A stretch of 64,000 nt of DNA. It comes from Styela clava (taxonomy: Eukaryota). How positions within the stretch are numbered: position 1 is the stretch's first letter; each line of letters starts with the position of its first letter. The position numbers were made by a program, and so were the translations under genes. The DNA lies in assembly GCF_964204865.1 (NCBI RefSeq), contig NC_135254.1:5208001-5272000 (forward strand). Reading direction: 5' to 3'. Below the pieces are notes generated by a model. It made no database searches. It worked only from the letters and a program-made list of their open reading frames with translations, and was not told the DNA's origin. Positions 1 to 64,000 of this stretch are shown piece by piece.

Positions 1-3000
1 TCTTTGCATTCCCTAATAACTGAGGCAACTGTTGAAATGCTTCTGCATCCATGTAAGGATTCCCATCAATAGTCAATGAATCCAACTTGACACCATATTC
101 AATGAATGCTTGATCCATCACACATATTTTCTCTGCGTTCAGGTCACAGTCTTCCAGTGTGAAATTATTAGTCTTTGCATTCCCTAATAATTGAGGCAAC
201 TGTTGAAATGCTTCTGCATCCATGTAAGGATTCCCATCAATAGTCAATGAATCCAACTTGACACCATATTTAATGACTGCTTGATTCATATTACTTATTT
301 TCTCTGCGTTCAAGTCACAGCGTCTCAGTGTGAAATTATTAGTCTTTGCATTCCCTAATAATTGAGGCAACTGTTGAAATGCTTCTGCATCCATGTAAGG
401 ATTCCCATCAATAGTCAATGAATCCAACTTGACACCATATTCAATGAATGCTTGATTCATCTCACTTATTTTCTCTGCGTTCAAGTTACAGTGTCTCAGT
501 GCGAGATTATTAGTCTTTGCATTCCCTAATAACTGAGTCAATTGTTGAAATGCTTCTGCTTCCATGTAAGGATTCCCATCAATAGTGAGTGAATCCAACT
601 TGACACCATTTATAGTGACTGCTTGGTTCATCTTACTTATTTTCTCTGCATTCAGGTCACAGTCATATAGTGTGAGATTATCAGTCTTTGCATTCCCTAA
701 TAATTGAGGCAATTGTTGAAATGCTTCTTTATCCATGTAAGGATTCTTATCAATAGTCAATGAATCCAACTTGACACCATTTATAGTGACTGCTTGGTTC
801 ATCTTACTTATTTTCTCTGCATTCAGGTCACAGTCATATAGTGTGAGATTATCAGTCTTTGCATTCCCTAATAATTGAGGCAATTGTTGAAATGCTTCTT
901 TATCCATGTAAGGAGTCTTATCAATAGTCAATGAATCCAACTTGACACCATATTCAATGAATGCTTGATTCATCTCACTTATTTTCTCTGCGTTCAAGTT
1001 ACAGTATCTCAGTGCGAGATTATTAGTCTTTGCATTCCCTAATAACTGAGGCAATTGTTGAAATGCTTCTGCATCCATGTAAGGATTCCCATCAATAGTG
1101 AGTGAATTCAACTTGACACCATTTATAGTGACTGCTTGATTCATCTTACTTATTTTCTCTGCATTCAGGTCACAGTTATATAGTGTGAGATTATCAGTCT
1201 TTGCATTCCCTAATAATTGAGGCAATTGTTGAAATGCTTCTGCATCCATGTAAGGATTCCCATAAATAGTCAGTGAATTCAGCTTGACACCATATTCAAT
1301 GAATGCTTGATTAATCACACTTATTTTCTCTGAGTTCAGGTCACAGCAACTCAGAGTGAGATATTCAGTCTTTGCATTCCATGATAACTGAGGCAATTGT
1401 TGATATGCTTCTGCATCCATGTTAGATTTCATATTAATACCCAACCAATCCAACCTTACACCATATTCAATGACTGCTTGATTCATCTTACTTATTTTCT
1501 CTACATTCAGATCACAGTCATACAGTGTGAGAATATTAGTATTTGCATTCCCTAATAATTGAGGCAACTGTTGGAATGCATCTGCATCCATGTAAGGATT
1601 CCCATCAATAGTCAATGCATCCAATTTGACACCATATTCAATTACTGCTTGTTTCATCTTACTTATTTTCTCTGCGTTCAGGTCACAACATCTCAGTGTG
1701 AGATTATTAGTCTTTGCATTCCCCAATAATTGAGGCAACTGTTGATATGCTTTTGCATCCATGTTAGGATTTCCATCAATAGTCAATGAATCCAACTTGA
1801 CACCATATTTAATGACTGCTTGATTCATATTACTTATTTTCTCTGCGTTCAAGTCACAGCGTCTCAGTGTGAAATTATTAGTCTTTGCATTCCCTAATAA
1901 TTGAGGCAACTGTTGATATGCTTTTTCATCCATGTTAGGATTCCCATCAATAGTCAATGAATCCAACTTAACACCATATTTAATGACTGCTTGATTCATA
2001 TTACTTATTTTCTCTGCGTTCAAGTCACAGCGTCTCAGTGTGAAATTATTAGTCTTTGCATTCCACAATAACTGAGGCAACTGTTGAAATGCTTCTTTAT
2101 CCATGTAAGGATTCTCATCAATAGTCAATGAATTCAACTTGACACCATATTCAATGAATGCTTGATCCATCCTATTTATTTTCTCTGCGTTCAAGTCACA
2201 GTATCTCAGTGCGAGATTAGTAGTCTTTGCATTCCCTAATAACTGAGGCAACTGTTGAAATGCTTCTGCATCCATGTAAGGATTCCCATCAATAGTCAAT
2301 GAATCCAACTTGGCACCATATTCAATGACTGCTTGATTCATCTCACTTATTTTCTCTGCGTTCAAGTTGCAGTATCTCAGTGCGAGATTATCAGTCTTTG
2401 CATTCCACAATAACTGAGGCAACTGTTGAAATGCTTCTGCATCCATGTAAGGATTCCCATCAATAGTCAATGAATCCAACTTGGCACCATATTCAATGAC
2501 TGCTTGATTCATCTCACTTATTTTCTCTGCGTTCAAGTTGCAGTATCTCAGTGCGAGATTATCAGTCTTTGCATTCCCTAATAACAGAGGCAACTGTTGA
2601 AATGCTTCTGCATCCATGTAAGGATTCCCATCAATAGTCAATGAATCCAACTTGGCACCATATTCAATGACTGCTTGATTCATCTCACTTATTTTCTCTG
2701 CGTTCAAGTTGCAGTATCTCAGTGCGAGATTATTAGTCTTTGCATTCGATAATAATTGAGGCAATTGTTGAAATGCTTCTTCATCCATGTAAGGATTCCT
2801 ATCAATAGTGAGTGAATCCAACTTGACACCATATTCAATGAATGCTTGATCCATCTTACTTATTTTCGCTGCATTCAGGTCACAGTCATATAGTGTGAGA
2901 TGATCAGTCTTTGCATTCCCTAATAATTGAGGCAATTGTTGAAATGCTTCTGCATTCATGTAAGGATTCCCATCAATAGTCAGTGAATTCAACTTGACAC

Positions 3001-3930
3001 CATATTCAATGAATGCTTGATTAATCACACTTATTTTCTCTGAGTTCATGTCACAGCAACTCAGAGTGAGATATTCCGTCTTTGCATTCCATGATAACTG
3101 AGGCAATTGTTGAAATGCTTCTGCATCCATGTTAGATTTCATATAAATATTCAACCAATCCAACTTGACACCATATTCAATGACTGCTTGATTCATCTTA
3201 CTTATTTTCTCTACATTCAGATCACAGTCATACAGTGTGAGATTATTAGTATTTGCATTCCCTAATAAATGAGGCAACTGTTGGAATGCTTCTGCATCCA
3301 TGTAAGGATTCCCATCAATAGTCAATGCATCCAACTTGACACCATATTCAATTACTGCTTGTTTCATCTTACTTATTTTCTCTGCGTTCAGGTCACAACA
3401 TCTCAGTGTGAGATTATTAGTCTTTGCATTCCATAATAATTGAGGCAATTGTTGAAATGCTTCTTCATCCATGTAAGGATTCCCATCAATAGTCAATGCA
3501 TCCAACTTGACACCATAATCAATGAATGCTTGATCCATCTTATATATTTTCTTCGCGGTTAAGCCACATCCTACCAGTGTGAAATTATTAGTCTTTGCAT
3601 TCCACAATAACTGAGGCAACTGTTGAAATGCTTCTGCATCCATGTTGTGATTCCCATCAATAGTCAATGAATCCAACTTGACACCATATTCAATGACTGC
3701 TTGATTCATCTTACTTATTTTCTCTTCATTCAGATCACAGTCATGCAGTGTGAGATCTTCAGTCTTTGCATTCCATAATAATTGAGGCAATTGTTGAAAT
3801 GCTTCTGCATCCATATTCGCATCAATAACCAATGAATGCAACCTAACACCATACTCAATGACTGCTTGATTCATCTTAGTTATTTTCTCTGTGTTCAGGT
3901 GACAGTGTGTGAGTATAAGGCATTCTGGAC
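1..3930 (-). repeat. Coding tandem array of 171-bp units (57 aa = two RI-type LRRs): 22 full units plus 1 divergent, continuing past the left edge
   Basis: The unit-start motif tctttgcatt (or a 1-nt variant) recurs at 1, 172, 343 ... 3421, 3592, 3763, an exact 171-bp period. One unit translates as TNNFTLEDCDLNAEKICVMDQAFIEYGVKLDSLTIDGNPYMDAEAFQQLPQLLGNAK. Confidence 0.97.
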
Positions 3931-6283
3931 CACCATGATAAACCAATTCAATTAGATAATAATAACCAGGAGTTTCAAGTGCTGGACTTGTTATGAAAAG
4001 GTACCCAATCTTAAGGTTTCCCTGCACCACAGCTTCATTCAGGATTCGTAGATTCTCAGGGTCACAATTGATAAGATGCAGGGATTTTACCTGAATATTC
4101 TTTACGAAACCAAGAACATGTTGTAGGGAAGAATGATTTTCAGGATGCAATTCCAAATCGCTTAATTTCAATGTATGGAGTGAAGAACTATGCTCAACAA
4201 CAGACATTACTGCATGCTGTTCTACTGGTTGGACTATTCTCAAATGCATCTCTTCTATTTGTGAGCAAACTTTTTTAATAACATCAGAACCACATTCGTG
4301 TAATGACATCACGACCAGTATATCTGAAATCACTTTTCCGTCCAATAATTTATTTAAGTAACCCATCAGGTATTCAGACTTGCTATGCAAGTTATTAGGA
4401 AGATATTTTGCTACTTTTTCTGAAGTTGATTTGTTGAGAATAATTCCAAAAATATGTTTTATAACGACTTCCATTCCTGGTTTCTTATAATTATCCTCCA
4501 TAAACTTTTTAAATTCATCCAAATCAAGAGTGCAGGCATAAAGAGCAGCAAGTATCTCTTGTATACTCTCGTGAAGGAATCGGATTCTCATATCATCGTT
4601 ATCCGCAACATACTCAACAAATCGTGTGTCAGCATCCATCTCAACAAGACCACGCATGTCATTCATGTCCAACTTGAGTGATCTAATATAGCTTGCAGTG
4701 AAAACAAATAAATTTTCTTTCATTCCATGATAAGCCAACTCCATGAGTTTCAATAAAGGACTTTCGACAGTTCCTCCGTGACGAGATCCTGAAAAAAGTT
4801 TCAGAACAGAAACCATCAGATTCGTTAATGTGCCAATATCACTTTTCTCTGAATTTTTCAACACTCGAACCATGTAGAAAAAAAACATTGGGTTTGAAAC
4901 AAGACCAGGTGCCTCAAGTCTCAAATCAGAATACATTTTTCTTCCTTCAGGACTAAATAACTTTCCAGCAAGAAGTTCCAGTGTTTCATCCTCCCATCCC
5001 CCTAGGGTGAGATTTAAAGATGCTTTAAGATCTGGAGGCAACTTCCAATACATATTCCAACGAGTTGTTGACAAAATCTTCATACCGGAATAGATGTGGC
5101 CGGATAGAATATTGGCGAGAATAGTATTGGTTTCTGCTCGAGTGTCCATTCCAATTCTCTGATAACCTTTTTCAAATGGCTTCCTAATTTGGTCCAAGCC
5201 ATCAACTACAAGTAAGATATATTTTGAATTTTGCTCGAACCATTCTTGTCCAACTTTATGAAGGTGTTTTGGAAGTTTTGAGCCGAGTTGTTGAACGAAT
5301 AGAAGATCGAAAGCAGTTGATTGAGAATCACCTTGTAAATTAGAAACATCCACAAAATAGACCATCTTAATTTCGTCCGAGAAGTTCAATTTATTTTCCA
5401 GTGCTGACAATGCATATCTCATTGAAAATGTTGTTTTTCCAGAACCTGTGTCTCCCAACAACATCACACGTTTGACTGAGTTAACAGAATAAATCTTTGT
5501 AATATCCAGTGATTGCAAACTAGTCTGTTTGTTGGATTCCGATTCCTTGAACTCAGTCACCTTGGGAAGTATGAAATCATCCAATTTTGTTTTTTCTTTG
5601 GCAGTCTTTAATCTAGATTCCAACATATTCTTTGTATAACCTCTCACTACATCAATAAACTCTTTTGCCTCTGAACCTTCAGTAGGTTTTTTGAATGATT
5701 TCAGCATTCGGTCTCCGCCTTCCTGAATGATCTGCTCTTCCTCAACTTGATTTGCATCTTGAACATAAAGACGAACCACTTCTCTTATTCTTTCAATCAC
5801 TGCTACATCATTAGTATTCGGACTCTTAGAATGTCTCCATTTCCACAGTAATTTAAGGTTGCGTTCCTCCACTGAGGATCTATTATCTTCTGTGATAGTG
5901 TCAACTTCATGTTCAGTAAGAGACAATCCCTGCCCTGATCTCGCAAACTGCTTGAATTCCTCGGATGTAAATCGCCTAATAACATCTTGAAAAACATCTT
6001 CAAGTCTTCCAAGAGGTACGGCTTGTTGTTCAGCTGTATAAAATTGCGTTACAAGATTCTCCATTCTTTGTGCAGTTGCATTTGGTCTGTTTCTTTCAAC
6101 CCAAAGCCAAAACAATTCCTTTTTCTGTTCTTCAACAGAGAACCTGTGGTTTTCAATGACCGTAGTGACATCTTGCACACTGAGTGAAAGTCCTTTCCCA
6201 GATTGTGCAAAGGTTGTGAAATCTGAAGTTGAGGCAAATTGTCTCACACATCCTCTAATTACATCTTCTAGTCGGTCACTCAT
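1..6283 (-). CDS. NLR innate immune receptor (death-fold x2, NACHT, HD/WH, long LRR array); single coding exon, 3' end outside window, >2090 aa
   Basis: Hand translation from ATG at 6283 (MSDRLEDVIRG) is open to the repeat array, and the ORF track reports no stop in this frame. Walker A LLGDTGSGKTT ~5429-5461, Walker B ILLVVDGLDQ ~5190-5220, sensor-1 ILSTTR ~5060-5078, winged-helix FLHESIQEILAAL ~4541-4580, HD2 SLHEC ~4292-4307. A pyrimidine tract plus TAG acceptor lies at 6317-6340. Confidence 0.93.
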   Translation of the reverse strand, partial: MSDRLEDVIRGCVRQFASTSDFTTFAQSGKGLSLSVQDVTTVIENHRFSVEEQKKELFWLWVERNRPNATAQRMENLVTQFYTAEQQAVPLGRLEDVFQDVIRRFTSEEFKQFARSGQGLSLTEHEVDTITEDNRSSVEERNLKLLWKWRHSKSPNTNDVAVIERIREVVRLYVQDANQVEEEQIIQEGGDRMLKSFKKPTEGSEAKEFIDVVRGYTKNMLESRLKTAKEKTKLDDFILPKVTEFKESESNKQTSLQSLDITKIYSVNSVKRVMLLGDTGSGKTTFSMRYALSALENKLNFSDEIKMVYFVDVSNLQGDSQSTAFDLLFVQQLGSKLPKHLHKVGQEWFEQNSKYILLVVDGLDQIRKPFEKGYQRIGMDTRAETNTILANILSGHIYSGMKILSTTRWNMYWKLPPDLKASLNLTLGGWEDETLELLAGKLFSPEGRKMYSDLRLEAPGLVSNPMFFFYMVRVLKNSEKSDIGTLTNLMVSVLKLFSGSRHGGTVESPLLKLMELAYHGMKENLFVFTASYIRSLKLDMNDMRGLVEMDADTRFVEYVADNDDMRIRFLHESIQEILAALYACTLDLDEFKKFMEDNYKKPGMEVVIKHIFGIILNKSTSEKVAKYLPNNLHSKSEYLMGYLNKLLDGKVISDILVVMSLHECGSDVIKKVCSQIEEMHLRIVQPVEQHAVMSVVEHSSSLHTLKLSDLELHPENHSSLQHVLGFVKNIQVKSLHLINCDPENLRILNEAVVQGNLKIGYLFITSPALETPGYYYLIELVYHGGPECLILTHCHLNTEKITKMNQAVIEYGVRLHSLVIDANMDAEAFQQLPQLLWNAKTEDLTLHDCDLNEEKISKMNQAVIEYGVKLDSLTIDGNHNMDAEAFQQLPQLLWNAKTNNFTLVGCGLTAKKIYKMDQAFIDYGVKLDALTIDGNPYMDEEAFQQLPQLLWNAKTNNLTLRCCDLNAEKISKMKQAVIEYGVKLDALTIDGNPYMDAEAFQQLPHLLGNANTNNLTLYDCDLNVEKISKMNQAVIEYGVKLDWLNIYMKSNMDAEAFQQLPQLSWNAKTEYLTLSCCDMNSEKISVINQAFIEYGVKLNSLTIDGNPYMNAEAFQQLPQLLGNAKTDHLTLYDCDLNAAKISKMDQAFIEYGVKLDSLTIDRNPYMDEEAFQQLPQLLSNAKTNNLALRYCNLNAEKISEMNQAVIEYGAKLDSLTIDGNPYMDAEAFQQLPLLLGNAKTDNLALRYCNLNAEKISEMNQAVIEYGAKLDSLTIDGNPYMDAEAFQQLPQLLWNAKTDNLALRYCNLNAEKISEMNQAVIEYGAKLDSLTIDGNPYMDAEAFQQLPQLLGNAKTTNLALRYCDLNAEKINRMDQAFIEYGVKLNSLTIDENPYMDKEAFQQLPQLLWNAKTNNFTLRRCDLNAEKISNMNQAVIKYGVKLDSLTIDGNPNMDEKAYQQLPQLLGNAKTNNFTLRRCDLNAEKISNMNQAVIKYGVKLDSLTIDGNPNMDAKAYQQLPQLLGNAKTNNLTLRCCDLNAEKISKMKQAVIEYGVKLDALTIDGNPYMDADAFQQLPQLLGNANTNILTLYDCDLNVEKISKMNQAVIEYGVRLDWLGINMKSNMDAEAYQQLPQLSWNAKTEYLTLSCCDLNSEKISVINQAFIEYGVKLNSLTIYGNPYMDAEAFQQLPQLLGNAKTDNLTLYNCDLNAEKISKMNQAVTINGVKLNSLTIDGNPYMDAEAFQQLPQLLGNAKTNNLALRYCNLNAEKISEMNQAFIEYGVKLDSLTIDKTPYMDKEAFQQLPQLLGNAKTDNLTLYDCDLNAEKISKMNQAVTINGVKLDSLTIDKNPYMDKEAFQQLPQLLGNAKTDNLTLYDCDLNAEKISKMNQAVTINGVKLDSLTIDGNPYMEAEAFQQLTQLLGNAKTNNLALRHCNLNAEKISEMNQAFIEYGVKLDSLTIDGNPYMDAEAFQQLPQLLGNAKTNNFTLRRCDLNAEKISNMNQAVIKYGVKLDSLTIDGNPYMDAEAFQQLPQLLGNAKTNNFTLEDCDLNAEKICVMDQAFIEYGVKLDSLTIDGNPYMDAEAFQQLPQLLGNAK

Positions 6284-6648
6284 ATCTCCGATACTTGGAG
6301 ATACTACTATACTACACTATATAATTGGGGGAAGAAAAAAAACATGCAAAAGTGGAATTAAGGACTTTGCACAACCAATAGTTCATTTCAGGAATAAATA
6401 ATCTAAAGTGCCTGCAGTAAACCAATTTTGCGTATAGGTTTTGAGAAATTCGCATTTTTGCAATAGTCTGATTCTGACAGCCAAATATAAAAATGGACTA
6501 CCTAAAATCAAAACTAAAACAAGTACAGTTTTGACACCCAGACTAAAAGTTTGATCAGATGGTTGTCTCATTTGAAGAGTGGTACCTCTTTCAAGCGACC
6601 CCAAATTCATGTAAAATATATTTTGTGGAATCCCACAATCCAAGATTA

Positions 6649-6884
6649 GGTGCTCCCGAAGTATGCGAACCAAGATGGCGGACATCGGAACGTAACATGG
6701 GTAACAGGTTAGGGTTAGGCGATAATTTTTTTCCAATTTTCCTTATTTTAGTCCTATTATCAGTTCGAAGACTAGCCAAGAGCCTCCCGTAGTATTTATA
6801 CCTAAAATTATGGCCTAACCCTAACCTAGTACACATATTACATTCCGATGTCCGCCATCTTGGTTCGCATACTTCGGGAGCCCC
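6649..6884. mobile_element. MITE with ~75-bp TIRs containing TTAGGG motifs and an 8-bp TSD (hAT-like)
   Basis: Ends ggtgctcccgaagtatgcgaaccaagatggcggac ... gtccgccatcttggttcgcatacttcgggagcccc; TSD caagatta at 6641-6648 and 6885-6892. Confidence 0.9.
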
Positions 6885-7684
6885 CAAGATTATGCTATAG
6901 GGCTATAGCAGCTCTTTATGTATCAGTGGTTGATTGCACATAGCCTTGTTTAGGATAAAACAAAATTTTACCCTTGACCCCACCTTATTGAGCAATGCCC
7001 AACTAGTAGATTTCAGTTATGCAGAGTAATAGATATTTATAAATAACAGTGGTGCATGTACAGAGAAATCCTCACACAAAAAAAAGGCAGTTTCGATGAC
7101 CCAGCGACACCCAGGGTATTTGGGTTTTTAACTTTCCTATACTCTCGCGAGGTGCGGGTTGGCCACCCCGGCCTTAAATGAATATAACTTATCTTTGACC
7201 AAAAAAGGCCACAATACACAATACCATACAATACTGTACAACAAAAAAGAAATGAAAAAAATTTAGAAATAAAATATTTTTACAGGTTGTGAAATTTTAT
7301 AAGAATCAAGCTGTTCATTTCAAAATTGAATTAATTAATTGAAAATCCAACAAGCTAATAAGATTAATCACAGCTGACAGTATGTGCTTCATAGCTTGAT
7401 CAGCTGGTCGCCTCCTAAACCAGTAATTCCCAACCTCATTCAAGCAGCCCAAAATTTATATAAAATAAATTTGAGAAATCTCTGGCTCAAAGACTATACA
7501 ACATGTAGTCACATGGCCCCAAACTAGCGAGACGAAGAAACATGAATTTTTCATGAAACATATTTCGTGCAATCTCTCGTCCGATGAATATGCTATAGCA
7601 GCTCTAAGAAAGAAGCTAACTAAGAAATAATACTCGCCTACGGGTCGCGCTATTAGTTTTGTGTTAAAAAAGTTTAATTTAGAA

Positions 7685-8155
7685 TTGACTCGCACATAAG
7701 TCGCACTTAAAATCTAGGGATTTGTAAGGCCCTTTCCCTAGCTTTTTTGCATACGTTTGTTTTTTTTGTAGGGCTTAATATAATCAAAATAATATGTTAA
7801 TGACACCTATGAGCGATAATAAGTGCATGTACGCAAGCGCTACGGTATCACAATCACGTCATAGAGCTTGCCAAATATACATAAAATCACCCGAAATAGC
7901 ATCGGCGCAGACGATAAAAACCTTACTAGCGTCAGCGATCTCTCTCATATTGGGATCTTCGCGACGAGAAAACGAGATAGCCGTGCAGAAGACAAAGTGG
8001 TTTGGTCGCATGTGCGTGTGCGCTCATGAAACTCTCGCATCGGTATGTGTGTGCACGAGCGCATGCACCCTGTATGTCGAGCGTTAGGTCGCCCCTACGT
8101 ATTTTTTTTAAATATAAGGAAAAAATTTGCGACCTATAGGCGAGTATATACGGTA
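7685..8155. mobile_element. Degenerate Tc1/mariner (pogo/Tigger-like) non-autonomous element
   Basis: Right end cgacctataggcgagtatatacggta; decayed left end actcgcacataagtcgcac. Confidence 0.5.
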
Positions 8156-8623
8156 AATATTTTCAGTTTTCAAATAAGATTAAACTTGCCATTGTGTGAC
8201 TATATTCCATGAAGAGAGATTTATGTTTATTCGAACCTACCAAGCAGATTCAATAAAGATGACAATTGACAGTGCATATATGATTCTGCTTATCTCCTTC
8301 TAATTCTGTGGAATGTAACTATGTGCGGTAATCACTGTTGTATGGTTATTAAGATTAATGCACTGCACTGCATAACGATTCAAACGCTCCGCGAACTCAT
8401 TTGAGACCGCAGACTCGGGTCGGGAAACACTGTATTAAATATTCCCATACCCAACAGACTAGTAACCAGGTACAAATTTCATCGCCCAGTTCCATCTAAC
8501 TTAACTAAAAAGTCATAAAAAACATAGAATACTATAACAATATCATACAAATAAAATACAAGGGAACAATTGCAAAAATTAAAAATATAATTAAATCATT
8601 TGCACAGCTACATGAACAAGAAA

Positions 8624-8729
8624 GATATAAAAAACTGAACAGCCAATAATAAGAACTTGCAATCTCAAGTAATTTAAATATAAAAAACTGAACAGCCAAT
8701 AATAAGAACTTGCAATCTCAAGTAATTTA
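8624..8729. repeat. Two-copy ~53-bp tandem repeat
   Basis: atataaaaaactgaacagccaataataagaacttgcaatctcaagtaattta occurs twice. Confidence 0.85.
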
Positions 8730-9099
8730 GTTTTATCAAAATTTAAAGTGATTATTATTTGGAATCAGTTTTTTTTTCCAAAAATCAAAACATGTTATTT
8801 TCCAGCGGTTCCCGACCTCTTTTCCAAGCGACCCAAAAAGTTTCTCAAATAGCCTACTACCGTGGATTAGCAGCACAACATTCATATAAAATATATTTTG
8901 TGGAATGTTGCAGCCCAAATTTATGCTATAGTAGCTCATTCTGCATCACAAATGCTCATTCTGACATGCGCAAAGCTTCCACCAATCCAACTAAGAAATC
9001 AAATTGTACGCGGCGATGGTGTGGCTCATAGATTAAGAGGTCGTGGTCCACCATATAAGTAAGACGTCCTATGGACTTTTCTCCTAAAAATTCTATTGC

Positions 9100-10192
9100 T
9101 ATTCAGTCACATTTCATTGAACATTGTTCAGAGTATTAAATATACGGAGCACCAATTCTGTCCAGTCACACTTCATTGATCAATGTTCAGAGAGTACTAT
9201 CATTCAGCACTAAATAAAATATACCAAGCACCAATTATTCTGCCCAGTCACACTTCATTGATCACTGTTCAGAGTAATGTCATCAGCCAGTATTAAATAA
9301 AATATACCAAGCACCAATTATTCTACCCAGTCACACTTCATTGATCAGAGTAATGTCATCAGCCAGTATTAAATAAAATTTACCAAGCACCAATTATTCT
9401 GGCCAGACACACTTCATTGATCAATGTTCAGAGAGTACTATCATTCAGCACTAAATAAAATATACCAAGCACCAATTATTCTGCCCAGTCACACTTCATT
9501 GATCAATGTTCTGGGTAATGTCATCAGCCAGTATTAAATAAAATATACCAAGCACCAATTATTCTGTCCAGTCACACTTCATTGATCAATGTTCAGAGAG
9601 TACTATCATTCAGCACTAAATAAAATATACCAAGCACCAATTATTCTGCCCAGTCACACTTCATTGATCACTGTTCAGAGTAATGTCATCAGCCGGTATT
9701 AAATAAAATATACCAAGCACCAATTATTCTACCCAGTCACACTTCATTGATCAGAGTAATGTCATCAGCCAGTATTAAATAAAATTTACCAAGCACCAAT
9801 TATTCTGGCCAGACACACTTCATTGATCAATGTTCAGAGAGTACTATCATTCAGCACTAAATAAAATATACCAAGCACCAATTATTCTGCCCAGTCACAC
9901 TTCATTGATCAATGTTCTGGGTAATGTCATCAGCCAGTATTAAATAAAATATACCAAGCACCAAATATTCTGTCCAGTCACACTTCATTGATCAGAGTAA
10001 TGTCATCAGCCAGTATTAAATAAAATTTACCAAGCACCAATTATTCTGGCCAGTCACACTTCATTGATCACTGTTCAGAGTAATGTCATCAGCCAGTATT
10101 AAATAAAATATACCAAGCACCAATTATTCTGGCCAGTCACACTTCATTGATCACTGTTCAGAGAACTGTCAGTCAGCAAGTATTAAATAAAA
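9100..10192. repeat. Minisatellite, ~13 units of 76-83 bp with higher-order structure
   Basis: taaataaaat anchors at 9211, 9294, 9370, 9452, 9535, 9617, 9700, 9776, 9858, 9941, 10017, 10100, 10183. Confidence 0.95.
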
Positions 10193-13073
10193 TGGGATAG
10201 AATTTACATATTCATCCCAGAAGAGAGGAAAGCATAAGATGATTTATTCATATGGCAAACCACAGTAGCGACTTATACCCGTGACCTGTAAGGCCTGGTA
10301 CGAGTCAAACCATCCCGGAAGGCCTATAAATTTTTAATCTATGAAGCAAAATGTGTACTATTTATTTTACCTATGGTCAGGGATGGCCAATATCGAATAG
10401 TTCACTATTTCGAATACATTCGAAATTATTTTTTTCGAATATCAAATTTCGAATACTTCGAAAATAAAATCCACTAATTGAGTTGAACTAAGTTCCAACC
10501 TAGCCAAATTACCAGGCATTTCATATTTGCAGATTATTGCAGTATATATTTTATATACCATTAGTCATGTTAACAGAATTAAATCAATACGACAATAGTG
10601 GAATCGATGATGGATTTGAATATTTGCGCAACACAAAATCATCCTAGTAAAACGCCATTACTTTTAAATACCAACCATTATCCAAATTATTTGTCAAAAA
10701 GCGGGATGAGGTATGAGGTATTTTTCCGACTTGTGACAATTTTTTCGTGAGTACAAAAATACGAATCAAAAATTAATTATATTCGGGAACTTTACCACAC
10801 ATTTTAAGTCTGCAGATCGCCGTTGTATGTTTGAGTAATAATACTTTCATTATTTCATAAATATGAAAATAGGAATCAAAAACTATTTATAATCGGGTAG
10901 TTTACCCCAGGGCTGGGGAGTCGGAGCTGGAGCTTGGAGCCATGGAGCCGTGACATTTTGATGGAGCCGGAGTCGGAGTTGAGCTGGCCATGATAGATGG
11001 AGCTGGAGCCAGAGCCGGAGCTGCCAGAATTTTCAGCGGCTCCAGCTCCTGACGATAGAATTATTTTTTTTTTTTACTTTTCTGATTTTTTAATAATTTC
11101 TAGGGTTGAGAAATAATAATTTTAATTCTATAATTTCTGGCGTCTCCAAACACTTAACAGAACTAAATAGTTGTATAATTAATCAAGTTACTATTGTTCT
11201 AAAGTAAATAGTGTTGGATTATATCACGGATCTTGGTATTTTTAAACGGCGATAACGATTTGGCAAGATCGCAAAAATATGAATCAAAATTAATTATAAT
11301 CGGGCAGTTTTCCACACATTTTACGTCCGTATCTTGTCATTTATGTTAGAGATGCTTTTATTATTTCGTAAGTCGAAGCTACATTGAGTTACTTTGAACA
11401 GAATAGAAACAATGAGGCAAGTGCTGGTATCGGTAATGGGTTACATTTTTAGCACAATAGAAAATTATTTTCTGACAAGTCGTTTTTTTTTAAATATTAT
11501 AAAAAAAATTATTCGCCAAAGCGCAGGAAAAAGTATAAATTATATTTTCCTAATCTTCCCAATGAAGCAACTTATTTTTCCGACTTGCGGAAGTTTATTG
11601 GGGTATCGTAACAAAACGTATGAAAACAACTTATTTAATATATGACACGTGTGAACATAATAATATTCAAATTTTGATTTCACTTCCATTCGCTCGCGGG
11701 ATTGGCAAGAATAAACGCTTTGCGGGAAGGTTTTCTAAAAGTGAGTGCGTTTAGTTATTAATAATAACTTTACATAATTAATAATTTCCCGACGTAACTG
11801 GAAATAAATACGAAAATGGCGACAATATCCACCACGCAACCGTAAAAGAATGCTGTAACGCGCACTAAAAAATAAATATATATACCAAACAATCTAACAA
11901 TTCTATTTTGTCGTCTTAAAAACACATGACAAAGTGCATACAATCGTTTGAAGATTTTGCTCGGAAACGAAACAAACAAACAGCTTGCGAAAAGTGACTA
12001 TTACTTTAAAATTTGAAAAAGTATCGGAATACTTTGATATAGCAATATGGACTGATAAAGTTATTTTGTCGTGAAAAATAGCGGTAATGCATTCTGATAT
12101 ACTGTTTTCTGTGAAACTTAAGTTTCATGCTTGAGAACTACAAGCAGTCGCGGTCGTTAACGGGGTTGCACACTTAATTCATTTTTTGCTTTACGATCAA
12201 ATTACCATATATATATATGTATACTAATATTTATTGATGTCGATTAGTGGCCAATGCAACCGGCTATTTTGCGATTACCTGATTACAACTCCTCACTGCT
12301 TTTCTTTTTCTAATAAATGGTATTTACTGGCAAGTGTTAAAAATACTTTTGTAGATAAAAAAAAAACAGACTACTTAAATTTCTCAGAAATATTATTTGC
12401 GAATAATTTGATTTCGGCGATCTAAAAAATCTCATTGCCGCTAACGACTACTAGTAAAAAACAAAACTATATTGCAAAGAGGGGCGTTTTGACTATTTGG
12501 GAATCCCTAAATATTATGTAATATTTCCGAATTTAGATCTGAAGTGTCGTATATAAGGTTAGGTCATCGGCTTTCTCAGCTTGGTTGTATATGACGTAAA
12601 ATGGATTCCGAAAAAAATGCGATTAGTTTTCTTGTCTTCGTCTCATGAATTGCACCGCGATATAATGATGCGACGCGGTAGGTCACATGGAGTGTGTTCA
12701 GTGGATTTAGTCGAAATCGGGATTGCGCAATAATTGATTGTAGTACAGGTGTGGCTTGCGCAATACATCGGCAATTGTGGACAAGAAAAAAGCGATCGGC
12801 CGATCGCTAATTTACCTTTGTGACGTAACTAACAGTAAAGACCACGTAGACATGTCTGGGCATGTTCAAGCAATGCTGAAACATGACATGCTGGCTTGCA
12901 TGCCTAAGTGTCGGAATGGCCAGTTGATGTATATTGTATACGATACAATTTCTCGCTTGTAGAAAATGCTCACCGAATCTTAATGCCATTCATGACAATA
13001 TAATATTTCATTTTAAATAGTATTTAATATTAAATTAGAGAAAATTAATTTGTAAGAATGCAACCCTTGTACC

Positions 13074-14975
13074 ATGGCTTGCAAAAGTAAAAAGTCCGCA
13101 GTGTTCAAAAATTTCAAAGAGAGTGGAGATAAAAATGCACTAATCTGCCAAGTATTAAAGAAAGATGGGGCCGTTTGCAATCTCAGGTTCATCAATAAAA
13201 CTTCAAATTTGAAGCGGCATTTGGAAAGACATCATTTTGATGCCTTCGAACCTGTCAAAAAAGAAGACAGTGAAGACACAAAGAGAGACAGCGATATAAG
13301 TAGACAAACCTCTGTCTCAAGCTACTTCACAAGTCAAAAAGTGACCATTTCCATGACTAAAAGAAATTCCAGAGACATATCATACAGCTAGTGGTGAATA
13401 ATGCAGCTGCACTTCAACTGTTCTCTTCGAAAGCATTCCTCGGATTAAATGGAGAAATGGCCAACAAATTGGGAGTATCACTGGAGAGACATGATATAAA
13501 TTATAAGAGATATGGTGGTGAAGGAAGCCGAGTGTCAGAAAAGAGTGTTAAAGGATATATTACATGGGAAATTTTGTTTTTTGAAAATGGACGCTTGTAC
13601 TATACAGAGAACTAATTATTTCGCTATAAATGTTCAATTTGTGGATTATAAAAATGAAATAGCCATCCGTACATTATCAGTACGGGATACACAAGCTCAA
13701 CACACAAGTGAATTTATTCAAAAATTTGTTGAGGAAGTTCTGAGAGAGTTTGAAATTAGAAAAGAACATATATTAGCGATTGTGACAGATAATGCCTCTA
13801 ACATGACAAAAACAATAGAGAAACTTAATGCAGATATGATCGGGGACGAGGTTGAACGTGATGATGAGTTGAATGAAGGTGAATCAGATGAAGCTTTAGT
13901 TAGTGCTGTAAACAGCATAACAGCTGTTCATACAATTGAGCACATGCGGTGTGCAGTACATACCCTCCAGCTTGCTATTCGTGATGGTTTAAAAGAAAAG
14001 CATGTACACACTTTCCTAAGTAAGCTACGTCAAACCTCAGTCATGGCCAGGACGCCTAAAATAGATGCTATATTGAAGCGTAGAACAGGAAAAGGTGCAA
14101 TAATAGATCAAGCCACTAGGTGGGGTAGCACCTACTTAATGATTCAGCGGCTCTTAGAAATAAAAAACAGTTTAATTGACATGGCCAATCCAGACATAAC
14201 CTTGACTGATTTGCAATGGCGACAGACACATCAATTAGAAGAATTACTTCGGGAGCCCTATTTAGTCACCAAAAGGTTACAGGCACAAGATTTGACACCA
14301 GGGTCTTTTTATAAAGAGTGGAAAAACCTCATTTATAAACTTTCACAATCCAGTAGTATCATTGCAGATGCTATAAAAGCATCTATGCTGCGCAGAGAAA
14401 AATGTCTCCTCGATAACCCTGTATTATTAGCGGCTATTTATGTTGATCCTATGTACAGGGTTACCCTAAGTGAAGAACAGCTCAATAGAGGAAAAGCAGC
14501 GCTATGTGATATAGCTGTTCGAATGCACCGTGGATCACGAGCTACACAACTCGAAGACCAATCACTCTGTGCTAGTGGGCCTTTAAGGAACTTCTCTGAT
14601 TCTGGTTCCGAATGCGAAATAGATTTTGAAAAACACCTTGACATTGAAGCCAAACGTCGTCGAACAGAGAAGGAAAGTAGAAACTCAAATTCAGATCTAT
14701 CACCGCTTTCCAAATTCAAAAGAGACTTCTTTTATGCTTTAAATGATGTAGAAAAAATAGATCGCTCATATAAGTTTGATATTCTAAAAGCCATCCCAGA
14801 ATATCCAGAAATAGTTCAAAATGTGGCATATATGGTGACAGCATTGCCTCCAACCCAAGTTAGTGTGGAAGGATTGTTTTCGGCCCTGCGCATAATTCGT
14901 TCGGACCTGCGAGCCTCAATGAAAGAAGATTTAGTGGAAGCGATACTGTTCTTATTAAGAACAAATTCATTTTAA
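13074..14975 (+). pseudogene. hAT transposase (zf-BED, DDE core, C-terminal dimerisation domain) broken by two frameshifts
   Basis: BED finger CQV...C...SNLKRHLERHH; motifs MDACT, IVTDNASNM, RCAVHTLQL, TRWGS, PPTQVSVEGLFS. The coding frame shifts near 13360 (KFQRHIIQLVVNN) and returns near 13500. Confidence 0.88.
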
Positions 14976-15055
14976 ATGCTCGTATGAATTATGTGATGGC
15001 CATTCAATGTTCAATTAGTTTTTATTCACTTTAATTCCAATAACATTTAGTAATA

Positions 15056-15816
15056 TACTGTATTTCCCGGCAAAAAAGACGATGTCTATTTTTATAGCTA
15101 TCCAATAAGACGACAGAAAAATTGCTTTTCTGTTGGTCAGTTATGCACTAATATGCGCCATGCGGTAATAATTTTATATGGTTAGAAACAGATCTTGTTT
15201 GTTTGGTATAATCATACTCACAAAATTAACTATTCATAACAACGTGGTAATTTTAGGTTAAAAAGGTAGTGAAAATCATTTTGAATGTTGTAGGGAATAT
15301 GACAAATAACAGCTGGCAATACAAAGTCAATTAAATATCATGATTTGCAGACCCTTTGGCGTCTTCGAATACATACGGTAATTAAAACTACTTTTAATAG
15401 GCAAGTTGTTATTTTTGAGTGTTCCAAAATTCCATGTACAGAGATTATTGCATTACACGTTTTCTGTCCTGCATCGACTGTAGTTTATAGAATAGTGCTC
15501 AGAGTGCAATTCTATTGTTCAAAAGCAATTTACCAAGTGAAATTTGTGTTACATACTTATTCACAAATGTGATTTAATTTAAGTATGGCCGTGGTTCGCC
15601 ATATGTTTAAGCTCTTTTATCGGTTCCTATATGTAAATCTTTTCGTCTCAGAATAAAATATATCAACCCAAATGTACGGTCAACACAAATCATGTTTGAG
15701 AAAACATCTGCGAAAAATACGCTTATCAGTTGGCCACAGAAATCAAGCAAGCCTAGCTGCCCAATAAGATGCCTCAGGCCAAAAAATGGGGTCTATAACA
15801 GCCGGGGAATATAGTA
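15056..15816. mobile_element. pogo/Tigger-like non-autonomous element inside the hAT 3' region
   Basis: Ends ta-ctgtatttcccggc ... gccggggaatatag-ta; interior similar to the copies at 16991 and 59257. Confidence 0.7.
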
Positions 15817-16990
15817 ATATAAGATATCCATTGAAACTCACAATATTAAGTGTTAACTTGATTTTTCATGATTCCCTTACCAAGTGTGTGATAAAATCAT
15901 GAAATAAATAACAGTGAGGCATTGACTTTTTGTGAATGATAAGCTTAGCGGTACTATCAAATACATTATAGTGTGCGAAGCCGGAGCTGGAGCCAGCTCC
16001 GGGCTGAAAAAATGAAGCTCCGGAGTTGGGAGTCGGAGCCATAGCCCGAATATACTCTGGCTCTGGAGTTGGAGCTGGAGCCACACTGATTTTAAGCCAG
16101 CTCCCCAGCCCTGGTTTACCCACACATTCATTCTAAGTCCACAGATCGCCGTTGTATTTTGTAAATACGAAAATAGGAATCAAAAATTAATATTAATCGC
16201 GAGTTTGCCACACAATTTATGTCCACAGATTGCCGTGATATTGTGTCGAATATAATTAGTTTTTGATTCTTATTTTCGTACTCACGAAAAATTGTCACAA
16301 GTCGCAAAAAGAATTTATACTTTATCCGGCTCTTGGGAACTAATTGGGATAATGGTTGCCATTGGTTTGTATTTAAAAGTATGGACATTTTACTAGGATG
16401 ATTTTGTGCTGCGCAAAATATCCGAATCCATGACCGATACCACTACTTAAAATGCCTTACCGTGTTAATTTAATTCTATTATCATAACTCAAATGTTGGT
16501 AAATCGGGCAGTTTACCACACATTTTAAGGCCACAGATCGCCGTTGCATTTTAGAATTATAATAGTTTTATTATTTTGTAAATACGAATCCGGAATTAAT
16601 TATAATTGGGCAGTTTACCACGTATTTCATGTCCACAAATACCCGTTGTATTTGGTATTACCGGTAATACTTTCATTATTTTATCAATATAAAAAAAGGA
16701 ATCAATATTTAATAATATCGGTCAGTTTACTACACATTTTATGTCCACAGATTGTCGATACAACCATGAGTTACGTTGAACAGAATTAAATTAATACGGC
16801 ATGACATTTTAAATGCTGGTACCAGTCATGAATTGAATTATTTTGCGCAACAAAAAATCATCCTGGTAATGGATCGATACTTTCAACTATCGTTATCAGA
16901 ATTATTTGCCAGAAATTATTTTCTAATAAATCGACTTGTTTTTCCAACTTGTGACAATTTATTGGATATCGTAACAATGACGGCTATAAA

Positions 16991-17530
16991 TACCGTATTT
17001 CCCCGCTAATAAGTCCACATGGCAAATAGGACAATGTCTATTTTTAGCACTCAAAAAAGGGGTTTTTCCATATAGACCTCCAATAAGACTGGTAGAAAAA
17101 TTGTGTCCCTGTGATAAGCGCTAATAATTTTATATGTTTAGAACCAGATCATGTTAGTTTGGTAGAATCATACTCACAGAATTAACTATTTTTAACAAAT
17201 TTAGCGGTAAATTTAAGTTGTAAAGCGGCAATCATTTTAGACAACCTATTAACCCGAATGTCGAAATAATTTTGGAATGTGATAAGTACTACACTGTACG
17301 TCCACAGGTTCACAGCTGTGTTTTCCTATCCCTGTCGTATTCTGCTGAATCGGCAAAACGAAAGGCTCACTTTATCTCGGTGGCCGTGTTTCTCTTTAAA
17401 GTAACGATAACCAGCCTGCGATTAAATATCATGATTGGCAGACCCTAAGACCCAAATATAAGGTTACACAAATCATGCTTGGGAAGACTCATGCGAATAA
17501 TAAGCAGGCCACATAGAAATAAAATAAACA
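16991..17530. mobile_element. Truncated copy of the same pogo/Tigger-like family
   Basis: Left end taccgtatttccccgctaataag; shared internal blocks (catactcacagaattaactatt, attaaatatcatgattggcagacc). Confidence 0.65.
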
Positions 17531-19951
17531 TACTTTCTCAATTTTTCGACGTAATGGAAATGAATTTGTAAATCAAAGGCCACGTACACGAATGTCGGCA
17601 ATGTCCACCCACGCAAACGTGCAAATGTGTCGCAACACTATGCGACGTACGGTCGCACAGAATATAAACAATCAAAAGGCCGATTCTATTTCATCGTCAT
17701 TACAATAAGTGAAACAGCGTAAAAAGTCGTTTGAAGATTCCCGTTAAAAGGAAACACCACGTTTACGGCCAAAAATGGCTACTATTCGGAATTATTCGAA
17801 AATCAGCCGAAAAGGTATTCGAATACTTTGATATTCGAATATTCGATTCGTTTTGGACAACCCTGCCTATGGTAACTACTAGTTTATTTAGGAACTACTG
17901 GGTGAATATTGCTCGTGGAACAAAAAGTCTGTATATGCTAATACCTAACTCCTAGGCTGGTATAACGAAAAGATATCCATAACATGACAAGGTGAAAGAT
18001 CTGATTTACTTTTCTTGATCAAAGTATCTCTGACTAGAACAAACTCCTGTAATATCCATGTTTGCAGATAGTTTTCCAGTAAGAGGCATTACAGATACCT
18101 AAATCGACCATTAATTGCGTTGAAGCAATAATTAATTTGACCCTTTATGTGAGGGAATTTACTAAAAGCAAGGTCCCACGCACTCGGAAATGGAAAATAT
18201 ATCTCTGAGTGAAGTTTCGGGCGACCATTAAAGTGTCAACTACTAAGACTACAAAGCAGTGGTTCCCAACCACTGATACATCTAACATATGTTTTTTTAA
18301 ACTGACGCTAATTGTTCGAATTTGATCCCAATTAGTTTCTATTCCCAAAGTAGAGCACTTGCATAAAAAATTCAGTAAAACAAAATTATACAGGTACAAT
18401 AAAAAGATCAAAAAATATCACCCACATTTACATTGTTAATCCAATTTCAAGCTGTATTGTCCATTTTGTTTACCATGTTGTGATTAGCAGAGTAGATTTA
18501 AAGATTAGGTTTATTTTAATTTACAGATTAGGCATATAAACAAAAAATTTAAAATAGATACACACACTCCTCTACCCATATATGCACCCAAATGCCACTG
18601 CCCCAATGCACAAAAATATATACACCTGAACAGACACAATTCCTCACATATCTAAGTTTTCAATAATTTCGTTTATTAAATATGAAATCAAGAGATTTGC
18701 ACTACAGTATTACATTTGTTCGATTTGTTATAATTATGGCATAACAGATTTATGTATCAGATCATCCATGTGTTCAAAGAGAAGTAATTCCTCTCTTTGA
18801 GCACTGGTCATCTGGTTCAAAGTCCCAATCAATTTGCACTTATACTACTTTGCCAATTTCATCGTATTGGACTGAATTCCCATTTGTACAAATTGTAAAG
18901 TATTTCATTGAGCTATCTTTGTCAACTTTCTTCTCCCAATAACAATATAATATATTCAAATCCCGATATAAGGTCATATTCCCATTCTATCTTCTACTAC
19001 ACTGAAGTGCACAAATGCTTCCACCAAGCTAACTAACTAAGAAATCATAAAGTATAAACTAAGTAAATATTTTTGCATTGCATATGATTGTAGAAAAATA
19101 AAACAGTTGTATAAACAATTAATTATACATACTGACATTTGAAATCTGATGTTGATAATCCAGTATTCGTCCATATCCATTTGTATTGAATATTGTCCAC
19201 ATTCCATCATAAGCATTGTATGATATTGCAGATAAATAATTATTTATTTTATATTAGCATGGAAAAACAGAGGATTTCAAAAAATTAGACGGAAAATTTG
19301 AAAACCTATCATGCTACTAGTATTTTCTTTTTTTCCTGTCTCTGTTATGCAAACAAGCCTTTTGGCAGATTAATTTCATACAAACTAAGCTTATGTGATA
19401 AATTTCACACATTAGAAATTTATGTTGACAAAATATATGTTATTTAATGCAAGATCTGCATTTGTTTGCTGGCCATTAACTGTTCCCAATTTGGAGATAT
19501 GATTGACAATGATACATGGAATGTGTCTCTTACATCCAGCCTACTTAGATATTTCGTTTGTGTAATTGTCAATATTCAAACCTGGCCTCAAATATGATGT
19601 CAGGAAAGGTAACAATGCCTCTAATCTAATCTCAGATCTTTTGGAATTTTGTCTCATTGCAGATTATCACCAGAATATACCGGTGAGGCGGTGTTAACAG
19701 TATAAATTTCATATTAATACCAAGCAAGATTAAATTTACAGAATATGATAGTAGCATCCAATGATATAGTATAGTCAAATCCAAATACATAAATATTATA
19801 TTTGTCAAATTGCCAAGCAATAAGCATGCAATTAGTAAAAATTTGCTTACAATTAACCAAGGCAACATCTGTGTTGAAGGAATCAATATACATTAATACA
19901 TAACCAAAGATGTGGAGGCAAAAACTTTAACACTCAAACATCACTGACTAT

Positions 19952-20259
19952 TAGAGGTAGGATCGGGCCCAAAAGTTCCAGCCCGATCCAGGCCCGTGGG
20001 TATTAAACCCGAACTAAGCCCGACTAGTTAAACTGGATTTGTAGGCCCGAGACCGAAATTTCATATTTCTTTAGGAGTTCTTTGAATTGTCATTGCAAGA
20101 GTTTAGTACAGTATGTGTCATGTTGATGAGGCAACTTATTTTTTTTGCCAGACTACAGTCTCTCGTGGCCAAAACGCCTGATTTAGAAAAAAAGTCAATG
20201 ATAGAGTAGCCCGACCCAGCCTGAAGTTCGGTCAAGTCGGGCTTCAGATCTTAGCTCTA
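19952..20259. mobile_element. hAT MITE with GCCCGA subterminal repeats
   Basis: TIRs tagaggtaggatc / gatcttagctcta; TSD ctgactat at 19944-19951 and 20260-20267. Confidence 0.85.
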
Positions 20260-21229
20260 CTGACTATATGCTGAATAATACAATTAGTTTGAACCATGAG
20301 ACTCTTTGAAATTCATGGAAGAGAAGGGTTATAATTTACCTAATAACAAAAATGGAATCACTTGATTATTATACTATACCAAGGACTTTCTGGAAATCTT
20401 TTTCATAGTACGCAAAAACCTCTTACTGTCTTAGCATACACCAGAATAATGCTTATCTTTTATCAATATATTACCATTTTTATTATTTTTTTTAATGTAT
20501 AAAACTGCCTCCAGCCTCTTAGTATCAGTAGCGTGCGCAACGACTTTGTATATATTTAAAACTTCCCTTGGCTTCTGAATTCATTAATATTGTCCGGTAT
20601 GTTTACTCGAATGCGCTACTGCGCCGGGAAACCAATAGTCCGTAGCGCAGCCATGGAAACACTTTTCTTTTTGGCGTTTTTGCCAAATAAATTCCAATGC
20701 CGAACAGAATTTCCGTATAGAGATTTTAGTGTCGAATTAGTATAAATTACCCCAATATTTTTTTTTATATTATGATTTAACAGTTTCATAATTTTTAACC
20801 ACATTCACCACAAGTTCAAGTAGTAGAAGTAAAAATTAAACTATAAAACCATACCATCACCAGAATTTTGTATCATATGTAATCCAATGTAAGTCCACCG
20901 AAAATAAGTTAATCCATATTATCATACAGCTGTACAGTCGTCATCCAATTTGTGTACCGTTATACATTTTGTATATATTTACCAGTAATTAAACGGATTA
21001 GTTAATATTTTGCATGGAAATTATAAAGTAGAAAAATTAGACGGAAAATCAGAAAACAACCAAAGTAGGTGTTTTGGCATTTTCTATTCAGTATCTATGT
21101 ATTAATATTTAATCTGAATTATTCATAAGTTTCGACATTTGAATATTCTCATAAACTGATAAAAGAGCCTATTCATCAAATCTGGTGTTGCATGAAAATT
21201 GTCACATTATGATGGATCTACGTACAGAC

Positions 21230-22115
21230 GTATGAGATCATCCATGTATCAGTCAAAAATGCACCGTTTATTATTCTTTGCAAAATGCAATAAATTTGAT
21301 ATTGACATAACTGATCAGACCGCCGTCGGGTGCGGACGTGAAATATCGACGGTGGAATAGCTACTGGAGTAAGAAATATTTGGACGAAAACTTGGAAAGC
21401 CGGACGAATATAAACCCTACTGAGAAGATACATACAAACTTAAATCAAAACGATGCTGTTGGATATAGTACCGAAACGATACGGATCAGTTCACATCAGA
21501 CCATGCTGCCTGCGTGGAGTTTATCATGGAGAATGAAGCTGGGAATAACACGAACAGTTAAAGTCAAATGTAACGGATATTTGATGATGGATTCCATAAA
21601 AAAGACTAGCCTACTTACACAAAGCACATGAATTTTGATTAAAACTAAAGTTGGAACGCCAGGGCGTGGAATGCTCTTGTCATAGTTTACTTGGTTTGTT
21701 GTTGTTTACTTTTACGCTGCTTTTATTATTGTTGTTTATCGTCCGGTATTAGTTGAGTGCATTTGTAATCAAATCAATTTTATCACATATTGCGCACCGT
21801 TTGTTTGTTTGTTGTGTTCTACAATTCTCGCTAGTCCCTTGTACAGATATAGTAGAAATTACACTCCATGTTGAAACTCCACAGTCAAGTATTTACGCCC
21901 GGATTATTTTTCGTGTCTCTCTTTTTTATTTAAATTCACTTCAATGTGTTGTTTGCTGTGTGGGGTAAGTGGGCACGTGCACCAGCACGTCTTAAATCTT
22001 TTTTAGATTTTGCCCACTTTCCTGATTTTCCGTACATTTGTTTGTTTTGCCCTGTATTGCCTATTTGTTTTGTTGTAACGGAAAATTGAAATAAACACTT
22101 ACTTACACTTACTTG
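21230..22115 (+). mobile_element. Probable decayed non-LTR retrotransposon 3' portion
   Basis: T/G-rich 3'UTR-like tract ending in aataaa plus an (ACTT)n tail; broken coding-like sequence upstream. Confidence 0.4.
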
Positions 22116-24365
22116 TTTAGTCTTTCGGCCTATTGTACCGGTACCGGTATCTACCGTACCTGTTTACAGGTTTACCAGTAATCTATTTTGACTACCGGTA
22201 CCGTATTTTTCTATTACGGTACTTGATAGGATTTCTCTCCATTATATTGGAAGAGATTCCCATGCTTGCTTCAACTCACTGATTCATTTGAAATTGAACA
22301 TTTCAGCATTTATTTTCAGTATTCCATAAACTTCTTTTTCTAAAACTACCCTACTCATTGTAATATTTTGTAATTGTGGATAAATTCTCCTGGATAGGAC
22401 ACGATACCGGTATCGAGTTAGTTCCATTTTATTCTTATCTAAGATTAATGGATTATGCCAAATAATCTCCGAGTACCTGTAGTCCGGTACCGGTACCACC
22501 TTCGTTGGTTATTCAATTAACAGCGGTTGCCATGGCCAACGGCCGGCCATTTTGTACTATCTTTTATTTAACACTGTAACAGTTTCGCATATTAGTCACA
22601 TAACAATCAAAAACTATCTAAAAGGAATCTCTCTATCAATGTATGTTTTTGCTAGCAAACATCTGCTACTGGGTATTAGCGTACCGTACCCAAATTATCA
22701 CAAAAAATCAGCACACAATAAGGTAGAAATTTTAAAAGGTAAGATTTCCCCAACGGCCGGCAACCAACTTGCCTAGAGTTAAACAAGTTCATGAACGCCA
22801 TCTTGTGCCACATTTGGAAAACTCGAAACAATGGTGTCTTATGGGAAATTTTCGTTGTGTTGTTGTACCGAATCGAATAAGTCCGCTGCTATAAGGGCTA
22901 GAATGAAACTGAAGGGTGGATTTTAAACTTTAAGATATATGCTATCTAAATATTTAGCGCATTGAAGAATAAAAAACTATCGAGTGCGTTAAATTTGACC
23001 ACAAACACAGCGTAGAAACATTTTTGGTCATTTTTTCAAAGATTTTATAGTGATACGCCAATTTGAGGCTGTAAAATGACTCCGCAACAATCCTACAATG
23101 TCATTTGTTCTTCTAGCGCAGCTTAGAGCTGAGCGGTAGGGCATTATAGGGCTTGACAGACGAAAAATGTTAACCAGAAAATAGAAACGGCCATTGAAGC
23201 AAAGTTGGGTCGGCCGGTAATTTCGACGAATAAATACAACTTTTCATCTGTGACGTCATAAGGAACGCCATTGTCAAATGATTAATTATGACGATGGGAA
23301 TGGCCAATTTACTTCGAAAGCAACTCGGAACCGGTATACTTGTCTTCAAAGACGATTTAATGTACTATAAATGTAATTTGGCGAACATGAAAGGATATAA
23401 GCATGTACGGCTAAGATTCTACTTGAAAACGCGACCTTCCAAATTTTTCTACCTAAAATATTAGTGAAAATAATAGGTATGTTTCAACAATTGTGTTGGA
23501 ACTTCTCATAAGGCGCCGTGTTAAATTGCCGAGAACAAGTTTCCCCCGAGCATCGACTTTCTTATTTACTTCGTAACATTGGCCAATCAGCAAGATGCAA
23601 AATCTGACGCACGAATGGGTCCTTTCGATTGCACTAAGTCAGAGTATAGGGATTTCAATGGTGATAAAGTAAGTCAAAACTTCATACTAATGCTCAAAAC
23701 TCATCATTTTACTAAGCGTTCTTAACAGTATGTCAGGAAGGTTTTGTTATTAAACACTGCATAAGCATCGAGTAACTATCGCCCGTCTATTATTATAATT
23801 AGTCAATCGGAAAACGTTTCTATTATTCTGCCCACTGAATTAAAAGAGTTCGTCAAATTATCGAGCATTTCCGTGTAATTGTAAACATTTTTCTTCCGAA
23901 GCGACTGCAGACAGGGCACAATTACTTATTTGATTACATCGTTCTGCGTTTCCCTTGTCCCAGTGCAGTCAGTCATAGAAATCCAATCATATCATACTAA
24001 TTGTTATTGTCATACCTACAAAGGCAGATTTCTATTAGTTTTAAGGAGTGTGAAAAGACGTAAACGGTAGAAAAACAATTTTAAACATTCTTCTATACTC
24101 GAAGTTCTACCAAGTACATGCAGCTTTAAATTAGCTTCAGTGAGTAAATATGTTCCTTTCCGGTATTTCAGAATGAAGATTACAGCTATATTCGTAGTTC
24201 TACTGTTCAAAGGTATGTCATTTCTTTTTGAGAATTTTCTTGAAAAAAAGAACATTCACGAAGATGTAAAGAACATTCGGCGCCCCTTTAGTATACAATC
24301 TCAATAAAATAGAGAGAGAAATTTTCTATTTCGTCAACCAGAAAAAGCATTGCAATTATTAAAAG

Positions 24366-24577
24366 GGTACTCCCGTAGTGTATGTACCAGGGAGGGTTGG
24401 GTCATAATATTATTTCGATTTTCTATATTTTAGTTTCTTGCGAGTTCGGGGACTGTCTGTGTCAGCCAAGTGAATACACCCCCGGCCCATAGATTTCAGT
24501 CCCTTTACACAACTTGATTCAAAGTAGGCGAAAAAAATTAGTTACCTCCATATTGGTACATACATTTCTGGAGCGCC
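24366..24577 (-). mobile_element. ~210-bp MITE subfamily related to the TTAGGG MITE (other copies 38001-38214, ~38931-39139, ~45679-45886, and an interrupted copy ~32779-33227)
   Basis: Shared core gctaacacagacagtcccgaactcgtaatagaactaaaat...aataaaattatggcctaacc and ggtactcccg ends. Confidence 0.75.
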
Positions 24578-25070
24578 CCCGAAATTGTTCAACGTGATAT
24601 CAATCGCATACGAAAGTGACAATAATTCTGGTGCCACTAGGGCAGGAGTTCTCAACCTGGGTTCGCGAACCCCAGGAATCTACGAGAAGATTTCCAGGGG
24701 TACTTGGATGACAGTCGAGTTTTTGTATGTTGCTGTTTTTTAATATCCTTTATTACTACCATGGGAAATGCGTATACATTGAAACTAGACGCCAATTGAA
24801 ACGTAGATTTTCCCTGGTCTTGCGTTGTTGTGATTATGACGCAACAATGTGAAATTCAAGGCTTTGCGTACAAACTGTGAAATCTTTAAAGACAGCGTGC
24901 TGCGAGCATTGGATAAGTGATTATGATTATTGTAACTCGGGAGAGATTTTAAGAATTCATTAGTTTGGCAGACGACAAGGGCCATAATACCAACAAGACG
25001 ATTTAATTTAGTTACATATGGTCAATAAATTGGTGTTGCAACAAATTGTTATTTAATATATCAGTATATC

Positions 25071-26319
25071 TAGGGTTACCATATTTTGGGGACTTCAAAT
25101 CGGGACGCCTCGAAAGACAACGACCCATTAGCTGTGATTTTGTAACTTCACATTTTCCGATTTTACTACATAGGCCTATATTCCTACATTTAAAGCTGTC
25201 TCGGCTGTCTTTATTGACCATATTGTTATCGAAACTTCATGCGCTTATTTTCTGTCCAAATATCGGGTTCAGTTCAAAAAGTAGGAAGGAATTGACGTTA
25301 ACGATACCGGTACAAATAATTCGAATTTAGAATAATTAGTATTGGTTTTACATGCGATACGTCTGCCATCAATGGGAATCAGCGGGAAACGAACGCATTC
25401 ACCTCTTGCCTTTCCCTCTAATTTTTTGTGTGGCCCGGCTGGATGTCTGAAGATGGTCATATAGCCCAGGGCTACTCAACTATTTTTATCGAAGGTCCGT
25501 AAACGAAACTTCAAAATTATTTGGGTCCGGTCTTTCCAGAAATGATATTTCGGCATCCTTAAACGAGCACTTCCTCGACCGACTAATGATTAGTAGCAAA
25601 TTAAAATTGTTCATTATGGTGTTATAGTTCTTTTCGTATATATTCAAAACTATGAAAGTCATTTTATAATAGGAAATTCAAAAAGTGGGGCTAATGATCC
25701 AAAATAAATAATTAGGTGCGGTCCAAATCCAATACTCGAAAGATCCGGATTCGGACCGCGGTCCGCCAGTTGAGTAGCCCTGATATAGCCTACCGAAAAA
25801 AAAAGTTTCACATCACTGTTATAGTGTTTAATGTGTTATCTATGCCATACTAGAGCATCGCTGATACCTCCATACCATTGACTACTGCGTTTAATAAGTA
25901 TGAAACACGTAAAAATAACAAATGTCTTATTTTAGAAACAGCAAATTGCGCAGGATTCGTTGGTTCAACCACCACAGTTGAAAGGACTTATCATCAACCA
26001 GAATACTGCAACAAATCGTCGGATGGAAACTTGATGCCATTTGTTGAAGTCAGTTATGTTTCAGATGGTAGAAAAACGAATTATTCCGGAAATAATATGG
26101 GATTCCGAATTCGTTATAACTTTACCAGATGCATACAAGGTAAAATACTTTTACTTCAGTAAGAAGGCTAGCGTTGCGCTACACAGAAACAACAGTAACA
26201 AGAACATGTTTGTGTATTATGCTGGAAAAGCGGGACTTTTGGCTGACTTATCGGGACGGCGGGACAAAACGCTGAAAAGCGGGACTGTCCCGCCTAAAGC
26301 GGGACGTATGGTAAGCCTG
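25071..26319. mobile_element. Non-autonomous hAT (Blackjack-type ends, CGGGAC repeats) carrying a host exon copy
   Basis: Ends tagggttaccata / tatggtaagcctg; TSD agtatatc at 25063-25070 and 26320-26327. Confidence 0.88.
25467..25782. mobile_element. hAT MITE, innermost member of the nest
   Basis: Perfect TIR cagggctactcaact / agttgagtagccctg; TSD atatagcc at 25459-25466 and 25783-25790. Confidence 0.93.
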
Positions 26320-27169
26320 AGTATATCACAACTTTGTTCGGTATCAGATTATTGGGGGTTCGCGTTGATTGTTTGGTGACTCAAGGGATACTTGACAGAA
26401 AAAAGGTTGAGAACCCCTGCACTAGGGTATGTCTTTCATTTCATAAAGACATTCCCATAGAATTTAGTTTTTAACTCTAACTAAAACCACTAAGATCACA
26501 CAGCCGTTGAGATCAAATACCGTAAAGCTAGGGGAGACCACTAGATTCCAAGAACTAGAATTATGATGATGCATTTTGAGACTGTACATATAAATTGAAG
26601 TAGTTCGAAATTCTTAGTTGCGCTAAAGTTCCTCAATACTTTTCAAAGCGATAGTCATAATATATGAATGAGTGTCCATAAAGTCGCTTCACAATTTCAA
26701 TATATCTTAACCAGGTTTGTTGTTTTTGATAAATGTAAGTATTTTTACTTCAATTAATACATCTGTGTGGGCCAAAACAATATATGGTATGATTGATAAA
26801 TTCCCGTTGCAATTAAAAAAAAAAACTTATATAATACAGCGCAATTATGCGAAATGCATTTTATCAGGTTTCATCAGAAGCACAATATCGCAATGCAATG
26901 GTAGTGAAATGATTATTTCTAACGGAACCGGTCACATTCAATCTCCGAATTACAAAAACGAATATGGGAAAAATGCAAGCTGCACATGAAAGTTTGTCCC
27001 TGAAGAAAATGACAAATTTATGCAACTGAATCTTACAGTTGAATACCAACGACAATATTTTATAAAATATTTGTTCTTTCCGGTGTGTCCTGGATCATAC
27101 ATACTACCAGTAAATCACGGTAATTCAGGTTTTTGCAATTCATTTTGTCGGGGGCATCGCAGTGAAGGC

Positions 27170-27450
27170 AGTGGCGTATTTACGTAAAATGACGCCCCTG
27201 GCGCAAAGCTCAAGAATTCACCACTTGATTATTAAATGTCAATTGTTGTTGAACGCGGACAAACGACTGATGTTGTTGAATTGAGATACTTGTGCATTAT
27301 TATTTATGCAAAAATACAAGTTTCAATTTTTTCCCAAGTTTAAATTATTTATTAAAACATTCTACGGTCGAAAATTTTGCCTTTTTGCGCCTCTATTCAA
27401 GCGGCGCACATGGCACAAGCCATGGCTTCCACACCCTAGATACGCCACTA
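27170..27450. mobile_element. MITE interrupting the CUB exon
   Basis: Ends cagtggcgtattta / tagatacgccacta; no matching TSD, suggesting an adjacent deletion. Confidence 0.7.
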
Positions 27451-27788
27451 GATACTGATTTATAATCATATTTCTTTTCACGATTTAAAGCATTTTTAAG
27501 TTCTACTGTCTTAAAATATGTCGATGCATCTGAAAACAAATAACTGACTAACTAATCTTATACCCAACATGAAGTGTTGGCCGGACGATAGCTCATGGTT
27601 CGCCATATGATTAATGTGTGGTATCAGCTCTTCTCTCCCAGTGATAAATAAGCAAATCTAGCCGTATTTTATATAAATAAACATCCCCAGCAAAATGGCC
27701 AATAAAACCAGGTCTAACTGTCAAAGAAGTGTTCTCAAGCATTGTGTATATTCCCTGTAATTGACCTAGTTATATAACGCCTTTTGTG

Positions 27789-28037
27789 CAGGAGTGTGCA
27801 ACAGGCGGCCCGCGGCCACAATCCGGTCCGCCAAGCCATTAAGTACGGCCCTTGTCAACACTCAGATTTTCCTTATTAGGCATAAAATCCTAATCTGGCA
27901 GTATCACATAGATAAAAATACATAATGGTTTTTTTGCTCTTGTCGTTGCTTTAAATCTTTCGCCGTTGTGCCCGGTGCTTTTTTTGCTGTAAGACTGACC
28001 GATATTTACATTCTCTTCTCTTGCGTTTCCCGCTAAA
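27789..28037. mobile_element. Truncated hAT MITE left arm fused to the middle of the CUB C-terminal exon
   Basis: Left end caggagtgtgcaacaggcggcccgcggcc; no right TIR; sequence switches to exon at ~28038. Confidence 0.6.
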
Positions 28038-28317
28038 AATACTGCAACGAATCGTCTGATGGAAATTTGATGCCATATGTTGAAGTCAGTTATGTTTCAG
28101 ATGGTAGAAAAACGAATTATTCCGGAAATAATATGGGATTCCGAATTCGTTATAACTTTACCAGATGCATACAAGGTAAAATACTTTTACGAGATAATAA
28201 GTATGACTTACATTTTGGACATTTAAATGTTTTCTGACTATCCACACAAGAACCTTTTGAAATATTAAGAATTTGGTCTTGGTGAGGATAGGAATACGTC
28301 GCTACAAAAATGTAGAC

Positions 28318-28628
28318 CGGTGGTTTCAAACATTTTATGGCTTGTGTTCCCCTTTCAGAGGCTTTCAGCACTCGTGGCCCTACTGTTTGTCTCTGCAGGA
28401 GTAATTATAAGGTTATTGGTTGATTCCTAATTCCATTAGGTTTAATCAAAAAATGCTCAACAATATGAAAAATCCCTGTGGAATAACCTTGCCCAGCTAT
28501 GAAACTGGGTAAAACGGGAGTTTTCTTGTAAAGGGAAAAGTAAAATCAGTTTTCCGACTAGCATTGTGCGTCCCTTCAATTGTTTTGTGACCCCCTGGGG
28601 ATCACGGTCACCCGGTTGGGAACCGCTG
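28318..28628. mobile_element. hAT MITE (CAGTGGTT-type; relatives ~30340-30610, 41098-41332, ~47274-47456, ~50019-50279, ~55358-55507)
   Basis: Ends cggtggtttcaaac / gttgggaaccgctg; TSD atgtagac at 28310-28317 and 28629-28636. Confidence 0.85.
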
Positions 28629-28845
28629 ATGTAGACGACAGCCGTAAAATTTTTTAATATTTAACGCTTACAACCTGAATTCAATTTTTATATGGTTTAG
28701 CGTCATCGTTAATTACAGATTCAAGAGAAACTACATCCGCATCAACGAATATACAGACGACAGGTAGGCATGCAACCAGGGTCGCATCATGGCTTGTAGT
28801 GGTCCTAAGCACGTGAGACTTTGGTGCCCTATATATAAAAAATAA

Positions 28846-29075
28846 AGTACTCCCGAAGTATGTGAACCAAGATGGCGGACACCGGAACATAGTATGTGTA
28901 CCAGGTTAGGCCCTAATTTTATTCCAATTTTCCTTATTTTAGTTCTATTACAAGTTCAGGGACTGGTCAAGAGACTCCCGTAGTATTAGTACCTGAAATT
29001 ATGGCCTCACCCTAACCTGGTACACATGCTACGTTACGGTGTCCGCCATCTTGGTTCACATACTTCGGGAGTACC
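28846..29075. mobile_element. TTAGGG-MITE copy (same family as 6649-6884)
   Basis: Long TIRs gtactcccgaagtatgtgaaccaagatggcggacacc / ggtgtccgccatcttggttcacatacttcgggagtac. Confidence 0.88.
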
Positions 29076-29440
29076 TAAAAAAATAATATTAATAGGAATG
29101 TGCCTAGTTTTCCGTGTTATCTGAAATTTAATTAATAAGTTCCCGTATATATTCATTACTGATTGAAGGCCAAATTAATTAAAAATAATTATTTGAATGT
29201 TATTTTTTGAAAATAGTTCTCATACATACGGACTTTTGTAGAGAGGTAAGATAATACTTGAAGAAAAACGAGCAAAATTTATTTCAGCTACACTAATCTT
29301 AAAATCCGAATCGTCTGACCAATCATTTTTTTAAAGTTTTTCAAGTACTGAGACATATTTCAAACTCTTCTTCAAATACTTCTTTTGTTGCCGCCTTTTG
29401 CTTGGTACCTACCCCTAAGCACGTGCTTATTTTGCCTTAC

Positions 29441-29640
29441 CTGACGCTTTTTAACAGTTTTTGAGGTTACGGTGAATTGCTATTCAAACGTTTCATGACT
29501 AACGCTTTTTAACAGTATAGAAGTCATGGTGAAATGCTAATCAAACGTTCAATCACTGAAGCTTTTTAACAGTATGGAAGTTACGGTGAAATGCTATTTA
29601 AACTTTTAACGTCTGACGTTTTTTAACAGTATTTAACAGT
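29441..29640. repeat. ~57-bp tandem repeat, about 3.5 copies
   Basis: Repeating ct(g/a)acgctttttaacagt...gttacggtgaaatgctattcaaacgttt. Confidence 0.8.
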
Positions 29641-32600
29641 AAAAATCGGTGGCACTTTGGCACCGAGATGCACTCTCAGCGTCATAAAACTACTTTGGTA
29701 CGTATTCTCACTTTCTTAACGTGATCCAATTACATAGTGAACTGGCACCAATTGTGGTTAGGTATGCATCCAATCTCATACCGATATTTTCATAGAATTC
29801 AGTAATCATATGATGAGTGCGAGGAAACTTTCCGCAACAGTTCGGCCTGGACAAAAAATATTGCCAATGATATCACACTGTCATCGCAGATCGCATATCA
29901 AAGTGACATAATAATTTCGTATGGCTGATAAGCTATACAAAATCCAAGTTACACTCGCGTCCTCGGAAGACATAATGACAAGTTATTTGATTTAAAACTA
30001 TTATTTGGAAACAACTATAAACTGACGAATAACATGAAATACTATCACAAATAGGCAATGTTTACAACCACGCTTGAATATCTGTCAGTCACGTCATGAA
30101 TTTCAATTGTTGTTCACATCAGTTTTTTTTTTCGGAAGCATGGACTTGACGTGCGCGATTAGGATTTATATCATGAGTTTTTGCGATTCAATTCTGCCAA
30201 TTTTTGCGACAAGAGTACTTACTACAGCGTACGGAACGATCCAAACTTGTGTCCAATAAATTCAAAGCATGACTTCCTGCCGTTTGTTAACTGAAGGCTA
30301 CTATTAAACAGTCAATCGTGGCAGAATTCCTGTTTAGTCCAGCGGTTCTCAAACTTTTTAAGCCACGCCGCCTTTCTAGATTTTGGCAAATCTAGCGTCT
30401 CACCTCTAAAATAACTAGCTAACAATAAGCTGCAACTTACAGATAGTAAGGCGAAAGTATGTTTTTTCAAAAAAGATGGAACTTGAATATATAAAATAAA
30501 GAAATGTAACTATTCAAAATAGAGCGGGCAAGATGAAATATAACAAATGTTTTTATTTTTAATTAGCACCACACTCCCTCAAAAACGGTCTATACCCCAT
30601 TCTATTCGAGAAGGAACATTTACAGATGTAGACTGAAAACTAACAATAAATTATGATTACACCTGTCGCCTGTTTGTATTAAAAAGAAAAAGATGACCAG
30701 TGGTTACTTTATTTTTGTTGTATATTATTTACAATCTGCAGGGTGCACACAACGGTAGCGGAACAACAGGAACCGACACCAATCAACATTACAACTACGT
30801 CAGTTGGTGGGAGAAGTCCGTCGACATCTGCCTCGCCGAACTCGGCTTACGAAGAAATCGGCAACCAAAAATACGAGAACTTGCCGACACCAAATGAAGA
30901 GGATCCGTATTTAACGCCGTTTGAAATTGAGAACGCTGGGTATGAAGTCCCAATATCAAGGCGTTAATACTAACATATACTAAAACTAAGAAACCATTTA
31001 CTCTATATTTCCCAAAACCTGACAGTAGGCTGACACCATACGAAAAAAGGGCGAAAAGTGATAAGAACCTAAGCCCAGGCCGCTTCCACTTTCCAAAAAA
31101 TTTGACGATGATTCTGGTCAGAGACCCCTGTTAATAAATGTCATGCCTGTAAACTGGCAAACGCAACTCAGTAGCGGAGGGGTGTCCATTTCGGTCCGTT
31201 TTAATTTCTTAGAGCTGTCTCATTGGTAGTATGAAGCAAGGATGTGTAAATTTATATCTTACAAATCGGGAAGTTTAGGGTGGTATATTAGGCCCAATAG
31301 AATTACAAACACAACTGTTGTTACAAGACAGTACATGAAACATCACAAACTACGGTGAAAGGTTTTGTTGAAATGCTTTTCATTGAGTTTATTTTCTTTA
31401 ATTCTTACTACATTCGGCTTTAATTTTATAAATAAAAGAAGAAAACTTAAATGTTGATACACGAACTGAAGTATTTTACCAACATCTGCAAGGTTCACAT
31501 TTTTGCTGAAATAGTCATATTCTATCAAAGACTCTACTAGCACCCTTGAATGACGCATGCCATATAGACACAAGAACCGCACATTCACCTTTTATACTTC
31601 GCCCATTTAAATTATATGGTCTCACCACTCAAAGGTGCTGTATTTACGCCTAAATTTCATCATTATGTACCTGTACTTGGTGTTGTGTTGTCTCTATTTA
31701 TATATATTGTCATGTCTTACAAACTCCCCTGTATAAACAGTTTTGCATGCTCCACCCTTACCACTCTCGCCCCACCTTGCACAACTGCCTGTATAAGGGA
31801 CTATATTTAACGTATTCAATCTAACGTTTTTTGTTTTATATTTGTCAAAAGGGGTGCATGCCGCACATTTGTGTTTTAGTCCAGTAGGTCTTGTGCATGC
31901 ATCCCGATGATTGTCAATTTATTTATTTCTCACTATTACGAGACGAATAAACATACATAATACAAACAAATTCAGTTCATGGCAAACGTCACTGTCAGAC
32001 TACGTCATATTTAAAATTATTACGATATAAGATTATAAATTAGTTAATAGACTTCGGCCATGGATACATTCAGTTTTAAAAAATTGTATTAGTTGCATGG
32101 TTCTTACTTTAGTTTGTGTTTTATTATCTGAAAATGTTTTTTTTTTTCTGCCTGATTTCATACAATGTCTGTTTGTTTTGCCGTATGCTTTCACGGTTCT
32201 TGGACGGGCGCCTACGTTTTTTTCCCTATCTGAGTTGTGCTTGCCTTCCAGATAACTCTGCAGTTTCCATGTCCGTTTGTTGTTGTTTTGTTTTATGCAA
32301 AAGCGATCAAATTGGAATTGATTGATAATGCGAATTTGGCGCGTTTTGATGTCTGTAAACACAAAGCCTGGTGCGATTTCCGTTCAAAGTGTTCAGGTGC
32401 GCGCTGTTCACCTACCGAAAAAAATGGAAAAACAAAAAGGAACTTTCGTCTTCTTCAGAAAGTTCCATAATCTTATCTTATTCATTCCCCATATAAACAC
32501 TGATAAGTCCAGCCATGATGCAGTTATGAAACGTCCACAACAACGTCATGTCGGACACGTGACTTCGCTGGGTGCCGAAAACCAGCTAATTGTGATGTCA

Positions 32601-32877
32601 TTTAGAACAAATACACATGCTTTGTGACAGTTGGTATAGTACAATCTCCAGATCTAGAATGCAAGTTCCTATTTGGATTGAAGTTGCCAGTTTTTCTTCT
32701 TTTTCATTTCTTATTTATATTCGCTTTCTTATATTTTATCAATGATACTATAATCAAATAATTGCCTATATGTAGAAAAAGTATGTGTACCAATATGGAT
32801 ATAACTAACTTTGTCAGCCTATTTTACATCGAATTGTTTGGCTAACACAGACAGTCCCGAACTCGTAATAAAACTAA

Positions 32878-33150
32878 AACGAGAATATCGGTCAGAGACC
32901 GAAGACTTATCGATCGAAAGTCAGGGGATCCCCAAAACAGCGCTCTTACTCCATAGTGACACCTTGTGTCCCATCACTAATTAATTAATAACTCGCTAAT
33001 TATACGACATAATTCATCCAAAATCAATAGGCTTCTGGTAAGATATATGATGAATGCACATGCAAAATCTGGAGCAGATTCAATCTCGCTTCCGTGGGAT
33101 ATCGCGTACATCTAACAGACAGACAGACAAATACCTATCAACATACTAAT
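32878..33150. mobile_element. Helentron-associated (HINE/DINE-like) element inserted into a MITE; other copies 34734-35010 and 60801-61093
   Basis: Terminal palindrome cggtcagagaccg, (CAGA)n microsatellite, terminal hairpin tacttacc...gataagta in the 61066-61093 copy, no TSD. Family class is inferred from structure. Confidence 0.6.
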
Positions 33151-36100
33151 AAGGATAATAAGGAAAATTGGAATAAAATTAGGGTCTAACTCTAACACAT
33201 ACTTGGTACACATACTTAGGGAGTACCGAATGGTTGTATCGTTACCACTGATTCTTCTATCTATTTTCATTTATTATTCATATGTTATGTATTTTCTGGT
33301 ATGACGAAAAAATAAATTCCCTCTTTCGCACTACCTGACATCAAATCGAGTTATCTATTAATGTCATTGATATTTTACATTATGTTCCATTCGGAACTTA
33401 ATTTAATATTGTGTAGACTTTTGCGAAAATAAAATCTTTCTCGATAGTTTCCGTTTCATATTTCATTAATGTGTATTTTCTTTTCCTGATCCCCCATATC
33501 CGTGGCATCTATATGTTCAAGCAGATGACAGCACTTTTGAACCCACGTACATTTGCACCCGTATATCCGCGGGTTCAATCTACATGCGGGTGCTAAAATC
33601 CATGGGTTAGGGTTAGTATGGGTTCAAATATCCGTAAAAAAAATTCCATAAATAGTATGCAGGTGCAATTGTTGTGGGTTCAAATGTAATGGAAATGTTT
33701 AAGCAATATGGTATTTATTTGCTGGATAGCGTTACTGCCACGGTTGTGTTAATAAGTCTTCGGTTTTCTGTGACAGCCTTTCATTAATCATTTTGTGTTA
33801 ATCTGTTCATTATTTACATCAGGGGTCGGCAACCCCTGGCACGCGTGCTATTTGTGGCACGCGAGGGAATAACTCATGGCCCGCCAAACGATTTAAGGCA
33901 GATTCGCGACAAACTTTCTACGTTTGAACTAAAAATAACAATTCGACAAATACATTGGAAAAAACATTCAATATTTAACTGCAATCGACGAGAGGCTGAG
34001 ATCTGTACCTGAAATCGGCGTAGATAAGCATGTGCGATGTAGTCGACCCCCCTTTCTCCCTGAATCACATATTATTTCACGACAACGATAATAATTACTT
34101 TCTTTTTGCCCAGAATTGTAAATTCGCTGAAAGTTATTATACGTTCATCGGCGGCGAGATCTTAAGTTCCAACAAAGGAGTGAATCGTCAACACAAATTT
34201 TTTGATTGAGAAGTGGCAATATAAAATACCAATAATAAAATTAAAACTTGTGGGAGGCCCGCGACAGATTAAAAACACTACTCTAAACATTGTAAATAGC
34301 AAAGATGAGTTTCGACACATGGCACACATAAGTTTCGGTGGCGTTGGGAACCATACCGTTACTAAAATCGAAACACAGTCAATTGTGCGCGGACTTATCC
34401 ATTAATTTAAAATGCCGTCGAAAAAATTTTCGTGTTAATATTATACAAGGTTGGAAACGCGGCTTTTCCCAAGTCGTGGAGATATATAAGATAATTAATC
34501 AAACTTAATTAAGTATATTCAATCAATTTTTATTGTAATAAGATAAATTTCACTCCGTGAGATTTTATAGCAAACTTGGGGATTTTTCCAACGGTTTTAT
34601 CTTAAAAATAATCTGAGTGGCATCATTGCGATAGAGCGGAGTCGGTGTTGCAGCTACAGCTCAGATTTGTCGAGTTTGCAAAATACGGATCAAAACTAGA
34701 TGTAATAAAGTTTACCACACATTTCCATGTCCGCGGTCAGAGACCGAAGACTTATCGATCGAAAGTTAGGGGATCCCCCAAAACAGCGCTCTAACTCCAT
34801 AGTGACACTTTGTGTCCGATCACTAATTAATTAACAACTCGCTAATTATACGACATAATTCATCCAAAATCAATAGGCTTCTGGTACGATATATGATGAA
34901 TGCACATGCAAAATTTGGAGCAGATTCAATCTCGCTTTCGTGAGATATCGCGTACATCTAACAGACAGACAAACAGACAAATACCTAGCAACATACTTAC
35001 CGATAGGTAATAAGGAAAATCGGAATAAAATTAGGGTCTAACTCTAACACATACTTAGGGAGTACCGAAAGGTTGTATCGTTACCACTGATTCATCTATC
35101 TATTTTCATTTATTATCCATATGTTATGTGTTTTCTGGTATGACGAAAAAATAAATTCCCTCTTTCCCACTACCTGACCATCAAATCGAGTTATCTATCA
35201 ATGTCATTGATATTTTACATTATATTCCATTCGGAACTTAATTTAATATTGTGAAGACTTTTGCGAAAATAAAATCTTTCTCAATAGTTTCCGTTTCATA
35301 TTTCATTAATGTGTATTTTCTTTTCCTGATCCCCCATATCCGTGGCATCTATATGTTCAAGCAGGTGACAGAACTTTTGAACCCACGTACATTCGCACCC
35401 GTATATCCGCGGGTTCAATCTAGATGCGGGTGCTAAAATCCATGGGTTAGGGTTAGTATGGGTTCAAATATCCGTAAATAAATTCCATGAATAGTATGCA
35501 GGTGCAATTGTTGTGGGTTCAAATGTAATGGAAATGTTTAAGCAATATGGTATTTATTTGCTGGATAGCGTTACTGCCATGGTTGTGTTAGTAGGTCTTC
35601 GGTTTTCTGTGACAGCCTTTCATTAATCATTTTGTGTTAATCTGTTCATTATTTACATCAGGGGTCGGCAACCCCTGGCACGAGTGCTATTTGTGGCACG
35701 CGAGAGAATAACTCATGGCCCGCCAAACGATTTAAGGCAGATTTGCGACAAACTTTCTACGTTTGAACTAAAAATAACAATTCGACAAATACATTGGAAA
35801 AAACATTCAATATTTAACTGCAATCGACGAGAGGCCGAGATCTGTACCTGAATTCGGCGTAGATAAGCATGTGCGGTGCAGTCGACCCCCCTTTCTCCCT
35901 GAATCACATATTATTTCACGACAACGATAATAATTACTTTCTTTTTGCCCAGAATTGTAAATTCACTGAAAGGTATTATACGTTCATCGGCGGCGAGATC
36001 TTAAGTTCCAACAAAGGAGTGAATCGTCAACACAAATTTTTTGATTGAGAAGCGGCAATATAAAATACTAATAATAAAAATAAAACTTGTGGGAGGCCCG

Positions 36101-36575
36101 CGACAGATTAAAAACACTACTCTAAACATTGTAAATAGCAAAGATGAGTTTCGACACATGGCACACATAAGTTTCGGTGGCGTTGGGAACCATACCGTTA
36201 CTAAAATCGAAACACAGTCAATTGTGCGCGGACTTATCCATTAATTTAAATTGCCGTCGAAAAAAATTTCGTGTTAATATTATACAAGGTTGAAAACGCG
36301 GCTTTTCCCAAGTTGTGGTGATATATATGATAATTAATCAAACTTAATTAAGTATATTCAATCAATTTTTATTGTAATAAGATAAATTTCACTCCGTGAG
36401 ATTTTATAGCAAACTTGGGGATTTTACCAACGGTTTCATCTTAAAAATAATCTGAGTGGCATCATTGCGATAGAGCGGAGTCAGTGTTGCAGTTACAGCT
36501 CAGATTTGTCGAATTTGCAAAATACGGATCAAAACTAGATGTAATAAAGTGTACCACACATTTTCATGTCCGCGG
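32889..36575. repeat. Tandem segmental duplication, two ~1.84-kb copies (32889-34733 and 34734-36575)
   Basis: Near-identical sequence at offset 1839-1845; duplicated ORFs 33874/35713 and 34202/36041; cgg microhomology at the junction. Confidence 0.95.
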
Positions 36576-37513
36576 ATGGCCACGGCTTTTCAGAGTAGTG
36601 ATGCCTTTATTTTGTCGACGCAACCGCAGGTTAAACTGAAGACAAGTAAATTAACAAAGCAGGACATTTTTAAATATGCTCGTATCGGTCATGGACTGAT
36701 TACTTTGCACAACCGAAAAATCATTATTATCCGTCGAAAAAGTCGTTCGGCAGAGATTTCGAGGCGATGAATATGTATTTTTGGTTAATTGATATATTTT
36801 ACGAGTATATGTATTTAATAGCACTAAAGAGAAATTTATTAAAGATCTTGAGATTATTCTATCCACGATAACAATTTGCAAGATCGCAGAAAAGTATCGA
36901 AACTAAATACAATTAGGCATGTTTATCTCATATTTTTACATCAACAGATTGGGTGGTATATTAGACTACTAATGTTTATATTTTGACGCAAGAATACGCA
37001 ACCGCGAGTTACGCTGGACACAATTATATGAATATAGAAATATATTGTTGTAGTTGTCATGAATTGAATATTTTACGGGATAGAAAAGTCGGTATACGCT
37101 GAAAAAGTCAGGTCTTCTTACAAGCGCGTAATCGCAGCGACTATTTCCCATTTTTACCCCGCCCCTTTTTAGAAAATCCTGGTCGCGCGCCTGGTTAACT
37201 GGGTACTTCACGGAAGCCAAAATATTGACCATTTCAGCGTTCGTTACATGGATATAACCATAACAAAAATGATAGAATAAATTTCATTTTCTTCAGTATT
37301 GACGCGTTCACATTGTTACTAGCTACAAAACTAATCGTGAGTGGCCTTCAAACCTATTGCACGTTATCCTATAAAATAAATCTGTTTTACATCCTCTCAC
37401 TATTCAAATCAGGTAGTTGACTATGAAAACCAAACACATAAAAATATTTGGCACGCGAAGGTGCTCGTTATACATAAAATGACACGCGGATTACAAAATG
37501 TTGCCGACCCCTG
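35659..37513. mobile_element. Non-autonomous hAT element (left ~0.9 kb duplicated at 33820-34736)
   Basis: Perfect TIR caggggtcggcaac / gttgccgacccctg; TSD atttacat at 35651-35658 and 37514-37521, also at 33812-33819. Confidence 0.92.
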
Positions 37514-39310
37514 ATTTACATGGACGTTAGGTTAAATAAATACCGCTACACGTTTCGTTTATTGAAGAAAATGTGACAAGGAGGTGCAATGGAAGTACAA
37601 CAGGGCGGACCATAAAAATGTTCGACCATTTGCATGAATTATGTTTTTAGAGAGTATATGCCTACTTTTCTATGGAGTATACCCTCGACTAAAACAGTAG
37701 TTACGAACTATAAACTAACGAACTTTTTAATTAGATCCTTGGGTGTCCCTGCTCGATAACCAGCTTTGGTTTCTCGCAGCCTCCCTTCCCCACTTGAAAT
37801 GTGTGATTATCCTTTCTCTTCGTATTTTGTGTTGAACTGACATTTTTACTGGATAGAAAAAATAAACTTGACTTCCAGAAGTCTTTACTTCAATTTACGT
37901 GCGTGATATGAGATTAGCAAGTCTTCATTTGCGGTCTAAATTGCAGGCTTCCAACAGTGATAAAAACCTTCTACTAAAACTCAAAATGCATTGATTTCAA
38001 GGCGGCCCAGAAGTATGTGTACCAATATGGAGGTATCTAATTTTGTTCGCCATTTTACTTCAAGTCGTGTAAAAGGATTGAAACCTATGGGCAGGAGGAT
38101 ATATTCACTTGGCTAACACAGACAGTCCCCAAACTCTTAATAGAACTAAAATAAGAATAATCGGAATAAAATTATGACCCAACCCTCAATTGGTAGACAT
38201 ACTGCGGGAGTACCAATTTTATCAAATGTTCTCAATAGTCTATTGAATGCTCGCATACGCCAAAGTTTTCAATGTCAAAAATTGATTTTCTCTAAGTTTA
38301 ACTAACAATTCACCACCCTAGTAACATTGAATTTCATTGACCCAAATAGAATACAATCATGAATTTACCCAACAAACATAAATAAAAAAACTACAAACAT
38401 TTGGTGTAATCTTACTAAAAAAAGATAGAACCAGGCAGAACTATAACTACAACTGTGTAAAAATAGGCAGTGTTATAAAGCGAATTCATCTGGAAACGAA
38501 AAAGCAATGCTTAAATATAAATATGATATCACTGGCAAGACAAATAGAACCAACAATGCAATGTTATCTTGAGCTATTAGTAGCAAGTTGTACTTCCGCG
38601 ATTTCAACTGGGTGCCACAATGCCAGGCGCACTAATTTTACTTTACTAGTTTCAGAAATTTGCTGGTTGTCTGGCTGAGCTAACAAGACTCCAACCCTGT
38701 GGCTTTTTCATCGCAAAAAGGTACATATCAACACCGACCAGTTATGGGTTCATTTACCATCTTAGTCCAAGAATTCGGTTGAATGATCAGCATTTTAAAT
38801 CAACGGTGAAGATTGGTTGATCATAACATACAAACGACATAGAATTTGTGGTACAAACTATCTGCTTCTATGCTTTGCAATGCTGGATTTAAATGAAAAT
38901 AACAAAGCAATACTACAAAAAGAGTAAAGATAGCGATCCAGAAGTGTGTTTACCAGTATGAAAGAAACTGATTTTTTTCACCTATTTTACATTAAGTTGT
39001 ATAAAGGGACTGAAACCTATGGGCAGGGGGTATATTTACTCCGCTAACACAGACAGTCCCCGAACCCGTAATAAAACTAAAAAAAGGAAAATCAGAATAA
39101 AATTATGGCCTAACCTGGTACACACACTACGGGAGCACCAGCTAATCCAAGAGTATCATTGCACATTAACACATTTCTGTAAGATTAACGTTACATAAAT
39201 AAATTTGTATGTAAGTTCCCAGTAATACTTTACAAACTTAAAAAATGACAGAAATATCCAAAAGGACATATGCATTCCGATTTAAATCTAAACACCAATT
39301 GGACTGACCA

Positions 39311-40882
39311 CTAAGCTCTATTCTGTAATGTTTTCTGGAAATTTTTCTTCTTTCGTCTTTTCTGTGGACTCTGTGGAGCGTCCGTGAACAACGAATCATC
39401 TGCAATTTTATCCCCACGACGTAGTTTGCCTTTCAGATTCGGCTCTGCGTATGAAACGCCCGAAGCAGCTCTACGTCCTGTCCTCCGAGGAGCGGAATTT
39501 TCTTTATTTATATCGTTGTAATTGTTCAGTTTGATTCTTTTATTTTCATCAAGTATGAAACTATCACTCGAACAGCTTAGGAAATCATAAGCAGTTTTGT
39601 TCATCAAATCTTTCTTAGTTCCAAACTTGCTAGTTCCTTTGCTCTGCTTAGCTTTGGGTTTAATGGGATTAAGGTTACTAAAAGGTTCGTTGACGTTTTG
39701 ATCTTCCGAAGTTGTGTGTTCAGGATTGCGTGGTGTTCTAACACTGTCGCTATTTTCTCCATCAGAGTTATCAGAGAGATTTAAACAGTTTGGGCTGGTA
39801 GTTTCTGAAATACTTATTTCTGCATTTTTTACAGATGCTACATTTTCACTTCTAACATTCCCATTCATGACATCACAATCATTGTTAGCATCGTCTATTT
39901 CATCACAATCATCATTCAAGCTTTCATTAACCAATGAATGAGAACTACCAGAAATGTTTAAATTCAAATTCATACAACTTGGACGACCATGGTTAACACT
40001 GAAGTTGAAGTCAGAGTCTGCAGAAATATTTAAATCTAATGCATGCAAATCTTCGCAATCATTTAAAATTTCTTGACCATCAGATTGTGAGAACTCTTCT
40101 TCCTCTGCCAAAAGAGACATTTGGTTATTATCAGTCTTTTCAGATGACATAAATTTAGGGCTGTGTTGGTCTTCATAGTCATTCCTATTTACTGATAGCA
40201 CGCCATCACCATTTTCTAAAGCCTTATCTTCCACTATGGGTTGTTTTCTCATAACTCTCCTAGGCCTCTGTGTTATACTGCTACTCAAAAATCTCTCCTT
40301 CACCTTCGAAGTTGAAATTTCATCCTTTTGAGAGTCACGATTTTCCTTGTAGATAGAGTTTGTGGCTCCGCTTCGTTCGGTGATGTTATTTAAAGTAAGA
40401 TTGGCATCGTTTGAAAGATTCGGGATTTGAAAATTGAGAGAAAAATCTGAATTGTTTCCGTTTTGTACTGAGTCAATCGCACTCATGACATTGTCGAATT
40501 GTTCTCGTAAAAGGAATGCGTATTTCAAGATATTCTTTTTAGCTTCAACTTCCTTTTTGAGCTTAATATTTTTCTCCGTTACAGATTTTAGTTTCTGTTG
40601 GTTAGCAGCGTGTTCCACCATCATTGAAATCTGTTTGTCTCTGTACATGTGATTATCATTTTCCAATTGAGAGTTATTTCGACGAATTTTCGCAAGTTTT
40701 GTGACACAGATTTTATTTTTATGCTCCAATGCACACAATTGTTGTGAAACAAAGGACTTATTTTGACCCGGATCTTGATGTGCTCTTCTGTTGCCTTTTA
40801 CGTTTCGAAGATGGTCAATGCTACGATCAAAGGAAGTATTTTCCAATCTTGGCCAGTCTACTCTACTTGTATTTGCTTCCAT
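39311..40882 (-). CDS. SGO1: Shugoshin-family centromeric cohesion protector, single exon
   Basis: 523-aa ORF with an N-terminal coiled coil and the C-terminal basic SGO motif RRAASGVSYAEPNLKGKLRRGD. Confidence 0.85.
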   Translation of the reverse strand: MEANTSRVDWPRLENTSFDRSIDHLRNVKGNRRAHQDPGQNKSFVSQQLCALEHKNKICVTKLAKIRRNNSQLENDNHMYRDKQISMMVEHAANQQKLKSVTEKNIKLKKEVEAKKNILKYAFLLREQFDNVMSAIDSVQNGNNSDFSLNFQIPNLSNDANLTLNNITERSGATNSIYKENRDSQKDEISTSKVKERFLSSSITQRPRRVMRKQPIVEDKALENGDGVLSVNRNDYEDQHSPKFMSSEKTDNNQMSLLAEEEEFSQSDGQEILNDCEDLHALDLNISADSDFNFSVNHGRPSCMNLNLNISGSSHSLVNESLNDDCDEIDDANNDCDVMNGNVRSENVASVKNAEISISETTSPNCLNLSDNSDGENSDSVRTPRNPEHTTSEDQNVNEPFSNLNPIKPKAKQSKGTSKFGTKKDLMNKTAYDFLSCSSDSFILDENKRIKLNNYNDINKENSAPRRTGRRAASGVSYAEPNLKGKLRRGDKIADDSLFTDAPQSPQKRRKKKNFQKTLQNRA

Positions 40883-41726
40883 TTTAGGTCTTTGCTACAA
40901 ATCCAAAACTTATCGGGGTGTACATTCACTAGTGATGTAATAATTAGATCTGCGACAAATAATAAAACAAATATTGAATGAGAAATAACATTTGAAAAAT
41001 TCAATAGAGTGCTAAATTTGACTCGATAAGTATGAACCACTCTGTAAATTACCATGCTATGTGAACATTGTATTAAAATAAAACAAAAATGCTAGACCAG
41101 TGGTTCTCAAACTTGCGCCCCCTTTTCAGAAGATCACATGTAACAAATATTTTTAATTAGCTTCGCGGCCCATCAAAAATTGTGGGGCTCCCGAAGTATG
41201 CGAACCAAGATGGCGGACATCGGAATGTAATATGTGTACCATTCATTTTTATTTTTAATTAGCTTCACGCCCCCACAAAAAAATTGTTTATCCCCCTCTA
41301 GTGGGGCACACCCCACCGCCTGAGCACCACTGCATTAGACAATCACACAAAATGATTCGAAAGCAAAGTCATTAATAAAGGCGTTGATGAAACAAAAAGT
41401 GAATCTGGTAAATCTAGACTCGTAGTGAGATCCAAAAATACTTGAACTTCGACCTTAATAAAATATTTGAAGAACCCAGATGCAAGCAAAATTTGATAGA
41501 AACTACTGTTCCACTACTTAAGAGGCGTATCTGAAACAATATGTCAGCATTTCTTTTTTGCAATTTCATATACCGGTACCTTAAATATTGTGTTATTTCA
41601 TATAAAGGGCAGCAATTCTCATCTTAAATTGTTCAATAACAGCATTTCTAATATGCAAATTCTCTCGACTTTATTCATTATTCCAAATATAATTTTCAAG
41701 CATTCCTGCGTTTGGTTGGAAAAATC

Positions 41727-41883
41727 GGGTCTCATGTAGTTTCGTACCTAACATACTTCTAGTAGGCGTAGCAGAACGTAAATTTTGGATGGCGTAGTCA
41801 GATGGGAGTTAGGAATGACACATCAAAAAATTGTTATGCTAGGCCCATTAGAAGTACGTTAAGTACGAAACTACACGAGACCC
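41727..41883. mobile_element. Foldback MITE just downstream of the ZC3HC1 stop
   Basis: ~50-bp inverted arms gggtctcatgtagtttcgtacctaac / gttaagtacgaaactacacgagaccc; flanks gaaaaatc / aaaaaatc. Confidence 0.8.
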
Positions 41884-41949
41884 AAAAAATCCTATGCTAG
41901 AAATATTGTGTTACTTCTTGTATGATCAATATGACTGAAGAATGAAAAT

Positions 41950-43338
41950 CTATTTATATCGAGACCATTCTTTTAACAGTTTTCTGACATGAATTACCGG
42001 ACTTCCGGAAGCAGCAATTTTGGCGTCGAAGTTCGTTTGATCTCTGGCTGGTGAATTTCCATCCAAAATAGAGTTTGAACTTTCGTTTGTAACATTTTGC
42101 ACTTTTTCACTTGTGTTCTTTTTATCGAGGATTGTGTTCTTGACTACCAACCACCCTGGCTTTGCTTCCTTCATGGTGGGATTGATAATAAAATGATATA
42201 AATCGTCATTTTGATCTTTGTCAGTTACGGATGCTCCCTTTTTAGCAGCGTCACTTTCAAACTCAACTTTTGATATCGGGTTTAGAGTAGTAATCCAAAA
42301 CGACCAAGGTGAATGTTGTTCCAAAGGATGGAAGTTCTGCTTTGTGATTGTTTTTCCTCGAGGAGAACCTAAAGCGCTTTCGGTGGCCGTTTTCAATTTT
42401 TTGATCGGTGACTGAGAATCTTCACCATTTGTTGTGCTTAATCGTCTTTTTAATGTTGATTGACCATTAGAAGTAAGCAGTGCAGCTGCTTGAGAATGGG
42501 ACTCATCGCTGTCAGAAGATAGAGAGTTACTTCCAAGTTGGAAAAAGCTTCGTAGAGACATTACCCTTCCTGAATTTTCACATATGATAGTTGGTGACTT
42601 TGAATCTAAACTGTGACTTGTATCCCAACCACACATCGCAAGTATTGCCGCTGTTATTTCAACAGTAAATTTAGATTGAGATTCGACAGTATCACTCGCG
42701 TTACTTTCTGAATCCTGCTGTGTTTGACACAGAACTCTTAGGTCAGCTTTTGACAAGTTCAGAGCAGTTGTAATGTTTGGATCTAAATTCGGGAGTTTTG
42801 TTCCAAGCTTTATGAGATTTTTTTCACGTTCTTGATACTGTGATAAGATCTCACTTGGTGATGCACTACTGTGAAAAAACGGAGAAACAAATGAATTGGA
42901 ACATGGGTAACTCGGCCATGAACATATTTTCATGTGAGATGTTATAACTCTCTGTCGGTAATCAAAGCACTGCTGACGATAATTATCAGCATCAGGCCAT
43001 GGAAGACGGACACACATAACAGCGGCACATGAACAACATTTAACAGTGTCTACACCGATACATTGCCAACCATATTGAGCAAATAGGGGAGGACTCAATG
43101 CAAGAGGTTTTGCCATCCATTTTGATACAGTAAATGTGGCAACTCTCTCAGTGAAGGATTCCAATCCTCTCTGCTTTTGTGATACAGTATCTGCTTCTCC
43201 CTTTGCTTTCTTAATGAACGAGAAAAGCGTGTTCTTCACTTGAGAGACGAAAGATTTTGAAGATCGCTGGGCAACAGGTGGCGATGTAGCTCTATTACCT
43301 AATAATGAGGTCGATACGCCCTCATCAGACTCTGACAT
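41950..43338 (-). CDS. ZC3HC1: ZC3HC1/NIPA nuclear basket protein (zf-C3HC plus Rsm1-like module), single exon
   Basis: 462 aa; RVATF...WMAKPLALSP...AQYGW...KCCSC...HMKICSWP; second module LAMCGW ... FHPLEQHSPW. Confidence 0.9.
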   Translation of the reverse strand: MSESDEGVSTSLLGNRATSPPVAQRSSKSFVSQVKNTLFSFIKKAKGEADTVSQKQRGLESFTERVATFTVSKWMAKPLALSPPLFAQYGWQCIGVDTVKCCSCAAVMCVRLPWPDADNYRQQCFDYRQRVITSHMKICSWPSYPCSNSFVSPFFHSSASPSEILSQYQEREKNLIKLGTKLPNLDPNITTALNLSKADLRVLCQTQQDSESNASDTVESQSKFTVEITAAILAMCGWDTSHSLDSKSPTIICENSGRVMSLRSFFQLGSNSLSSDSDESHSQAAALLTSNGQSTLKRRLSTTNGEDSQSPIKKLKTATESALGSPRGKTITKQNFHPLEQHSPWSFWITTLNPISKVEFESDAAKKGASVTDKDQNDDLYHFIINPTMKEAKPGWLVVKNTILDKKNTSEKVQNVTNESSNSILDGNSPARDQTNFDAKIAASGSPVIHVRKLLKEWSRYK

Positions 43339-43512
43339 ATTTGAACCTATGAGATATGCGGAAAATGATCAATTTAACATGAGAATACTAGCAATAAAAG
43401 TAATAAATGACAAATAACATATATAAATTTCTTGATTAAATTACAAAATCAAATATGCGTTGGCTTACACATCGGAAAAATCATCACAATTCAACAAAGC
43501 ATTTCAAAATAA

Positions 43513-43911
43513 TCAGTTTGCGTTATAAAATGTTTTTGATAAGTCTGCAACTGCCTGCTTCACACCACCAAGATATTCTTGTAACTCCTCTCCAAGATCC
43601 AGAATTAGTCCTATGTTGCATTCACTGTTGGTTACAAAACTGACGGTCAAAGGCTGTCTAGTGAACTTTATAATATTGTAGTTACTATAAGAGCATATAA
43701 TGTATTTATTTCTTCCGTAGCCAAGTTTACTGGCTTGATCAGTTGCCAAGGTAAAAGTCCCCAAAAATGCAGGCCGCAGGGTGTAATCAGGTGCCTTTTC
43801 GTTTGCAATTTTCAGAACAGGTACTCCATCTCTATCTGAAACAACTATTGCGTACAGACCGTCAACGTTGCTAAGTTGCCGATAGAGAAATTTCTTCAAA
43901 TCTTCCGACAT
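43513..43911 (-). CDS. LAMTOR3: Ragulator subunit LAMTOR3 (MP1), single exon
   Basis: MSEDLKKFLY...GLYAIVVSDRDGVPVLK...LRPAFLGTFTLATDQASKLG; true ATG at 43911, preceded by a pyrimidine tract and CAG. Confidence 0.96.
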   Translation of the reverse strand: MSEDLKKFLYRQLSNVDGLYAIVVSDRDGVPVLKIANEKAPDYTLRPAFLGTFTLATDQASKLGYGRNKYIICSYSNYNIIKFTRQPLTVSFVTNSECNIGLILDLGEELQEYLGGVKQAVADLSKTFYNAN

Positions 43912-44791
43912 TATTCTGATAAGCGAAGTGAACTTAAAGATAAAAATGAAATACTGTTGCCAGATTTTTGTAGATATTTGTGCCACCTCATTGGATGTTC
44001 AATTTTAAGTTGAATTGATATAACTTTTCTAGGGTGGAGGTCTTTAAAGTTTTAAATTGGAAGATTTTGTGTGTTCCAAATTTTACAATGCTAAAAAATA
44101 CGATTAGTTGTTTAATTTTATGGAATACAATATGAGAACTATAGCAATATGGCAACAGTAAAGGCCGCGCGTGATATTTTACTCTCTTGTTCTAACATTT
44201 ATTATTTATCATATGGGAAAATATCTTTTATATTTTCTTTCAAATAACTATATAATTTTAATTTTCGTGTTTTTCCAATGTTTTAATTTTTTTCAACATA
44301 TTATAATTAAAAGGGTAATTTTAATCATTAGTCTCCCTGCGTCGTGTTAAATTCAAACCGGTAAAATATAAAACGAATTTCACGAGTAGTTTCTAACTTG
44401 GGTGAATTGCCTTGTCACCATTCTGCCATTCCAGTCCCTGGTCCCAACTAAACTCTTACATAGATAATGGGATAGCTTTATTGTGTTGAAGATAGTTTTG
44501 TTTGAAGTTTAGGAAGATATTCCACCCCGTTCCGATAATTTAAGGGTCGTTTCCGTACCGGTAATTCAAAGTCAGATTTGTTTTATTTGTCACTTAAATC
44601 GAAGAGTTTTAACATACGGTAATTTTAGGGCAGTTGTTATACGGTACCGATATCTCTACATGTAGACTATGTATTTTTTATAGTTTTTTTTCTGTATTTA
44701 TTGTGAGTTGGCATCCCTGTAGTATTCTGGTATTATTCATACCCCAGCCAGACAGGCCTGTCAGTCTGTAATATGGCTTATATCACTGTAT

Positions 44792-45210
44792 CAGGGGTGG
44801 GCAACCTTTTATCGCTCCTGGGCCAAGATTAAGGGTTGCACATCATTGGCGGACCGCACATACGGTATCTCTAGAAAGTTGAAAACCGAACGGATGATAG
44901 TTTTTATAATGAAAATCAAGCAGTGATACATCTCTCGAATATAATGTAGATTTATTTCCTCATTGCATTGCATCTCAAAAAGTTCCATTTGAATATTTTT
45001 GGCGCTATTGAACCCTTTGCACTTAGCATCATTAAACTAGTCATTGTAAATTTTATACTTAAAATTTAAGATTATAATATAATTTAGTCTACACGTGTCT
45101 CACAATAAATTCGGTTACGTAAAGAATATAATCGTCAAAACAGCTGTTTTGATACTATAATTCAGTGAAGTGTCGTGGGCTGGATCGGGGCCGTAGGTTG
45201 CCGACCCCTG
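44792..45210. mobile_element. hAT MITE in the LAMTOR3-SNRPA1 intergenic region
   Basis: Ends caggggtgggcaacct / aggttgccgacccctg. Confidence 0.8.
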
Positions 45211-46003
45211 GCTTATATCAATTTACAGAGGTATGTAGTTTAGGAGGTCAAAATGGGATTGAGTCCAATTTTCTGATGTGGCTTTATCGAGAGAAATCTC
45301 AAATGTGATATAAGTGATCTCCATGTTCATTTCATTCCTCAGTTTCTAAGAAGTTTTGTGGGAATCACTAATTTTGCTTAACTCCTAAATTTTATTTATG
45401 ATATTTCTGAAATGGAATCCAAGTTCAATAGGGTATGCTTAAAGCAGTTTTATCATTAAACATATTATATTACATGTTTGAAGTTTGCATGACCTAGGCA
45501 ATTTTTTATCATTATTACTGTAATTTGTCTTATTAATAGGATAGGATTTACATAATCACACGGCCTATCGTCCAATTACCATTCCATGTCGAGTATGGGA
45601 TTAATTAGTTACTTGTTTGTCTTGAAATCAATATCAATTTTGACTTGACTTGTTGAGTTTGATACTCTGTCCTTCTTGTGGCGCTCCAGAAGTATGTTTG
45701 CCAAAATGAAGGTAACTAATTTTGTTCGCATACTTTACGTCAAGTTGTGTAAGGGAACTGAAGCCCATGGGCAGGGGGTATATTCACTCAGCTTACAAAG
45801 ACGGTACCCAGACTTGTAATAGAACTAAAATATGGAAAATCAGAATAAAATTATGGCCTAACCTGGTACACACACTACGGAAGTATTGTTGTCAATCTAC
45901 TAACATTTTATTATATCTTCAGATATTCTCTGACTCTATAATCGGTATGATAACACTGGAATAAAGTTTTTATTCTTTCTAAAAAAGCTGTTGAAACTTG
46001 ATC

Positions 46004-46768
46004 ATGGTGAAATTAACCCCAGAGATCATCGAGCAAGCAGTCCAGTATGTAAACGCTGTACGAGATCGTGAACTGATCTTACGAGGCTACAAAATTCCTG
46101 TCATTGAAAATTTAGGTGCGACTTTGGACCAGTTTGACACAATAGACTTTTCTGATAATGATTTACGAAAGTTTGAAGGTTTTCCGTTGCTCAAACGGAT
46201 AAGATCTTTGATGTTTAACAATAACCGTATTTGTAGAATCGAAGAAGATATTCATCTGAGTATCCCTAACTTGAAGGAGCTTTACTTCACGAACAACGAA
46301 ATTGCGGAATTGACCGATCTTGATTATTTGGAAGGATTTAAACACTTGGAATTTTTGAGCCTATTGCGCAATCCTGTTACTCATCACAAAGAATATAGAC
46401 TTTATGTTATTCACAAATTACCACAAGTACGAGTTTTAGATTTTCGTAAAGTTAAACAACGTGAACGAGAAGAAGCCAAAAAACTATTCGGTTCGAAAAA
46501 AGGGGAAACACTGCTCAATGACATCAAACAAAAATCAAAGAATAGGACTTTCACTCCAGGAAAACCAACACAGCCGACTGCCTCCATTTCAGGGCCGTCC
46601 GCTCAGGATAAGCAAGCTATCAAGGAGGCAATCATGAAAGCAAAATCTCTTGAAGAGATAGAAAATCTAAAAAGAATGCTTCAATCTGGAAAAATCCCCG
46701 GGAAAGATAAAAACGGTCTCACAAACGGTGCTGATAAAGAAGAGGAGACTGAAATGGAAGTGTCCTAA
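46004..46768 (+). CDS. SNRPA1: U2 snRNP protein A', single exon
   Basis: MVKLTPEIIEQAVQYVNAVRDRELILRGYKIPVIENLGATLDQFDTIDFSDN; LRRcap YRLYVIHKLPQVRVLDF; C-terminal AKSLEEIENLKRMLQSG. Confidence 0.97.
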   Translation: MVKLTPEIIEQAVQYVNAVRDRELILRGYKIPVIENLGATLDQFDTIDFSDNDLRKFEGFPLLKRIRSLMFNNNRICRIEEDIHLSIPNLKELYFTNNEIAELTDLDYLEGFKHLEFLSLLRNPVTHHKEYRLYVIHKLPQVRVLDFRKVKQREREEAKKLFGSKKGETLLNDIKQKSKNRTFTPGKPTQPTASISGPSAQDKQAIKEAIMKAKSLEEIENLKRMLQSGKIPGKDKNGLTNGADKEEETEMEVS

Positions 46769-48199
46769 ATTCACCTCCAAAATTGAATGTAAAATGATAA
46801 AAAAACGGTGGATTTTTCAGGATTACTTTGGGCTGTGAGGCGAAGACGTGTTACTACGCTATAAGAACTAAATCTGGGGACTATATTTGAACTGGCCTTA
46901 GTTGAAAAGTACAAAAAAAGTATTGATTTGTCACGCTTAATCTGCATTAAAAAATCAAAATAGTGTCGACTAGAAGGGTAAAAAGTAGTGTTTCGGCTCA
47001 CTTTTTTGCACCAAAACTATAATTAAAGTACATACTTTGTTGGCAAATTATTTTTTGTATCGTTTTTTAAAATATGCATATTTGGTAATTATCATATGAA
47101 ATTGAATTCCTATTAATGTAAAACGTACAGAAACAAGTTGAGATGATTTCTTCGAGAGACTTTTTAATTTTTACAAGAGACAATTATTCAACAAACATAT
47201 GTAATGAAGCCTAATCAGACTTACTATTTCACAATACTTCAATAAAAGCTAAGGCCGTCAAATAGTCCTTACAGCAGTGGGTCTCAACCAGTGGGCCATG
47301 GCCCACTGCGCGGTCACGTTAACATTTTGATGCTAATTTCATTTGTGTCACTATAGTTTAATTCTAATTGTAGTGGCAATGAATGAATGGTGCTGTTTTT
47401 CCTACTGAGCGGGCCACAGAATTTGGGTAACAAAATAAAATAAGTTGAGAACCGCTGTCTATCAAAGTTGAATCTTCGCTTTGGTGAAAAGGTTTAATTT
47501 GGGCCAAGAGGCAAGAACAGATCACTAACACTGCATAATTCCAACTGTGCAACATTCTCAGTTCATACAGGGTCAAAGGTCAGATTGACCTTCCCCCTAT
47601 TATATTTTTATCGTGTACATACATTTCGTAGTGATCTTTTCTACTGTTTTTTTTAATCCTAAACGCATCAATGACGAGTTTCACGTCTGATATTTCAAGC
47701 AATGTGCATTTTGGAATTTTCTCAAGTCTTATGTAGATTAAAACTGTCGTTTATACAGTATGTTCTGGTTATATTCTTCATATTTCCTGTTTACCTTCCA
47801 AAAATGGACTTTTGACAACTTGGCAATGATTCCAATTCAATTTGGCTCAATTTTTGAAGGGCGTATTGTTGTTCATGTTTAGTTTTTGAAAATGCCCATT
47901 TTCTTCGTTTGCGTCATAAAACTGGCTATCTGAACAGCGAAATCTAACAGGAAAATAAATAGACAAACTCTCACAACTGGTGGAAACAAAACTTGAATGT
48001 TTTGTTCCGGATGTCTGATTGTCTAGCAAAATAGTTCTCCTAGGAATCTATGCGACTAGTTGTCTTAACTTTGGAAGACTTGAAAAAAATATTAGACTTC
48101 GTCTAGGAATGTATATGTTATTTGAACTTATTTCTTACTTTTATTTTACTGTAAGCTATGATTGATTTGCAGTGATGCTTTGTAACTGCTATGGCCAAA

Positions 48200-49560
48200 T
48201 TTCAATAAATGAAGTCGTACCTTCATGAGTTTAATGACATCGGGCTGGTGATGGCAATCTTAGGCTTTTTCACAGAGTGGGAATTAGACTTAAATAACCT
48301 TCTCAGGACAGGACCATGGCTTCTGGGGCCAGAGTGCAGGATTTCTCCGGAATGAGAGATAATTTAACAACCTAAATAGCAATAACCTGTGTTTCAGTAG
48401 GTATGCAAGCGTACATGTTGTGCGAGTCAAGATATTTGCTGTATTCATGTTAGTGTGCAGCAAGACTCTTGAATCATACAGGATAGTTATCTTTACTCCT
48501 GCTACAGTACCCTCACATTTATATGCATGCAGATCCACCAGCATAGAAGGATTATTAGTTAGTCACAAAGAAACCCAATTGGTATTGCATTTTGTGTGTC
48601 GGCGCTCCACCAAATACAGTTAAAACTGGTAAATGATAATGTCTGTCTCATTCTAGCATGCACAAGTTCCAACTTTACTTGCTTGTTCGGGAAATTAGGC
48701 ATTGTTCGCTGTAAAGGCAAAGTTGATTATGTAGACTCCCACGATCGTGAGCCCAATTGCAATATTCTAAAACTAAAAATATGCCGATATAGTTTAGTTT
48801 TCACACTAGACATACTAATTGTACCAGTTTAGAGTTGAAGGGACAACCATCCACTCATAACCCAAGCTGTGGATTTTCATGAAAGTTTTCTCAAGGCAAA
48901 GTTAACAGCCTCCAACTAAATGTGTTAGTGCTAGAATAATTGCACACGATCAGCGGAATGAATGCTAATGACAATATGTAATTTCTACTTGATACAGTGA
49001 TACCAAAAACAGCTAGGCAGAGAAGAATTTACAAAAAATAAACTTGATGACAATCAGAAACATACAATGTATACCTATCCAGCCTTAAAGCCAGAAACCT
49101 CTTCTGGCAAACAAGACAGAAATTTTCACTTGAAAAAAACTATTTCGACGTGCAATTATCTTTAAAATTCAGTAAACGAGAGAAAAAGGTCCAGACTATA
49201 AAGTTCATCCAGGGAAGAATCAGAACAACGAAGAAGCATAAATTAATATTTCTACATTTAACCTAGTGAATCCATATTCTAGTGACGAAAAGGGTTTACA
49301 AGCTGAAGCTTCTATTCTCACAAATCATATTTCTAAAGGGTGTCAATGAAGATTTTTTGAAATTGCAAAGAGTTTATCGATACCTTATATTGTTTTGGCC
49401 CTCACAGACGTATTAAATGAAGTAAAAAATACTTAAACAATCACTGATTGAAAAACAACAAACCTGGTTAAGATATATTGAAAACTGTCTTCATAACAAA
49501 TGAAATTGTGAAGGGACTTGTAGACGACACCCCGTATATTCGTAAAATAGATTTAGAACA
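48200..49560 (+). mobile_element. Possible heavily decayed LINE ORF2 (endonuclease/linker region)
   Basis: Broken frames with TLDILI ... DNHPLI, then basic helices (VIPKTARQRR, KARNLFWQTR) resembling non-LTR ORF2. Confidence 0.3.
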
Positions 49561-52068
49561 GCTTAGGTGAAGAGTGTTGCAAGCACAATATGTGAATTTG
49601 TATTATCAAATTTTTCGCTACAGGGTTTTATGAAAATCAATCGGATGTATCTCTGATACAGTTAATTTGGGGAGGGGGAATGTTAAAATTCTGAAAAAAT
49701 TATTATTAGAAAATTTTTTAGGTGCCCTTTAATCTCAATTTCATCAAATTCCTCCGATAAACTTAATAAATAACTTAGTTGTTACAATTTTACAATTTAC
49801 TAAAACAGCTTTTTAGTTTTGCTAAAAGGTTCAAGCCTCTACCAGAAAGATTTCAGGTTAGAGCCCCCCTACTAGAAAAACAAGTGTGTGATATTGCCAG
49901 CACAATGAACGAATCTAATTTGTAGTATAGGCTTTAATGAAAAATAATTTGAGACACAGTACTTAATTTGAGAGTAACAAAAGAAAAAAAAATCAGAATT
50001 TGTTTCATTTGAGCTACCATTGGTTCTCAAACTTATTAAGCTGTTCACCCTCTTATGAATTTGTCAAGTGTCGCGCCCCACCTCAAAAACAACTAGATGA
50101 ATACCAGACGATAAGGCGAAAGTATGTTTTATTAAAAAAAACATGTTGAAAATACATGGATGGAACGTAAATATCCAAAATAAGGCAGACAAGATCAAAC
50201 CTAACAAATATTTTCACTTTTGATCAGCTTCACCCCCCTAAAAAAATTGTATACACCTCCCGCCATTTGGGAACCACTGTACTAGGTGTTACATAATATG
50301 GTATCCAATCATAGTTTGAAGCAAAATTTTGAATGAAAATTTGCATACGGTAAGATTAAAATGGAAAATATATTTTATTAAAACAGCTTTTTCATGTCTC
50401 ACTTTTTGGGTTAAATCCCTCAGATTGACAATTACCTTCTAAGAGAAGCAGTTTGAGGCAATATTGACTAAATTTTCTGATAAAAAGTATAAAAATCCAA
50501 AATATACATTACCATTTTTTCTCAAAACAGCTTTTTCTTGTTCCATTTTTGGGTTGGAGCCCTCGAATTGACAATCGCCCTCCAAGAAAAGCAGGGCCTG
50601 GAACCGCAGGCACAACATACAGATGTGTATTGTCAAATTCTTTGCTATAAGGTTTTAGAAAATAATGAAGTGTATGTATCCCTGACACTTCAAAACGAGG
50701 GCGAATAGCCTAGCCTATAATGGCGTTTTCTTGTAGCATAATATTCAATCCATAATAACTATGGGAATTCAAACCGTCTTTGAATGTTAATCTAATTGTG
50801 TTCAACTTGCAATTGCGTCCACTATAAAAGAACATTACCTAATACATAACAAGGCGACACCAAAAAAATGAAAATTATCATACTCGCCTAATAACACAAC
50901 ACCCCCCCCCAAAATCAGGCCAAAAATTTTGGTCTAGAAAAGCGACTTATTCGCCGGGAAATACGGTAGGTGATATTTGCCCTTGTGTGCTCACCAAAGA
51001 ACTTCAATAAAAAGTTACAGAAGTTTTAAAACTAATTTTCCCCTTTTTTTTCGTATCAGTCGTCTTAACTTAGCCTTTGAATTAGCAATCGCCCTCATAG
51101 AGAATCAAGACAGACACATTCCATGATTTCATTCATTTATTTTCCTAAATAGTCGAGAAAAATGACAAAAATAATATGGCTAAAATTATACAAAATGCAT
51201 TTATATACAAAAAGCACAATGCTAAGACATATATGAGATAGGTGCAGATATTTGCTATTTACTAAAAAAGAATGATAAAATGAATATACTACTACACATT
51301 TAAAGTTATTGAAAGAAACAAAAGCAGTTTTTTTTTTCAGCTTGAGCATTGAATAATCTGTCTATGGGGCCTAGAACTGAAATCAAACACTTTTGAATAA
51401 ACAAAATTTACCGGCTCTACAGGAATATTCCCTTCGATGAATGGAACTTATGCTGGCTATGCTACCCTACAACACAATTCGGAAGCATTTTAACATAAAC
51501 TTAGCATTAGTATATCACGAATTGTTACGGATCAACATGGTTTATCAGGTCCAGTGGTATTCAACGTGGGTTCCATGGAACACTGGTGTTCGGCAAAACA
51601 CTTATTGTGTTTCTGTGAGAATTTCTCGATTTTGAATGGACTGTCCTTTCCCAATGCCTATTTGAATAAAACAAAATTTCTGCTTTCAACTATTAAGAAA
51701 TTAGAAGTCACTTTAACATACCATACATCCTAGCATATAAGTCAGGTTAAAAACTCAAAAATTAAGGTGCAAAACTAAGGAGGTAAGGGTGTTTTTTGTT
51801 GTTTCACCTGACGACTAACGTTATATTCGGCGTTTCGAAAGATATGTATTAGATCTATGTAAAGCGTGCCATGTTTATGTAGCTTACTTAGTGACACACA
51901 CATACATTTTCTGAAATGAGTGAACCTGTTGTTTGTGAGTTACCGGTACAAAAGAGAGCAAAGGCCAATGAAAAAACAGGTGGAAAGAGGTGACTGGAAG
52001 AATCTAGCGCCCGTCAACAGCCTGAACCAAAAAAAAAAAATAGAAATTGCCATGAAATTTTGAATCCC

Positions 52069-52211
52069 TACTGTGTTTCCTCAAAAATAAGACCTAGCCT
52101 GAATTTAATTTTTTTATTTTTATTATGAGCCCCCCCTTACAATAAGCCCAAGTGTTTATTTTTCGAAAGAAAATTAAACTTAGACCCGGACTTTTTTGGA
52201 GGAAACACGGC
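52069..52211. mobile_element. Short Tigger-like MITE
   Basis: Ends tactgtgtttcctcaaaaataag / cttttttggaggaaacacggca. Confidence 0.65.
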
Positions 52212-53791
52212 ACAATTATTTCAATTGTATAGAACCAATGGGTTAATAATAGGTTTGAAAATAACAAATGTACCTCTACATAAAAATGCAAATATTATTA
52301 TATATGAACGAGTGTTTCTATGCAAAAAAGATTGTATCAAACATGATTACAATTTCTAATGCTAAATAATAAATTAAAATTCAACTAACAGTTGGCGAAA
52401 CGTACCAAGTATAGAATTAAATATTTGAGAAGCAAATTTTTAGCGCAGTGACAGCTTTGCATTTTTATTTGAAATATAACTTAAAAAGATAAATCCCATG
52501 AAAACTACTGAATTTCATAGTTTCCAATAATACAAGGTCAACCAAAAAAACTTGAATTTTTTAATTACTTCTATGAAAATTTACTCAGCAATTAAATTCT
52601 GTTCGAGTAAGATTTTACCCAAAATTTTCCCGTTATCTAAAACGCTTTGCACAAAAGTTATTTTCGTTCTAGTCCATAAAGTCCCTTTACAATTTCAATT
52701 TTGTTATGAGGTCTGTTCTCAATATATCTTAACCAAGTTTGTTGTTTTTCAATCAGTAATTGTCCAACTTGTAACTTCATTTAATACATCTGTGAGGTCC
52801 AAAACAATATATGGTATCGATAAATTCCCTTTGCAATTGTAAAAAGTTAGAAGATTTCATGGACACCCTTTATTACCTGGATCTGTTAATTTGGGGTCAC
52901 CATATATACTACACATGAATAAATGTTATTTAGCGAAATTTTTAGTGCAAAGCTTACACTGACCAGTTTATAATTACATACAAATTACAAAAAAAGTGAC
53001 CTAAAAAATTATTACAATTCATAATTTTTGTTTGGAGATCACATACAAAAAATGTGACCAAAGAGTAAATACGAAAATGAAATATTACAAATATAATGCA
53101 AAGTACAAATTATAGCCAAGTCAAAAAATACCCATTAAAACAGCAATCACGTTCTATGGCAAGGCATCCCAAACTTTTTAGCTCGGAACCCCTTCTAATA
53201 TATTAAGAATTTTTACAATAACCTTTTCCGAAGAGTGCATCGCTTTTCTGCTCTTACGATCAAAAGTCTGCATTGTTATGCAAGCGTGTCGCTTCTCTGA
53301 ACCTATGTATTTATCTCAAAATCAAATAAATTACGCTTTGCACTAGTTAAAATAGTCAACCTTCAAATCACAAGGCTTCGCATATAGTACTTCGTGTGAA
53401 ATTGGTGTATTCTTTGCGACCCTTAAAACTCGTTTGGAAAGTCCTTCTATAGGTTGAGGATAGGATTTTTGAATTAGATAAGAGGGAGAAAAAATCTGAT
53501 AAGATTACCTTATCATACAGATGAATATTCTCTGATTACCAGTTGAGCAATACAGGAAGGGAATATTTAAAAAAACAAAAATAAAAGGCAAAAGTATAAA
53601 TTATAGCCAAGCCAGAAAATACCCACTACACTCACCATAGGTCAGAGATAGGGATTATTATATTATCACAACATTCACTATAAGCATGTTTTATTACATT
53701 ATCAAAGGTAAAGGAAAGCTGATAAAACATCATATTCATAGGCAAAACCATTTTGTGTCACCAACTTCAAATCGCCCAAGGATTCCAGATA

Positions 53792-54002
53792 TACAGGGTG
53801 TCCATAAAGTCCGTTTACAATTTCAAATTTGTTATAAAGTCAGTTCTTGATATATCTTAATCAGGTTTGTTGTTTTTTTAATCAGTAATTGTTTATGTAT
53901 TTTTATTTCATTTAATACGTCTGTGAGGTACAAACAATATATGGTATCTATAAATTCCATTTGCAATTTGAAAAAATTTTAGGACTTTATGGACATCCCA
54001 TA
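53792..54002. mobile_element. Tc1/mariner-type MITE (partial copies ~52672-52870 and ~26672-26820)
   Basis: TIR tacagggtgtccataaagtcc / ggactttatggacatcccata. Confidence 0.8.
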
Positions 54003-54803
54003 GGAACTTGGATAAACCGCCTTTACTGTAGAGATGTGGATTATGGATTAATAACACATTCCAAATGAACTAAAAAAGCAAGTCGAATGAGTATCCAGTC
54101 TAAATGAAAAGGTTGTGATGCTGTGAATTCCATGGGGATTTCAATAGACATCAATACTAGTACTATCAAAGAGGACTTGCTTACATGAATAAAAGTGGAA
54201 TTGTCTGGTAATTTTCATTGTGGGCTACAGCAGGCAAACTAAATTTAACAAATCGCAAATTCTTTACAAACAGTATGAAAAAAAGCTTCCATTGTAAGCT
54301 CAAACTATTCCAAATCCCCATACTCTCAAACTATCATAGCCCACCAATGGCATTGGCAATGTATAATTGGATATTTTCTGACTCGGTTAGGATAATAATT
54401 GTTTGGCAAAGATTAAAAAACTAAGACTATAAAAATTGATTATGCTTAGCAAAGTATAGAAGGTGTTGTTGCTTATTGGAATGACGTTGAAAATGAGGCA
54501 ATATATATAGCGCCTATTACAGAGATTGGTTTAAGCGAGTGCGTTGAAATGCGGATTTTAGAGGTGGAAGAACAGGAAGCTGCAGTGTTAAGTCTTTGAA
54601 AAAGGGCCCAGATCATTTAGGAACCAATACCTTAAACCGTTCAACGGTTAGACATCACGATCGATACATTACTCCACTTCGCATGATCTATGCATAAATA
54701 AGTGTCCCATTTCATTCCAACTCTTTTACTTATATAATTCGAACGATTTAACAATTACAATATCTTCTCAAATTTTCCAGCAGTATTCCAGTCTTCTCTC
54801 TGC

Positions 54804-63878
<9,075 letters not shown>

Positions 63879-64000
63879 CTGTTAAAAAAATTTTGATATA
63901 GTTTATTCAAATTAGAAAACTTGTCCGGGATCAAATCACTTTTCACCTAACTTAGGGTGTAATACATTAGGCAGGCAATAAATGTGGGAAGAAGGAATAA

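What the first reader, a model, noticed from the sequence alone, without database searches (positions are those of the whole stretch)
1..3930. NLR with a giant intron-free LRR array that varies mainly on the predicted ligand-binding face: candidate recombination-diversified immune receptor
Seen: at least 23 in-frame 171-bp units (about 46 LRRs, and the array leaves the window), with no frameshift and a nearly constant scaffold. The beta-strand segment differs between units: NNFTLEDC, NNFTLRRC, NNLALRHC, DNLTLYDC, NNLALRYC, DNLTLYNC, EYLTLSCC, NNLTLRCC, NNFTLVGC, EDLTLHDC. Known: the x positions of xxLxLxx line the concave binding surface; ribonuclease inhibitor nearly closes a ring with about 15-16 such LRRs; high internal repeat identity with hypervariable surface positions is how fungal het-e-type NLRs generate new specificities. 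Inference: this animal NLR may be a repeat-shuffling receptor that forms a multi-turn superhelix.
Basis: partly seen in the sequence, partly recalled or inferred. Interest (0 to 1): 0.85.

Follow-up and report, generated by a model that had tools for sequence, protein, structure and literature searches.

The report
Sea-squirt NLR with 28-unit LRR array
One intron-free immune-receptor-type (NLR) gene of the sea squirt Styela clava has grown its leucine-rich-repeat domain to about 60 repeats, while its roughly 20 sister genes carry 2 to 8; the gene looks intact and its repeats have been duplicated and reshuffled, but adaptive diversification of this one array is suggested rather than shown.

Summary
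The minus strand carries one open frame of 2,501 codons, giving a 2,490-aa protein. It runs from window 6283 to 1.19 kb before the window start. The domain order is Death-Death-NACHT-LRR.

The LRR part is 28 tandem 171-bp units of 57 aa, each two ribonuclease-inhibitor-type LRRs. There is no indel and no stop. About 23 units lie in the window.

The genome is Styela clava. All 18 sister genes in which units could be counted have only 1-4 units, so the giant array is private to this gene. It grew by block duplication, and its units are mosaics of each other (recombination test p=0.0002).

- **Where replacements fall:** they are enriched at the exposed beta-strand positions (permutation p=0.0004). 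Most replacements still lie elsewhere, including a helix that is invariant in the sister genes.
- **dN/dS in the array:** about 2.9 at the ten strand positions (p=0.013, tree-based). A tree-free count gives about 1.5, which is not significant. The rest of the unit gives 0.6 and the whole unit 0.87.
- **dN/dS in the short sister genes:** diversifying selection at the same positions is strong (p=2e-7).

Expression and array-length polymorphism could not be settled. Precedents exist: zebrafish NLRs with more than 20 LRR exons, human NLRC5, and a second giant Styela NLR.

The scan had already noted this stretch (s1-816060) and the sister family elsewhere on the chromosome (s1-829470).

The parts
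1..3763 (-). LRR array, units 22 down to 1. These are 22 complete 171-bp (57-aa) double-LRR units at 2-3763. The array continues for 5 more units, a C-terminal cap and the stop codon in the 1.19 kb before the window start.
   Evidence: TRF period 171, 22.9 copies. Open frame and unit register. AF2 beta-alpha LRR solenoid, pLDDT 91.7. Foldseek top hits are ribonuclease inhibitor and NLRP3/9/14.
3764..3934 (-). First, degenerate unit of the array (unit 0). It is 2 aa shorter and corresponds to the first unit of the sister genes.
   Evidence: Register listing. The sister genes' first units form their own clade.
3935..4216 (-). Pre-array LRR-like region with an N-terminal cap, conserved in the sister genes.
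   Evidence: Direct reading of the translation and of the sister genes' C-terminal parts. No domain hit of its own.
4217..4954 (-). Helical and winged-helix region between NACHT and LRR.
   Evidence: Weak NOD2_WH hit at aa 521-555, E=0.0013, below Pfam's cut-off. Position is as in other NLRs (inference).
4955..5470 (-). NACHT NTPase domain with Walker A GDTGSGKT and Walker B LLVVDGLDQ.
   Evidence: Pfam PF05729, E=1.5e-15, 57.9 bits against a cut-off of 26.7. The motifs are shared with all sister genes.
5750..6019 (-). Second Death-like module.
   Evidence: Pfam Death PF00531, E=1.2e-8, aa 122-167.
6020..6283 (-). First Death-like module, including the start codon (6281-6283; MSDRLEDV...).
   Evidence: 40% identical to the second module, E=7e-19. 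RefSeq models of the sister genes start at the same MSDRLEDV.
6284..6345 (-). Polypyrimidine tract plus AG about 33 nt before the ATG. This is a likely 3' splice or trans-splice acceptor, so the whole coding region is one exon.
   Evidence: Direct reading. The function is inferred.

Best explanation
This is a genuine, intact, single-exon gene of Styela clava for a cytosolic NLR-type receptor. Its domain order is two Death-fold modules, a NACHT NTPase, and an LRR solenoid.

The family it belongs to has about 20 intron-free copies, mostly at 0.9-1.5 Mb of the same chromosome. Those copies normally carry 1-4 double-LRR units. Their exposed beta-strand residues are under strong diversifying selection, which is the signature of a recognition surface.

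In this one dispersed copy the internal unit was amplified in the germline to 28 units, about 60 LRRs. The mechanism was unequal crossing-over or replication slippage between 171-bp units, which the absence of introns allows. Block duplications followed (a block of about 10 units, then triplets and pairs), along with gene conversion that made mosaic units.

Selection has kept the frame open and part of the scaffold constant. Exposed strand positions and one helix accumulate replacements.

Shown: the gene anatomy, the private expansion, the recombination traces, the enrichment of replacements on the strand, the RI-type fold, and selection in the family.

Inferred:
- The long solenoid winds into a helix of roughly three turns.
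- It offers many slightly different binding patches.
- It signals through its Death domains.
- Unit number varies between haplotypes.
For: - **Anatomy:** open frame of 2,501 codons with no N. NACHT and Death domains. Same start as the annotated sister genes. The conserved C-terminal cap is in frame after the array.
- **Species:** the closest proteins are Styela clava models on a contig whose length equals G000:C5.
- **Private expansion:** the 18 fetched sister genes in which units could be counted have 1-4 units. The unit DNA occurs elsewhere only in stretches of 645 b or less.
- **Origin of the units:** the gene's units 1-26 form seven types, none nested among sister-gene units. Unit 27 groups with the sister genes' last units.
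- **Block duplication:** u3-5 against u13-15 differ by 3, 7 and 5 nt. u7-9 differ by 2-4 nt.
- **Recombination:** 27% of informative site pairs fail the four-gamete test. Neighbouring sites are more compatible than permuted ones, p=0.0002.
- **Frame maintenance:** 4.6% of random point changes would create a stop. At least 127 substitutions predict 6.1 stops, none is seen (P=0.002), and there is no indel.
- **Constraint and selection in the array:** scaffold omega 0.60 (p=0.007), helix B 0.33 (p=0.0003), ten strand positions 2.9 (p=0.013).
- **Selection in the family:** strand positions reach the upper bound of omega, with p=2e-7 against omega=1 in seven two-unit sister genes. The rest gives 0.47.
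- **Fold:** pLDDT 91.7, pTM 0.81, strands at unit positions 3-7 and 32-36. Ribonuclease inhibitor and NLRP LRRs are the best matches.
Against: - Whole-unit omega is 0.87, not different from 1, so much of the array may be under weak constraint.
- The selection signal at strand positions is marginal. It rests on a tree although the units recombine. The tree-free count gives about 1.5 (Fisher p=0.08).
- Helix A, invariant in the sister genes, varies here. That fits relaxed constraint as well as a new function.
- No protein model of this gene turned up in two database searches that did return the sister genes' models.
- Transcription is not shown. Only short contigs from runs guessed to be RNA match the unique part at 97-99%.
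- No read spans the array. Hi-C reads of another sample gave few near-identical reads. Frequent GANTC sites in the units make that test unreliable.
Confidence: 0.7

Rival explanations
1. Neutral runaway expansion. A dispersed, dispensable copy of the family has had its 171-bp unit amplified by slippage and unequal exchange without any benefit. It is drifting, and the open frame persists only because the expansion is young.
For: - Whole-unit omega is 0.87, not different from 1.
- Helix positions that are invariant in the sister genes vary here, and variability is more diffuse than in the sister genes.
- No annotated protein was found.
- Hi-C reads of another sample show few near-identical reads.
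Against: - There is no stop and no indel despite at least 127 substitutions (P about 0.002 for stops alone).
- Unit divergence (mean 13%, up to 25%) is as large as the gene's divergence from its sister genes (14-16%), so the array is not young.
- Helix B omega is 0.33 (p=0.0003) and scaffold omega 0.60 (p=0.007).
- The C-terminal cap is intact and in frame.
Confidence: 0.2
2. Assembly artefact. The array length or order was produced by mis-assembly of a shorter repeat.
For: No single read or contig spanning the array could be examined. Logan contigs are fragmentary there.
Against: - The units differ by 2-43 of 171 nt in a non-periodic order. That gives long reads unique anchors and is not what collapse or over-expansion produces.
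- There are no gaps in 27 kb.
- The array occurs once in the genome.
- Unit-specific pieces recur at 98-100% identity in runs of three other studies.
- The frame is perfect over 4.8 kb.
Confidence: 0.05
3. Somatic diversification. Unit number or order is rearranged in immune cells, in the manner of lamprey VLR assembly.
For: None beyond the repetitive, recombination-prone layout.
Against: - The germline gene is already complete and open.
- There are no flanking cassette banks. The unit DNA occurs elsewhere only inside the sister genes.
- The few odd joints seen in contigs carry inserted letters (tables 5 and 5c). I read them as a different unit variant, perhaps from a sister gene, rather than a rearrangement; this was not tested.
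Confidence: 0.02

Closest known systems
Zebrafish NLR-B30.2 family, groups 2b and 4 (Howe et al. 2016, PMC4852459)
   Same: An animal NACHT-LRR family in which one LRR type has been duplicated 'more than 20 times' within a gene. The number of LRRs varies between paralogues, the last LRR is fixed, and gene conversion shapes the family.
   Different: - In zebrafish each LRR unit is its own exon. Here 28 units sit in one exon.
- The zebrafish LRRs are 'not particularly variable' and recognition is assigned to the B30.2 domain.
- Here there is no B30.2 domain, and the family's strand positions are under strong diversifying selection.
Fungal NLRs with highly conserved repeats (HET-E/nwd family; Paoletti 2007 PMC1805685; Dyrka 2014 PMC4986451)
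   Same: NACHT protein with a tandem, in-exon repeat array. Stretches exceed 85% identity over 100 aa or more. Replacements concentrate at predicted binding positions, and there are traces of repeat shuffling.
   Different: - The fungal repeats are WD, ANK or TPR. No LRR was found in fungal NLRs.
- Fungal repeats are exchanged between paralogues. That is not seen here.
- Overall identity here is lower (76.5%).
- Repeat-number polymorphism and positive selection are documented in fungi but unproven here.
Human NLRC5 (PMC3848420)
   Same: An NLR with an exceptionally long RI-type LRR domain, 33-43 LRRs of alternating types. It was modelled as a continuous helix of two full circles.
   Different: - NLRC5's LRRs are old, divergent and encoded exon by exon.
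- It is a conserved transcriptional regulator.
- Here there are about 60 LRRs, recent and similar to each other, in one exon, in a fast-evolving family with Death domains.
Styela clava LOC120326569 (P0001, 2,923 aa, uncharacterized)
   Same: Same genome, Death-NACHT followed by about 30 units of 57/54 aa that resemble each other.
   Different: - Its Death-NACHT part is only 32% identical.
- Its units are separate exons 0.3-2 kb apart on another chromosome.
- It is therefore an independent expansion with the usual gene layout.
Ribonuclease inhibitor
   Same: Alternating 28/29-residue LRRs, a beta strand plus a long helix per repeat, and the best Foldseek match (E=3e-11).
   Different: RI has 15-16 LRRs and no NACHT. 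Alignment rmsd is about 9 Å, so the overall curvature or pitch of the model differs.

Membership tests
Metazoan NLR (NACHT-LRR) | NACHT NTPase domain with Walker A and B motifs | tested here: met
   PF05729, E=1.5e-15, 57.9 bits, above the cut-off. GDTGSGKT and LLVVDGLDQ are present, as in all sister genes.
Metazoan NLR (NACHT-LRR) | C-terminal leucine-rich repeats | tested here: met
   AF2 solenoid of alternating strand and helix, pLDDT 91.7. Foldseek probability 1.00 to ribonuclease inhibitor and NLRP3/9/14 LRRs. Pfam LRR_8 reaches 75 bits only as a sum of weak hits.
Metazoan NLR (NACHT-LRR) | N-terminal death-fold effector domain | tested here: met
   Pfam Death, E=1.2e-8. A second copy is 40% identical.
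Metazoan NLR (NACHT-LRR) | Winged-helix and helical domains after NACHT | tested here: inconclusive
   NOD2_WH at 19.2 bits, below the cut-off of 23.1. No PDB sequence match for the Death-NACHT part.
RI-like LRR subfamily | Alternating 28- and 29-residue repeats with a helix on the convex side | tested here: met
   57-aa unit with strands at positions 3-7 and 32-36 and helices at 13-26 and 43-55.
Repeat-shuffling NLRs with high internal conservation (fungal HET-E type) | Repeats over 85% identical over at least 100 aa (criterion of PMC4986451) | tested here: met
   Units 7-9 (171 aa) are 95-98% identical and units 11-12 are 98% identical. Only 11% of all unit pairs reach 85%, and the mean is 76.5%.
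Repeat-shuffling NLRs with high internal conservation (fungal HET-E type) | Positive selection at positions of the binding surface | tested here: inconclusive
   Omega is 2.9 at ten strand positions (p=0.013) and 2.4 at five (p=0.17). The tree-free estimate is about 1.5, Fisher p=0.08. The signal is strong only in the short sister genes.
Repeat-shuffling NLRs with high internal conservation (fungal HET-E type) | Repeat exchange between family members | tested here: not met
   Units 1-26 of this gene never nest among sister-gene units.
Repeat-shuffling NLRs with high internal conservation (fungal HET-E type) | Repeat-number polymorphism between alleles | tested here: inconclusive
   Only short contigs and low-depth Hi-C reads were available. 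No record spans the array.
VLR-like somatically assembled LRR receptor | Incomplete germline gene plus flanking donor cassettes | tested here: not met
   The germline frame is complete. No cassette bank exists; unit DNA elsewhere lies only inside sister genes.

The most novel reading that the evidence does not exclude
This is the first animal LRR-type NLR that behaves like the fungal HET-E class. On this reading, an in-exon array changes unit number and order between haplotypes through unequal recombination. Diversifying selection acts on the strand residues of each unit. The population would then hold a large set of receptor alleles, used against pathogens or in self/non-self discrimination. 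The solenoid of about 60 LRRs would wind into a helix of about three turns that displays many binding patches at once.
Probability: 0.2. Interest if true: 0.75.

Novelty: new variant of a known kind. Interest (0 to 1): 0.5.

Why it matters
Repeat-number expansion inside a single exon is how fungal NLRs generate new specificities, but fungal NLRs lack LRRs. In the animal cases I compared (zebrafish NLR-B30.2, human NLRC5 and the second Styela gene) long LRR domains are built exon by exon.

This locus shows that an animal LRR-NLR can take the in-exon route. It reaches about 60 LRRs, more than the 33-43 estimated for NLRC5. It belongs to a family whose binding-face residues are under clear diversifying selection.

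It is a compact test case of one 7.5-kb exon. It could show whether array length and order vary between individuals, and what a multi-turn RI-type solenoid does in a receptor. If the array turns out to be drifting, it is instead a clean example of runaway repeat growth in a dispensable immune-gene copy.

Tried and rejected
- **Pfam on the array alone.** It gave many high 'whole-protein' scores with no single matching stretch (DrsE_2, YL1_C, MA3 and others). I rejected these as sums over repeats.
- **Shifted-register alignment for folding.** I wanted an alignment of unit-shifted copies of the array as input for structure prediction. MAFFT slid the rows back onto their true overlaps. The model was still confident.
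- **Model geometry.** Model coordinates are not exposed, so pitch and turns per repeat could not be measured.
- **Sequence searches of the Death-NACHT part.** PDB gave nothing and NCBIfam gave only noise.
- **Reads.** The single read-laying run returned only short Logan contigs plus roughly 5x Hi-C reads (1,890 million letters read of a 377-Mb genome).
  - The run kinds are unknown or guessed.
  - The Hi-C reads are mostly 90-95% alike and 44% chimeric.
  - The units hold a GANTC site about every 70 b.
  - I therefore draw no conclusion on expression, copy number or polymorphism.
- **Whole gene as one locus.** The exact-sequence look-up of the full 2,490-aa protein was therefore not done.
- **Pooled pairwise dN/dS.** The value of 2.4 at five strand positions is not independent across pairs. 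I replaced it with minimal-change counts and codon-model likelihood tests.
Full report
**1. What is there**

Tandem Repeats Finder reports one array at window 1-3906 with period 171, 22.9 copies and 88% matches. The coding strand is the minus strand. A single frame is open from window 6316 to the window start.

The window is G000:C5:5208001-5272000. With the 20 kb in front of it added, the frame ends 1,187 b before the window start. That makes 2,501 codons, with no N anywhere in the stretch. The other five frames of the array carry 74-179 stops.

The first Met is codon 12 (window 6281-6283). RefSeq models of the sister genes begin with the same MSDRLEDV, so the protein has 2,490 residues. A polypyrimidine tract and an AG lie 33 nt before the ATG. 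I read this as a splice or trans-splice acceptor, so the coding region is one exon.

**2. Domains**

- Pfam finds NACHT (E=1.5e-15) and Death (E=1.2e-8).
- A second Death-like module in front of the first is 40% identical to it.
- Walker A and Walker B match those of all sister genes.
- The array reads as 27 exact 57-aa units, preceded by a degenerate first unit and followed by a conserved C-terminal cap.
- Each unit is two LRRs of 28 and 29 residues.
- AlphaFold2 on 12 units gives pLDDT 91.7 and pTM 0.81. Strands lie at unit positions 3-7 and 32-36 and helices at 13-26 and 43-55.
- The best structural matches are ribonuclease inhibitor and the LRR domains of NLRP3, NLRP9 and NLRP14.

With the flanking LRR-like repeats the protein has about 60 LRRs.

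**3. Organism and family**

The closest database proteins are 77-79% identical. They are Styela clava models on a contig of 24,897,793 b, which is exactly the length of G000:C5. The genome is therefore Styela clava.

The NACHT-to-LRR part has 24 further matching places in the genome. Most lie at 0.9-1.5 Mb of the same chromosome, and others lie on C9, C14, C16, C18 and C19.

I fetched 20 of them. Their open frames are about 1,000-1,100 aa. All 18 in which units could be counted contain 1-4 units.

The array DNA matches elsewhere only over 645 b or less. The giant array is therefore private to this gene. The scan had noted that family independently (s1-829470), and I confirm it.

**4. How the array arose**

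- **Unit tree.** Units 1-26 form seven well-supported types that never nest among sister-gene units. Unit 27 groups with the sister genes' last units. One or more internal units were therefore amplified inside this gene.
- **Difference matrix.** Units 3-5 and 13-15 differ by only 3, 7 and 5 nt, a block at a lag of ten units. Units 7-9 form a triplet differing by 2-4 nt, and there are near-identical pairs.
- **Recombination.** 27% of informative site pairs fail the four-gamete test. Neighbouring sites are more compatible than sites in permuted order, p=0.0002. The units are mosaics, as unequal exchange and gene conversion produce.
- **Age.** Mean unit divergence is 13% and reaches 25%. That equals the gene's own divergence from its sister genes, 14-16%. 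Growth therefore began early and has continued until recently.

**5. Is the gene maintained?**

4.6% of random point changes in the units would create a stop. At least 127 substitutions are needed to explain the units, which predicts 6.1 stops, and none is present (P=0.002). No unit has an indel. The C-terminal cap is in frame.

Codon models give omega 0.60 for the 47 non-strand codons (p=0.007 against 1) and 0.33 for helix B (p=0.0003). This argues for selection on the frame and on part of the scaffold.

**6. Where the variation lies**

Entropy is highest at unit positions 8, 18, 7, 2, 20, 25, 37, 43 and 54.

The table gives a tree-free minimal count of changes.

| Codon class | Replacements | Silent changes |
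|---|---|---|
| Five strand x positions of the first LRR | 22 | 4 |
| Five strand x positions of the second LRR | 13 | 2 |
| The other 47 codons | 60 | 26 |

- Replacement density at the five positions is 4.4 per codon against 1.4 elsewhere (permutation p=0.0004).
- The replacement-to-silent ratio does not differ significantly from the rest (Fisher p=0.31 for five positions, p=0.08 for ten).

The next table gives the codon-model estimates on a fixed tree.

| Partition of the array | omega | p against omega=1 |
|---|---|---|
| Five strand positions | 2.4 | 0.17 |
| Ten strand positions | 2.9 | 0.013 |
| Helix A | 2.7 | 0.07 |
| Whole unit | 0.87 | 0.41 |

The tree-based tests ignore the recombination shown above, which can inflate them.

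The short sister genes behave differently. Their variability is sharply confined to the strand positions of both LRRs, and the scaffold is almost invariant. In seven two-unit sister genes, omega at the strand positions runs to the upper bound, with p=2e-7 against 1. The rest gives 0.47.

The family's concave face is therefore a diversifying surface. The giant array shows a weaker and more diffuse version of that pattern.

**7. Reads**

One call was allowed.

- Runs of three other studies hold unit-specific pieces at 98-100% identity.
- A run guessed to be RNA holds pieces of the unique linker at 97-99% identity. That is far above the 84-86% of the nearest sister genes. It is suggestive of transcription but does not show it.
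- No record spans the array.
- Hi-C reads of another sample were few and mostly 90-95% alike. The units carry a GANTC site about every 70 b, and 44% of what was laid ran on into unlike sequence. I draw no conclusion from them.
- Two protein searches that returned the sister genes' models returned no model of this gene.

**8. Comparison with what is known**

[quoted passage not shown] Their LRRs are not variable (PMC4852459).
- **Human NLRC5.** It has 33-43 RI-type LRRs and was modelled as a helix of two full circles (PMC3848420). At that rate about 60 LRRs would make close to three turns. This is an inference, because I had no coordinates.
- **Fungi.** Fungal NLRs show high internal repeat conservation, repeat-number polymorphism and positive selection at binding positions. 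Their repeats are WD, ANK or TPR and never LRR. Such repeats are rare in animals (PMC4986451, PMC1805685).
- **A second Styela gene.** LOC120326569 is 2,923 aa long and its Death-NACHT part is only 32% identical. It also has about 30 similar 57/54-aa units, as separate exons. Giant arrays have therefore arisen at least twice in this species.

**9. Verdict**

- Supported: an intact NLR with a recombination-built, intron-free giant LRR array, and replacements enriched on the strand.
- Not established: 'mainly on the binding face' and dN/dS above 1.
- Untested: polymorphism, expression and geometry.

I file it as a new variant of a known kind and give it moderate interest.

Noticed in passing
G000:C2:0.02-5.9 Mb and elsewhere (outside the window): The genome holds at least 97 NACHT matches above Pfam's cut-off, out of 194 candidates. 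They include dozens of near-identical 467-aa open frames strung along contig C2. As far as I recall this is far more than reported for Ciona; I did not check that figure here.
   Followed up: no
G000:C4:18.45-18.47 Mb (L033, L036, L037): A second giant NLR, LOC120326569 (2,923 aa), has about 30 similar 57/54-aa LRR units encoded as separate exons 0.3-2 kb apart. It is an independent expansion in a distant subfamily.
   Followed up: partly
window 39311-46768: Four ordinary genes appear as single long open frames: a shugoshin C-terminus protein (39311-40882, -), zf-C3HC/NIPA-like (41950-43338, -), LAMTOR3/MAPKK1_Int (43513-43986, -) and a U2A'-like LRR_9 protein (45998-46768, +). The giant NLR therefore sits among housekeeping genes, 3.7 Mb from its family cluster.
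   Followed up: partly
window 8625-8729 and 9155-10193: Non-coding tandem arrays lie 2.3-3.9 kb upstream of the NLR start. One is 53 bp x 2 (100% identical). The other is a nested 83/241/406-bp array of about 1 kb.
   Followed up: no
window 13512-14975 (+): A 487-aa open frame has a weak DUF659 hit, below the cut-off. I took this as possibly transposase-related, which was not tested.
   Followed up: no
L021 = G000:C19:15682618-15692617: One relative of the family has a 1,304-aa open frame whose C-terminal part is not the usual LRR cap. By eye it resembles a ZU5/UPA-type tail; I did not test this. Earlier notes of the scan report NACHT-LRR-ZU5-UPA architectures in this genome (s1-819821).
   Followed up: no
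L014 and L030 (C5:896467-906466; C9:21619343-21629342): Two family members have interrupted frames: 622 plus 478 aa in L014, and 844 aa ending before the LRRs in L030. They are probably pseudogenes.
   Followed up: no

Follow-up and report, generated by a model that had tools for sequence, protein, structure and literature searches.

A complete host exon inside a hAT-type MITE in intron 1 of a broken CUB-like receptor gene, probably copied there by break repair

How does a complete exon of a gene come to lie inside a transposable element in the first intron of that same gene, and does it do anything there? The question is raised by the window analyzed here, a 64,000-nucleotide stretch of Styela clava DNA, in which a first-pass annotation described a hAT element carrying an in-phase copy of its host gene's own downstream exon. 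We consider it likely, with a probability of about 0.8, that a 751-bp copy was pasted into the element by break repair from a template ∼2 kb away, and that the extra exon is inert in what is now a broken gene. The features on which this reading is based are collected in Table 1.

Table 1. Features of the host gene and of the nested elements, in window coordinates.
Feature	Position	Strand	Description
Exon 1 of host gene, coding part	24173..24212	+	40 bp, phase 1; short hydrophobic signal-like peptide; both paralogues have a 40-bp exon with GT donor
Outer MITE	24643..26419		∼520 bp once its guest is subtracted; 16-bp TIR; 8-bp TSD CACTAGGG
Inner hAT-type MITE with insert	25071..26319		∼500-bp family; TSD AGTATATC
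Templated insert	25403..26153	+	751 bp; CT fits either side, so ends may shift by 2 bp; element loses no sequence
Old intron-2 MITE, 3' end, in insert	25403..25818	+	Missing at the native site; interrupted by the young MITE
Young nested MITE inside insert	25467..25782		Perfect 15-bp TIR; TSD ATATAGCC
Exon 3, complete copy	25936..26139	+	Open AG..GT unit of 204 bp in phase 1-1; both splice sites present
Exon 2	26868..27119	+	N-terminal part of CUB-like domain; in-frame TGA at 26987-26989
Old MITE, 5' part, native intron 2	27789..28036	+	Cut by deletion; 40 other matches at 70-86%; aligned with 11 copies
Native deletion junction	28036..28038		Counterpart of 25422-26001 gone, with the last part of the MITE, the last part of intron 2 and its acceptor, and the opening 66 bp of exon 3
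Native exon 3 remnant	28038..28175	+	3' 138 bp kept, with donor site
Region expected to hold the paralogues' transmembrane exon 4	28176..30741	+	Homologue not found; intron remnants align at both sides
Last coding exon	30742..30967	+	Tyrosine-motif cytoplasmic tail; phase-2 acceptor

The carrier is the middle layer of a three-level nest of MITEs, in which the outer MITE holds the inner element and a young MITE lies within the insert of the latter. The outer MITE has 39 other matches at 88–93% among the best 40 scored, and the inner element is absent from all seven of the outer-MITE copies that were fetched. The boundaries given to the inner element in the first-pass annotation held up, since it ends in 13-bp TIRs (11/13 complementary) and its 8-bp flanks are identical. 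Members of its family, fetched at 26 loci matching the arms, were mostly 430–670 bp long; both ends were present at 23 loci, where the 8-bp TSD was perfect in 17, matched at 7/8 positions in four, and matched at six and at four positions in one locus each. Six of the 17 perfect TSDs represent one insertion inside a larger repeat: at L017–L020 (C18), L022 (C4) and L023 (C2), six related MITEs of ∼664 bp have one common TSD and 3-kb flanks that are 91–99.7% alike, and these copies are, as judged by sequence, a single insertion carried by a larger repeated unit.

Longer elements of 1.9–2.6 kb have the same TIR and 8-bp TSDs, and are 79–91% identical to the last 40–100 bp of the right arm. Their decayed open reading frame matches Dimer_Tnp_hAT just under the cut-off (E 9e-4), and a more distant, intact relative of 625 amino acids passes the cut-off (E 1e-7); a 510-amino-acid relative with the same left TIR gave no domain match. 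The inner element therefore combines an 8-bp TSD, short TIRs and ends common to hAT-transposase elements, and the label hAT-type MITE appears justified, with candidate relatives only in the place of an autonomous partner. Two loci with a hAT dimerisation domain that match the left arm (L068 and L076) were rejected as linked elements, one being a separate insertion and the other having no second end within 8.3 kb.

At the insert site, the arms of the inner element were unbroken in all 19 of the family copies examined, and in reads from other family copies the joint 25402>26154 skips the 751 bases. The insert consists, in order, of the end of an old MITE, the end of intron 2, exon 3 in full, and 14 bp from intron 3. 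Intron and exon together account for ∼335 bp, the remainder being other MITE DNA, and 427 bp are left when the young MITE and its TSD are removed. The first-pass annotation was thus right that the exon had been copied whole, but the captured segment is far larger than it had supposed. It had also read 25936–26139 correctly as a sense exon standing between exon 1, which ends in phase 1, and exon 2, which starts in phase 1, and had correctly stated that the transposon holds the only complete version in the window: this is the sole full-length exon 3 of the host gene.

The source of the insert was evident from both of its sides. On the right, 26002–26154 and 28038–28190 share 149 of 153 bases, a within-window match of E 8e-71, with differences at 26013, 26021, 26030 and 26041, in agreement with the match and the four early mismatches annotated between ∼26001–26155 and 28038–28189. 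The native copy lies 2036 bp downstream of the copy in the insert, and the exon copy is 97% identical to it, versus 77–79% to the exons of two paralogues. On the left, 17 of the first 19 bases of the insert (25403–25421) are identical to native 28018–28036, after which the insert runs on as the absent 3' part of the old MITE (11 family copies aligned; best matches 83–89%), whose decayed TIR ends at 25818 and whose flanks there agree with the native left flank at 5/8 positions. Because the insert is continuous with an old MITE specific to intron 2, the donor is the intron-2/exon-3 region of the host gene itself, ∼2 kb away, in its state before a deletion; that the copy keeps DNA since lost from the donor fixes this beyond doubt. 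The deletion measures 580 bp; should the young MITE have arrived only after the copying, the figure falls to 256 bp. Loss of the 5' part of the native exon had been recognized in the first-pass annotation, but a truncated MITE is not its cause, the MITE having been already resident and itself cut by the deletion.

To look for further copies, the genome was searched with 25850–26200, and the best 40 of 434 candidates were scored. These comprised the query locus itself, the native exon, the two paralogue exons, and 36 matches to the right arm of the element only. The insert-specific segment 25786–26010 gave two candidates, which were the locus itself and a paralogue exon at 74%. No second loaded or moved copy was found among the top-scored genome candidates, to which scoring was confined, and 'single copy' is therefore a lower bound. 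Nothing shows that a transposase was the captor, or that the loaded element has ever moved. Comparison with the paralogues assigns three of the four exon differences to change in the copy. Over the 45 codons shared by copy and native exon there are two synonymous and two non-synonymous differences, which are too few for dN/dS.

Receptors of the host family are CUB-like, span the membrane once and carry several tyrosine motifs in their tails. Each of the two paralogues, which lie 14–24 kb upstream of the window, has its open reading frame divided among five coding exons, in the order 40-bp leader, 249-bp exon, 210-bp exon, transmembrane exon and tyrosine-motif tail, and the last coding exon in the window has 64–65% amino-acid identity to both. 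Exon 2 looks like the beginning of a CUB domain, aligning with positions 1–41 of the Pfam profile, with E 0.006 for the portion of the window exon ahead of its stop codon and E 1.5e-4, just over the cut-off, for paralogue exon 2; exon 3 gave no match to Pfam CUB in either of two tries. Paralogues, for which the first-pass annotation had proposed a search, exist, and exon 2 has 32 matches genome-wide, 22 of them within ∼190 kb of C6 and some with stops. Family loci were recorded at G000:C5:5179400-5187000 and 5191900-5196900 (L032, L033), C6:20.2-20.4 Mb and C17:3.08 Mb. The receptors look like a birth-and-death family, possibly with a role in immunity.

Some weaker traces of the family were also seen. 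Upstream of the window, on the minus strand, G000:C5:5198563-5198647 matches the tail exon (E 0.007) and G000:C5:5199218-5199337 matches the transmembrane exon (E 0.13), which may suggest a further, more distant member. At 29758–30000 of the window, 43–46 bp resemble intron 1 of the host family (83% to both paralogues) and are followed by a very weak, stop-containing stretch like exon 2 (E 0.4), perhaps a decayed older internal duplication. Elsewhere, the window contains a 57-bp unit repeated in tandem three to four times (29441–29634), a tandem duplication of ∼1.6 kb or more that is 96% identical (33153–34737 and 35005–36575), and, on the minus strand, a 527-codon open frame at 39311–40894 in which the Shugoshin C-terminal motif scores above the Pfam cut-off (PF07557, E 2.4e-6).

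The host gene is a pseudogene with three lesions, a condition that the first-pass annotation had missed together with the in-frame stop. The TGA in exon 2 stands where both paralogues have TGG, native exon 3 is truncated, lacking its acceptor and first 66 bp, and the transmembrane exon is missing. Alignment of the paralogues' transmembrane exon to 28176–30741 scored 35.5, compared with a mean of 35.4 and a maximum of 44.5 for shuffled sequence, and the positive control, exon 5, scored 308. Hydrophobic stretches in 28176–30742 were considered as a transmembrane substitute and rejected, as the best reached 2.45 versus 3.47 for the paralogue helix and did not align to the paralogue exon. A reading through exon 1, the copy and exon 2 runs for 120 codons before it meets the exon-2 stop, and phase-1 donors are out of frame with the phase-2 last exon, such that no predicted splice path would give an intact receptor in this haplotype. 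The dN/dS of exon 2 is ∼0.2 against the paralogues (63 codons), which suggests that selection acted on the gene through most of its past and that the damage is probably recent.

An internal break without loss, a single near donor in the same orientation, tiny end matches and the lack of poly(A) fit template-switching repair within a resident element. The joins have 2 bp of end matching on the left and 1 bp on the right, and there is no poly(A) tail; because chance joins equal these matches in 8% of 20,000 simulations, they are weak evidence alone. In the course of events that we favor, the old MITE would already have been resident in intron 2, and the outer MITE, then the inner MITE, would have entered intron 1. 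To repair a break near position ∼334 of the inner MITE, a strand would have invaded intron 2, either of the same chromatid before its deletion or of the homologous chromosome, and been extended across exon 3, the repair joins using the 1–2 bp of matching with zero loss of element sequence. A later deletion would have removed, from the native site, the acceptor and one-third of exon 3 at its 5' side. Divergence between the copy and the native sequence is 6/172 (95% CI 1.3–7.4%), and that between the element and its closest family copy is 9/464 (CI 0.9–3.7%), and as these intervals overlap, the events cannot be ordered by them. That the element came first and the capture later is what we infer rather than observe, because an empty element at the same site was not seen in another haplotype or species; the allele search covered DNA runs dominated by repeat reads, and the sole raw-read run had ∼1x depth on unique DNA.

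The arrangement might instead be a misassembly, or two independent elements could flank an ordinary tandem duplication of the exon, as the first-pass annotation had itself envisaged. The junctions between insert and element were bridged by none of the contigs listed, and the best DNA run, X1, is possibly the assembly's own sample. However, the arms join base-for-base into one family member with matching TSDs, the two copies differ at six sites, and contigs without a single difference cover the insert-specific DNA 25759–26071 in the middle of the insert (runs X1 and X2), the stop codon (run X1), and the native deletion junction (run X1; contig 27931–28107). Both models were rejected on these grounds, and we regard them as scarcely credible. 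Delivery of an already loaded element from a paralogous gene, which had been offered alongside capture from a template 2 kb away, would draw on the two close paralogues and on the ∼30 exon-2 relatives genome-wide, but these paralogue exons are far less similar to the copy than the native exon is, and the insert overlaps on its left the old MITE unique to this intron 2 and on its right the native intron 3. Unless an unassembled, near-identical paralogue exists, such gene-specific intron and MITE sequence refutes delivery, which we hold to be extremely improbable; what stands is local capture, in place, in one hAT-type element.

An origin in transposition itself would lead to the same product if a transposase had excised the inner element and if repair of the gap, templated by the sister or the homologous chromosome, had strayed through exon 3 (abortive gap repair). 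In favor of this, the family is recent enough to have been mobile, as its many perfect TSDs indicate (17 of 23 two-ended copies), transposase-bearing relatives with the same TIR exist, and a template on the homologous chromosome would also account for a copy holding DNA absent from this haplotype. Nevertheless, we think this unlikely, since larger deletions and terminal breakpoints are expected after excision (PMC8277862), whereas here the break is internal and the element has lost nothing. A different challenge to the reading of local break repair concerns its inert product: the captured exon could be spliced and functional, with the order 1-3-2 replacing 1-2-3. The CUB-like domain so formed would be circularly permuted, and the loss of native exon 3 would be accounted for. 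The copy is open, in phase and has both splice sites intact, the native deletion falls wholly within the duplicated interval, and the dN/dS of exon 2 speaks of long selection. Against this, the 1-3-2 reading meets the stop in this haplotype, the transmembrane exon is gone, the phase-1 donors cannot enter the last exon in frame, and two of the three changes on the copy side alter residues, so that a functional exon is very doubtful. Contigs from three runs presumed to be RNA (X6, X8 and X9; 98% likeness) contained MITE parts only, with neither exons nor splice joints, and are uninformative on expression.

Circular permutation of protein domains can arise as permutation by duplication. The locus has the form of such an event, in that a C-terminal exon was copied upstream and the original was lost to leave the order 1-3-2, but it differs in its stop codon and missing membrane exon, and a permuted product is hypothetical. 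It is a long shot that a stop-free haplotype or an ancestor made a circularly permuted receptor after a transposon-hosted repair duplication and loss of the original; if it did, this would be permutation by duplication caught in the act, and only if the 1-3-2 order were spliced and translated in a stop-free haplotype would the locus matter more. A literature search for circular permutation with exon duplication, a CUB domain or a transposon returned no such case.

Among known captures of host DNA, multicopy elements that have moved, such as the rice Pack-MULEs, frog hAT-N8_XT and fly Ssk-FB4 (as presented in PMC8277862), share with this locus a host exon inside TIR ends. Unlike them, the element here yielded no second loaded copy among the scored candidates, and hence no set of loaded copies at several sites with different TSDs, and its donor is local rather than on another chromosome. 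The single-copy Pack-TIRs of animals are closer. Tan et al. (2021; PMC8277862) describe 370 of these, for which hAT elements are the commonest carrier (208 cases); 56.9% lie within 15 kb of the donor, 13.4% capture exonic DNA, with one human case copied into its own gene, breakpoints are internal with a median microhomology of 2 bp, and the authors argue for transposition-independent gap filling. They put the frequency of capture at about 2 per 10,000 TIR elements. Capture by animal hATs is therefore well documented (PMC8277862; PMC2671141), contrary to the first-pass annotation, which had called it much less so. As in a single-copy Pack-TIR, both TIR ends and a TSD surround the host DNA, which falls within the 100–5000 bp allowed between two parts of one two-ended TIR element. 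The locus does not pass the detection filters of that study (which ask for a donor 80–120% as long as the insert and free of TEs for 100 bp around it), and its pipeline would drop this case because the surviving donor is 172 bp long and starts inside the old MITE. We met no account in PMC8277862 of a whole coding exon copied in phase to an upstream place within its own gene; the supplements of that study might list closer cases.

The element works like a single-copy Pack-TIR, and it also fits the repair-mediated duplications of Pace, Sen, Batzer and Feschotte (2009; PMC2671141), who reported 824 proximal ones inside human elements. Those likewise consist of an element interrupted by a single-copy insert, with a donor <5 kb away, short end matches and no poly(A). 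Two of their defining features are found here, as the insert of 751 bp exceeds 50 bp and is absent from family copies (19/19 unbroken), and its one donor, at 2036 bp, falls between 50 bp and 5 kb away, with no other close match among the scored candidates. A third feature, junctions of repair type (microhomology, short duplication, filler or deletion) that lack a poly(A/T) tail, may have its counterpart in the tail-less 2-bp and 1-bp matches, at the 8% level of chance given above. The insert is larger than their proximal maximum of 619 bp, although it measures 427 bp without the nested MITE and its TSD. Two whole exons were duplicated in their set, and one of these, exon 7 of ACSBG2, entered an intron of its own gene in antisense (PMC2671141), whereas the copy described here is sense and in phase, lies in an invertebrate, and has a donor that has since been partly deleted. 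As it stands, the locus is a neat invertebrate case of what is probably repair-mediated duplication into a MITE, and shows one route to the damage or reshuffling of a gene in a receptor family with fast turnover.
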